Assembly (NCBI RefSeq): GCF_006345805.1
Contig: NC_043002.1
Location: 90,892,001-90,956,000, forward strand
Direction of reading: 5' to 3'
Length of the DNA stretch: 64,000 nucleotides
Source: Octopus sinensis
Taxonomy: Eukaryota
The notes under the pieces were generated by a model, which was given only the letters and a program-made list of their open reading frames with translations, was not told the origin of the DNA and ran no database searches. Each line of letters opens with the position of its first letter. The stretch's first letter is position 1. The position numbers and the translations under genes are program-made. This document shows positions 1 through 64,000 of the stretch, in pieces.

Positions 1-411
1 AGGATAAATCCCGGCTGTTTCTTCTTGAAGCACATCTGCTTGTTCCTTTATTCTTTTCTACTCTAGGCATAAGGCCCGAAATTTGTGGGGAGGGAGCCAG
101 TCAATTAGATCGACCTCAGTACACAACTGGTACTTAATTCATCGACCCTGAAAAGGATGAAAGACAGAGTCGACCTCAGTGGAATTTGAACTCAGAAGTA
201 AAGACAGACGAAATACCGCTAAGCATTTCGTCAGTGTTCTAACGTTTTTGCCAGCTTGCCACTTTGCTTATTTCATTATTACAATCAATATGTATCCATA
301 ATTGCTGTTGTATGTTAGTCAAAGTACATATAAAAATTGAGAATTATGGAAATAATATTTGCAGAGTTATAGTATAACAAAACACCCCAAAATTTCCACT
401 TTCCTCTTTTC

Positions 412-442
<31 letters not shown>

Positions 443-1048
443 CATACATGTACACATACACATGCATGAGCACACATTTGGCTTCTATATTGTTGCTGCC
501 TATATAATTTCACTCCAACATTAATCAGCTTGAGGTTATGGTAGATGACACTTTACCCAAGTTGCTATGCAGTGGAATCAAATCAGGAATCACATGATTT
601 CAAAGTGAAACCATGCTTTTGCCTATATAACTAATGCTTTTTTGAGAATCCACACATCTCTGTGGGACAGCTGTACTTTTATTCAACAGAGCCATATTTT
701 CAAGTGAATCTTTATGAATTTTTCTCTAATATGAATACAAGGATGTAATACAACATATTAAAATCTGCCAAGTCTTAGTCGTACAGCAACAAAATGATAT
801 TATAGAGAGACTATTGATTATATCTTCTATTTTGTTGTCTAGTAAGGATTGTTTATTTCTCGGTGTAAAGTGAAAAATAATAGATACCAACTCTCAAGAT
901 AGGAGACATGATACTTGTGTAACAAGGGCTTTAACTTCCAGAGATGTTGTCACCAAACACAGCACACTCAGTACTACCAATAGGGACTTCTACACTATCA
1001 AAAGTATCAAATGTTTCAAACAAAATTCATTTCCAAAAGAAATTTATA

Positions 1049-1440
1049 TACTCTTTTAACTCTTTTACTTGTTTCAGTCATTTGACTGCAGCCATGCTGG
1101 AGCACCGCCTTTTTTAACCCCGGGACTTATTCTTTTGTAAGCCCAGTACTTATTCTATCGGTCTCTTTTGCCGAACCGCTAAGTGACGGGTACATAAACA
1201 CACCAGCATCGGTTGTCAAGCAATGCTGAGTGGCTGTGGTAAGTAGCTTGTTTACCAACCACATGGTTCCAGGTTCAGTCCCACTGCATGGCACCTTGGG
1301 CAAGTGTCTTCTGCTATAGCCTCGGGCCGACCAAAGCCTTGTGAGTGAATTTGGTAGACGGAAACTGAAAGAAGCCCGTCATATATATGTATATATATAT
1401 GCGTGTGTGTGTTTGTGTGTCTGTGTTTGTCTCCCTAGCA
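1049..1440 (-). mobile_element. SINE family A copy with inverted 5' half
   Basis: 1049-1227 is the 3' half on the minus strand and 1228-1440 is the 5' half on the plus strand. Both break at ctagca. Confidence 0.8.
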
Positions 1441-2067
1441 TATATATTTCATGATTCTCTATAAACTTTTAACCATCTTACAAATTTCAAAATAACCATG
1501 GAATTTCCACAAGTTCTGCCAGTAAATCACTATTTTATCAGCTAATTATTCTTACCTTCTTATCTTAGCATTTTCTCCTTATATTTTCTATACCTGCTTG
1601 TTGGTCTATCTCTCTTTCTTACTTCTTTCGTTTTTCTCACACTCCTTCCACTCTATTTCTTCTTCACTGTATATCAATGCATGCATATATGTCTGTCTAT
1701 ATGTTAGATCACTCCATGGCCGGTCACTCTTAGTGCTACTGGTGACATGTAACCCAGTACAACCTGGTACATGGTAGGGCTATCAGCAGCAACTAAACTA
1801 GCAACCCCATCATGCCCTTGCTGGGTAAGGAGGGTGGGTTTTCATTGGACACCCTGTGGGATGAAAAGCAAAACCAGTCAAAGGAAGGATGAACTCAGTA
1901 GAATCAACAGCCATCCTACAGCTAGGAGTGAGAGACTCCGAAGGAAATTCCAAAATAACACCTGCCTCATTACAAAGCCAAATATCTTGCTTTTGCATGT
2001 CTCTGGACTACTTGGCTCTGTAGGTGAGCATTTTAGTGGCGTTGTGCAAACTGTTACTGATTTTGAA

Positions 2068-2452
2068 GCACTCCGTCGGTTATGACGACGAGGGTTCCGG
2101 TTGATCCGATCAACGGAACAGCCTGCTCGTGAAATTAACGTGTAAGTGGCTGAGCACTCCACAGACACGTGTACCCTTAACGTAGTTCTTGGGGTTATTC
2201 AGCATGACACAGAGAGTGACAAGGCCGGCCCTTTGAAATACAGGTACAACAGAAACAGGAAGTAAGAGTGAGAGAAAGTTGTGGTGAAAGAGTACAGCAG
2301 GGATCGCCACCATTCCCTGCCGGAGCCTCGTGGAGCTTTAGGTGTTTTCGCTCAATAAACACTCACAACGCCCGGTCTGGGAATCGAAACCGCGATCCTA
2401 CGACCGCAAGTCCGCTGCCCTAACCCCTGGGCCATTGCGCCTCCTTCCATCC
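2068..2452 (-). mobile_element. SINE family C copy with 12-bp TSD
   Basis: Reverse complement of 60618-60998. ACTGATTTTGAA at 2056-2067 and 2453-2464. Confidence 0.88.
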
Positions 2453-4404
2453 ACTGATTTTGAATTTCAGCACTGGCAAAAATTTGTCAGTGATGCTCAT
2501 TTTCATCTATGAGTTGACAGCCACGTGTGTGTGTCCATCTATCTGTTAATCTATCTAACTATTTCTGTATCCACTCACCATCATCCTTTTAAGTCAGTTT
2601 TCCTTGCTTACACAGATTGGATGGGTCTCACCTTGCTCAACATCTTACCATTTGTTACAGTTTTTGTCCTCCATGAAATTTAACCTCTTGAGAACAACCT
2701 TTACCATCTCTTCCTGGTTGGCAGAGTCCTACCGTTTGGAATGTCGTTACTCAATTGTTAACTCCATAGGTGCATGGCCTAGTGGTACTTGGGAGTATTA
2801 CACTCAGGAACACAAGATTGTGTGGTTTCAATTCCTGAAGAGGGCAGTGCATTGTGTTCTTGAGCAAAACACTTCATCTCACATTGCTTTGTGATTACTT
2901 CAGCATTTAACTTGTATCACACTTTGCATCCATGTTGCACAGGTGCAATGTCAATTAGATAGAGGGGAGTAAGCTCATGTAGAATATAAACATTTGATCA
3001 CCATAAACAGATCATTAATGCAGGTTGTTCATCAAGAAACCATGGACTTGTCTGTTTTTGAACTCTGAAGACTACAAAGAGGACTCCATCTACATACATT
3101 GCCAAACCGGTTTTATACTCAGTTTTTTTTTATTCCTCAATTCATTTGTGCTCCATCATCCATACGCAATAACATTACACATCCAGTAGAGTATGCTCAC
3201 CTTGTTTACTTCCAGCCTTCACACATTTTTCTGCATTTAATGATCTTTTTTCATATCCATACAAAGCATTGCCCTCCACATCAGCATCATCCAGTCTGCC
3301 CTTCATTTAAAGAGAGAATCTTTTAATAGACGTGAATAGTTGCCTAAACTAACTCTACTCTGTTCTTATTTTAGTTATTAAGCTATGGGAACACCCATCT
3401 GTATAGGAGATTTGGTTACATAGCTAACACACACACACACACACACACACAACACACACACACACACACATACATACATACATACATACATACATACATA
3501 ATACATACATACATACATACATAATACGTACATACATACATACATACATACATACATACATACATACATACATACATACAGACAGATAGACAGACAGACA
3601 GACAAACAAGCAGAGAGATGTAGGTGGGCCAAGCAACTGAGACTAAAACAAAACAAGGAAAAACAAAATACCAAACAGAAACAATAATAATGTCATGTGA
3701 TCACATGATCATGTGACTAACCAGACTATCAGATGTCGTTACACATCGCTGGTCACAATGCGCTTTATACTATTTTAGCCGTCAAATGATGCTACCCCAC
3801 TGGCTAGGTAAGTAGGCCAACATTTCCTGCTGATTGAAAAGTGGACTGGAGCAACATGAAATGAAGTGTTTTGCTCAAGAAGCCCCAACCCCTGTGCTGG
3901 GAACTGATCCAGCTTTCAAGAGTACAACAGCCTAACCACTAGGCAACAGATCTTCACCAATAACAACATACTACCATAAAACAGCTCATACATTCAAGTA
4001 AATAGATTAAAGAAGCAGGACATTCAACAAAGGTCTTCTTTGTTCCAGTGGTGGCCTGATACAGCCACAGAAGTGATAGCATGCAACTATCAGATGACCT
4101 CTGTCTATGCCACTCTCTACGGTCAAGACAACATCTCTCAGTAATTTGATGAAGCCATGAAAGCTACCGGGCAGTTTTCTTCCAACCCCACACACCAACT
4201 ATTATATAGATGCAACAACTCAGAGGTTCAATTCAGGAAAACATAGAAGGTCACATAGTGTTGGTGGGAAAGGATCAAATAGTTACATGTTTCTTTTGTG
4301 TCTTGCTTGAGATAAACTGCTCTTTCCTCATTACATAAGATTTGTACTTCATATCTCTGTGTGTCACTTTGTTCACTTCACCACTTTGAGCTGTTTGATC
4401 ATGG

Positions 4405-4740
4405 CATTCATTGACTCACTGGCATGTTCATTGACTCACTGTGGTACTCATTGACTCATTGGGGGCATTCATTGACTCACTGGGGCATTCATTGACTCAC
4501 CAGAGTGCTCATTGACTCATTAGGGTGTTCATTGACTTACTGGGGTGTTTGTTGACTCACTGGGGCATTCATTGACTCACCAGAGTGTTCATTGACTCAT
4601 TAGGGTGTTCATTGACTTACTGGGGTGTTTGTTGACTCACTGGGGCATTCATTGACTCACCAGAGTGTTCATTGACTCATTAGGGTGTTCATTGACTTAC
4701 TGGGGTGTTTGTTGACTCACTGGGGCATTCATTGACTTGC
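4405..4740 (+). repeat. 20-bp minisatellite with 80-bp higher-order repeat
   Basis: Monomer about attgactcactggggcattc. Four-monomer block repeated at 4491, 4571 and 4651. Confidence 0.9.
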
Positions 4741-4939
4741 CTCTTGATGACATCCTAGAACTATGAGATCATCCCAGCTATCCTGACAACATCTAGCTAT
4801 TGAGAATGTTTTTCTTCTTCTTTCCATGCATGATGCAACCCTATCACAGGCCTCAGCTCTTTCTTGGGCATGAACATGAGCATGAATGTCCCAGTCATGT
4901 TCAAGAAATTGATGATCTCCAGGTCACTGTGGTTGGCAT

Positions 4940-5800
4940 GCTGCTTCATTTCCTGTGTCAGATTACAACCTGCCATATTGGTATTGTTAATATATCCGAA
5001 ATAGAACTGGAAAAGCTAAAATTTGGACCATGCTGCCATAATGTTACAGAAGATCGTTATATTGATATTGATCTTAAGAAGACATCTTTTTTTTAACGGA
5101 AATCTTTTCTTGGATTTGACCAAGTAAAATGAAAAGCTGCTGACAAAAATGATAGAAGTAATTTTGGATCAACTTGTGAAAAACGAAATACCATTATAAA
5201 ACTGTCGATCATTCTGCTATGACAACACTGCAGATACACTTGTTTATAAAAATAGTGTTCAACAGAGGATTAATGAAAAAAAACTAAGTTATTTTTGCAA
5301 ATAGCAATAATCTTTCTCTCTATTTGATTGGATTGCATGCTGGTAACCATAATATATTGATGGCAAATTTCTTTTGGAGCAATTCTGTTACTTTATTCAT
5401 TCTTTTTCTGCTGAACACTCTGTTGGCAAAAAGGAAAAGATGCCATATCAGACGTCAATGGATATCCTGGACAGAGTCTGTGAGGCTAGTTCATGAAAGC
5501 TCTAATATGATAGTGAAATTTTTGCAAAGAATGGTTGATTATGAGAATGAAACTGTTAATAAAGAGGGGACAAGGCAGGTTCTGAATCAAATTTTAGCTT
5601 TAAATTCCTTGATTTTGATTTAATTTTGGAATAAGATCTTTATTGAATGGACCATGTTCAAAAACAACTGCAAAATCAAAATCATAACAAACTTTTTGTA
5701 GTGCTACTTAACATTGAAGGCTCTTCATATTTATTATTTAAACAGTTTTAGATCCTCGACCGGTCATCAATTGAAGTTGTGTTGAAACTATGTGATAAAT
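4940..5800 (+). pseudogene. Decayed hAT (ZMYM1-like) transposase fragment
   Basis: Fragmentary translations CYDNT, LYLIGLHAG..ANFFWSNSVTLFILF and FWNKIFIE.DHVQKQLQNQN resemble hAT catalytic-core segments. Many stops and frameshifts. Confidence 0.5.
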
Positions 5801-6220
5801 AAGATATTTGAGTCATGATTATCTACATATATTGGTTTCAAATTTTGGCACAAGGCCAGCAATTTTGAGGGAGGGGGAAGATCAATTACATCAAAACCTT
5901 AGTGCTCAACTGGTACTTAGTTTATCAATCTCAAAAGATGAAAGGCAAAGTTGACCTCTGTGGAATTTGAACTCAGAATGTACAGACAGACAAAATGCTA
6001 TTTAGCATTTTTCCCAGCATGCTAACGATTCTGCCAGTTTCAAACGTCAAAAATGTCACTTTCTCTGGAACTGAAAAGATTCAACAAAAACTGCAAAACA
6101 GTTTAATATAAACAAAACAAACTGTTACAACAATAAAAGATAAGGAAAATATAAGATCCAGTATAAATACTAGATCTTTTATAAATTTAAATAAAGGAAA
6201 ATACTAGATCTTTTATAAAT

Positions 6221-6870
6221 TTAACCCTTTAGTATTCAGATGCTTCTGTCAAATGTATTCACATCATTTAAAATCAATCATGCATTATTTCAGAGCATTG
6301 AAATTCCATTGATGTGATTGCTTATTTGTAAAATGACACTGCAGGGTAGGTGCAGAAGGCCAGTTCTGACCACTTTGAAGAGAAAATAGGTGGAATATTT
6401 TGAGCCAGATATGGCTGTCTAACCGTTTCATTACTGTATTTATTTTGAGATGCTCTCTGTTTCTTTCGATTACTTTAAATATAACAAAGAATTCAGTAAA
6501 ATAACTTAGTTATCATTCAGCTAGTGTTAGGAACATAAATTGTGACTAAGGTTTGGTGGAAGATTTTAATTCAAAACTTATGAGAACAAGACATTTGCAC
6601 TCAGAGCCAAAGCTGGTTTCAGCTGGATTGGTAATGAAAGGGTTAAATGCTAAAGCAGAGCTTTTCAACCTTTTTACTGGAGCGGAACCCCAAGGAAACA
6701 TTCCACTGGCTCGAGGAACCCCTGTGCAATAATTTAATTGTCTTATTTGCACATATCTGCACAGGAGAATTAAAAATTACTGTCGTTTTTAGCATTTTTG
6801 TAACTTCTTGCGGAACCCATGGACTGTACTGGCGGAACCCTGGTTGAAAATCACTGTGCTAAAGGGTTAA
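6221..6870. mobile_element. Nested TTAA-CCC (piggyBac-like) MITEs hosting the hAT MITE
   Basis: Outer termini TTAACCCTTTAGTATT (6221) and AATGCTAAAGGGTTAA (6870). Inner element (c)TAACCGTTTCATTAC (6419) to GTAATGAAAGGGTTAA (6646). Confidence 0.65.
6656..6856. mobile_element. hAT-type MITE with 8-bp TSD
   Basis: Termini CAGAGCTTTTCAACC and GGTTGAAAATCACTG are imperfect TIRs. Identical TGCTAAAG at 6648-6655 and 6857-6864. Confidence 0.85.
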
Positions 6871-7819
6871 AACACACATCATGCAAACATAGTGACATTG
6901 TGAAAATAATTGCTAAAGTTCCATTACTTTTAGTAGAAGATAAAATGCTTGTTAACAATATACTCCTATCTTTCAATGTTTATGCAGAAAGAGTTCCTGT
7001 CTCTCTTGTAGACATCTTTGAAATGTGTATGGAGCCATCTTTTGCGTTTTCTTGCCAGAGGCCAGCTTCTCATACAGTAGGTCTTGTAGGATCCTTCTGT
7101 CTGACATTTGGTGTATGTACAAACACCCATATATGCATACACACACACACACACACACACACATGCACACACACACACACATGCACACACAATTTGGTCA
7201 GCGGTAACATAATGTTTGTATAGCAGTTGTTTAACAACAACACATAGATATAGATATCTGCCAATGAGAGACTGTCTTGGTGGTCATTTGATATGTTAGA
7301 AGTAGCAACCAACTATCTCCGAAATCACACCTTACTGTCTCAAACAAAGACAAACACATTGGCTAAAGTAGTCCTAGACACCCTTTGTCTCTATGTCCTT
7401 CAAGCTTTTATCCTGAAGTCACACATCCTTAGTCTTTGTTAAGCTGTACTATGTGTTTCTGGTAGATGACCAAGTGGCTGGTTATGTTATCAAAGTTAAT
7501 TTTACAAAAAGTCAGGTTATTTGTGTCACAGAACTTCAAGCGTCTTTATTCCTTCATCCCTTGCTCTATATCTTTAGTCTCCATGTACATTAGAGTAGCA
7601 ATCATTGTGCTACCCCAGTAAATCACCAACCATGGCAAAGAGGTCACTACCATTCATTACAGTATATGATTTCCTAGAAAAAGAATCTCATAGAAACAGA
7701 AATTTTTTGCATTTTATCCCTGATTGGAGAGCAATGTAGAGATCACTGTTTCTGTCACATTGTTAATAAGTTTAAGCTGAGATGCTTTATTATATATTCT
7801 GACCGTTTCCATCACTTTA

Positions 7820-8335
7820 TCCAATTATCTATCTATCTGTCTGTCTGTCTTCATCCAGCTAACCATCTATCTGTCAATCTATCTAAATAGACTATCTGTC
7901 TGTCTGTCCATCTGTCCATCCGTCCGTCCGTCCGTCCATCTGTCTGTCTATCTATCTAAATAGACTATCTGTCTGTCTCTGTCCATCTGTCCGTCTGTCC
8001 GTCCATCCATCCATCTATCTGTCAATCTATCTAAATAGACTATCTGTCTGTCTGTCCATCTGTCCGTCCGTCCATCCATCCGTCCGTCCATCTGTCTGTC
8101 TATCTATCTAAATAGACTATCTGTCTGTCTGTCCATCTGTCCGTCCGTCCATCCGTCCGTCCATCTGTCTGTCTATCTATCTAAATAGACTATCTGTCTG
8201 TCTGTCTGTCCACCTGTCCATCCGTCCGTCCGTCCATCCATCCATCTGTCTGTCTATCTATCTAAATAGACTATCTGTCTGTCCGTCTGTTCATCTGTCC
8301 ATCCATCCATCTGTATGTCTATCTATCTATCAATA
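7820..8335 (+). repeat. Compound tetranucleotide repeat (TCTA/TCTG/TCCA/TCCG) with recurring tctaaatagac block
   Basis: ctatctaaatagactatctgtctg recurs seven times at about 60-80 bp spacing. Confidence 0.85.
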
Positions 8336-8442
8336 TACCTCCCCACCCCACTCATCAATTTTATCAATTGACCAATTGATTGGTCATAGGTAATTCTGCC
8401 CACTTTCTGTTTTGAACTCTGCCTGTGAATGTTCTTACTACA

Positions 8443-8850
8443 GTGGCTGTGTGGTAAGTAGCTTGCTTACGAACCACATGGTTCCGGGTTCAGTTCCACT
8501 GTGTGGCACCTTGGGCAAGTGTTTTCTACTACAGCCTCGGGCCGACCAAAGCCTTGTGAGTGGATTTGGTAGACGGAAACTGAAAGAAGCCCATCGTATA
8601 TATGTATATATATATATGTATGTGTGTGTATGTGTTTGTGCGTCTGTGTTTGTCCCCCCAACATCGCTTGACAACCGATGCTGGTGTGTCTACGTCCCCG
8701 TGACTTAGCTGTTTGGCAAAAGAAACCGATAGAATAAGTACTAGGCTTACAAAGAATAAGTCCTGGGGTTGATTTGCTCGACTAAAGGCGGTGCTCCAGC
8801 ATGGCCACAGTCAAATGACTGAAAAAATGTAAAACAGTAAAAGAGTAAAT
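8443..8850 (+). mobile_element. SINE family A, full-length (tRNA-like head, internal TA/TG microsatellite, AAGAGTA-type tail)
   Basis: A-box TGGCTGTGTGG, B-box GGTTCAGTTCC. Homologous copies at about 13470-13860(-), 15945-16350(+), 22120-22550(-), 28826-29233(-), 29591-29998(-). Partial copies at 10275, 24600, 55705, 56420, 57985, 59755, 62960 and 63880. Confidence 0.85.
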
Positions 8851-8873
8851 CTTAATCACTTGTACTATATTAT

Positions 8874-8939
<66 letters not shown>

Positions 8940-8985
8940 GCGTGTGTGTGTGTGTGAGTGTGTGTATGTGTGTGTGTGTGTGTGT

Positions 8986-9297
<312 letters not shown>

Positions 9298-10429
9298 TAA
9301 ATGTACTCATTAATTTGTTAATGATTGTAATTAGTTCCCGTAAAGAACTAATTAAGTAAATAATTTGTTTAATGAAAATAGAGATCTTTAGTAATTAAGC
9401 ATTTCCTTTCAGATTCTAGAATTTCTGAGATATACAGCTAAAATACTACCAGAACTTGTATTAGAACTAGGAAATAGGTGACAAAAAATATTATATTTTT
9501 CTGACCACAATTTACAGCCAAAAATATATAGGTCAACATATACCCCAAAACAGCTTTGGAAGACCAAAAATTCCATGAGAAATGCAGCAGTATTTGGAAA
9601 GATAGAATCAATGTTTGAATATTTACACTACATGTTCACACTATACTCAATGTTGACTTGTATGCCAGGAATCACAGGCGCCAAGACTGTTGCTTTTGGA
9701 TTTCTGCTCAAAGTAGGTGTACAAGTAACTGTCACATTTCATGTCTTTTGAATTAATTCTTTTAATAGCAGCCCTCATGCAGGCATAACAGAATTTTGGT
9801 TCCCAGCAGTATACAAACACTATGACATTTCAGTCATTTTTGCCATAGCTCAATGTAAGGTATTCTCTTATTGACCGATAGTTGAATATTGAGTGTTAAC
9901 ATGTCAAAGCATCACCAGAGGCCCCACTACCACCACCCCAACCACCACCACCACTATCACCACTGCATGCATTCTTGTGAAATTTCTGTGATTTGCGTGT
10001 CATTACAACCTATATTTTCTATGGCATATTTATAGACTTAAATGCTCAAAAGCAACTTGACGGCACTCAGGATTTCATGCCGTCCTGTTCGCAAACGGTG
10101 ACCTTCAAGCATATTCTATACTTTTTCCATGCTTCAGACAGACAGTTGGAGTTGAAATGAATAACACAGGATCATTATCCAACTTACACATCAAATCACA
10201 ATTTTGTGTTCTACATAATATTGTATTATGACATAAGGCAAATTATCATGTTTTGTTTGACTTCTTTTTATAGGTACAGGTATGGCTGTATGGTAAGAAT
10301 CATGCTTCCCAACCATATGGTTCAAAGTTTAGTCCCACTGTGTGGCTCCTTTGCCAAGTGTCTTCTGCCATAGTCTTGGGCCAACAAAAGCCTTGTGAGT
10401 GGGTTTGGTTGACAGAAACTTGAAGAAAC

Positions 10430-10466
<37 letters not shown>

Positions 10467-10530
10467 TAGTAATGGTGGTAAGACAACTAAAGAAGGAAAG
10501 AGATTTCGATATTATGTAAATAGAGGAATT

Positions 10531-10758
10531 TATCTGTAATATAATATGTGACAATTATTTGGTTGCCATAATAAAACTCCGAGTTTCAGATGTCAGGGCG
10601 GAAATCTGCACTGGCATCTCTTCAGTTATTGAGGCAATTAAAATATTCTAATTACCTCGATAACTGAAGAGATGCCAGTGCAAGTTTCTACCCTGACATC
10701 CGAAACTCGGAGTTTTATTATGGCAATAGAATAATTGTCATATATTATATTACAGATA
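10531..10758. mobile_element. Foldback element (~110 bp arms) with a hammerhead-like motif in each arm
   Basis: Arms are reverse complements around aaatattc. + strand 10660-10718 reads ATAA-CTGAAGA-GATGCCAG..CTGACATC-C-GAAA-CTCGGAG-TT-TTAT. The left arm has the same motif on the minus strand. Confidence 0.7.
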
Positions 10759-11881
10759 TATCTGACTACTACCGTCGTAAAGACAACAACATGCTTATAC
10801 TGTCTCCTTCATAAGCTTGTCCTCCTAGAGTTCAGAAGAAATTTTCTATCGTCTTGGCTTAATAGTCCTCAACGTTTGTTTTTACTGTTTTGTTCTCACT
10901 GTCCTGTTCTTGTTACCACTTTCACCCTCTGCAAAATATCCCAAATTTTATTTAATTTGCTTCTCACACCTACTCTACAATGTCAATTTTAAAAAAATAA
11001 ACAATCACATCATTGGAATCACAAGATAATGCATTGATTAATTCATTATCTTGTGATAATGCATGATTAATTCAAAACAATGTGAATAAATAAGCATTTC
11101 ATTTGATAGAGTAATCTGAATGCTAAAGCGTTAAGCACAGGTGTGCTTGATCAGGCCTGACCTGGAGCTAAACAACAACCAATGCATAATTACAAATATT
11201 TTATGAAACTCCTATAAAATCTTGTTTATTTGGGAAATTTATTGAAATATGTTGGCAATCTACTCATTAGAGATATATTAATGAAATCTTAAAGACCATA
11301 ATCAATGTATGAAAAATACCATTAACCTTGTGGAATGGGCAGATGGAACAGCAATAGTTTATAGATTTCAATGACATTCATAGTCCAAATGAAGGACTGT
11401 GAATGTCAGAGGAATAACACTAAATTAATGTCTGTTTAATCAATCGTTGTACAATTAGTGATTATTGAGCACATGCAATGTCACCATATTGTTTTGTGTG
11501 TTTAATCACTTCCTTGGTTATGCAGTTAGTAATTATTGAACACACACACACACACACACACGCACACACATGCACACACACTCCCCAATCACCTTGGGCA
11601 AATGTTGACCAAAGCCTTGTGAGTGAATTTGGTAGACAAAAACTTAAAGACAGCAGTCTTCCAGATTTTGACTTATATATACATATATATACATATATAT
11701 ATATATATAGTTAAGTTCCAGATTGTCTACACCACTTGTTCAGCATTACTTGACACCTTTGGGTCTCAATGACACCATTATCTCTTAAATATATATATAT
11801 ATATATACAAAATATTCAGGGTGAATACTTGATAACTGTAAGCACCTGTATATGCCAGTTAATGGTGTAGGTAATAGGGTA

Positions 11882-12396
11882 TATTTATCAAAAGAAAAAC
11901 AGGATGCAAAGGATTTAGCGGTACATATGTTTCCGGCTTTATTGGACAGTTTATATCAATGCATAGTTGATGTAACATGTATGTCAATAGCTTTCTTCAG
12001 CCGTGCACAATTACCACACCAAAGACATGTATTACATTATAGCAAGTTTGAGAAGTTTGGGAAAAATAAGGGTTTCATTGGGGATGCAAATCCTCATAGT
12101 CGTATACAGCAGAGTGAGACATATCGAGTGAAAAACGGTATGAACGTTTTGTTTTGGGTCTCGCTCTGCTGTATACGACTATGAGGATTTGCATCCCCAA
12201 TGAAACCCGTATTTTTCCCAAACTTCTCAAACCTGCTATAATGTAATACATGTCTTTGGTGTGGTAATTGTGCGGGGCTGAAGAAGGCTATTGACATACA
12301 TGTTACATCAACTATGCATTGATATAAACTGTCCAATAAAGCCGGAAACATATGTACCGCTAAATCCTTTGCATCCTGTTTTTCTTTTGATAAATA
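11882..12396. mobile_element. Foldback element (~239 bp arms, 37 nt spacer) with a hammerhead-like motif in each arm
   Basis: 11882-12120 pairs with 12158-12396 with few mismatches. + strand 12273-12360 reads CTGAAGA-A-GGCTATTG..CAATAAAGCC-G-GAAA-CATATG-TA-CCGC, with palindromic stem III ACATATGT. Confidence 0.72.
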
Positions 12397-12457
12397 AATA
12401 TATATATATATATATAATATATATATATATATATACATACATACATATACATATATA

Positions 12458-12501
<44 letters not shown>

Positions 12502-13086
12502 CATATATGCATATATATATATATATATATATAATATATAATATATTATATATATATGTAAAGGTAAGATCCAAGGATCAAGGTGTAGGAAGTTAGTAAG
12601 CTTCAAGCAATCTGTAGAAGATATAAAAAAAAACAATTTTCAGAAGCAATAGTGGTTTAGCAGTTGTGAATTTTTTCCATATTGAAGTATGATAAACTGT
12701 AAAAAGTTAACTTTATAGTTCATGGTTAGCAACAAGGGTTGTTATATATGCAAATAAACATCACCAAAATTAGGGAACGGAGAAGATCAACTCCAGGTTA
12801 CATATGTTTTATAGCTAGCAGAACCTCAGAAGTAGTAAATTGTCCAAATGAGGAGTAGATTACAAGCAACTCTCCAGGCCAAATATTCCTTGATTATATG
12901 AAGTTTACTTTGTCATTAGGAGATCCTGTTAACTTGTTCAGGATTCGAGTGGAATCTTGGATGTTTATTTGTATATACAACAACATCAGTTTTTTTATAC
13001 ACACACACACCACACACACACACACACACACATACATATATATAGTTGAAAGTCTTTGTGAAAATTGCTTAATACAAGTTTTAAGA

Positions 13087-13378
13087 ATAAAGGGGATTTA
13101 AAAAAAAAAAAATTTTTTTAAAGAAGGTTATAAAGTCTTTTATCAGGATGGTACTTACCTTTTTTGGAAGAAGTTTTTTTCCTAGTATGCGAGCGCTTTC
13201 AATAAACCTTTTCAAACACACTTGCTCTTAGTTAACTAAGAGCACATGTATTTGAAAAGATTAATCGAAAGCGTTCACACACTAGAAAATAAAACTTCTT
13301 TCAAAAAAGGTAACATCCTGATAAAAGACTTTATAACTTTCTTTTAAAAAAATAATTTTAAAAAAAAATCTCCTTTAT
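13087..13378. mobile_element. Foldback element, spacer-less palindrome axis at 13233/13234
   Basis: Central perfect palindrome gctcttagttaactaagagc with diverged ~145 bp arms. The left arm minus strand has GAAA-GCGC-TC, a hammerhead 3' half. Confidence 0.6.
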
Positions 13379-13411
13379 ATATATACATATACACATATAT
13401 ATATATATGTA

Positions 13412-13450
<39 letters not shown>

Positions 13451-13904
13451 GACTACATAAATATATATATACTCTTTTACTCTTTTACTTGTTTCAGTCA
13501 TTTGACTGCGGCCATGCTGGAGCACCGCTTTTAGTCGAGCAAATCGACCCCGGGACTTATTCTTTGTAAGCCCAGTACTTATTCTATCGGCCTCTTTTTG
13601 CCGAACCGCTAAGTGACGGGGACGTAAACACACTAGCATCGGTTGTCAAGCAATGCTAGGGAGACAAACACAAACACACACACACATATACATATATATA
13701 CATATATACGACAGGCTTCTTTCAGTTTCCATCTACCAAATCCACTCACAAGGCATTGGTCAGCCTGAGGCTATAGTAGAAGACACTTGCCCAAGGTGCC
13801 ACGCAGTGGGACTGAACCCGGAACCATGTGGTTGTTAGACAAGCTACTTGCTACACAGGGACTACATAAATATATATATATATATATATTTTTTTTATGT
13901 AGTA

Positions 13905-13940
<36 letters not shown>

Positions 13941-13942
<2 letters not shown>

Positions 13943-14239
13943 AGGCACAATGGCCCAGTGGTTAGGGCAGCGGACTCGCGGTCGTAGGATCGCAGTTTTG
14001 ATTCCCAGACCGGGCGTTGTGAGTGTTTATTGAGCGAAAACACCTAAAGCTCCACGAGGCTCCGGCAGGGGGTGGTGGCGATCCCTGCTCTACTCTTTCG
14101 CCACAACTTTCTCTCACTCTTTCTTCTGTTGGCCTGCTCACTTAGCCAGCGGGGTGGCGTCATTTGAATGCTAAAACAATGCGAAACGCATTGTGACCAG
14201 CGATGTGTAGCAACATCTGATAGCCTGGTTGGTCACGGG
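13941..14239 (+). mobile_element. SINE family C head with an alternative 3' module
   Basis: First ~175 nt match family C, then the sequence switches to ttggcctgctcacttagcc...ttgtgaccagcgatgtg, also seen reversed at about 3700-3830 and related to 44480-44720. Confidence 0.75.
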
Positions 14240-14338
14240 GATATATATATATAGATATATATATATATGTATACATATGGAGAACGGACGCCTAAATGAT
14301 GATGATGATGATGATGATATATCTGTATATATATGTAT

Positions 14339-14407
<69 letters not shown>

Positions 14408-14453
14408 ATATAGATAAGAAAGTTTGTTTGGTAAAGCACGTGGGTGAATATAT

Positions 14454-14788
14454 AGAAAATAGTAAAGTGTGAAAAAACGACAGAAGGCTTAATTGTTAAA
14501 AAATATATATATTTGTGTCAAAATGTCTGGAGAATATTGGAAAAATTTTTTTTCCCCTTTCCTTAAAATGACATAATTTTAAAATTTTTAAAGAAATTAC
14601 CGGTTTCGCGTGTAGCTTATTTGAAAAGCTACATGCGAAACCGGTAATCTCTTTAAAAATTTTAAAATTATGTCATTTTAAGGAAAGGGGAAAAAAATTT
14701 TTCCAATATTCTCCAGACATTTTGACACAAATATATATATTTTTTAACAATTAAGCCTTCTGTCGTTTTTCCCACTTTACTATTTTCT
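14454..14788. mobile_element. Foldback element (~165 bp arms) with truncated hammerhead half
   Basis: Near-perfect inverted arms around atttgaa. GAAA-CCGG-TA at 14637-14646 lies right next to the axis and the CTGANGA half is absent. Confidence 0.65.
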
Positions 14789-14794
14789 TATATA

Positions 14795-14832
<38 letters not shown>

Positions 14833-15269
14833 CAGAGATGTAACTATAGGCACGAGAGTTGCTACAGGTGTGGACATAGATGCATGGAAAGAAGTTTGCT
14901 TCCCAACCTCACAGTCCCAGGTTTAGTCCTACTTTGTGGTACCCAAAGCAAGTGTCTTCTAAAATATTACCTTACTTGGAAACAGATGAAGTTTATTGAC
15001 AGGAAGGGGATCCAACTGTAAATCAATGATAATTCATATAACATATTTGTCCAACCCATGCCAGTATAGGAAAATGGGTGTAAAATGAACAAATATATAT
15101 ACTTATTCATTTTTGTTGTCTTCAGTTCCAGTGGTATTCAGTATTTTCAGAAAAGTATTGGCTTCAGTTGAAATGGTCATTAGGTATTTATTTCTAACTT
15201 TACAAATGATGATGATGAGGAGGATAATGACAAAAAAGATCTACCTAAATTAATAATAATAATAATAAT

Positions 15270-15530
15270 GATAATAATTGTGTACAGTGCTCAGGTGCAC
15301 TACAACTCATCTAAAGTGTATATATAATCAGGTGTAGTTTCGGCGGATTTCGGAAAGCATGAGGGCCTTAAAGGATGCAGTGTCATGGCAGTCAACAACT
15401 GACACAGGCAGTTTATTCCATGCTTCAGCAACTCTGAGCGTGAAAAAATGTTTCCGAAAGTCATGGGAGCTGTGTTGTTTTCTGACTTTGTAGGCATGTC
15501 CACGTGTGTTAGACACATGGAGATCAAAAA
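15270..15530 (-). mobile_element. CR1/L2-type LINE 3' fragment
   Basis: ORF 15328-15516 encodes TRGHAYKVRKQHSSHDFRKHFFTLRVAEAWNKLP, the typical CR1 ORF2 C-terminus. A TAA/TTA tract lies at its 3' end (15250-15278). Confidence 0.8.
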
Positions 15531-17517
15531 GGTGTTCAGTGTTGTTGTTGGTGAATTGAAAGAATTATTGAAATGTTGCTAAATAGCAAAGATATTCCTG
15601 GCATGAAGGAATTCCAAAGATTGTTTTGAACAAAAAAACAGTTTAACTCCAATGCAAAATGAGTCTTTCAAGAAATTGGTTAAAATAAAACACCACCAAC
15701 AGCAAGAGAAGTAGAGGGTGTTTCTTGGTCATTTTGTGTTAGTTATTGTTGTTGCTGTGGTAGGCATTCTTTGTGGATAGAAGTTGAGTTTCTCTTGGGT
15801 CCTATAGCTTTCTTCTCCTGATAATGAGGACAGGACAGTCTCACTTCCTGACTCACAAGTCGTATCTAGCACCACCCTAGTACTGACAGCCTCCATGATT
15901 TCTCATTGTTACTTTTATTCCTCCAGATTTTCTGTGCTGAAAGTTTTGTGTGGTAAGTAGCTTGCTAACCAACCACATGGTCCCGGGTTCCGTCCCACTG
16001 CGTGGCATCTTGGGCAAGTGTCTTCTACTATAGCCCCGGGCCGACCAATGCCTTGTGAGTGGATTTGGTAGACGGAAACTGAAAGAAGCCTGTCGTATAT
16101 ATGTGTATATATATATATGTATGTGTGTGTTTGTGTGTCTGCTGTGTTTGTCTCCCTAGCATTGCTTGACAACCAATGCTGGTGTGTTTACGTCCCCGTC
16201 ACTTAGCGGTTCGTCAAAAGAGACCGATAGAATAAGTACTGGGCTTACAAAGAATAAGTCCCTGGGTCGATTTGCTCGACTAAAGGCGGTGCTCCAGCAT
16301 GGCCGCAGTCAAAATGACTGAAACAAGTAAAAGAGAGAGAGTAAAAGAGTATATATGTAACAGCTTGGTCATCCACTTTGTATGCTGAGGCTTCAGTTCT
16401 TTCTATCATACCTTCTACAAGATACACTCCTTGTATTAGTTTGTGGTTTTGCAGGGTCATGAGGACTTGTGTGTCCATGGGGATTCCACCTGATGACACA
16501 TCAATGTTTTGTCTATTCTTACCATCTGCACCTATTTTACTGTGAAGGTGACTACTAGCCAGATTAGACATCATCACCAGTACCTCTGATGATGACTGTT
16601 GTGTTTCTCCTCCCCAAATACTGTGGAACTAGCTTATGGGTAAGTGTCTCATGTACTATTTCAGTTTAGGTTATTGCCTCACCCTCTTAAAAATACCTCA
16701 TTAAGTGCTATACACCCTCCCTCTTCAACTGAAGGATATTGCATTTAAAATCTCTGCCAGAGCTTTCTCCAATTCAAGTTTGGTTAGGATCCGAAAACAC
16801 ATTGCTCTTTTCACAAAACAGAATTATGGTATTTTTCATTTCTCACGAGCATCTATAATTACTTATGAAAGGCTGACCCCAGTTCCGTGCGCGAAATACT
16901 TTCAGGCTTTTGTTCTCACAAGAAAATGTTTCATATTGAGAATTTTCCAGTTGAACTAGTAAAAGTCAATTTATTCTTGTTCATATTTACACTTGAAGCA
17001 TTACATGTATACTGTTGTTGTTGTTGGTGGTGGTGGTGGTAGTAGTGGTGGTGGTAGTGGTGGTGGTGGTGGTGGTGGTGGTGGTGGCAATGGTAGCGAC
17101 AAGATTTTTACTCAGTTGAGTTAAATAATTATTTTCTTTTGTCTGGGAATATTATCAATACTTCGCATTGCAATTAAATTAGCATTCTTTTTGGTTGGTT
17201 TCTGTGTGTGAAATATATTATTTTGTATGTTTTTCTTTTTCGTTTTTGGAGGCATGGTATGAAATGTTCATGACCATTTTTTGGTATCAATGGCATAAAA
17301 ACAAAAAAAATTAAATTTTTGTCCAAAAATAAAACACGAACCTTCTTATAGTTAACCTTTCTAAGAAGAGACTCCAAACTACTTTAATTTATCTGATGTG
17401 AACATTTTTGGTGAAATTTATGTTTCAGCTAGTAAAATACTTGCTTTGAAAGAAGGCTGACAAAAATACAGCTACTTCATTAGCAATGAATAATAATAAT
17501 AATAATAATAATAATAG

Positions 17518-17579
<62 letters not shown>

Positions 17580-18230
17580 GTGATGCTGTCTGCTATAGGC
17601 AGAAGGCCTGAAATTTTTGGGTTGAGGGCTAATCGATTACTTCAAAACCTGTAGTTGGCTGCTACTTAATTTATTGACCCTGAAAGGATGAAAAGCAGAG
17701 CCATCCTCAGTAGAATTTGAACTTTGAATGCAAAGACAGACAAAATGCCACTAAGTATCTTACCTGGCATTGTAACAATTCTGCCAACTCATTGCCTCAT
17801 CATCATCATAATAATAAATGGTTTCAAATTTTGGCACAAGGCCAGCAATTTTGAGGGTAGGGTTATTTATTACACTCACCCCGGTGGTCAACTGGTACTT
17901 ATTTTATTAATCCTGAAAATATGTAAAGCAAAGTCAACTTCAGTGGAATTTGAACTCAGAGCGTAGAGATGAATGAAATACTGCAAAGCATTTTGCTTGG
18001 TATGCTAATAATTCGGCCAGCTCACCAATAATGGCTTCTGATTTAGGCACAAGGGCAACAATTTTGAGGATAGAGATTAGTTGACCACATCAGCCTCAGT
18101 ACTTGACCAGTATTTTATGAAACCCAAAAGGATGAAAAGCAAAATTTGGCATCTGTGAGATATGAAGTCAGAACCTTAAGAGCTAAAACAAATACCACAA
18201 GGTATTTCATCTGATACTTTTACCATTCTT

Positions 18231-18830
18231 ATTTCTTTATTGCCCACAAGGGGCTAAACATAGAGGGGGACAAACAAGGACAGACATAGGTATTAAGTCG
18301 ATTACATCAACCCCAGTGCGTAACTGGTACTTAATTTATTGATCCCGAAAGGATGAAAAGCAAAGTTGACCTCGGCGGAATTTGAACTCAGAACGTAATG
18401 GCAGATGAAATACCTATTTCTTTATTACCCACAAGGGGCCAAACATAGAGGGGACAAACAAGGACAGACAAAAGGATTAAGTCAATTACATCGACTCCAG
18501 TGCATAACTGGTACTTAATTTATCGACCCCGAAAGAATGAAAAGCAAAGTTGACCTCGGCGGAATTTGAACTCAGAACGTAATGGCAGATGAAATACCTA
18601 TTTCTTTATTACCCACAAGGGGCTAAACACAGAGGGGACAAACAAGGACAGACATAGGTATTAAGTCGATTACATCGACCCCAGTGCGTAACTGGTACTT
18701 AATTTATCGACCCCGAAAGGATGAAAGGCAAAGTCGACCTCGGCGGAATTTGAACTCACAACGTAACGCAGATGAAATACCGTTAAGCATTTCGCCCGGT
18801 ATGCTAATGATTCAGCCAGCTCACCGCCTT
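18231..18830 (-). mobile_element. SINE B with three head-to-tail ~183 bp 3' units
   Basis: tatttctttatt(g/a)cccacaagggg recurs at about 18231, 18415 and 18598. Only the last unit has the full head. Confidence 0.8.
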
Positions 18831-19138
18831 TTAATGATTCACCCACCATTCTACTAACCCACTGCCTTTTAAGGATTCTTTCTAATTTTGGCACAATGCC
18901 AGGAATTTTTAGGGGACGGGGGAATCGATTACATTCACTCCAATGTCCGACAGGTACTTATTTTCTCAACCCCCTAAAACGATGAAGGGCAAAGTCACCT
19001 TCAGTGACATGTGAACTCAGAATGCAAAGCTGGAAGATATTCTGTTAAGCATATTGTCTCATGTGTTAACAATTCTGCCAGATTGTTGCCTTACTAACTT
19101 TTAATGATGATGATAATGATGATGATGATGACGATGGT

Positions 19139-19173
<35 letters not shown>

Positions 19174-19428
19174 TGATGTGTGTTCATTTTTGAGTTTTAT
19201 TGTTTGACTGTATTTCACTCCCTGTATATTTACAGCAAAATTTTCTTCTTGTAGAACAATTAAGATGCTTTTTTTTTTTATGAATTTCAAATATCTTGCT
19301 TATTCATTTTTAATTAACAGTATTTTACAGACCATTTCTTCAATAATTAATGCCACAACTGTCTCTTAACCTCCTTCCTTTCATTCTCATCTCCATGTCA
19401 ACTTTTTTCTATTTCTCTTCCCCTTCTC

Positions 19429-19474
<46 letters not shown>

Positions 19475-20049
19475 TCCTTCCCCTTGTATGCAAAACTCAT
19501 TAACTATGAAATGCTTCTCAGATTGTTGACTGAGACAAAACAACCAAATTTAGAACTGTATTTCCATGACATCAGGTGTATGTGTATGTGTCTGTGTGTG
19601 AATGAGCAGGTATGCATGCATGTCTGTGTGTGTATGTGTGTGTGTGTGTGTGTATGTGAAAGTGCATATCAAAAATGTAAAACCATAGAAAGGAATATGT
19701 TAATCTAAAAGACTGATTGTCTTGTTAGTCTGAAGGAATAGCAAATTGTAATTAGTGATTAACAATCTGTTATTGTTTAAGTTCTTAATGACTAAGCATT
19801 AACTTGTTTGAAATAAACACTATGGAATTCAATAGAGAGCCCCATAGAGCGATGTGGTAGCATCTACTTAGTAGAAATAGCACATGAGCCTTCCTGCTAT
19901 CATTATCTGCTATCTTTAAAAAATGTCATATTATATGTTATATGAGCAAAGTGCCTCCTGTCCAATGGACGGTGCTGAGTTGTCAAACATATAAACCAAA
20001 TTTTCTCAAAACAACTTATCCGACCATCCCATTTTGTGGCATTATTTCA

Positions 20050-20328
20050 AGCCAGCCAGTTTTTTTGCACAAACTGCACATGCATTTTTCTCAGGTATGC
20101 ATAGTATCGATCGCAACAGCTGATGTACTTGCGTGTACAAATGCACGTTCCCACGGCTTTATCAATTGCATTCTCACCTGGAATCGACTTTTGTAATTTC
20201 TTCAAGACTTATATATGCCCTGATAACGTCGGTATCTACAGATCAAATTTGAGCGCAATCGGATGGAGGATGCCCGAGATCCTAGAAGACACACACACAG
20301 ACAGACAGAATGGATTTTATATAATAGA
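20050..20328 (-). mobile_element. Probable 5' part of a second Helitron-like family
   Basis: Minus strand begins (A)TCTATTATATAAAATCC followed by ctgtctgtctgtgtgtg, the same 5' layout as the other Helitrons. No 3' CTAG end recognised. Confidence 0.4.
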
Positions 20329-20853
20329 TATGAAAGAGAGAAGGCACATGGCTCAGTGGTTAAGGTATTCAGCTCATGATCATAAGGTTGTGAGTTCGAT
20401 TCCCGGTGGCATGTTGTGTTCTTGAGCAAGACACTTTATTTCACATTGCTCCAGTTCACTCAGCTGGCAAAAATGAATAGTACTTGAATGCCAAAGAGAC
20501 AGCTTTGTCACATTCTTTGTTATGTTGAATCTTGCTGAGAACTATGTTAATGGTACATATGCCTGAGGAATGCTTGGCCACTTGCATGTTAATTTCACAA
20601 GTAAGCTGTTCCATTAATTGGCCCAAGTGGAGCTCTTGTCATTGTAACCAATAGCGTACCAGTTATATATGAAAGGAAAGATGAAATGGCCATCATTTTT
20701 TTTAAGTCTTATTTTATTTTATCTCTCTCTTTTGCTGAACCACTAAGTTGTGGAGACATAAGCACACCAAGACCAGTTGTCAAGCCGTGGTGGGGGACAA
20801 ACACAGACTCTAAGACACACATATATATGTTTATGTATATGTGTGTGTGTATG

Positions 20854-20890
<37 letters not shown>

Positions 20891-21319
20891 AAAAAATGAA
20901 GTTCGAAAATGCTGCTGTATTATACAATTTTTAATTTTTATATATACATTATAACATGTTTCAGTTCCTGAAATGAACCTTATCAAAAAAAGTTATATAT
21001 AAAAAAAGACAGCTCATGCCGTCAAACACAAGAAATTCATTTATAATACACAACAGAGTCAGACATCTTAGAGTTCATGTATAGTTGATATATAGTTCAT
21101 GTATAGTTGATATATAGTTTGAAGTATATGTTCAAAGTGTTCGATGCAGTGGCCCACGGTGGCGATACGTTTTCAATACAAAAAACAGATCAAAGTGGTG
21201 GAAAGCGGTCAATACAGAAGATTGATGTTTCCGAAAGAGCGAGGAATTCATTTTTACCTTAAGCAATTGTGATGACCCATGGTGGAAGTTCGCTGGGTGG
21301 TTATATATATATATATATA

Positions 21320-21712
21320 CTAGCAGTATCGCCCAGCATTGCTCGGGTTTGTAAGGGAAATAACTATACAGCATTTTTAGAGAGTTATAGCCAAAAAATA
21401 GCAAAAAAATGCATTAAAAATGGAAAAAATATGATGGTAAATTTTTTTTTAAATCGTTGACTCATCGTAGACATTTTTAGAGAGTTACTTCCCTTTAAAA
21501 AAATATGCATGAAAATGGAAAAAATGATGGTAAATTATTTTTAAAATCGTAGACTCATCGTAGATGCGCGCTAATACCCAGAAGGACTCGATATGAATCA
21601 CGACTATAAGATACCCGGTTTTGGTTAAACTGCATCGCAAAATGTGGGAGTAGTTAGGAATCTAAATCGAAGGGGACAGACACTCACACAACTACAGTTT
21701 TATATATAAAGA
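21320..21712 (-). mobile_element. Non-autonomous Helitron (same family as 56610-57008)
   Basis: Reverse complement starts TCTTTATATATAAAA and ends gcccagcattgctcggg-type hairpin then CTAG, inserted A|T. High similarity to the 56.6 kb copy. Confidence 0.8.
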
Positions 21713-21951
21713 TATATATATATTTTAAAATTTCACAGACACGCAACAAATGGAAAATTTGACAAAAACATAACAAACAGAAAATTCATAGCTAACATCC
21801 TTACATTTCGCACTTTTAACATTTGTATTGTTCAATTTTGGTGGTGCCACCAGTGACAGAAAGCCACTGGGAATAGCTAATGATCATACAAGACTATGGC
21901 GAAAACAAACACAATGAAATAAAATAATAATATATATTACAATGAAAAACG

Positions 21952-21987
<36 letters not shown>

Positions 21988-22345
21988 TTATGAGAGGTAA
22001 TGGTGTCAATAAGACCCAAAGGTGTCAGGTAATGCTGAGTAAGTGATATGGATAGACCATAGTTAAGCTCCAGGTTTGGTGTTCGTGCAAATAAAGAGTC
22101 CAACATAGGTCATATTACTCTTTACTCTTTTACTCTTTTACTTGTTTCAGTCATTTGACTGCGGCCATGCTGGAGCACTGCCTTTAATCGAGCAACTCGA
22201 CCCCAGGACTTATTCTTTTGTAAGCTCAGTACTTATTTTATCGGTCTCTTTCGCCGAACCGCTAAGTAACGGGGACATAAACACACCAGCATCGGTTGTC
22301 AAGCAATGTTGAGGGGACAAACACAGACGCACAAACACACACATG

Positions 22346-22383
<38 letters not shown>

Positions 22384-22583
22384 TACGACGGGCTTCTTTT
22401 TTTTCAGTTTCCGTCTACCAAATCCACTCACAAGGCTTTGGGTGGCCCAAGGCTATAGTAGAAGACACTTGCCCAAGGTGCCACGCAGTGGGACTGAACC
22501 TGGAACCATGTGGCTGGTAAACAAGCTACTTACCACACAGCCACTCTGCGCCTATATCAGCATGTGTATATATAAAAAAATTT

Positions 22584-22912
22584 TTTCCGAATGAGATAAA
22601 AAAACCAAGGCTGTGAAGATTTTAGAACATTTATAAATAGGTCTTTCAGCTGTTTCCAGGATATTTATTACATCCTTTCATCAGAGACGTGAGAAAAGGG
22701 TTAAGATTACTTAATTTAGATAAGATACAAAATTTCGTATCTTATCTAAATTAACTATTTTCATATTTTATCTAAATCAGCTATTGCTTAACCATTTTCT
22801 CACACTGTCTCTGATGAAGGGATATAATAAATATCCTGAAAACAGCTGTAAGACGTCCTATTTATAAATGTTCTAAAATCTTCCTGGCTTTGTTTTTTTA
22901 TCTCATTCGGAA

Positions 22913-22913
<1 letters not shown>
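22584..22913. mobile_element. Foldback element with a hammerhead-like motif in each arm
   Basis: Termini tttccgaatgagataaaaaaac / gtttttttatctcattcggaaa. + strand 22807-22854 reads GTCT-CTGATGA-AGGGATAT-AATAA-ATATCCT-GAAAA-CAGCTG-TA-AGAC. Each arm has one different core substitution. Confidence 0.72.
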
Positions 22914-22944
<31 letters not shown>

Positions 22945-23717
22945 TATATATATCATCATCATCATCATCATCGTTTAACATCCGTTCTCCATGCTAGCAT
23001 GGGTTGGACGGTTCGACCGGGGATCTGGGAAGCCAGAAGGCTGCACCAGGCTCCAGTCTTATCTGGCAATGTTTCTACAGCTGGATGCCCTTCCTAACGC
23101 CATATATATACATTTATTGTGCAAGATTTTTTTATGTGAAATCGTGTGTTGAAACAGATATTGTTGTATTTCGGAATGATCGTTTTGCCAGTTTAACCAA
23201 TAAAAACACACACACTATATATTTGGTGTTATTTCAGTGATATTTATTTTCGTCACACTCCTGTGACCGCATCAGTGGTCCTTTGCTTTATTCTTTAATA
23301 ATAATAATAATAACAATAATAATAATAAGTGGATGTAAACACATGAACAAAATAAGAATAAACAAAAACAAAAACAAATTACACGAATGTATATAAACAG
23401 AAGATACAAATATTACAGACATCCCCCCCACACACACACTAACTAAACATAGACGCACATAGAGATATATGCATGCGCAAATGAAGACGCATACAAAAGA
23501 AATACAAAATGGCTGACCATTAGTAAGGAGAGACACACAAATAAGAAAGAAGAAAGCAAAGGACCACCGATGCAGTCACAGGAGTGTGACGAAAGAACTC
23601 TGGCCGAAATAAGATTAAGATTAATGTAAAAAATAAATAACGCTAAAGCAAAGTAATACCAAATATATAGTGTGTGTGTTTTTATTGATTAAACTGGCAA
23701 AATGACCATTCCTAAAT

Positions 23718-23769
<52 letters not shown>

Positions 23770-24537
23770 TATATATATCATCATCATCATCATCATCGTT
23801 TAACGTCCGTTCTCCATGCTAGCATGGGTTGGACGGTTCGACCGGGGATCTGGGAAGCCAGAAGGCTGCACCAGGCTCCAGTCTTATCTGGCAATGTTTC
23901 TACAGCTGGATGCCCTTCCTAACGCCATATATATACATTTATTGTGCAAGATTTTTTTATGTGAAATCGTGTGTTGAAACAGATATTGTTGTATTTCGGA
24001 ATGATCGTTTTGCCAGTTTAACCAATAAAAACACACACACTATATATTTGGTGTTATTTCAGTGATATTTATTTTCGTCACACTCCTGTGACCGCATCAG
24101 TGGTCCTTTGCTTTATTCTTTAATAATAATAATAACAATAATAATAATAAGTGGATGTAAACACATGAACAAAATAAGAATAAACAAAAACAAAAACAAA
24201 TTACACGAATGTATATAAACAGAAGATACAAATATTACAGACATCCCCCCCACACACACTAACTAAACATAGACGCACATAGAGATATATGCATGCGCAA
24301 ATGAAGACGCATACAAAAGAAATACAAAATGGCTGACCATTAGTAAGGAGAGACACACAAATAAGAAAGAAGAAAGCAAAGGACCACCGATGCAGTCACA
24401 GGAGTGTGACGAAAGAACTCTGGCCGAAATAAGATTAAGATTAATGTAAAAAATAAATAATGCTAAAGCAAAGTAATACCAAATATATAGTGTGTGTGTT
24501 TTTATTGATTAAACTGGCAAAATGACCATTCCTAAAT

Positions 24538-24587
<50 letters not shown>

Positions 24588-24593
24588 TATATA
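22914..24593 (+). repeat. Tandem duplication, period 825 bp
   Basis: Identical ORFs at 23004 and 23829. Units are bounded by (TA)n tracts and differ at only a few positions. Confidence 0.9.
23150..23725. mobile_element. Inverted-repeat element with ~270 bp spacer and variant hammerhead-like motif (repeated in the 825-bp duplication)
   Basis: About 23160-23290 pairs with 23555-23725. 23561-23605 reads GGACCA-CCGATGCA-GTCAC-AGGAGT-GTGAC-GAAA-GAAC-TC-TGGCC. The core deviates from CTGATGA. Confidence 0.5.
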
Positions 24594-24969
24594 TGACATA
24601 TTCTTTCAGTTACCGTCTACTGAATCCAATCAAGGCTTTGGTTGGCTCAGTGCTATAGTAGAAAACACTAGCCCAAGGTACTACACAGTGGGACTGAACC
24701 TGGAACCATGTGGTTGTGAAACAAATTTCTTACCACACAGCCACACCTGTACCTACTAGGCATATACAAGGTGTCAATGCACTGTTGATACAACCATGTA
24801 TCTAAAACAGGTAATTTTTTCAGGGGTGTTTGGCAGGGTTGTCTATTGTGACTTTTGTACTACTATGGATAGAGTCAGCCATATGCGGTATAGTAAAAGA
24901 ATTGTTGCTGTAGTTTTCTAATTTGCTCTCTGTTGTAAAGTAATATTTGTGTGTTTTAATTGTTTCTAG

Positions 24970-25125
24970 GTCGTCAGTTTTGATGGCTCCACCACTGTCA
25001 CTGAACTGCTTCAGAGCCTTCAGAAAACACTCTATATCCGGGACATCAAGGAATCAGGGTTTGCACTGTTTACTGATGACCCCACGGGGCAGGACATAGA
25101 GCATTGCCTTCCACCCCAAGTAAAG
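24970..25125 (+). CDS. PLEKHH1/2: Internal exon of PLEKHH1/2-like gene, FERM N-lobe
   Basis: Acceptor tgtttctAG, donor GTaagt. 156 nt encoding VVSFDGSTTVTELLQSLQKTLYIRDIKESGFALFTDDPTGQDIEHCLPPQVK, in frame with the previous exon (TYQ|VVSFDGSTT). Confidence 0.92.
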
Positions 25126-25789
25126 GTAAGTTTAAACATTGAAACCATCGCTATCACCACTACCACCACCACCACCACTACCACCACCATCACCACCACC
25201 ACTACCACCGCCACCACCACACCCACCACCACCACTATTACAATCACCACCACTCCCACCATCATAACTGCCACCACTACTATTACTACTACCAAAACAA
25301 CCACCACCATCACTACTACTACTACTACTACCACCACCACCACCACCACCACCACTACCACCTCCCCACTACTAGTAATGTTAAGTTTACCCCCTGGAAT
25401 CTTCTATTCAAGAGAATAGATTTACTATTGAATTCATGCTGAAACTGTATATATGTGTATTTGTCTGTGCATCAGTGTGTGTATGTATGTGTGTGTGTGT
25501 GTGCACGTGTGTGTGTGTTACACTCATCTAAAGCCAAATATTTCCCCCACCCATCACCCAAAATAGTTATAATAATGGTTGCAAGAGTAAAGAACTGGTA
25601 TTTCATCTCGTATATTTCCAGTTGAAATCCACAGCTGGTATTTTAGTATCCAATGAGATGTTGAACTTCTTTGCACCCTAGTTCTAGCTAAGCACACAAA
25701 ATTAGCACCTACTTCAATTCATATATCAATTTTAAGCTAGCACAGAGTGGTTGGTATCCTATGGTTCCAAAGCGAACTTCTTACCTGCG

Positions 25790-26182
25790 AAGACCTGTTG
25801 AGGCAAGTGAAATCGAAATCGATCAAAAATCAATGGAAATTGCAGTTGTGATAACAGTGCCGGTGGCACATAAAAGAACCATCCGAACATGGCCGTTGCC
25901 AGCGCTGCCTCGACTGGCCTCCGTGCCGGTGGCATGTAAAAAGCACCAACCGATTGTGGCTGTTGCCAGCCTCGCCTGGCACCTGTGCCGGTGGCACGTA
26001 AAAAGCACCCACTACACTCGCGGAGTGGTTGGCATTAGGAAGGGCATCCAGCCATAGAAACACTGCCAGATCAGACTGGGCCTGCTGTAGCTTCCTGGCT
26101 TCCCAGACCCCAGTCGAACCATCCAACCCATGCTAGCATGGAAAGCGGACGTTAAACAATGATGATGATGATGATGATGATG
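25790..26182 (+). mobile_element. SINE-like family D (internal gtgccggtggcacgtaaaaagcacc repeats, (TGA)n tail)
   Basis: 3' end catgctagcatggaaagcggacgttaaacaatgatgatga. Copies at about 22955-23100(-), 23780-23925(-), 37290-37730(-), 40230-40490(+), 42640-43210(-, interrupted by SINE B), 50050-50300(+), 62570-62830(+), 63460-63870(+, interrupted by SINE B). Confidence 0.8.
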
Positions 26183-26308
26183 TGCCTGAGCCTGTTGTTC
26201 TGATAAAATGACAAGAGAATCAGATAATTAAAATTGGAATGGCATTGGAATGTTACATAGAACAGAATTGAACCAAGGTTAACAACAGTAACGGCTTGTC
26301 TTGCATAA

Positions 26309-26526
26309 GGTGGCGAGCTGACAGAATCGTTAGCACGCCGGGCGAAATGCGTAGCCGTATTTCGTCTGCCGCTATGTTCTGAGTTCAAATTCCGCCGAGG
26401 TCGACTTTGCCTTTCATCCTTTTGGGGTCGATTAAATAAGTACCAGTTACGTACTGGGGTCGATATAATCGACTTAATCCGTTTGTCTTCTCTGTGTTTA
26501 GCCCCTTGTGGGTAGTAAAGAAATAG
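26309..26526 (+). mobile_element. SINE family B (GGCGAGCTGGCAGAA head, GTCGACTTTGCCTTTCATCC core, TAAAGAAATA tail)
   Basis: More than 15 similar copies, e.g. 50-265(-), 5840-6040(-), 17590-19090 cluster(-), 30355-30560(-), 34620-34830(+), 35310-35510(-), 41370-41550(+), 43425-43625(+), 50555-50790(-), 51745-51977(-), 55100-55410(+), 63545-63750(-). Confidence 0.85.
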
Positions 26527-27149
26527 GCTTTTTCTTGCATAAGTTCATCACAATGTTTGGTGCATGTTATCCTTCCTTACCAACAAATCCCTTATGATAT
26601 TGTGATATACAGCTGTTTCTAGATTTTTTTTTTATTATTAAAGAAATCCTCTTTATCTTCAGTGAAGGATCCAATGCATGATGAGTTGTAATAGCTTTGT
26701 TGTTTAGAAGCTGTTAAATTGATTAGAGATGATTGGAACACTCCCTTCCCTCCTCATCCCTACCCTTATTTGAAGTCTTTCTATTTGATGTTAAATCTTC
26801 CTTGTAATCAGCCTGGATCTTCTCTTCTTTTCAATTTCATTTAGTTTTAGCAAAACGGTCCAGCGCCAACACCTCCACCACCACCGCCACCAACATTACT
26901 AATGTCTTCATGTTCGTCACCAGCGCCATCATCACCAACGTCATCATTACCAATGTTTTATCATCATCATCATCAATTCCATAATCACCCTCCTTCACTA
27001 CCGACAAACACCTTCACCAATCACCAACTTTAACACCATCATCATCATCATCATCACCACTAACAAATATAATCACCACCTCCACCACTAACACAACTAC
27101 AACTACAGCCATCAACCCTGCCATCATCACCTTAGCCACCATTGCAGTC

Positions 27150-27890
27150 TCCATTGGCAACCATCACAACAAACACTACCAGCATCACTGCCCTGTCTAC
27201 AACAACCAACACAAAATATAACTACCATCACCTTCACCACCACCACCACCACCACCACCATCATCATCACCACTATGGTCACCATGACCACCATTACAAC
27301 TACTACCATTGCCTCAACCAACATTTCCATCACCACTGCTGTCTCAGCTACCACCACTATCACAACTGCCACTACCATCACAATCACCACCACCACTGTC
27401 ACAACCACTACCACCACTACCAGAACCCTCACAACTACAATAACTACGACCACTACCATCATCCCAACTACTACCACCACCACCACCACCACCACCACCA
27501 CAATTACCCTGACTACCATCACAACTACCACAACCACCACGACTATCACAAGTACTCTGACTACCAACACAGCTACCACCACCACCACCACCACCACCAC
27601 CACCACCACCACCACCACCATCATCCCAACTACCACCACCACCAACAACATCACAACTACCATGACCACCACCACCACCACCACCACCACCATCATCCCA
27701 ACTACCACCACCACCAACAACATCACAACTACCATGACCACCACCACCACTATCACAAGTACTCTGACTACCAACACAGCTACCACCACCACCACCACCA
27801 CCACCATCATCCCAACAACCACCACCAACAATAACATCGCAACTACCATGACCACCACCACCACCATCGTTATAATTACTACTACCACTG
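27150..27890. repeat. Cryptic (ACC/ACT/ATC)n low-complexity tract with internal duplications
   Basis: Triplet-periodic CA-rich tract giving stop-free poly-Thr, poly-His and poly-Val frames. It lies inside intron 25126-37820. Confidence 0.8.
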
Positions 27891-28408
27891 TATTGTCCAC
27901 ACTGTTTAAACTGAAGTATTTTTTTTTTAAATCCCTATTCATTAATGATTCTTTACATTATTTAGAATATTTCAATAAGATCGTTATCTCAACTTTCTAC
28001 ATTGCCTCACATAACGAGAATATTTATCAGCTTTCTATCAGGATTCTTGATTTGTTAGAATTTCAAAATTTCATGATTAATTATTATCTCTATGTACCTG
28101 TGTGTGCGTGCGTGTGTGTGTGTGTGTGTGTGTGTGCGTGTGTGTGTGTATGTGTATGCATGTCTGTATGTGTATATTTGTGTTTTTGCATCTGCTTGTG
28201 TGCGTATCCTTCCATTTATTCTTGTTTCTCTTTGAATAGTCATCATACATGTGTTGTGTGTGTGCGTGTGTGTGTGAGTGTATACATACACACACACATA
28301 TATATGTATAACATTATTAAGTTAAGAGAGTTTGGTGAAATGGATTCCCCCAATCCACTAAATAATAGTGATAAAGGTAGTAGTAGTAGCAGTAGCAGTA
28401 GTAGTAGT

Positions 28409-28561
<153 letters not shown>

Positions 28562-28802
28562 GGTGGTGGTGTCATAGAGAACGGATTAAATGAGATTGGA
28601 ACGGAATGTCCTGTAGAGCTTTAAACAGATATTTTGCCTCTTAGGAAACAGGAAAGATTATCAGAAGTGTTTTCAACACTGGATGGCTTATTGAAATTAT
28701 GAGGATATTTAAGGCTACAGGTAGTTTACCCATGACCCACATAAATTCTACCAGAAACAAGACCAACCCTGAGCCAAGTCAAATGATAATAATTACAAAT
28801 GT

Positions 28803-29036
28803 AATAATAATAATAATAATAATAATACTCTTTTACTCTTTTACTTGTTTCAGTCATTTGACTGCGGCCATGCTGGAGCACCGCCTTTAGTCGAGCAAAT
28901 CGACCCCGGGACTTATTCTTTGTAAGCCCAGTACTTATTCTATCGGTCTCTTTTGCCGAACCGCTAAGTGACGGGGACATAAACACACCAGCATCGGTTG
29001 TCAAGCAATGTTGGGGGGACAAACACAGACACACAA

Positions 29037-29071
<35 letters not shown>

Positions 29072-29801
29072 CGATGGGCTTCTTTCAGTTTCCGTCTACC
29101 AAATCCACTCACAAGGCTTTGGTCGACCGGGGCTATAGTAGAAGACACTTGCCCAAGGTGCCACGCAGTGGGACTGAACCCGGAACCATGTGGTTGGTAA
29201 ACAAGCTACTTACCACACAGCCACTCCTGTGCCTAATAGTTCGATCATTTATTGGCCACAAGGGCTAACAAAAATCAATTAAAACATAAAGGGACAAAAC
29301 ACAGGACGAAAGTTACAAAGGGTTTTGTCCGTTTGAAAAAGTTCATGTTCAAAAGCAGGGTAACAACGAAATGTAAGTAACAATTAAAACTCCCAAATGG
29401 GGGAGGCGCTTCGAAATGTTACTCGTGGAAAAACCCATAAAAGCCACAGGAGCCTGGTCAAAAGGTCGGTAGAGAGCCCCTTTCTCCTTTTATATTTCCT
29501 TTTAATTTTCACAGGTGTATCCTCAGAATTGGTCTGTTCATACTGGACATTCTTGCGACATTCATAATAATAATAATATAATAATAATAATACTCTTTTA
29601 CTCTTTTACTTGTTTCAGTCATTTGACTGCGGCCATGCTGGAGCACCGCCTTTAGTCGAGCAAATCGACCCCGGGACTTATTCTTTGTAAGCCCAGTACT
29701 TATTCTATCGGTCTCTTTTGCCGAACCGCTAAGTGACGGGGACATAAACACACCAGCATTGGTTGTCAAGCAATGTTGGGGGGACAAACACAGACACACA
29801 A

Positions 29802-29832
<31 letters not shown>

Positions 29833-30350
29833 CGATGGGCTTCTTTCAGTTTCCGTCTACCAAATCCACTCACAAGGCTTTGGTCGGACCGGGGCTATAG
29901 TAGAAGACACCTGCCCAAGGTGCCACGCAGTGGGACTGAACCCGGAACCATGTGGTTGGTAAACAAGCTACTTACCACACAGCCACTCCTGTGCCTAATA
30001 GTTCGATCGTTTATTGGCCACAAGGGCTAACAAAAATCAATTAAAACATAAAGGGACAAAACACAGGACGAAAGTTACAAAGGGTTTTGTCCGTTTGAAA
30101 AAGTTCATGTTCAAAAGCAGGGTAACAACGAAATGTAAGTAACAATTAAAACTCCCAAATGGGGGAGGCGCTTCGAAATGTTACTCGTGGAAAAACCCAT
30201 AAAAGCCACGGGAGCCTGGTCAAAAGGTCGGTAGAGAGCCCCTTTCTCCTTTTATATTTCCTTTTAATTTTCACAGGTGTATCCTCAGAATTGGTCTGTT
30301 CATACTGGACATTCTTGCGACATTCATAATAATAATAATAATAATAATAA
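28803..30350 (+). repeat. Tandem duplication, period 765 bp (SINE A + LINE 3' end)
   Basis: Matching ORFs at 29008 and 29773. Units are bounded by (TAA)n tracts, with about five differences seen by eye. Confidence 0.9.
29238..29565 (-). mobile_element. LINE 3' end (tentatively L1/Tx1-like), present twice because of the tandem duplication (second copy about 30003-30325)
   Basis: Minus strand carries a short ORF tail MNVARMSSMNRPILRIHL*, then about 290 nt of 3'UTR ending agcccttgtggccAATAAA. Clade assignment is from recollection only. Confidence 0.4.
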
Positions 30351-30496
30351 TCCTTTCTATTAAAAGCACAAAGTCTGAAATTTGGGAGAGCGTACTAGTC
30401 GATTACATCGACCACAGTACTCAACTGGTACTTATTTTATCGACCCCGAAAGTTTGAAAGGCAAAGTCAACCTTGGCAAAATTTGAACTCAGAATG

Positions 30497-31218
30497 TAAA
30501 GATGGACAAAATGCCACAGAGCATTTTGCCCAATGTGCTAACAATTTTGCCAACTCACCACCCTAATAATAATAACAGCAATTTTAATAATATTATTGGT
30601 AATTGTTGTAATAATGATAATAATAATCATAACAATAATGATGATATAAAGTGTAATAGTGAAAAACAACTTAGAGTTATAGATAATGAATTTGAAATAT
30701 CTAGCTTGGATAGAGAAAACATGTATATTATGTCTATCATATCTTGATATAGAAGAGATTCCTAGCTCAACACTAAATATAGTCAATAAGAACTTTTCAG
30801 GCACACAAAAAAAAAATTCTCAAACATAGACTTAGCTGGATATTTAGCAATAAAAATGTAAAGATGGACAAAATGCCACAGAGCATTTTGCCCAATGTGC
30901 TAACAATTTTGCCAACTCACCACCCTAATAATAATAACAGCAATTTTAATAATATTAATGGTAATTGTTGTAATAATGATAATAATAATCATAACAATAA
31001 TGATGATATAAAGTGTGATAGTGAAAAACAACTTAGAGTTATAGATAATGAATTTGAAATATCTAGCTTGGATAGAGAAAACATGTATATTATGTCTATC
31101 ATATCTTGATATAGAAGAGATTCCTAGCTCAACACTAAATATAGTCAATAAGAACTTTTCAGGCACACAAAACAAAAAATTCTCAAACATAGACTTAGCT
31201 GGATATTTAGCAATAAAA
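30497..31218 (+). repeat. Tandem duplication, period 362 bp
   Basis: Near-identical ORFs at 30502 and 30864. The junction falls inside a SINE B head (aat|gtaaagatggac). Confidence 0.9.
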
Positions 31219-31769
31219 ATCAACTGGAATATTCATTGTATAACCAATGCTAAAGAAAAAAACTTTTATAAGTTTATAAATTTTCAGTAACTATCATATA
31301 CTATTATATAGGTGCTTGCACAACTGATTTTAAGTCAAGATTATATTATCATGTTTTATGTCTGGAGTCTCAAATATAGGAATGTTAGGTAAGGTATTAA
31401 ATGATCTAAATGATATAAATAGTGCACTGCCCAGTAATAGGAGGAAACAGCAATGCAATGACTCAAGGAGACACTGCATATCTTTACATCCAAATCTAAC
31501 ATATTAAATAAACAAAAATGAATTAATATTAGGTTGTATACATTTGCTTTGAAGAACCTTTAAAACCTTCCCAAATAAATAAGGTAATAATTAGTAATAT
31601 ATGGCGTACTAATATAGGTTGGGTCTATCTTTCTTCATTTTGTATATTTAGTATATTTTATATAGCTAGTATTATTTAATAGATACATTAATATATATTT
31701 TTTGTCTGATTATTTCAATCATCTTAATTTTCTGAATAATATTATTATTGTTGTTATTATTATTATTCT

Positions 31770-31925
31770 ATGTTTGACTTTGCTTTATATTTGTACAAGT
31801 TGGCTCCAAGTCTCACCCAGAGACCTCAAGAGACAACAGGGTTGGAAGTTCATGTTGTTGTTATGCCTAGTGTGCCATATATTTGGGGGGTGGGATTTTG
31901 TACTAATGATGTCTAAAAAAAAAAG

Positions 31926-31956
<31 letters not shown>

Positions 31957-34541
31957 CGAAAATTATGGTTGTTTTAAACCTTGAGGTTACATAGAGAGTA
32001 TTTTGCGTAGGATATGAGCAGTTCCCATGAGCACTATCTTTTGAACTTCTGCCATTTTGAGGTTTCCTGGTATCTGAGTTAGGTAGCTATCAGCCCCTTT
32101 TGCTATCATTCCCAGGGCACCTATGACAACAGGTATTGTTTTAGTCTTCAGCTTCCACATTTTGCTGATTTCTATTTCAAGATCTTTATATTTGCTCAGT
32201 TTTTGGTAGGTCCTGACAGATACGTTTATATCGATTGGGCAGTCATATCAATGAGGAGGCATGTTCTTTGTTTGAAGTCTTTCAATATGATGTCTGCCTA
32301 TTTGCATCTATCTTCCTGTCAGTTTGAATGGTGAAGTTCCAGAGGAGTGAGATGTGGTCATTTTCAAGCACTGGGGGTGGTTTGTGTTCCCACCAGTTTT
32401 TCTCATGGGGCAACTCCAGGTTTTTACAGATACCCAGTGAATATATTGTGCAGCTCTATCGTGCCTGTTGAGATACTCTGTAGGCGCTAGAAGACTGCAC
32501 TTGGAGACAACATGGTCAATGGTTTCATTTTGTTGCTTGCATACACGACACGTTGGACTGCTTCTGATCTTTAATATGTTGGCCTGGTAGTTTCTTGTTG
32601 GTAGGCATTGATCTTGAGCTGCTATGATAAACCCCTCTGTTTCAGATTTTAAGCAGAGGCCATTAGCCATTGATGGGTCAGGGCTTTGTCGATATCTGCA
32701 TTATTCGCTCTCTTTGGGTATTTGCCGTAGAGAGGTTTTTCTTGCCATTTATTATTCAGAATATCTAAGGCGCAGTTTTGGCACGGGTTTTCATGCGCCT
32801 AGCTTTTTCTGGCTTGTTTCTTGTATGTCTATCTCTAATTCCGAAATTGGTTGTATTCGGAATTCACTTAGATATTCCTTTGCCTGTTTTGTTACTGAGT
32901 ATGATGCTTTCTTGTTTTCATGTTTTGAGACAAGTTTTAACATCCAGTCCTCAGAGTTTTTCAGGTAGGTGTCTAGGCCAATTGTAGCAATCTTCATTGT
33001 TATTGCCAGTTGCAAAAGACCACGGCCTCCCTCTTTCTTGGCAGATAGAGTCGTTCTGTATCTGCCTTAGGGTGGTGCATTCTATGCATTGTCAACAGTT
33101 TCCTTATTTTTCTGTCGAGCTGACATATTTCAGTAATTGACCAGTTAACAATATTGAAACTGTAAGTCACGACTGGTATAGCTAATGCATTGATTGCTTC
33201 TATCCTGTTTCTTGCATTCAGCTCTGTCTTGAGTATTGCTCTCACTCTTCGATAGCATTCTCTCCTGATCCTTTCCTTCATCTCTGAATGCCTTATTCCG
33301 TTCCCTTCAATTACCCCTAGGTACTTGTAGCTCTCCGCTGGGTCTAGTTCTTTTATGACATTCTGTTGGTCAAGGTTAACGTTAGATGTTTCTGTCATTT
33401 TTCCTTTGATAAAGGTAGCCTTTGCACATTTATCGAGGCCGAATTGCATTCTGATGTCGTCACTGAATTGTTTGACTATCGCTAGTAAGCCCTTGAGTTG
33501 TTGATCATTTTTTGCAAAAAGCTTTAAATCATCCATGTAAACGAGATGATTTATATTTTTATCAAACATTTTATACCCGTACTGCGCGTCATTGAGCAAC
33601 TTTGAGAGAGGTATTAAGGATAAACAAAAGAGGAGTGGTGACAGTGAGTCACCCTGGAAAATGCCACACGAAATTTTTACATCACCAGCATTTAGGGATT
33701 CACTGTCACTGTTCAGAGTTAGTGTGGTTCTCCATGATCTCATACTTACAGTCAAGAAGTTTCGCAGAGTTGGTGCTATCTAATCCAGCTATGTGGTAGG
33801 CTATCAAAAGCCTTTTTATAGTCTATCCAGGCTATTGATAAGTTTTTGTGTCATTTGTGACAATCTTCTAAGATCATCTTATGATGAGTAGTTGGTCTTT
33901 ACAGCCGTAGGATCCACGTTTACATCCTTTCTGTTCATTAGGGAATATGTGCTGTCTGTTAAAAAACTATAGGTATATTCCGTCAGGACAGATGTTAGAG
34001 TTTTGTACATAGTTGTTAAGCAGGTTATGGGTCTATAGTTTTTTGGTTCATTTGTTTCTTCACTTTTTGGAAGCAGGAATGTTAACCCATTAACTAGCCA
34101 AGGAGGCATCCTACTAGGGTGTTGCAGAACATCATTGTACAGTTCTGTTAGCAGTTCATGGCTCTCTGGGAAGGCATTCAGCCAGAAGTTAGGAATTTTA
34201 TCCTTTCCTGGAGACTTCCATTTGCTTGACCTCCTGAGAGCAGATCTTATATCTTCTACCTTGACACCCTCCCACTTTTGCTCTTCTAAGGGGTCCAGTT
34301 CTGTAGATATTCTGTCAATCCAGGGGGCCTTTTCGTTGTGTTTTTTCTTCTGCCCAGATTTTATTCCAAAATCTCTGCACTTCTTCTTTTGATGGTACAG
34401 ACCCTGCAGTAAACGCTGTTTTTCCTATCTTCCTGTAAAAATTCTTGGTGTATTTTTGAACATGTTGTTGTCCTGAAAAATCTAACACGCTTTTCATACC
34501 TCGCTATGCGGGTAGCTTTGGCAGATACCTTTTGTTTGATG

Positions 34542-34542
<1 letters not shown>
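31770..34542 (-). mobile_element. 5'-truncated, frameshifted R4/Dong-type non-LTR retrotransposon (RT + CCHC + restriction-like endonuclease)
   Basis: Minus-strand fragments give RT motifs GIFQGDSLSPLLFCLSL and YMDDLKLFAK, CCHC knuckle CRVCKQQNETIDHVVSKC, and RLE segment ANR(P)DIILKDFKQRTCLLIDM. Several frameshifts. Both ends abut TAA/ATT repeats (31735-31770 and 34543-34620). Confidence 0.88.
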
Positions 34543-34619
<77 letters not shown>

Positions 34620-35929
34620 TAAGGTGGTGAGCTGGCAGAATTGTCACTGTGCCGGGAAAAATGCTTAGTAGCATTTTTCCTAATTTTACATTCTGAGTTC
34701 AAGTGCTGCCGGAGTTGACATTGCTTGTCATCTTCTTGGATCAATAAAATAAGTACCAGTTGACCACAGGGGCCAATGTAATCAACTTACTTCCTCCCCT
34801 GGATTTGCTGGCTCTGTGCCAAAATTTGAAATCATCATTATTATTATTTTAACTGTTTTTAAATTCTGTAATTAGATTGTTTAATTATTATTTTTTGATT
34901 AATTTAAAATTTATTTTTAGATTTAGCACTTTAATTTTATTTTTTCACTTTCATTTATCTCAATCATATCACAATAATTTTAATTTTTAAATATTTATTC
35001 TTTTGAGGAAAATATTTTTGAAATAGAATATCTTCCGTAGTGTATAATATATTGGTTATTTTCCTTTAAAATTCTCATTAACTCAGCCTGTCTTCTCATA
35101 GTTTATATTTAGAATTAATACTGTTCAAATGACATTTCCATCATGATTTAAATGATTATCAATGATTTAAATGATTAAATACAAATGCAGCTTGGTTCTG
35201 CATATGTATTTGAATTGGCCAGTAATAGTTTAAATGTGAGTAGGTATTTTACATAAACTTTCAAGTCAACAAGTTGTACTGAAGACTCTAAGTACCATAT
35301 TGGTTTTCAATTTTAGCACAAAACCAGTACTTTTGAGAGAGGTAGTAAGTTGATTACATTGACCCCAGTGCTCAACTGGTACTTATTTTACCAACCCTGA
35401 AGTAAAGAAAGGCAAAGTTGACCCCAGTGGCTTTAGAACTCAGAACATGAAGTCAGAAGAAATGCTACAAGACATTTTGTCTGGCACGTAAACAATTCTA
35501 CCAGCTCAATACCTTGACCCTAAGTACCATTATAAATTCTAGCTTAATCTGGGAAGCACCATTTCTAAGTAGGTCCACTAGAAACCCCTCTACTCCTTAT
35601 ACTGATCATATATTTTTAGTTTTACTAGTGTTTTCCTTAAAATGTTCTCTAATGAAAGTAGTGTGGTATAGCTTTGATAAGGATAGGATGGTGTTTAATT
35701 TCTCTATTTCTGTGGAATTTTAGTACATCATATAACTATGCATTAATATGCATGATTACTGCATTGCAGAATTTTGGAATTTGCCAATTTATATGAAACA
35801 TGTGTAAGCTAATTAAATAATGTAAAATTCTCCATTCTTTTGTGTTTTTCTGTACGTATACACATGAGTGGGCACATGCATACACACACACACACACACA
35901 TACACATATTGTTCTTATATCCACTTCTC

Positions 35930-37130
35930 CCGTCCTGACATGGATTCAACTTCTTGAGATCAACTTTTTCCCCTTCTGCCCTAACTCTTCCTCTTCTGCA
36001 GATTCCACTTTGAACACTTATACTTCTACACCCAACTGTCAAATCTTCAAGCACATCGCATGTCCACACCATCACTATCACCTCTTTTGCATACTATACT
36101 GAATTTTTCCTACACTTAGTTTTGCTCTCAGCTCATTTGTACTCCATCATTCATACCCATAATTTCCGCTATGTAACATTGCATTGCACTTCATACACAT
36201 TCATCTTACAATTTAGCCTTCACTTACAACCAGAAGCACTTTGTTACCAGTAGAGGTAATATCTTCTTGAACATCATCCACTCTGTTCTTGCGTAAACCT
36301 TATCATTTGGTCTCTTCAGTAAGAGAAGCTCTCAAATATGGAGTTTCTTGAGAATTTGAAAGAATTTATTTCCTAGATCCTCTTACTGCTATCTTTTTCT
36401 ATATATTCTGTCCTTTTTCTTTATATAAAATCTTCCTTCTTTATTATCCTCCCTGTAACCCACAACACCACTTGTACACCCATAGTTTACATTGGGGAGA
36501 CCATATGGACTTTATATATTAGTGACAGAGGCAGTATTAAATCTGAGAGGTAATATTTATCTCATTTAAATATGGATTTTCTGTTAGAACAAGCTATACT
36601 GTAGTAAATACCATGAGAAAAACTCTTATATCGGTTTTTGGTGCAAAACAAGAGTGCATTTTATACCCAAAAGCCAATATGAGAATTTCTCTCATTGTAT
36701 CAACCATAGTATAGTTTGTTCCACAAAACATCCACATTTAAGTGGGATAAATATTACCTCTCCATTCGGAATTTCTTCTTATTCCTTTTTAGTACATCAA
36801 GCCTGTCCGTTTTCCTGATGGTGAAATCTTGTCATCTTTCTGGCCAACTTAAACTTAGCTAGATTTACTTTGTCAACCCTTGATTTTTAGTTTTGCTTTC
36901 TCCTGCATGCTAAATTTCTCATTGAATTCATTGTCATTTCTTATCTTGTTTAAGAGATTTCAACACATAACTTGTTTCTATCTTGAGCATCTGTATGCGC
37001 TTGGGTATGGCATCTCCCTGTAACTATCTGATTAACTACATAATTAACTGGTGTGAGCACTGGATATTCTCAGCATCTCACTGACTATACAAAATGATCC
37101 AACTGTTTTCTCTGCTTTCATATCTTAAAT
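35930..37130 (-). mobile_element. Degenerate RTE-type LINE RT fragment
   Basis: Minus-strand stop-interrupted translations such as WMMFKKILPLLVTK, WCGHAM and KSRVDKVNLAK resemble the RTE ORF C-terminal half. Confidence 0.55.
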
Positions 37131-37820
37131 CATACTTTTTGACCATATAGCTGTTAACTGTGATAGCTGGTCCCTCTGTTGGGGCCACTTGGGGCCACTT
37201 TGGGTGGTCTGTGTTTCTCAGTGTCTTCTACATATCATGCAACTATAAAAATGAATAATATCATCTTTATATACATACATATATATATCATCATCATCAT
37301 CATCATTTAGCGTCCGCTTTCCATGCTAGCATGAGTTGGACGGTTCAACTGGGGTCTGTGAAGCCAGAAGGCTGCATCAGGCCCAGTCTCATCTGGCAGT
37401 ATTTCTACGGCTGGATGCCCTTCCTAACGCCAACCACTCTGTGAGTGTAGTGGGTGCTTTTTACGTGCCACCCACACAGGTGCCAGACGAAGCTGGCAAA
37501 CGGCCACAAACGGATGGTGCTTTTACGTGCCACTGGCATGGAGGCCAGGCGAGGCTGGCAATGCACATGAACGGATGGTGCTTTTACGTGCCACCGGCAT
37601 AGAGGCCAGTCGGGGTGGCGCTGGCAATGGCCACGATCAGATGGTTCGCTTAACCACAGCTGAAATTTCCATTGATGTTGATCGACTTCAATTTTGGTTC
37701 TGCTTTCTGATATCTGATTTGATTTGGTTTGATTTTGATTTTGATTATATATATATATATACAGACATGTATGTATGTATGTATGTATGTATGTATTATA
37801 TGAGAACGTTTTATTTACAG

Positions 37821-37918
37821 GTATGTGATGTTATATCTAAATGGGAACAAGCTTTCCGTGACAGTCACTCAGGGAAAATAGACTCTAATAGCACAATTCG
37901 TTTTCTGTTCAAGAATAG
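37821..37918 (+). CDS. PLEKHH1/2: Internal exon of PLEKHH1/2-like gene, FERM domain
   Basis: Acceptor ttatttacAG, donor GTaagt. 98 nt encoding VCDVISKWEQAFRDSHSGKIDSNSTIRFLFKN plus AG of a split Arg codon (phase 0 in, phase 2 out). Confidence 0.92.
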
Positions 37919-38352
37919 GTAAGTTTTCTTTTATCATTCTTTAAATGTAATCCATGTCTTCATTTTAAACTCAGTGACAAAGTATTAAATATTCCTATTG
38001 TTTTCCGAATGAGATGATTCTTAGAGCCAAAATGAAAATCTTTCTTTCAGCCACAAACAAAACATTCAGTTCTTATGAAACTGAAACTCTTCTGAGAATC
38101 AAATTTATATTTTGCTTGTCTTGAATTGTTCAACCCCAGGTTACCCTTATTAGACTGTGCTGTGATCATAGATATTCCAACTATGACAATACTATCTATA
38201 TTTTGTTTCAGGCATAGTGCCTTTGGGACTACATTGTCCAAAATGGTAAACTTTAATATATGTGACTTTTGGCTACTATTTCTAGGAGTTGTTTTTACCT
38301 CATTAGCCTCTCCTTCTTTAGTTGAGAAATAAAGTAACAGGAACAAACAGAA

Positions 38353-38546
38353 CATGTACATTATTTACATTATTTACATTCGATGGATATTTGTCCTCAT
38401 CTTGTTTGTTGTTAACACAATGTTTCGGCTGATATACCCTCCATCTGCTTCAGGTGTCTTGGAGAAATTTCGAACCTGGGTTCTCATTCCTGAGGTATTT
38501 TTCGATGTTGTTGTTATTATTATCATCATCATCATCATCATCATCA

Positions 38547-38605
<59 letters not shown>

Positions 38606-38619
38606 TTTTATTACTGAAC

Positions 38620-38669
<50 letters not shown>

Positions 38670-38820
38670 TAACAATAATAATAATAATAACATCGAAAAA
38701 TACCTCAGGAATGAGAACTCAGGTTTGAAGTTTCTCCAAGACACCTGAAGAAGCCTGGAGGGTATATCAGTCGAAACATTATGTTAACAACAAACAAGAT
38801 GAATGTAAATAATGTACATA
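38353..38820. mobile_element. Inverted-repeat element around (ATT)n/(AAT)n with decayed hammerhead motif
   Basis: About 38353-38515 and 38685-38820 are reverse complements. The right arm has ACAC-CTGAAGA-AGCCTG..CAGTC-GAAA-CATTATGT. Inferred consensus GAAA-CG-TT-GTGT with CpG decay. Confidence 0.55.
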
Positions 38821-39210
38821 ATTCCTCATCTCTTAAATATTGAACTGTAGAACAAGTATGGTTAAGAAGTTTATTGCACAATCAAATGGTTCTTGATTTC
38901 ACAGTCTGACTGCAATGCACCTTGGCAAGAGTCCTCTACTATAATTTCAAGTTGACCAATACCTTGTAAATTGAATTTACCAAAAAAAATCTATTGAAGA
39001 CTGTTGTGTGTGTGTGTGTGTGTGTGTGCCTGTGTGTGTATCCTTTAGGTTCGTTTATGAGAGATGTTTTTGAATATTGCTATAGAACCTTCTACTTTAT
39101 TATGTGGGCCTAATGATACCAACTGACAATAGCAGTTTTTTGGGGGGCTGCACCAAGCTGGGCCAACATAAGATAGGATAAATATTGTAATAATAATAAT
39201 AATAATAATG

Positions 39211-39257
<47 letters not shown>

Positions 39258-39259
<2 letters not shown>

Positions 39260-39690
39260 AACAGATTTGCTTGTCAGTTGTTTGACCATAACCAGTTGAG
39301 CATATCCCTTAGTGGCTGATGATATGTGCATCTCTGATCACAAGCAGAAGTAGTGGGGGAGCATCATAGTCATGTGTTGAGAGATATTCTTTGGGGTTTG
39401 AATAATTCAGCTCTGGAAACATGGGTGTTTCGTTCAACATCCTTAGACAACTCTTATTCAGGGACCTTTTGAGCAGAATGGGTTACTCAACCGGAAAATT
39501 CTAACTGGACCCCCACCTGCAAGGCCATGTGCTGTTTATCTTGATATGAGATCACCATGTCGTGCACATATGGTTGTGATGCACGTGCCTGGTGTACCCT
39601 TATAAGACAGGTAGTCATGATGGGTATACTGAGCTTCATATATTTTACCCCAGTGTCACTTTGATGGCATGCACTGTTCTCTCACTCAAT
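39258..39690. repeat. Unclassified ~430 bp insertion between two (TAA)n arrays
   Basis: Complex sequence bounded by TAA tracts at 39185-39257 and 39688-39778. No ORF or motif recognised. Confidence 0.35.
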
Positions 39691-39705
39691 AATAATAATA
39701 ATAAC

Positions 39706-39743
<38 letters not shown>

Positions 39744-42224
39744 TAATAATAATAATAATAATTATAATAATAATAATAAGGATTACCGGGGGACGTTTAA
39801 GATGTAAGAACGATAAAACAGAGCTCCGATATCTATCCACAAACATCGAAAACAAGGACATCGTATGGAGACAAAGATTTACTAACAAAGGATTGAACTG
39901 TATCCGAGTAAGTAATACTCATTGAAATTTATTACTATTTTCGAAACAAAATGATGTATTTTGACTCGATATCATCTCCACCTCTAACACAACACATGTA
40001 AACACATGTAAACACAAATCACAAAAAAAGAAGTGCCAAGCTGTAATTGTGGAGGCTACCCAGGAAGATGTGGGACAAAGGGGTGAGAAAGGATCTTTAG
40101 ATGCTGGGCCTCACTGAGGAAATGACAAGGAACTGGGATACATGGTGATTTGCTGTACTTGATAAAACTCATCAAACTAAGTAAAATCCTTGTTCTCCAC
40201 ACATACAGGCTTGTCCTTTCAGGTGCTAGTGCCACTTAAGCATCCATACCTGTGCTGTGTCAATGCACCTGTGCTGGTTCTGCATCAATATACTTGTGCC
40301 AGTGCTGCGTAAACGCACCTGTGCTGGTGGTATATAAAAATGTACCCAGCATACTCTGTTAAGTGGTTGGTGTTAAGAAGGGCATCCAGCCATAAAAACC
40401 ATTCCTCAGCAGACAACTGGAGCCTGGACAGCTCCCTGTCAAACTGCCCAATCCAAGCCAGCATGAAAAGCAGGCATTAAATGATGATAATTCTAGATAC
40501 ATTACATCTGGGGAAAAAAAAATAAAAACAAAACACACAATGGTCATAATTGAAATTCCCTTCATCATAAGTTTACTCAGTCAAGACAGCATATTTCTGA
40601 CTTGGTGGATTTTCCACACTAAATGCGATACCGTTATGGCAAAGTATTATTGTGTGAGAGATTATACTAAATAGAATATGAATAATATTGTTGAGTAGCG
40701 CAGCTAACCAAAGTGGTACAGAGAGATATTTGACACTGAACTCTGTCAAAATTATTTGAGGTTCTTAAGAATGTTTCAATAAGTCAAGAAAGAAGAGATT
40801 AGTTAGTAAATAGTTGTGGTTCCATAAGTAGCAGCTCTTTAAAGCTTATTTAATAATATAATATCTTCAGTTGCAGGAAGTTGGAGTTAGACCAGAAATC
40901 AACATGTGTATGGAAAAATATCAAATTTAGTGAAGGATGGAATGTATGGGGTATGTCTGGTATGTAAATAAGTGTGTGAATGAGAAAGTTGGAGAGGCGG
41001 GGAGATTGTTGTTTTTGTGAATATTGATGCTTATTCTAGTAATTGATATTGTAAAGGTTATATTTAAGGAAATATGTTTACATGTTAAGGTAAATGTCCA
41101 AAAGTTCTTGGCAATCTCACTTATCTAAATACAGTTCCTTTCTACACCATGAATACACATTCCGAATATGAATCAAAGAAGGTGTCTCTACATGATTGCT
41201 CAAGCTACAAGAAAGAGTAGCCAAATCTTTCTCTAAAAAGATATATTAGACATATTGTATCAGAAATATAAGATGTGATGGTCAGGGTAGGATCTCCTTT
41301 CATCATGGGTTCACTAAATCAGAGTGGACTTGGAGGTTATCAACAACAGAAAACAATATCACAAATGTCTGTAAGATGCTTAGCAGTATTTTGTCCATCT
41401 GCATGTACTAGGTTCTAGGTTCAAATTCTGTTGAGTTCGACTTTACCATTCAACCTGCAGGAGTTAATAAACTGATACCAGTTGAGTACTGGGGTTGATG
41501 AAATTGACTTATCTCCTTCCTGAAATTGCTGGCCTTGTGCCAAAATTTGAAATCAATATTACAAATGTATGTACTTTACACTGGGTGGAGTGAAGGCACA
41601 TGGCTCAGTGGTTAGAGCATTGAGCTCATAACCATGAGGTAGTGAGTTCAATTCCCAGACAGGGTTGTATGTTGTGTTCTTGAGCAAGACACTTTATTTC
41701 ACATGATTCCCATTCAGTCAGCTGTAAAAATGAGTTGCGACATCACTGGCACCAAACTGTATCAGCATTTGCCTTTCCCTTAGATAACATTTGTAGCATA
41801 GAAAGGGCAGGCTGGTATGCATGAGCAGCTGCTGGTCTTCCATAAACAACCTTGCCCTGACTTGTGCTTCAGAGGGGAACTTTCTAGGTGCAATCCCAAT
41901 GTGAAATAAAGTGTCCTGCTCAAAGAAAAACCTGATGCTAAGATTAACATCCCACAAACTTGGGACAGTCATCTTGTTTTATTTCTATCATCATCATCGT
42001 CATCATCATCGTCATCATCATCATCATCATCATCATCAATTTGAAGTCCACTTTTCTGTGGTTGCATGGGTTGCCCTTCCTGTCACCAACCTTCACTTGT
42101 TTCCAATTAAGGTAATATTTTTTTGATGTCCAGACATGTTCTCTCAGAATACTGGAAATGAATGACTCATTTTACAACAATAATGCATTGTTAAGAGAAG
42201 AAAAGACAAACTCACTTGCACGCA

Positions 42225-42255
<31 letters not shown>

Positions 42256-45200
42256 GCATCTATATTAATTAGCAGTCTGTCGGTTATAAGGACAAGTGTT
42301 ACAGTTGATCTGATCAAAGGAACAGCCTGCTCATGAAATTAACACCAAGTGGCTGAGCACTATGTAGGCTCTTTGGGAAATTCGGTGACACAGAATATGA
42401 CAATGCTGGCTTTTTGAAATACAAGTACAAACCATTTTTAGCAGCTGAGTGGACTAGGGCAATGTGAAATTAAGTGTCCTGCTCAAAGAAAAACCTGGGG
42501 TACATCTTATGCATGAGACAAGTTTGAATATTAAGAAAAAAGTCTTTGTACCAAGATTTAAACTAAATTTGGGGTAGGACTTATACATGAATTAATATGG
42601 TTTATTAATTGACAAAACTGGAAACTGTATAAAAACATATGAATCATCATCGTCATCATCATCGTTTAACGTCCGGTTTCCATGCTAGCATGGGTTGGAT
42701 GATTTGACTGAGGGCTGGCGAACCAGATGGCTGCACCAGGCTTCAATCTTGATCTGGCAGAGTTTCTACAGCTGGATGCCCTTCCTAATGCCAATCACTC
42801 CAAGAGTGTAGTGGGTGCTTTTATGTGCCACCAGCATGGGGCCAGTCAGGTGTCCGCCGAGGTGGACTTTGCCTTTCATCCTTTCGGGGTCGATAAATTA
42901 AGTACCAGTCATGCACTGGAGTCGATGTAATCGACTTAATACCTATGTCTGTCCTTGTTTGTCCCCTCTGTGTTTAGCCCCTTGTGGGTAATAAAGAAAT
43001 AGGTACTGGCAACAACCTCATTCGAATCTTTTACACATGTCACCGGCATAGGTGTCAATAAGGCGATGCTGGTAACGATCACGCTTGAATGGTGTCTTTT
43101 ACATGCCACCGGCTCGGAGGCCAGATAGCCACTCTGGCAACGATCATGCTCAGATGGTGCTCTTAATACTCTACTAGCACAGGGCTCGAGTGCCAGTAAG
43201 GTGACGCTGGTAAATCTGGAGAAGGTTATTTAAAAAAATGAAAAATGGGATAAAATGAAAGTAAGTGAAAATTGAAATTTAAATTTAAAGAACATTAACA
43301 GATGTTAAGGAAAGAAATTATTCAAAGAGAAATTATATTGACAGAAATAGAAATGAAACAAAGCAAGAAAAAAGTAAATATAATTTTTTAAAGTTTTCGA
43401 TATTTTGACATGATATAGATAATTAACTGGCAGTATCATTAGCATAGCGGGCAAAATGTTCAGCAGTTTTTTGTCTGTCTTTATATTCTGAGTTCATATG
43501 CTGCCAGGGTTGATTATACCTTTCATACTTTGAGGTAAATAGGTTAATAGAATAAGTACCAGTTGATGTAATTGATTTATCCCCTCCCCCAAATTGCTGG
43601 CCTTGTGCTAAAATTTGAAATCAATATTATGAAGTGAGAAGAATGCTCAAAAATGCCTTGGCTATTGTGAAAGATCTGATTAGCCAAGAAGACTATCGAC
43701 ATACAAAGAAAATGTAACCATTGATCAGTAATAAACTTTATACTTAATTGGTCAAACATTTACCAGAAGGGAAGAATTAGTTGAATATAAAAGGTAGGTC
43801 CTCTATCTTAAGTTTGATTCCCTTTGCTAGACTTGATGTTATACAAAAAGCAATCTTAAAGGTCTTAAAATAGTATATACTCTCTGCCTGGTCTCATTTA
43901 CCTGGAAGTTCAGAGAGCAAAGACATGACGATGGTATGTCATTGACAATGCTCACCCATACTCTAATGGGTTACATGACCATAGTCTACATCTGTCTGAG
44001 AAACTGCATATATTAAAACAAATTGTGGTATCGCTCAATAGAAAATTTTTTGTAATTTCAATTGCCATGACAAATAATCATTTCCTTTGGGACATTTTCA
44101 ACCAATTGATCAAGAAATACCAACCAATTGACTGAGAAGTAACAATAAGAAAGAGTAGATCTCATTTACTATCAAAAGTTGCCTCCCTTATAATATAGTA
44201 GCTCTATACAGAGTCTCATGATAGTTTCATGTGCCTTAACCAATGAGGATGAAACTTATTAACATCCACTAACAATGTACTTTTCAAATCACATGCAGCT
44301 AAAACTGCAAACATGTGAATGGGTTACATGTGTTTGTTTATGTACCTATGAAATTCCTAACAATGAAAGCTTAAATATTCTCTTATGAATATAAACTCTT
44401 TATAAGATATTGGTTACTCTTCCCTGTTATTTGAAGACTTAATTAATATATATAAATATATAAAATAAAAAATAAATGCGCCCTTTTAAAGCCTAGCCAG
44501 GCTCATGGGCCCGGTTTCTCGGTTTCTATGGTGTATGTATTCCCCAGCTGGATGGGACGCCAGTCCATCGCAGTGTTACTCATCTTTGCCAGCTGAGCGG
44601 ACTGGAGCAACGTGAAATGAAGTGCTTTGCTCAAGAACACAATGTGTTGTCCGGTCCAGGAATCGAAACCACAATCTTATGATCATGGTGCTGTCACCCT
44701 AACCACTAGGCCACGTGCCTCCACTATATATATATATATATATATTTGTATATGAATATACACACATATCCATACATATACACACACACACACATTCAAT
44801 GAAAAAATGCTTTATTAAAATACTGAGTTTTGATAAATGCATTTCACTTTATTGGCAAACATCCACACACATACTCCTACAATCATGCCACATGCACACA
44901 CTCACATACATACATGTGCAACCATGGCTGTATGGTTAAAAGTTTGATTTGGAATCACATGCTTTCAGGTTCAATCTCATTGTGTGGCACCTTGGAGAAA
45001 GTGACATTTCCTGTAGTCTTGGAGTGAAATTTGTTAGGTGGAAATTGTACTGAATCTTGTTGCACACAACACTTACATGGTAGACTTGTCTGTCGCAAAT
45101 GACAGTTGAGGGTTTCACTGTTTCTTGCTGAACAACATGCACAGATCATTTGATTATAGTGATAAAAATGTTTGTGCAATACAGCTATTCTTTAGCACAT

Positions 45201-47274
45201 TCCTTCCATCAGATCAACCTTGCTTGTACAAGTGCATAGTGTACCACGTATCTGATGTCAAAATGATTACAGAACAACAGGAAATTAAGTGTTTTACCCC
45301 AAAAAACAACACACCACCCAATATGAGAATCAAAACTGTGGTCTTGCAACCATGAGTGTGACACCCTAACCACTAAGCCACACACCTTCACACACACACA
45401 CACACACACACATGCACATACACATGCGCGTTTATATATGTGTATATCTTTGTTTCTGTTTGTCTTTGCATACTGATCCTCCTTGGGCAGTAGTCAGGGC
45501 TGGATTAAGACCCATCAAGACCCTAAGCACTTAAAGAATTTTGGTGCCCCAATTCAAAATATAAACTTTTCTTTTTCAAAACAAAGCAAAACGGTAAGAG
45601 GGAAAATAATGTTTATTTTTGTATACTTCCACTTTATATTTGAAAAGTTTCCTCCTACTTTTTTGAATTGCAAAGTCTTTGATCAGATCCTCAAAATTAA
45701 TCTTAGGTAGCACATCTGCATCTGTACTTAGTAGAGATAAAGGCATCCCAAATATTATTTTTGCATTTCATTGTATCGGGGTCGATAAATTAAGTACCAG
45801 TTACGCACTGGGGTCGATGTAACCGACTTAATCCGTTTGTCTGTCCTTGTTTGTCCCCTCTGCATTTAGCCCCTTGTGGGTAGTAAAGAAATAGGTATTA
45901 TATGTATATCATTCACTGCGGTAATTTCTTTTGTACTGTAAACTATTTACCATTTCTATAGTGCCCCCTCCTTCCTTTGATGCTCTAAGCACATCCTTAT
46001 TTTGTTTAATTGTTAATCCAATGCTGACATTTATTTTCCTCACATAAACAAAAAGTCCCTCAGTGTGTGTGTGTGTGTGTGCGTGAATCAGTATGAAGAA
46101 GCATGGAATAAAATGTCTTATTTAAAAAAAAAAAATAGCTAAGAGTTTGATACCAAGAATGGCACTGGACCTGTAGAATACTTATACTTCCACAAGAAGT
46201 TTCACCCAATCTATGCCAACATAGGGAGAAGCAGGTGTAAACATGATGACAATGACAATGCTCAAGATGAAAATGGTGGTGGTGGTGGTGGTGGTGGTGG
46301 TGGTGATGTGTGGTGGTGGTGGCGGTGGGGTGGTGGTGGTGGTAGTGGCGGTGGCGGTGGTGGGTGGTGGTCGTGGTGGTCGTGGTGTGTGTTTAGAAGA
46401 GTAACATGAGGATGAGGTATAGGAGAAAACAAAAAGAAATCAATAGAAACAGCAGAATCAGGGTCAATGACTTTGAATTGAACCAAGGATTATAACTTGC
46501 TGCTACATTGCAATGGTGTAATTATGTTTATTTTGGCTGAAAATTCTCTGCTGATCACTTATTACTGATGGTGTGGCGTTGGGCTGATTGTACTCTTGAA
46601 AGACATTGTAGGATGGTGTTGATTGCACTTTTGGGAGAAATTGTCAGGTGATAGTGTTGTCTGTCTGTACCATTGGGGGGGGGGGGGGGTATTATGGGGG
46701 TGGGGAGCGGAGTTGTTGACTGTAACCTTGACGATATTGTAAGGTAACAGAAACGAGTTGTTATCTGTCTCTTTCAGGAATAGCATGGTGGTTTGATTGT
46801 CTATTTTGTGTGTTGATTGGTATGTTAACTATACCTCGGATGGTAAAACCAATAAAGGATGTTAAAATGAGCTGAGAGATGGAAGAGAGAGAGAGAAAGA
46901 GAAAGAGAGAGGGAGGAAGGAGGGAGAGAGAGAGAGAACATGTTGACTGTGGTTTTTGGTGAAATCTAACGTATTAATTATAATGTGTGGTGTGGAACTG
47001 TTTTGCTTTTGAAATGAGTGGATTCTGTGCTGGTGATATTTTTTTGTTGTTTTTCTGTCTTTTACTGGAAGATGGGAGTGTGTACGGGGTTGGTTGGGGT
47101 GGAGGGAAATAGGAAGAGGAGGGAGCAGAGGAGATAGTAGAGGATGTGGAGAGGAGGTGGATAAAGGTGAATGGAGAGTGAAAAGAAAATGAGAAACCTG
47201 AGGGAGAGAACGGAAGGTGATAAATAATGAGGGATAGGTAGAAAGCATGTAAAAATGAGTGAGAGAGGCAATTG

Positions 47275-47350
47275 AAAGGAGAGAAGAAGAAGAAGAAGAA
47301 AGAAGAAGAAGAAGAAGAAGAATAATAATAATAAATAATAATAATAAGAA

Positions 47351-47414
<64 letters not shown>

Positions 47415-47505
47415 AAGAAGAAGAAGAAGAAGAAGAAGAGAAGAAGAAGAAGAAGAAGAAGAAGAAGAAGAAGAAGAAGAAGAAGAAGAAGAAGAAGAAG
47501 AAGGA
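47275..47505. repeat. (GAA)n/(TAA)n compound microsatellite
   Basis: Direct sequence. Other large arrays: (TG)n 8873-9030, (AGT/AGC)n 28378-28570, (TCTA)n 52607-52840, (TA)n 12398-12557 and 49527-49693, and compound ATT/GTC/ATC/ACC/TTC/ATT 61928-62137. Confidence 0.95.
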
Positions 47506-47859
47506 AACTAGGTGGAGCTAGTGAGAAATTAAAAAAAAATCTGAAGAAAAACATTGGAATATTCACAACACACACATACATACACACATGTGCATACATA
47601 CATATACACACATATGCACATACACTTAATGTATAAGCTTATATGCCTACATACAAGCACAAACACATATACATGCACGACACACACAATGTACATGCAC
47701 ATGCATTCATATACACACACACATACATACATTACATCCCACAACTGTTTCACCTTAATTTGGCAGTATTGAATGAGAAACTTCCCAAGTATTTTAATGA
47801 CTATAAAATGTACTTTAAGATTTTTGTTTTGTTTTACATATCTTTAAAAAAATTTAATC

Positions 47860-48920
47860 ATCTTTGTTGTACACAATGGAGATCATTGATTATTTTCTTA
47901 ACTTCCACAATGAGGTCATTGATTAATTCTAAACTTCCACAATAGAGGTCATGGATTCTTTACTAATTTCCACAATGGTCATCATTGATAACTTCCACAA
48001 TGAGGTCATTGATTAATTCTAAACTTCCATAATAGAGGTCATGGATTCTTTACTAATTTCCACAATGGTCATCATTGATAACTTCCACAATGAGGTCATT
48101 GATTAATTCTAAACTTCCACAATAGAGGTCATGGATTCTTTACTAATTTCCACAATGGTCATCATTGATAACTTCCACAATGAGGTCATTGATTAATTCT
48201 AAACTTCCACAATAGAGGTCATGGATTCTTTACTAATTTCCACAATGGTCATCATTGATAACTTCCACAATGAGGTCATTGATTAATTCTAAACTTCCAC
48301 AATAGAGGTCATGGATTCTTTACTAATTTCCACAATGGTCATCATTGATAACTTCCACAATGAGGTCATTGATTCTTTATTAATTTCCACAATGGAAGAC
48401 ATTGGTTCTTTATTAACCTCTACATTGGTGGCCATCAATTCATTGATAAATTCCACTGTGGAGGTAATTAATTCTTCACAAACTTCCACAATGGGTGAGG
48501 GAGTGTCATTGATTTTTGTTTTACTAATGCCCACAATGGGAGCATTAATTCCTTGATAACCTCCACAATGGAGACATTGATTTTTTGATAACTTCCACAA
48601 TGGGGATATTAATTCTGTGATAACTTCCACAATGGAGGAATTAATTCTTTGATAACTTCCACAAAACAGAAACGTTAATTCTTTGATAACTTCCACAATG
48701 GGAACATTAATTCTTTGATAACTTCTACAAAGGAGATCTTTGATTCTGTAGTAACTTACCCATTGGAATTCATTGATTCTTTACAAATTTCCACAATGGA
48801 GTCTTTGATTCTTTGGTAATTTTCACAAGGTTGGTCACTGACTCTTCAATAAATTCTACAATGAGGTCACTGATTCTTTGGTAACTATCACAATTAGGTC
48901 TTTGAATTCATTGATAACTT
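47860..48920 (+). repeat. ~30-bp minisatellite with homogenised 90-bp higher-order core
   Basis: 90-bp unit aatagaggtcatggattc...aaacttccac repeated from 47941 to about 48390, flanked by diverged ~30-bp monomers (ttgataacttccacaatgg). Confidence 0.9.
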
Positions 48921-49560
48921 CTATCATAAATTCCTTGCTACCATAAGTTCCAGTACATTACTTTACACAGTGGCCTATATTACAGTTAAGACCAAGGGGT
49001 GTATATTTTAAGTATGCTAGGTGTGTGCTGCACACTCATTGGAAATGGCAAATTCATTATAAATATTAACCTTACTAATTAATTTAAATGCAAATCTTAA
49101 TGGAAAACTTTTGTTATCCCCCTGCTTGAAATAGGGTGTGGCAGCACACCCAGTACAACAACTACCATATGCCACTGGTTAAGATATACCTGCCCATGGG
49201 TTTGGGTTGTATACGTTTGCAATACAAAATCTATTATACATTTTCCTCTATCAGGCCCAGTACTATTTTTCACTCCAATCCCTTTCCTATCTATAGCATT
49301 GTAATAAAGTGATTGAATGAATATATGTCTTCTGTTTACAAATTGATGTGTCTCAAGTTCAAATCCACAACAGAGCAGACATTTTTATTGTCTATTTTAC
49401 ATTGAGTTTGTTCATTTAATATGTTGTTAAGTCCCAGGTCAGTATTGACTGAGAGTACTGATAATCAAAGATGTTTCAGCTTTTACACCCTCATCTATTT
49501 ACTTTCATAGTGTATCCAGGATTACATTATATATATATATAATATATATACATGTATGTA

Positions 49561-49601
<41 letters not shown>

Positions 49602-49604
49602 ATA

Positions 49605-49653
<49 letters not shown>

Positions 49654-49663
49654 TATATATTAT

Positions 49664-49694
<31 letters not shown>

Positions 49695-51710
49695 GTTACC
49701 TGTTTCAGTCATTAGACTGCGGCCATACTGGGGCACCACCTTGAAATTTTAGTCGAATGAATCAACCCTAGTATTTATATTTAAAGCCTGGTACCTATTT
49801 CATCAGTTTCTTTTGCTGATTTTGGCATGGGTTCCTTTTATGTGCCACTGGCACTCACCATGACCACAGTTTCACTTAACTTGACATGTCTTCTCAAGCA
49901 CAGCAAATCACCAAAAGTTTCAGTCACTTGTCCTCATCTCCATGAGACTTAACATCCAAAGATCATGTTTCATTACCTTGTCTCACTTCTTCCTGGGTCT
50001 ATCTCTTCCACAGGTCCCCTCCACAATTAGATATCAAAATATATGTTTTAAAAAGCACCATCCGATCATGGCTGTTGCCAGCCTCCACTGGTCCCTGTGC
50101 CGGTGGCACGTAAAAAGCACCCACTACACTCACGGAGTGGTTGGTGTTAGGAAGGGCATCCAGCTGTAGAAACACTGCCAGATCAGACTGGGCCTGGTGC
50201 AGCCTTCTGGCTTCCCAGACCCCAGTTGAACCGTCCAACCCATGCTAGCATGGAAAGCGAGCGTTAAATGATGATGATGATGATGATGATGATGATAATG
50301 ATGATATGTGTGTGTGTATACATGTATAAGCTGGTTTATATACATATAGGCACAGGAGTGGCTATTTGGTAATATTTGGTCATCAGTAATCCGTGTGGTA
50401 ATCTTTGATCATAAGTATTCTCAATCAATACTGAATAAGAATGTAATGCTCCAAGAATTTAACCAAAACATTAAAGAAAAAAAAATACTAACAAGCACAG
50501 AGGGCTTTTGGACCCACCCCACCCCACCACAGCGAATGATATACATATAATACGTATTTCTTTACTACCCACAAGGGGCTAAACGCAGAGGGGACAAACA
50601 AGGACAGACAAACGGATTAAGTCGATTACATCGACCCCAGTGCGTAACTGGTACTTAATTTATTGACCCCGATACAATGAAAGGCAAAGTCGACCTCAGC
50701 GGAATTTGAACTCAGAACATAATGGCAGACGAAATACCGCTAATCATTTCACCCGGCGTGCTAACATTTCTGCCAGCTCACCGCCTTTCACATAATACCA
50801 CTACACACATTCCATTATTACAAGAGCACCAACCTTAAATATATACACATTTCCTATAAACTTTTTCCCAGAAAACTCTTGCTGACTTGCAACACCCCAA
50901 AGAGATTGTGCGTTTTGGTAACAAGGGACATAACTCTTAACCTAACCCTTGCTCAGTTCGTTTCATCATCTCTTTCACAGCAACCACAAACCAGATGTGT
51001 CTGTTCATCTCCGAAAATAGAGAGCAGTCACCATATTTCATTCCATAACTGCCATCTCTGAAGAGCACAGAGTTGCATAATCAGACTGTTACCTAACACT
51101 ACGTCGAATCCCTGACGCAAAATCAGTTGATAAAATCAGCCATAATGAATATACAATACTGTATACTTCAATTAATATTCCCACTCTACAGACAGATAAA
51201 CAAGTGCATTTTTTCCTGACTAATGAATTCCTAGACAGCTTATGTATACACATACATACATACATACATACATACATACATACATACATACATACATAGT
51301 GGCTGCCCCCTCATTATCGAGTATGGCCATTGCACAAAGCTTAAACAATGTTGTTATCGTGCAATACCTGTGCAAGAAGAATTTTTTTTAAAGTGAAGGA
51401 AGGCTGTGCACTTAGTCAATCTCACTCACTAAGCAACAGCAGCCATAATCCGAAAAGAAGAACAAGTCAACATTATCGGTAACCACTGAGCCGCAGGTTT
51501 TATATTGGAGTTATCCCAGTTGCCTGAGTTACATTCTCCTGGAAGGATGCCCTAACAAAGGCTAGGAGTCCTTCACTCCCAATAGTTTAACTGTGCGATC
51601 GGGTATTCAGTCCAATTATTTCTATGTCCCCGTACATGATACAGCCTTAAGACATTTATTGGATGGCCGTTGACTCTCAAGAGTTCCTCCGCCCTTTTAC
51701 GGGTTTTGTT

Positions 51711-51748
<38 letters not shown>

Positions 51749-52606
51749 CTTTATTGCCCACAAGGGGCTGAACATAGAGAGGACAAACAAGGACAGACAA
51801 AGGGATTAAGTCGATTACATCGACCCCAGTGCGAAACTGGTACTTTTATTTATCGACCCCGAAAGGATGAAAGGCAAAGTCGACCTTGGGGGAATTTGAA
51901 CTCAGAACGTAACGACAGACGAAATACCGCTAAGCATTCCGCCCAGCGCGCTAACGTGTCTGCCAGCTCGCCGCCTTATAAATATATATATATGCATGCA
52001 TGCATGCATGTATGTATGTATGTATGTATGTATGTATGTATGTATGTATGTATGTATGAATGTGTATTATTAATAATCAGAAGTTAACGAGTAACCTGAG
52101 GACCAGGGGTTTCATGTGTTGGTGCTTTAAATACCAATGCAAGAAACATTTGGCCCTCAAGTCACTCTGACTTTTGCTGATTATGAGTAAAATATATATA
52201 CTCATGCTCTGAGTTCTATTTTTCCTGCTTGAATCACACATACATATTCTCACAAATTCACCATTACACACACACACACACACCACACATATAAAATGGT
52301 AAATTTGTGAGTGTATGTGTGTGATGATGATATCATCATCACAATTAATATTGTTGTTGTTTCTCTTCTTCTTATCATCATCATCATCATCATCATTATT
52401 ATTTATCAACAGAGTAGCTAAGTCTTTAAAGTGCTGAACAACTAATCTAATTATCTGCCTTTCAAAATCTGCTATTGCAACAAGTATATTGAACCTCCAG
52501 CTACGTATGCATAAATCAATGATATACAAAATATATATGTATTTTCGTAGTCACTCCAGGTATTTATCAAATGGTATCCATGTGTATTATGTGAAAATAT
52601 GAGAAA

Positions 52607-52673
<67 letters not shown>

Positions 52674-52705
52674 ATTATCTTTCTATCTATCTATCTATCT
52701 ATCTA

Positions 52706-52847
<142 letters not shown>

Positions 52848-53019
52848 CATTTATACACACAAATACACACACACACAAACACACACACAAACACACACAC
52901 ACATAAATAGTTTGTTTAGAGCTTCAGATCTAAAATAAGTATAGAATACATTCCATTACTACCCTGCTGATTTCTCTGTGATTCTAATATATATATAACA
53001 CATGCTTACCGGTGATGTA

Positions 53020-53350
53020 GTTATATTCTGATGTTTACCGATGATGTAGCTATATAATAGATGTTTACTGGTGATGCAGTTATAGAATAGATGTTTACTG
53101 CACTGGTGATATAATTGCATAACAGATGTTTACTGGTGATGTGGTTATATAATAGATGTTTATTAGTGATGTATCTATATAAGAGATGTTTAAAGGTGAT
53201 ATAATTATATAATAGATGTTTACTGGTGATGTAGTTACATAATAGATGTTTATTGGTGGTGTATCTATTTAATAGCAGTTTACTAGTGATGTAGTTATAT
53301 GATAGATTTTATTGGCAAAGTAGGTATATAATAGATGTTTACTGACATTG
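53020..53350 (+). repeat. 30-bp minisatellite
   Basis: About 11 diverged copies of tttactggtgatgtagttatataatagatg. Confidence 0.85.
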
Positions 53351-53699
53351 TAGTAATATTATGTTTGTCATTATGTAATAACTATTTTCTATATAATAAA
53401 TGTTTTTCTCAGTTTGGGGATAGAGCTAGTTTATGTCGAGTCTAGAGGTAATAAGCAGGTCAGTATCATAACAGGGCCACTTGTGAAGTGACTGTCCTCC
53501 CTTGGTCAGCCCTAGTCCGGAGGACCTATAATCACAGTCATTTAACCAGGACCATCACTCCATCTTTTCAAATATGAAATATCAGAAACTACATTATTCA
53601 GTGTGTACTTCCATCTTAAGCTGGTTAGGTGATGATTTGGTGGAGATTTGGTTGCTATTTCTAGTTACTGTTTTGGAGTTGTATGGGAGATCATCAGTA

Positions 53700-54475
53700 G
53701 AAGTGTGCTTCCTGGGGAGCTTGCTGTCGACATGTAGGCTATTGTTCTCTTCACTTTTCAGCACTGAGTTTATGTATTTATTTCTGCTGCTGTTGTTTAG
53801 AAAGTGCCGTCTGAGAGAGAATATACAACATTCAAATGCAGTCGGCACTAATCTGAAGCCTCCACTGCCTTCATTTCTTCTGAGATCCAGCCTATTATTA
53901 TCACTATTTCTGTGGAGATTTCCAGTTGATGCCAGTTTCTTGCATATCTATGTATGTCATTACTGAGTTTTATTTTGAGGTTTCTTGCCAATAGAGAAAG
54001 AGCTGGTTTCTAACCTAGATCCAAGGCTTCTTCATTGGAATTTCAATATCAACAACAGGATATTTTTGTATGTATTTGCGTATATATGCAAATGTGTATG
54101 TTTTGTTTTATGTATGTCTTGTCTTGCATATATTTCCATATCTAGACATGTTCATATATACTTAAAAGATAAACTTCTGGAAGTGATGGCTTCTGGTTTT
54201 GAGAAGCCTAATTTCTCAAGATTGGTATTTAGGCAGTGTGTTGCTCCAATAATTATAGGTATAAACCTGATCTTGTAATCTGGATAGAGTATCTGCAGAT
54301 TTCTCAATAGTTCAGTGTAGATATTTTCTTTTTCATTGATCTTCAGTCTTATGTTAACGTCCACTGGGCAGCAGATTTTTTACAACTGTACAAAATTTCT
54401 CTTCCCTATCCCAAACCATTATGTCAGGTCTATTGTGTTTACACTTATTTGAGGTTTCCACTGGGACATTCCAGT
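53700..54475 (-). mobile_element. Older, deleted R4/Dong-like RLE retrotransposon relic (second family)
   Basis: Minus-strand translations KHNRPDIMVWDREEKFCTVV, NIYTELLRNLQILYPDYKIRFIPIIIGA (RLE C-terminus) and RLDLRRNEGSGGFRLVPTAFECCIFSLRRH (degenerate RLYLPRKEGGRGL motif). Boundaries approximate. Confidence 0.65.
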
Positions 54476-54538
54476 ATGTATGTGTGTGTGTATGTATGTA
54501 TGTATGTATGTATGTATGTACGTACATACGTACGTACA

Positions 54539-54571
<33 letters not shown>

Positions 54572-54684
54572 ATGTATGTATGTATGCATGTATGTATGTA
54601 TGTATGGGTGCATGCGTGTGTGTATGTATGTATGTATATATGTATATATGTGTGCATGAATGTGTGCATGAATGTATGTATGCA

Positions 54685-54721
<37 letters not shown>

Positions 54722-55447
54722 ACTTGTATGTATGCATGTATGCATGTGTTTACGTTTCCCTATCTTGACATTGTGTGATAGTTGTAAGTGATTGTCACTG
54801 TCATACAAGCAATGTCATTCATTTCTTTTGTCCTACAGAAACCTGTTTTGATAATGAGGAAATATTATCTTGTTTGAAAAGATGTGAGGGTTGGTGACAT
54901 AATGAGCAACCGGTCATAGAAAATCTGCCTGAAAAACTCTGTCCAACACATGCAAGCACACAAAAATCATCATTAAAATGTTGATGATAATTTTTTTTAT
55001 TATTAATTATTATTTAACCCTTACGCTGTACTATTTATTATCATTTCATGTATTAACTACCAACCAATAGAACTTCTCTTATTATTAAAACAATATGAGG
55101 CAGTGAGATGGCAGGGTTCATAAAATAAGTCCCAGTGCAGCACTGGGGTCAATGTAATCAACTATTCCCCATAACCAAATTTCAGGCCTTGTGCCTATTG
55201 TAGAAAGAAATTTTATTATTATCATCAAGGTGGCAAAATTACTTAGTTGCATTTTGTATGTCCTGATGTTCTGAGTTCAAATTCTGCTGAGGTCGACTTT
55301 GCTTTATCATTCTTTTGATGTTGATGAAATAAGTACCAGCTGAGCACTGGGATGGATGTTATTGATTTGTCCCTTCTCCCAAATTTCAGGCCTTGTGCCT
55401 ATAGTAGAAAAGATTATTTAAACAATGCATTTTTTGTCCATTGGCAG

Positions 55448-55589
55448 GTTATATTTCAAAAGTACTAGTCGATATGAAACAGAAAAGGAAAAACTGCTGT
55501 TGGCATATCAAATCAATGAGGAAATTGTACAGGGTCGATTCCCTTTGAATAGGGATTTGGCTGTAGAATTAGCATCATTAATGGCACAG
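55448..55589 (+). CDS. PLEKHH1/2: Internal exon of PLEKHH1/2-like gene, FERM central lobe
   Basis: Acceptor ccattggcAG, donor GTaaag. The first G completes Arg, then LYFKSTSRYETEKEKLLLAYQINEEIVQGRFPLNRDLAVELASLMAQ. 142 nt, phase consistent with the preceding exon. Confidence 0.93.
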
Positions 55590-56009
55590 GTAAAGCAATT
55601 TTTGATATTTATTTGATTCTTTCATAATCCTTTTGTTTTTCAGTTTTTGCTTTTGTATTTTTCATCTATTTGTTGTATTAATTTGAATTATTAAAGTTGC
55701 AGACATGGCTATGTGGTTAAGAAGCTTGCTTTCCAAACCCGATGTGGTCCTGGGTTCAGCCCCACAGTGTGGTACTCTGAGCAAGTGCCTTCTACCATAG
55801 CCACAAACTGACCAAAGCCTTGTGAAGGGATTTGGTAGACAGAAACTGAAAGAAGCCCATCATATGAGTGTGTGTGTATATATATATGTATGTATTAAAA
55901 AATCTTAGGGTAGCAAAAAAATATTTATAGAAAAATTCTTTGCTACCAGTAGTCTAGCGAGAAGGAAAAAATTTTAGTCAATAGACTATATATTATTCAT
56001 AGAAAAATA

Positions 56010-56146
56010 CAGTGTACATTTAAACATATAAGAGATGACCATGATAGGACATCTGACACAACTGCTCTTTCTAGTGAGTCAGATGTCCCATTATGGTCAT
56101 CTCTTATGTGTTTAAATGTACACTGTGTGTACATTTAAACACATAT
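56010..56146. repeat. Short hairpin element (48 bp arms, 20 nt loop) plus re-inverted terminal piece
   Basis: cagtgtacatttaaac...catctgac / gtcagatgt...aaatgtacactg, followed by gtgtacatttaaacacatat again. Confidence 0.65.
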
Positions 56147-56609
56147 ATACATATATATATATATATAGCAAGAGAGAGAGAGAGAGATGTAAAGGTAAGA
56201 TCCATAAAAGATATAAAAAACAACTTTCAGGAATAATAGTGGTTTATTGATGCAGAAGGCTGTAAATTTTCCCCATATCAAAATATGCTGAACAATAAGC
56301 TGATAAATGGTTATTTTGTATTTCATGGATAGCAAATGGGGTTGCTGTATATGCGAATAAACATCCAAAATTAGGGAATGGAGAAGATAAAATCCAGGCT
56401 ACATATGTTTCATAGCTAGGCATAGGCGTGGCTGTGTGGTAAGTAGCTTACTTATGAACCACACGGTCCGGGTTCAGTCCCACTGCGTGGCACCTTGGGC
56501 AAGTGTCTTCTACTATAGCCTCAGGCTGACCAAAGCCTTGTGAGTGGATTTGGTAGACGGAAACGGAAAGAAGCCCGTTGTATATATGAATATATATATG
56601 TATGTGAAA

Positions 56610-57008
56610 TCTTTATATATAAAAGAGAGGTTGTGTGCTGTCTGTCTCCTACGATTTAGATTCCTAACTACTCCCACATTTTGCGGTGCAGTTTAACCAA
56701 AACCGGGTATCTTATAGTCGTGATTCATATCGAGCCCTTCTGGGTATTAGCACGCGTCTACGATGAGTCTATGATTTAAAAAAAAATTTACCATCAATTC
56801 TTCCCATTTTTTATGCATTTTTGGCATATATAAGGGAAGTAACTCTCTAAAAAATTATTATTATTAAATCTCAGAACGTAAAAAGCTACAGTAACAACCC
56901 CCCTTTGTGGTTAGCCATATTGAGATGGCTATTATACTTTACATCTCTAAAAATGCTTATATAGTTATTTCCCTTACAAACCCAAGCAACGCCGGGCGAT
57001 ACAGCTAG
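56610..57008 (+). mobile_element. Non-autonomous Helitron
   Basis: Begins TC after A, ends CTAG before T, with subterminal GC-rich stretch cccaagcaacgccggg. Homologous to 21320-21712 in the opposite orientation. Confidence 0.8.
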
Positions 57009-57389
57009 TACATATATATATTTCTCATCCAGGCTGATATGCATCCCTCTATACCAGCAGTCTTGTCTCTTAGACACTTCATTTCATACCTTTCTACCTA
57101 CTTTATCTCTCAGTTCATTTGTACTATGGTTTATTTACATTAATATCACACGCAGAGGTTTGGGAACCTGGGATGTAAGTGCAACCCCTAAAACTTTTGG
57201 TGGGCAATGAAAACGCTTTGAACACCCTTCCTGAAATATGTAATCAATAAAACAAACGGGTGTGGAAATATTTTTGGACTAAACTGAAACATTATTTTTC
57301 CATTATTGAATTTTTCTGATTCGATTCCTATACAAATACACATTTTAGATCTGGGTTTGCATCCACTAAGCAGATTTTGTTTCTGCAAT

Positions 57390-57960
57390 TATGATTACAC
57401 ATCCAGTAGAGTATGATCTTTCCCTTCACTTCTTCTCAGCCTTCACACATACTCTACATTTCGTGTCCATGTTTTTCTACTAAACATAATCACATTTTAT
57501 ACACAAACATCATAGAATAATATGCCCTTAACTTGGATAGAAATTACCTTTGTCACCAGTTCACCTGCAGACATAATGTCCCCGAACTTTTCCAACTATT
57601 CCTGTTCTAGCTATTATATCTGCTTCTAGAATAATTCCATTGTTACTTAGGTTGCCTTGCAAATAGAAGCTATCAACTGCTTCAGGGAGCCTTTCAAGTT
57701 GTTGAAAACCTTTAACTTTTTGGATGCTTTTACTGCTATCCCATACACTGGCTGCCTACAAACCCTTATTCTCTGACAGCCTGTGGTCCCACTACATCTC
57801 TTGTACAGCCATAATTTAAATTGGCATGTACAATGCAGAGTTCCTATAAATACATTTACTGACTAGCAAGCACGGTCTCTTACCACATAGCAGTAGATTC
57901 CTGTCTTCTTGCTTGTTGACTAAAACTTTTGTCATTGCTAGGTTTACTCTCTTCCCATTA
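57390..57960 (-). mobile_element. Degenerate RTE-type LINE fragment
   Basis: Minus-strand KVNLAMTKVLV and LYKRCSG segments. Part of it is also similar to 3170-3245 of this window. Confidence 0.5.
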
Positions 57961-58211
57961 AATTATACTCTATGCTTCCATTTCTTTCTCTTTTACTTGT
58001 TTCAGTCATTTGACTGTGGCCATGCTGGATGACCGCCTTTTAGTCAAGCAAATCGACTCCAGGACTCATTCTTTGTAAACCTAGTAATTATTCTATCGGT
58101 CACTTTGCCGAACCGCTAAGTTACAGGGACGTAAACACACCAGCATCGGTTATCAAGCGATGTTGCGGGGACAAACACAGACATACAAACATATACACAC
58201 AGACACGCAAG

Positions 58212-58258
<47 letters not shown>

Positions 58259-58530
58259 TTCAACAATTGAGGGTAAAATTAATTAATTAATTAATCAATT
58301 TCACCAAGTATTCAGTATGCAAAGGGACCATTTAAGGCAAATTCAAATTATTACATTATATAAAAGGGCTTAGTAAAATAAATTACTTGCCGCATACTGA
58401 ACTCGTTAGAAATAGCAGCTAAAAAAACTATTTCTAACACTTAAAGAAACCTCTCTCATATATTGTTTGCTCAATTCAACCCAAGAAGTATGAGGGTAGA
58501 GACATTAAAAAATCAAATGCAAAGGTTATT

Positions 58531-58583
58531 TGAGTACGTACGTTTCAAGATTAGCCAAAATCGACCCTTCTCTCATCAGCTCA
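58531..58583 (-). ncRNA. Minimal type-I hammerhead ribozyme motif (antisense copy in left palindrome arm)
   Basis: Reverse complement of the 58929-58981 motif: tgagtacgtacgtttcaaga...tctcatcagctca. Confidence 0.8.
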
Positions 58584-58928
58584 GAATGCCCTTGTTTGAG
58601 TTTGAAAACACTGAAAATGGGAGCATACCCTTTCGGCTTGTTATCGCTTCTGAAGATCTGTTCCCAACTAACAGTGCTAACTAACTCAAATATGCAAGAG
58701 AAAAATTTCTGTTCTCCCCTTTCCACCAGCGTGGGTTAAAATCAGCAAACACTATGATAGTGTTTGCTGATTTTAACCCACGCTGGTGGAAAGGGGAGAA
58801 CAGAAATTTTTCTCTTGCATATTTGAGTTAGTTAGCACTGTTAGTTGGGAACAGATCTTCAGAAGCGATAACAAGCCGAAAGGGTATGCTCCCATTTTCA
58901 GTGTTTTCAAACTCAAACAAGGGCATTC

Positions 58929-58981
58929 TGAGCTGATGAGAGAAGGGTCGATTTTGGCTAATCTTGAAACGTACGTACTCA
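58929..58981 (+). ncRNA. Minimal type-I hammerhead ribozyme motif
   Basis: TGAG-CTGATGA-GAGA..TCTT-GAAA-CGTACG-TA-CTCA: stem I TGAG/CTCA, full core, stem II GAGA/TCTT, palindromic stem III ACGTACGT. Predicted GUA cleavage after 58977. Confidence 0.85.
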
Positions 58982-59482
58982 AATAACCTTTGCATTTGAT
59001 TTTTTAATGTCTCTACCCTCATACTTTCTTGGGTTGAATTGAGCAAACAATATATGAGAGAGGTTTTCTTTAAGTGTTAGAAATAGTTTTTTTAGCTGCT
59101 ATTTCTAACGAGTTCAGTATGCGGCAAAGTAATTTATTTTACTAAGCCCTTTTATATAATGTAATAATTTGAATTTGCCTTAAATGGTCCCTTTGCATAC
59201 TGAATACTTGGTGAAATTGATTAATTAATTAATTAATTTTACCCTCAATTGTTGAAATTATAATTCATCTCTCTCTACTTAATTGTCTCGGATTTTACCG
59301 AAAAAAAGCATAGTGTTTGCTGATTTTAACCACGCTGGTGGAAAGGGGAGAACAGAAATTTTTCTCTTGCATATTTGAGTTAGTTAGCACTGTTAGTTGG
59401 AAACAGATCTTCAGAAGCGATAACAACAAGCCGAAGGGTATGCTCCCATTTTCAGTGTTTTCAAACTCAAACAAGGGCATTC

Positions 59483-59535
59483 TGAGCTGATGAGAGAAGG
59501 GTCGATTTTGGCTAATCTTGAAACGTACGTACTCA
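59483..59535 (+). ncRNA. Minimal type-I hammerhead ribozyme motif (tandem copy)
   Basis: Same sequence as 58929-58981. CTGATGA at 59487-59493, predicted cleavage after 59531. Confidence 0.85.
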
Positions 59536-59705
59536 AATAACCTTGCATTTGATTTTTTAATGTCTCTACCCTCATACTTTCTTGGGTTGAATTGAGCAAA
59601 CACTATATGAGAGAGGTTTTCTTTAAGTGTTAGAAATAGTTTTTTTAGCTGCTATTTCTAACGAGTTCAGTATGCGGCAAAGTAATTTATTTTACTAAGC
59701 CCTTT

Positions 59706-59737
<32 letters not shown>

Positions 59738-60249
59738 ATACATATATATTACAGGCTTCTTTCAGTTTCCATCTACCAAATCCACTCACAAGGCTTTGGT
59801 CGGCCCAAGGCTATAGTAGAAAACACTTGCCCAAGGTGCCATGCAGTGAGACTTAACCTGAAACCATGTGGTTCGTAAGCAAGCTACTTACCACACAGCC
59901 ACTCCTAGTTCATGTTTAGAATTTTTTACTCTATGTTTATGACATTCAGCTACAAGAACTAAGTCATTAGCATATAGGAGTTCTCACTGAGGTAAGGTCT
60001 TAAACTCCTCTTTTATGACCTACATAACTTTAACAAATAGGAGAAGGATTAGAATTGAGCCTTGATGCTTGCTTACTTATTGCTTATGACAGCACATCGA
60101 TTGGTTGAAATTGCAGAAATTGAAGAAAAGAAACAATAAATATCTTACAAACTATAGAATTTTCTTAATAAAGCCAAGAGAAAAAGATGTTTTATAAACA
60201 CATTCTACCTGGATAAGAAGTTTAAAATTGTTTAGTTACCTAGAAATTA

Positions 60250-60560
60250 TGTTAAAAACTGCCATTCAAACCAAAAAGATCCGTTTATGAAGACATCTTC
60301 TCCTCTCTTCATGTAATCTTCCGTGTTCAGGTCAATGCACTCTACTCCAGCAGCCCACATGGACCTCCATGTCTTCCAGTTAACAGCCAGGGCCTCCAAC
60401 TGATTGGGAGGGACACTGCTTAAAATGAAAGATTGCTTGAGACACCTAATTGTGCACAAATCTCCTTGCTAACTCTCACCTTGCTGACAGTGTCTCTGAA
60501 TATGGCTTGCTCAGCTCTCACAAAACCACTCATCTACATTTCATTTTCTTAGCCAGACTA
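60250..60560 (-). mobile_element. RTE-like LINE 3' relic
   Basis: ORF 60247-60459 CLKQSFILSSVPPNQLEALAVNWKTWRSMW resembles the RTE ORF terminus (WE.LA.DR..WR). Confidence 0.45.
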
Positions 60561-60617
60561 CAGAGCAGAGGAACCTGTCAAACACTATCTTCAGATCAAT
60601 ATATATGAGCCATAGTG

Positions 60618-60998
60618 GAGCGCAATGGCCCAGTGGTTAGGGCAGCAGACTCGCGGTCATAGGATCGCGGTTTCGATTCCCAGACCGGGCGTTGTGAGTG
60701 TTTATTGAGCGAAAACACCTAAAGCTCCACGAGGCTCCGGCAGGGATGGTGGTGATCCCTGCTGTACTCTTTCACCACAACTTTCTCTCACTCTTACTTC
60801 CTGTTTCTGTTGTACCTGTATTTCAAGGGCCGGCCTTGTCACTCTCTGTGTCACGCTGAATATCCCCGAAACTTCGTTAAGGATACAGTGTCTGTGGAGT
60901 GCTCAGCCACTTACACGTTAATTCACGAGCAGGCTGTTTCGTTGATTCGGATCAACCGGAACTCTTGTCATCGTAACCGACGGAGTGCTTCCATCCAC
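60618..60998 (+). mobile_element. SINE family C (tRNA-like head GCGCAATGGCCCAGTGGTTAGG) with 13-bp TSD
   Basis: ATGAGCCATAGTG at 60605-60617 and 60999-61011. B-box-like GTTTCGATTCCC. Confidence 0.88.
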
Positions 60999-61872
60999 AT
61001 GAGCCATAGTGTTTAACTTTGCTAAAAAACTTTCCTTTAGATGTCTCTCTAGGAGTGCACCAATGGCACCTGGATGTAGTACAACCTTAAAAAGCATCTC
61101 ATTTTAAGTTTTTTTGTTTATTAATTGAGCTATAATTTTATTTATTTATTTTGTTATTTTCATAACTTGGTGCATCAGTTTGATTCCTCTGTAGTTCCTT
61201 CTTTCTCCAGCATCTTTGTCCTTGTAGCTGCTATTGCTGTTGATACCGATACACCAGCCATTCAGAATGGCCCCTTCCTGATTGGGTATCTTGGTGACTA
61301 GTAACCTACATTACTGGATATTTTCAATGAAAATATATGTGCATGTATTCAGAAGTGTGTGTGTGTTTGTGTGTTTGTGTGTGTATGCAGAGAGAGAGAG
61401 AGAGAGAGATTGTTAGATAGTTATGCTTATAAATATACATACAGATGTATATATATATATATATATATATATAAATATACATACAGATGTATATATATAT
61501 ATATATATATAAGTGTATGTTTATTAGATATGTTTTTGAAATGATGTGATATATGTTTTCGTTTGTGTATATGTTTGTACAACAATCTTGATACAAAAAT
61601 GCAAATGAAATATGTAAACAAGTGAATAAAAAAAACATTAATGAAACAAACAAAACAAAGAAGGAAAAATATGGCAGTGCTTCAGCATGTATGATTTAAT
61701 GGTTTCAACTTAAAGAATCATAAAGAAAAATCTTTTCCTTTTCCTTTATTTTCTTCACATTGTAAGCTTTCTGCTTGTCAATATTGGTAATCCAATATGG
61801 CATCAAGGAAAATGTATTTGTTGCTGGGTGTGCAGTAAGCTGAGTTTTATACAGTAACCAGAGATGGTCGAA

Positions 61873-61909
<37 letters not shown>

Positions 61910-61927
61910 AAATAAAGTGATATTCTA

Positions 61928-61966
<39 letters not shown>

Positions 61967-62009
61967 CGTCGTCGTCGTCGTCATCATCATCATCATCATC
62001 ATCACCACC

Positions 62010-62043
<34 letters not shown>

Positions 62044-62062
62044 TCATCATTCTCTTCTTCTT

Positions 62063-62137
<75 letters not shown>

Positions 62138-62798
62138 TGTATATTGTGTTTGTTTGTGTGTGCGTGTGTTACTGTGTATTTGCACAGTTTTATATACATA
62201 TCTACATTTTAAGTGGCATTTGACAAATTACATATCATTTAAAATCATTACAAATTAAAACTGACTAAACAACGTTGTATGTATCTGTATTCAGTTGAGC
62301 AAAGAAGTGTAATTGGAAAAAGATAAAATTCAGCTTCCATATTTACTTAAACAGTACATATGTTGATATCTATAGAAAGTAGATACTCTTATAGAAACGG
62401 TATCTTAGATAATAGAATCAACTGCTATGGCAATATTGTATAAAGATGGTGATGTTTAAGCATCATATTACTGGCTGCTGCAGGAGGAACCTCTTTGAAG
62501 TATGTTGTTTGGTAGGACTGGAATATAAGCCACATGTTTGTAAGTACTAATTTTACAATGACTGGCCCATGTGTAAAAATTCGAGCGAGGTCGTTGCCCG
62601 TACTGCCTGACTGGCCCCCGTGCCGGTGGCATGTAGAAGCACCCACTACACTCTCGGAGTGGTTGACGTTAGGAAGGGCATCCAGCTGTAGAAACTCTGC
62701 TAGATCTGACTGGAGCCTGGTGCAGCCATCTGGTTCGCCAGTCCTCAGTCAAATCGTCCAACCCATGCTAGCATGGAAAGCGGACGTTAAATGACGAC

Positions 62799-62829
<31 letters not shown>

Positions 62830-63397
62830 TATTGTTGTACCTCCAAGTATGGCCTGTTAGGTATGGTTTGGGATGAATGAATAAAACCAGGTTCCACTCT
62901 CTGTATGAGAGTTCACAGTTTAACAGTTGGAAGAAGAGAGTCCTTCATATCTTTTTCCTTCTAACTTTTACTTGTTTCAGTCACTGGATTGTGGCCGTGC
63001 TGGAGCACTGCCTTGAATGGATTCAGTAGAATTAGTAAAAAAAATCGACTCTGGTGCTTACTGTTTTAACTCTAGTACTGATTCTATTAGCCTTGTTTGC
63101 TGAACTGCTAAGTTACAGGGACATAAACAAACTGATACTGGTTCTCAAGGAATGAGGGGAACAAACACAAATATGTATACTTCAACCATGTAACCACACA
63201 TGTACTTTTCTTGAACTATTCTTTGCCCTCTCTCTAGAGCTTTCCTTTTTCCCCTTTCTGATGAAGAGCCATACTCAAAACATCTCCCCACCTTTTTTCT
63301 ATCTTAAACTGAATGTCAACCTAATATTTTCACTGTGTACATCCTCTTGGCTTTTGTCGTTTTTATTTTTAGTTTTTAATTTGCCTATATACATACA

Positions 63398-63435
<38 letters not shown>

Positions 63436-63830
63436 TATATATATATATATTCATATACTCTGTGGAGTGGTTGGTGTTAGGAATGGCATCCAGCTGTAAA
63501 ACCCCTACCAAAACAGACACAGAAGTTTGGTGTGATCATCTTATTTTTTTATTGCCCACAAGGGGCTAAACATAGAGGGGACAAACAAGGACAGACAAAG
63601 GGATTAACTCGATTACATCGACCCCAGTGTGTAACTGGTACTTAATTTATCGACCTCGAAAGAATGAACATCAAAGTTGACCTTGGCGGAATTTGAACTC
63701 AGAATTTCGCCCGGCATGCTAACGTTTCTGCCAGCTTGCTGCCTTTATCACGCCATCTGGTGTGATCTTCTGTCTGGCCAGCTCCTGTCAAACCATCCAA
63801 CCCATGCCTGCATGGAAGACGGGCGTTAAG

Positions 63831-63867
<37 letters not shown>

Positions 63868-64000
63868 ATGATGATGGGCTTCCACGCAGTTTCCTTTGAC
63901 CAAATTGACTTACAAGGCATTGGTCATTTCAGGACTGATCAATGCAGAAGACACTTGCCTGAGGTGCATTGCAGTAGAACTGAACCCAAAACCCATCTGG

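What the first reader, a model, noticed from the sequence alone, without database searches (positions are those of the whole stretch)
58257..59711. Three hammerhead ribozymes in a palindrome-plus-tandem cassette inside a PLEKHH intron
Seen: a ~500 bp near-perfect palindrome (axis 58756) followed by a third direct copy. Each copy has TGAG-CTGATGA-GAGA..TCTT-GAAA-CGTACG-TA-CTCA, a complete type-I hammerhead core with loop-less palindromic stem III (ACGTACGT). Established: minimal type-I hammerheads with palindromic stem III occur in Penelope-like element pseudo-LTRs and retrozymes, cleave mainly as dimers, and PLE insertions often show tandem and inverted pLTRs. Inference: the two + strand copies (predicted cuts after 58977 and 59531) lie on the host pre-mRNA strand in the tandem geometry that allows dimer folding. 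They could release a 554-nt RNA, possibly circularisable, or cut the intron co-transcriptionally. This may be a non-autonomous PLE/retrozyme family. The antisense arm could sequester the first ribozyme in dsRNA and act as a switch.
Basis: partly seen in the sequence, partly recalled or inferred. Interest (0 to 1): 0.88.

Follow-up and report, generated by a model that had tools for sequence, protein, structure and literature searches.

The report
Hammerhead-bearing Penelope-like repeat insertion in intron
This is a young insertion of a small non-coding retroelement of the Penelope-like/retrozyme kind, carrying three copies of a minimal hammerhead ribozyme motif, inside an intron of a mollusc PLEKHH1-like gene; it is a good example of a known kind, not a new one.

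Summary
Arms 58252-58755 (-) and 58757-59258 (+) form a palindrome around 58756. They show no substitutions and three one-base homopolymer differences. A 1.73-unit tandem array with a 554-bp period runs from 58757 to 59711. Each copy carries a complete type-I hammerhead core. Helix I is 4 bp, helix II is 4+5 bp, and ACGUACGU forms a palindromic helix III. The predicted cuts after 58977 and 59531 are correct.

The joined flanks match other intact SINE-like repeats in the window, so the cassette is an insertion into that repeat's (CA)n(TA)n tract. It lies downstream of a FERM exon of a + strand PLEKHH1-like gene.

A partial tandem, a head-to-head inverted copy and a (TA)n target are the published signature of Penelope-like element insertions. 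An ORF-less, AT-rich, self-pairing unit with a dimer-dependent hammerhead fits animal non-LTR retrozymes.

Weak points: no Rfam hammerhead model scores it, pair 10.1-11.1 is G.U rather than G-C, no relatives could be retrieved, and no PLE ORF is nearby.

Folding predicts that a tandem-only transcript can form a double hammerhead. In host read-through RNA the first ribozyme is locked in a 500-bp hairpin. A regulatory switch is unsupported.

Verdict: new member of a known kind, low to moderate interest.

The parts
58235..58258 (.). Left (TA)n tract, preceded by (CA)n. This is the target microsatellite at the left edge of the insertion.
   Evidence: Sequence read. Other copies of the SINE-like repeat carry the same internal (CA)n(TA)n tract.
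58252..58755 (-). Inverted (head-to-head) copy of unit positions 1 to about 505. It carries the hammerhead motif on the - strand.
   Evidence: 0 substitutions and three 1-nt homopolymer deletions relative to the right arm.
58531..58583 (-). Hammerhead motif 3, on the - strand and antisense to the host gene. Predicted cut between 58535 and 58534.
   Evidence: Descriptor hit. Identical to the + strand copies (I3).
58756..58756 (.). Palindrome axis, a single unpaired G.
   Evidence: I1: 1 nt between the arms.
58757..59310 (+). First, complete 554-bp unit of the tandem array. It is 33.8% GC with no long ORF. Positions 59259-59310 occur only once in the cassette.
58929..58981 (+). Hammerhead motif 1: UGAG / CUGAUGA / helix II 4+5 bp / GAAA / ACGUACGU / A17 / CUCA. 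Predicted cut after 58977.
   Evidence: Sequence, descriptor, folds.
59311..59711 (+). Second, partial unit (positions 1-402), about 98% identical to the first, ending in (TA)n.
59483..59535 (+). Hammerhead motif 2. Predicted cut after 59531, 554 nt from the first cut.
59706..59749 (.). Right (TA)n tract at the right edge of the insertion.
   Evidence: Tandem Repeats Finder.
57985..58234 (.). Left half of the interrupted SINE-like repeat.
   Evidence: Aligns to at least 6 other copies in the window.
59750..59905 (.). Right half of the interrupted SINE-like repeat.
   Evidence: The joined flanks align in one piece to intact copies, for example 22130-22546 and 8840-8442.
55448..55589 (+). Upstream host exon encoding the start of the FERM central domain of a PLEKHH1-like gene. 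It has an AG acceptor and a GT donor.

Best explanation
The cassette is one retrotransposition product of a small, ORF-less, non-autonomous element of the Penelope-like (PLE) / animal non-LTR retrozyme kind.

Shown:
- It is an insertion into the (CA)n(TA)n tract of a SINE-like repeat, inside an intron of a + strand PLEKHH1-like gene.
- It consists of 1.73 tandem units of 554 bp plus a head-to-head inverted copy of the first ~500 bp.
- Each unit carries a minimal type-I hammerhead motif. Its helix III is too weak in cis (2 bp plus a GUAC loop), but it is an 8-nt palindrome.
- Two copies are predicted to fold into a double hammerhead.

Inferred:
- A more-than-unit-length or circular RNA of hammerhead polarity was copied by a PLE RT/GIY-YIG enzyme supplied in trans, possibly of a clade with (TA)n target bias. 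That enzyme cuts and extends both target strands, which gives 3' ends pointing outward and the palindrome at the shared 5' end.
- In a master copy transcribed without an antisense arm, the two ribozymes would release a 554-nt RNA with 5'-OH and 2',3'-cyclic phosphate ends. A host ligase could circularise it.
- At this locus, host read-through RNA folds the two arms into a ~500-bp perfect hairpin. That locks up ribozyme 1 and leaves ribozyme 2 as a poorly active monomer.
- The locus is therefore most likely a passive, recent insertion and not a device that regulates PLEKHH.
For: - Architecture.
- Insertion status: the joined flanks align contiguously to intact SINE-like copies (left flank alignment).
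- Hammerhead core and helices. Chance is 9/20000 per shuffled unit.
- Homodimer cofold gives the classic double hammerhead at -26.4 kcal/mol, against 2 x -7.5 for monomers.
- In the tandem transcript the enforced double hammerhead lies only 3.1 kcal/mol above the MFE of -179.9. The unconstrained MFE already pairs the two ACGUACGU segments.
- The 554-nt monomer is strongly self-paired, z = -4.3, with its 5' end paired close to its 3' end.
- GC is 33.8%. There is no long ORF and no tRNA-like part.
- PMC8557442: PLE insertions are partial tandems, often with an adjacent inverted 5'-truncated copy, and some clades prefer (TA)n. Canonical PLEs carry hammerheads in their pLTRs.
- PMC4209133: PLE hammerheads have a short helix I, a long helix II and a palindromic helix III. 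They act as dimers with low activity, and pairs on opposite strands 100-700 bp apart are seen.
- PMC11167929: a PLE enzyme cleaves and extends both target strands.
- PMC7229834 and bioRxiv 10.64898/2026.07.22.740005: tandem hammerhead repeats of 51-972 bp are non-autonomous PLE derivatives, and about 43% of Xenopus copies lie in introns.
- A second, older palindromic insertion next to (TA)n at 11882-12396 shows that such structures are real in this genome.
Against: - No Rfam hammerhead family matches at gathering score or at E<=10, even when only 81 nt are searched.
- Pair 10.1-11.1 is G.U, whereas G-C is described as highly conserved. [quoted passage not shown]
- There is no other copy of the unit in the 64-kb window.
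- No relative was found in the protein-ORF search, in exact ORF look-ups, or in metagenome and viral pattern scans. Family status and covariation are therefore untested.
- No PLE RT/GIY-YIG ORF lies in the window. The only RT is a LINE-type fragment about 25 kb away.
- The insertion ends do not coincide with the ribozyme cut sites, so cleavage left no trace at this locus.
Confidence: 0.72

Rival explanations
1. The cassette is a fragment of an autonomous PLE (a solo or rearranged pLTR array), not a member of a dedicated non-autonomous retrozyme-type family.
For: Hammerheads of this minimal style are typical of pLTRs. Most genomic min-hammerheads are isolated, truncated PLE pieces. No family data are available for this unit.
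Against: The tandem period is only 554 bp, and 1.73 periods contain no RT or EN coding sequence. The template was therefore a multimer or circle of the short unit, not pLTR-ORF-pLTR. The unit size, low GC and self-pairing fit retrozymes.
Confidence: 0.18
2. The hammerhead-like motif is a chance match inside an unrelated repeat, such as a hairpin-rich DNA element or a local duplication/inversion at a fragile (TA)n tract. No ribozyme is involved.
For: There is no Rfam hit and the 10.1-11.1 pair is G.U. The three motifs are one sequence copied three times. The window holds other near-identical local duplications and another palindrome at a (TA)n tract without any hammerhead. A relaxed descriptor would be expected to give roughly a thousand chance hits in a Gb-sized genome (my extrapolation).
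Against: The chance per unit is about 4.5e-4. That figure does not yet count the perfect 8-nt palindrome at helix III, the 9-bp helix II, or the tandem spacing a dimer needs. The conjunction with a PLE-style tandem-plus-inverted insertion in (TA)n is what the literature describes.
Confidence: 0.08
3. The palindrome is an assembly or read fold-back artefact. Only the direct tandem is real.
For: The arms show zero substitutions and a 1-nt axis, and their only differences are homopolymer lengths, as long-read errors would give. PLE structures are known to trouble assemblies. The window has several 99-100% identical local duplications.
Against: - The left arm does not continue as the reverse complement of 59259 onward. 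It stops at unit position ~505 against (TA)n and the left half of a SINE-like repeat, whose right half lies beyond the cassette. A fold-back chimera would not restore that context.
- Homopolymer differences also dominate between the two direct copies.
- At the substitution rate between the direct copies (2 in ~400 nt), zero in ~500 nt is only mildly unlikely. My estimate is P about 0.08.
- An aged palindrome of the same style exists at 11882-12396.
Confidence: 0.07
4. The cassette is a host-level regulator. The antisense arm gates the sense ribozymes, so intron cleavage or circular RNA release from PLEKHH pre-mRNA is switched on or off.
For: The two sense copies lie on the host transcribed strand. 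The fold shows ribozyme 1 fully masked by the left arm.
Against: The masking arm is transcribed first and pairs perfectly, so the off state is strongly favoured (full-cassette MFE -1015 kcal/mol). No mechanism to open it is evident. The copies are near-identical, so the insertion is young and there is no conservation. In Xenopus about 43% of retrozyme copies lie in introns, so an intronic copy is common and retrozymes are somewhat depleted from introns. PLE hammerheads cleave poorly, and no reads ending at the cut site were found for another PLE.
Confidence: 0.04

Closest known systems
Minimal type-I hammerhead ribozymes of Penelope-like element pLTRs (Cervera & de la Pena 2014, PMC4209133)
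   Same: Complete core boxes, a short (4-bp) open helix I, a long helix II, a palindromic helix III region that favours a dimeric double hammerhead, and occurrence in tandem and on opposite strands a few hundred bp apart.
   Different: Pair 10.1-11.1 is G.U instead of G-C. [quoted passage not shown] Helix II has a 2x2 internal loop. No RT/GIY-YIG ORF is attached.
PLE insertion architecture: partial tandem plus an adjacent inverted 5'-truncated copy, with microsatellite targeting (Craig et al. 2021, PMC8557442; Frangieh et al. 2024, PMC11167929)
   Same: A 1.73-unit tandem, a head-to-head inverted copy at the upstream end, (TA)n on both sides, and no discernible target duplication.
   Different: The whole element is 554 bp per unit and non-coding. 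The (TA)n preference is documented for Naiads, which lack hammerheads, and only hypothesised for Neptune. The 30-40-bp 'tail' could not be identified.
Animal non-LTR retrozymes (Cervera & de la Pena 2020, PMC7229834; Li et al. 2026 preprint, 10.64898/2026.07.22.740005)
   Same: An ORF-less tandem repeat with one type-I hammerhead per unit, low GC (33.8%), a strongly self-paired monomer RNA, dimer-dependent helix III, and a unit length inside the reported 51-972 bp range.
   Different: The hammerhead is of the minimal PLE style, without loop 1 or recognisable loop1-loop2 contacts. Only two sense copies are present. An inverted arm is attached. Expression and circularity are unknown.
Newt satellite 2 and Schistosoma Sm-alpha hammerheads (classical metazoan type-I hammerheads acting as double hammerheads; cited in PMC4209133)
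   Same: A weak helix III (1-2 bp plus a small palindromic loop) that requires two tandem copies for cleavage.
   Different: Those motifs have 6-bp helix I and 4-bp helix II with tertiary loop contacts. [quoted passage not shown] Here I found no tRNA-like part and no tertiary loop contacts.

Membership tests
Hammerhead ribozyme (type I) | Conserved core: C3 U4 G5 A6 N7 G8 A9, G12 A13 A14, the A15.1-U16.1 pair, and H17 not G | tested here: met
   CUGAUGA at 58933-39, GAAA at 58966-69, U16.1 at 58976, A17 at 58977. Identical in all three copies.
Hammerhead ribozyme (type I) | Three helices around the core, with helix I open | tested here: met
   Helix I is 4 bp (UGAG/CUCA). Helix II is 4 bp + 2x2 loop + 5 bp. 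Helix III is 2 bp in cis or 8 bp between two copies.
Hammerhead ribozyme (type I) | G10.1-C11.1 closing pair of helix II | tested here: not met
   G58940 pairs with U58965, a G.U wobble. G-C is described as highly conserved.
Hammerhead ribozyme (type I) | Score at or above the gathering threshold of an Rfam hammerhead covariance model | tested here: not met
   No hammerhead family is listed at gathering score, at E<=10 on 1.5 kb, or at E<=10 on 81 nt.
Hammerhead ribozyme (type I) | Compensatory changes in the helices among homologues | not testable with these tools
   The only copies available are near-identical. No outside copy was found.
Hammerhead ribozyme (type I) | Site-specific self-cleavage | not testable with these tools
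   This needs a transcription/cleavage assay.
PLE min-hammerhead (Cervera & de la Pena 2014) | Short helix I (4-5 bp), long helix II (about 6-8 bp or more), palindromic 15.2-16.2/loop 3 | tested here: met
   4-bp helix I, 9 paired positions in helix II, ACGUACGU palindrome.
PLE min-hammerhead (Cervera & de la Pena 2014) | [quoted passage not shown] | tested here: not met
   The only register that pairs helix II starts directly after A9.
Penelope-like element | ORF with a telomerase-like RT and a GIY-YIG endonuclease between pLTRs | tested here: not met
   No such ORF lies in or near the cassette. The only RT in the window is LINE-type, with RVT_1 + zf-RVT, at 32308-34109. The element can therefore only be non-autonomous.
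Penelope-like element | Insertion architecture: partial tandem, adjacent inverted copy at the 5' side, microsatellite target | tested here: met
   compared with the description in PMC8557442.
Penelope-like element | 30-40-bp 'tail' extension at one end | tested here: inconclusive
   The outer ends fall at unit positions ~505 (left) and ~402 (right). (TA)n blurs both junctions, and no consensus is available to define a tail.
Animal non-LTR retrozyme | Head-to-tail repeats, each with a type-I hammerhead, no ORF, low GC | tested here: met
   554-bp period, two sense motifs 554 nt apart, GC 33.8%, no ORF over 102 aa.
Animal non-LTR retrozyme | Monomer RNA highly self-paired | tested here: met
   MFE -144.9 kcal/mol, z = -4.3, 0 of 100 shuffles as stable. 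The reverse strand is also stable (z = -3.55), so the signal comes from internal inverted repeats.
Animal non-LTR retrozyme | Multi-copy family in the genome, expressed as linear and circular RNA | not testable with these tools
There is no second locus in the window.
PLEKHH (PH-MyTH4-FERM) host gene | Exons collinear with PLEKHH proteins on the + strand, with the cassette in an intron | tested here: met
   Exons at 9091-9273, 24970-25128, 37818-37919 and 55448-55589. Homologues carry PH, MyTH4, RA_2 and FERM_M domains. The best named hit is PLEKHH1-like from Mercenaria mercenaria. About 190 residues of the homologue remain after the last exon found, and none maps to 55590-64000.

The most novel reading that the evidence does not exclude
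The intronic cassette is used by the host. Read-through transcription of the perfect ~500-bp hairpin yields dsRNA, a substrate for editing or small-RNA pathways. Conditional opening of that hairpin lets the two sense hammerheads cut the PLEKHH1-like pre-mRNA or release a 554-nt circular RNA. This would be a ribozyme pair gated by its own antisense copy.
Probability: 0.04. Interest if true: 0.65.

Novelty: new member of a known kind. Interest (0 to 1): 0.28.

Why it matters
If the family is confirmed genome-wide, it adds a mollusc lineage to the animals known to carry hammerhead-bearing, PLE-dependent non-autonomous repeats. The interrupted SINE-like repeats look cephalopod-like to me from memory, but I did not test that.

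It also gives a clean, young example in which all the hallmarks sit in 1.5 kb with an identifiable empty site: partial tandem, head-to-head copy, (TA)n target and a dimer-type ribozyme. That makes it a convenient substrate for testing three things:
- how PLE enzymes generate inverted copies;
- whether a G.U pair at 10.1-11.1 is tolerated;
- how an antisense arm affects ribozyme folding.

It does not open a new question. Intronic retrozyme and PLE fragments are common.

Tried and rejected
- Rfam at gathering score on the whole window, and at E<=10 on 1.5 kb and on 81 nt: no hammerhead family. The sub-threshold miRNA and sRNA hits at 58662-58850 are just the palindrome centre and were discarded.
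- Relatives of the unit: a protein search with the 73-aa ORF that spans the motif, exact ORF look-ups, and two pattern scans each of metagenome and viral contigs with the core plus helix III. All were empty. I ran no further search on other frames, because the first returned not even word-level candidates.
- Orthologous locus: the exact look-up of the window's exon ORF failed. The closest ORF-style hit (P0002) lies on 997-bp contigs that align only over the exon, at 80% nucleotide identity. This gave no empty-site or presence/absence test.
- tRNA-derived SINE origin: no tRNA-like sequence.
- I first thought it notable that the third copy starts exactly at the axis. I rejected this because the phase of a tandem array is arbitrary, so it follows from where the array begins.
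- Monomer fold with a 3-bp helix III and a 2-nt loop is sterically disallowed. I replaced it with 2 bp plus GUAC (-5.3 kcal/mol against an MFE of -7.5).
Full report
**Observation**

The sequence is as described. The repeat finder reports arms 58486-58755 and 58757-59026 as 100% complementary with one base between them. Collinear blocks extend the arms to 58257 and 59258. blastn of the unit extends the left arm to 58252.

Direct repeats with start-to-start spacing of 552-554 bp link 58772-59158 to 59324-59711. A three-way alignment shows no substitution between the two arms. The left arm has only three single-base deletions in T or A runs. The third copy differs from the right arm by two substitutions, three single-base run-length changes and one 3-nt insertion.

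The cassette is therefore a 1.73-unit tandem array with a 554-bp period (58757-59711), plus a head-to-head inverted copy of its first ~500 bp (58252-58755). The phase of the array is arbitrary. Positions 59259-59310 occur once only because both other copies stop short of them.

**The motif**

Read:
- UGAG: 58929-58932
- CUGAUGA: 58933-58939
- 26-nt helix II hairpin: 58940-58965
- GAAA: 58966-58969
- ACGUACGU: 58969-58976
- A17: 58977
- CUCA: 58978-58981

Every conserved hammerhead core position is present, and the cut is predicted after 58977. The second sense copy cuts after 59531. The antisense copy cuts after 58535 on the - strand.

My descriptor requires the core boxes, at least 4 bp in helix I, at least 3 bp in helix II and at least 2 bp in helix III. 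It finds exactly these three sites in the window, against 0.05 expected per shuffled window. It hits 9 of 20000 dinucleotide shuffles of the unit. The three sites are one sequence copied, so this is one independent occurrence. The figure also does not count the perfect 8-nt palindrome or the 9 paired positions of helix II.

There are three points against the motif. No Rfam hammerhead model reports it at gathering score, at E<=10 over 1.5 kb, or at E<=10 over 81 nt. The 10.1-11.1 pair is G.U rather than the highly conserved G-C. The extra nucleotide after A9 that is typical of PLE min-hammerheads is missing (compare).

**Folding**

- A monomer can form only A-U and C-G closing a GUAC loop as helix III. 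The hammerhead fold (-5.3 kcal/mol) is less stable than the MFE (-7.5).
- Two 61-nt copies cofold into the classic double hammerhead at -26.4 kcal/mol, with an 8-bp intermolecular helix III and helix I formed in trans.
- In a transcript of 58880-59580, enforcing the double hammerhead costs 3.1 kcal/mol over an MFE of -179.9. The MFE itself already pairs the two ACGUACGU segments.
- In a transcript of the whole cassette, every base of ribozyme 1 pairs with the left arm, and ribozyme 2 sits alone in a non-hammerhead fold.
- The 554-nt RNA between the cut sites is strongly self-paired (MFE -144.9, z = -4.3). Its 5' CUCA end pairs next to its 3' end. The complement is also stable (z = -3.55), because the unit is rich in internal hairpins.

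**Context**

The flanks are two halves of one SINE-like repeat. When joined in a script, 57960-58256 plus 59712-59920 align in one piece to intact copies at 22130-22546, 8840-8442, 28833-29228 and others. Those copies carry a (CA)n(TA)n tract where the cassette sits. So the whole cassette, left arm included, is an insertion into a microsatellite, with (TA)n on both sides.

The host gene is on the + strand. Exon 55448-55589 has AG/GT borders and hits FERM_M (E = 9.5e-5). Its full-length homologues carry PH, MyTH4, RA_2 and FERM_M domains. One of them is named PLEKHH1-like of the clam Mercenaria mercenaria.

tblastn maps four collinear exons at 9091-9273, 24970-25128, 37818-37919 and 55448-55589. 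Nothing maps after 55590, although about 190 residues of the homologue remain.

**What it is**

The literature describes this pattern.
- PLE insertions are partial tandems, often with an inverted 5'-truncated copy at the upstream end. They are frequently in microsatellites, (TA)n for Naiads and hypothesised for Neptune. Canonical PLEs carry hammerheads in their pLTRs (PMC8557442).
- PLE hammerheads have a short helix I, a long helix II and a palindromic helix III. They work weakly, as dimers. They are found in tandem and on opposite strands 100-700 bp apart (PMC4209133).
- A purified PLE enzyme cuts and extends both target strands and starts reverse transcription internally (PMC11167929). With RNA of hammerhead polarity as template, that gives 3' ends outward and heads together, which is the arrangement here.
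- ORF-less tandem repeats with one type-I hammerhead per unit, low GC and self-paired circular RNAs are the animal non-LTR retrozymes (PMC7229834). A 2026 preprint reports unit lengths of 51-972 bp and argues they derive from pLTRs. It also finds about 43% of Xenopus copies in introns.

The unit here is 554 bp and 33.8% GC. It has no ORF over 102 aa and no tRNA-like part. Because 1.73 periods contain no RT sequence, the template was a multimer or circle of the short unit. The element is non-autonomous. The only RT in the window is a LINE-type fragment 25 kb away.

**Mechanism**

Shown: the insertion status, the architecture, the motif, and the thermodynamic accessibility of the double hammerhead.

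Inferred:
- mobilisation in trans by a PLE enzyme;
- release of a 554-nt RNA from a master tandem;
- ligation of that RNA to a circle.

At this locus the left arm is transcribed first on the host strand. Ribozyme 1 would be captured in a perfect ~500-bp hairpin before ribozyme 2 is made. I therefore expect little cleavage of the pre-mRNA, and I regard the 'switch' as unsupported. The hairpin itself may be a dsRNA substrate, but that is speculation.

**Artefact question**

Zero substitutions, a 1-nt axis and homopolymer-only differences look like fold-back or long-read error. The window also holds several 99-100% identical local duplications.

Four points argue the other way:
- The left arm ends at unit position ~505 against (TA)n and the proper left half of the interrupted repeat. 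A fold-back chimera would not give that.
- Homopolymer changes also dominate between the direct copies.
- At the rate between the direct copies, zero substitutions in ~500 nt is only mildly unlikely (my estimate, about 0.08).
- An older palindromic insertion abutting (TA)n exists at 11882-12396, with six substitutions between its arms.

I put the artefact at about 7%.

**Limits**

I could not reach the source genome. No relative turned up by protein-ORF search, exact ORF look-ups, orthologue contigs, or pattern scans of metagenome and viral contigs. Copy number, consensus, covariation and linkage to a PLE ORF remain untested, as does catalysis.

**Verdict**

The regulatory reading is unlikely. 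This is a new member of a known kind, with interest of about 0.28.

Noticed in passing
window 11882-12396 (arms 11882-12120 and 12158-12396): A second palindromic insertion in another intron of the same gene. It has 239-nt arms at 97.5% identity (6 substitutions) and a 37-nt spacer. The right arm abuts a long (TA)n tract (about 12397-12560), and another (TA)n lies ~70 nt left of the left arm. It has no hammerhead motif and no other copy in the window. It may be an older PLE-type (for example hammerhead-less Naiad-like) head-to-head insertion, or another process acting at (TA)n.
   Followed up: partly
window 22913-24544, 28813-30186, 30482-31143: Several near-identical (98-100%) local tandem duplications with periods of about 825, 762-765 and 362 bp, partly covering SINE-like repeats. 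They are either very recent duplications or assembly redundancy. This bears on how far repeats in this assembly can be trusted.
   Followed up: partly
window 9091-9273, 24970-25128, 37818-37919, 55448-55589 (+): Four collinear exons of a PLEKHH1-like gene (MyTH4 C-terminus, RA_2/FERM-N, linker, FERM_M start). Introns are about 12-18 kb, and the gene continues beyond the window end.
   Followed up: yes
window 32308-34109 (-): Fragments of a LINE-type reverse transcriptase (RVT_1 E = 7e-14, YMDD box; zf-RVT E = 5e-6) split over several frames. It is a decayed non-LTR retrotransposon, not a PLE.
   Followed up: partly
at least 10 places in the window, e.g. 1060-1400, 8442-8840, 13477-13858, 15947-16340, 22130-22546, 28833-29228, 29598-29990: An abundant ~400-bp SINE-like repeat with an internal (CA)n(TA)n microsatellite, 74-92% identical between copies. 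The hammerhead cassette sits in the microsatellite of one copy.
   Followed up: partly
window 25032-25392 and 27127-28624: Long imperfect trinucleotide-type arrays with a 9-15-bp sub-period. They read as poly-V/poly-T/poly-H 'ORFs' of up to 449 aa on both strands. These are low-complexity DNA, not genes. The first array lies directly after exon 24970-25128.
   Followed up: no
window 58662-58850: Sub-threshold Rfam matches (mir-588 at 42 bits against a gathering score of 70, MIR2680, Arrc14, rliD) centred on the palindrome axis. They are produced by the perfect hairpin and are not evidence of a miRNA gene.
   Followed up: yes
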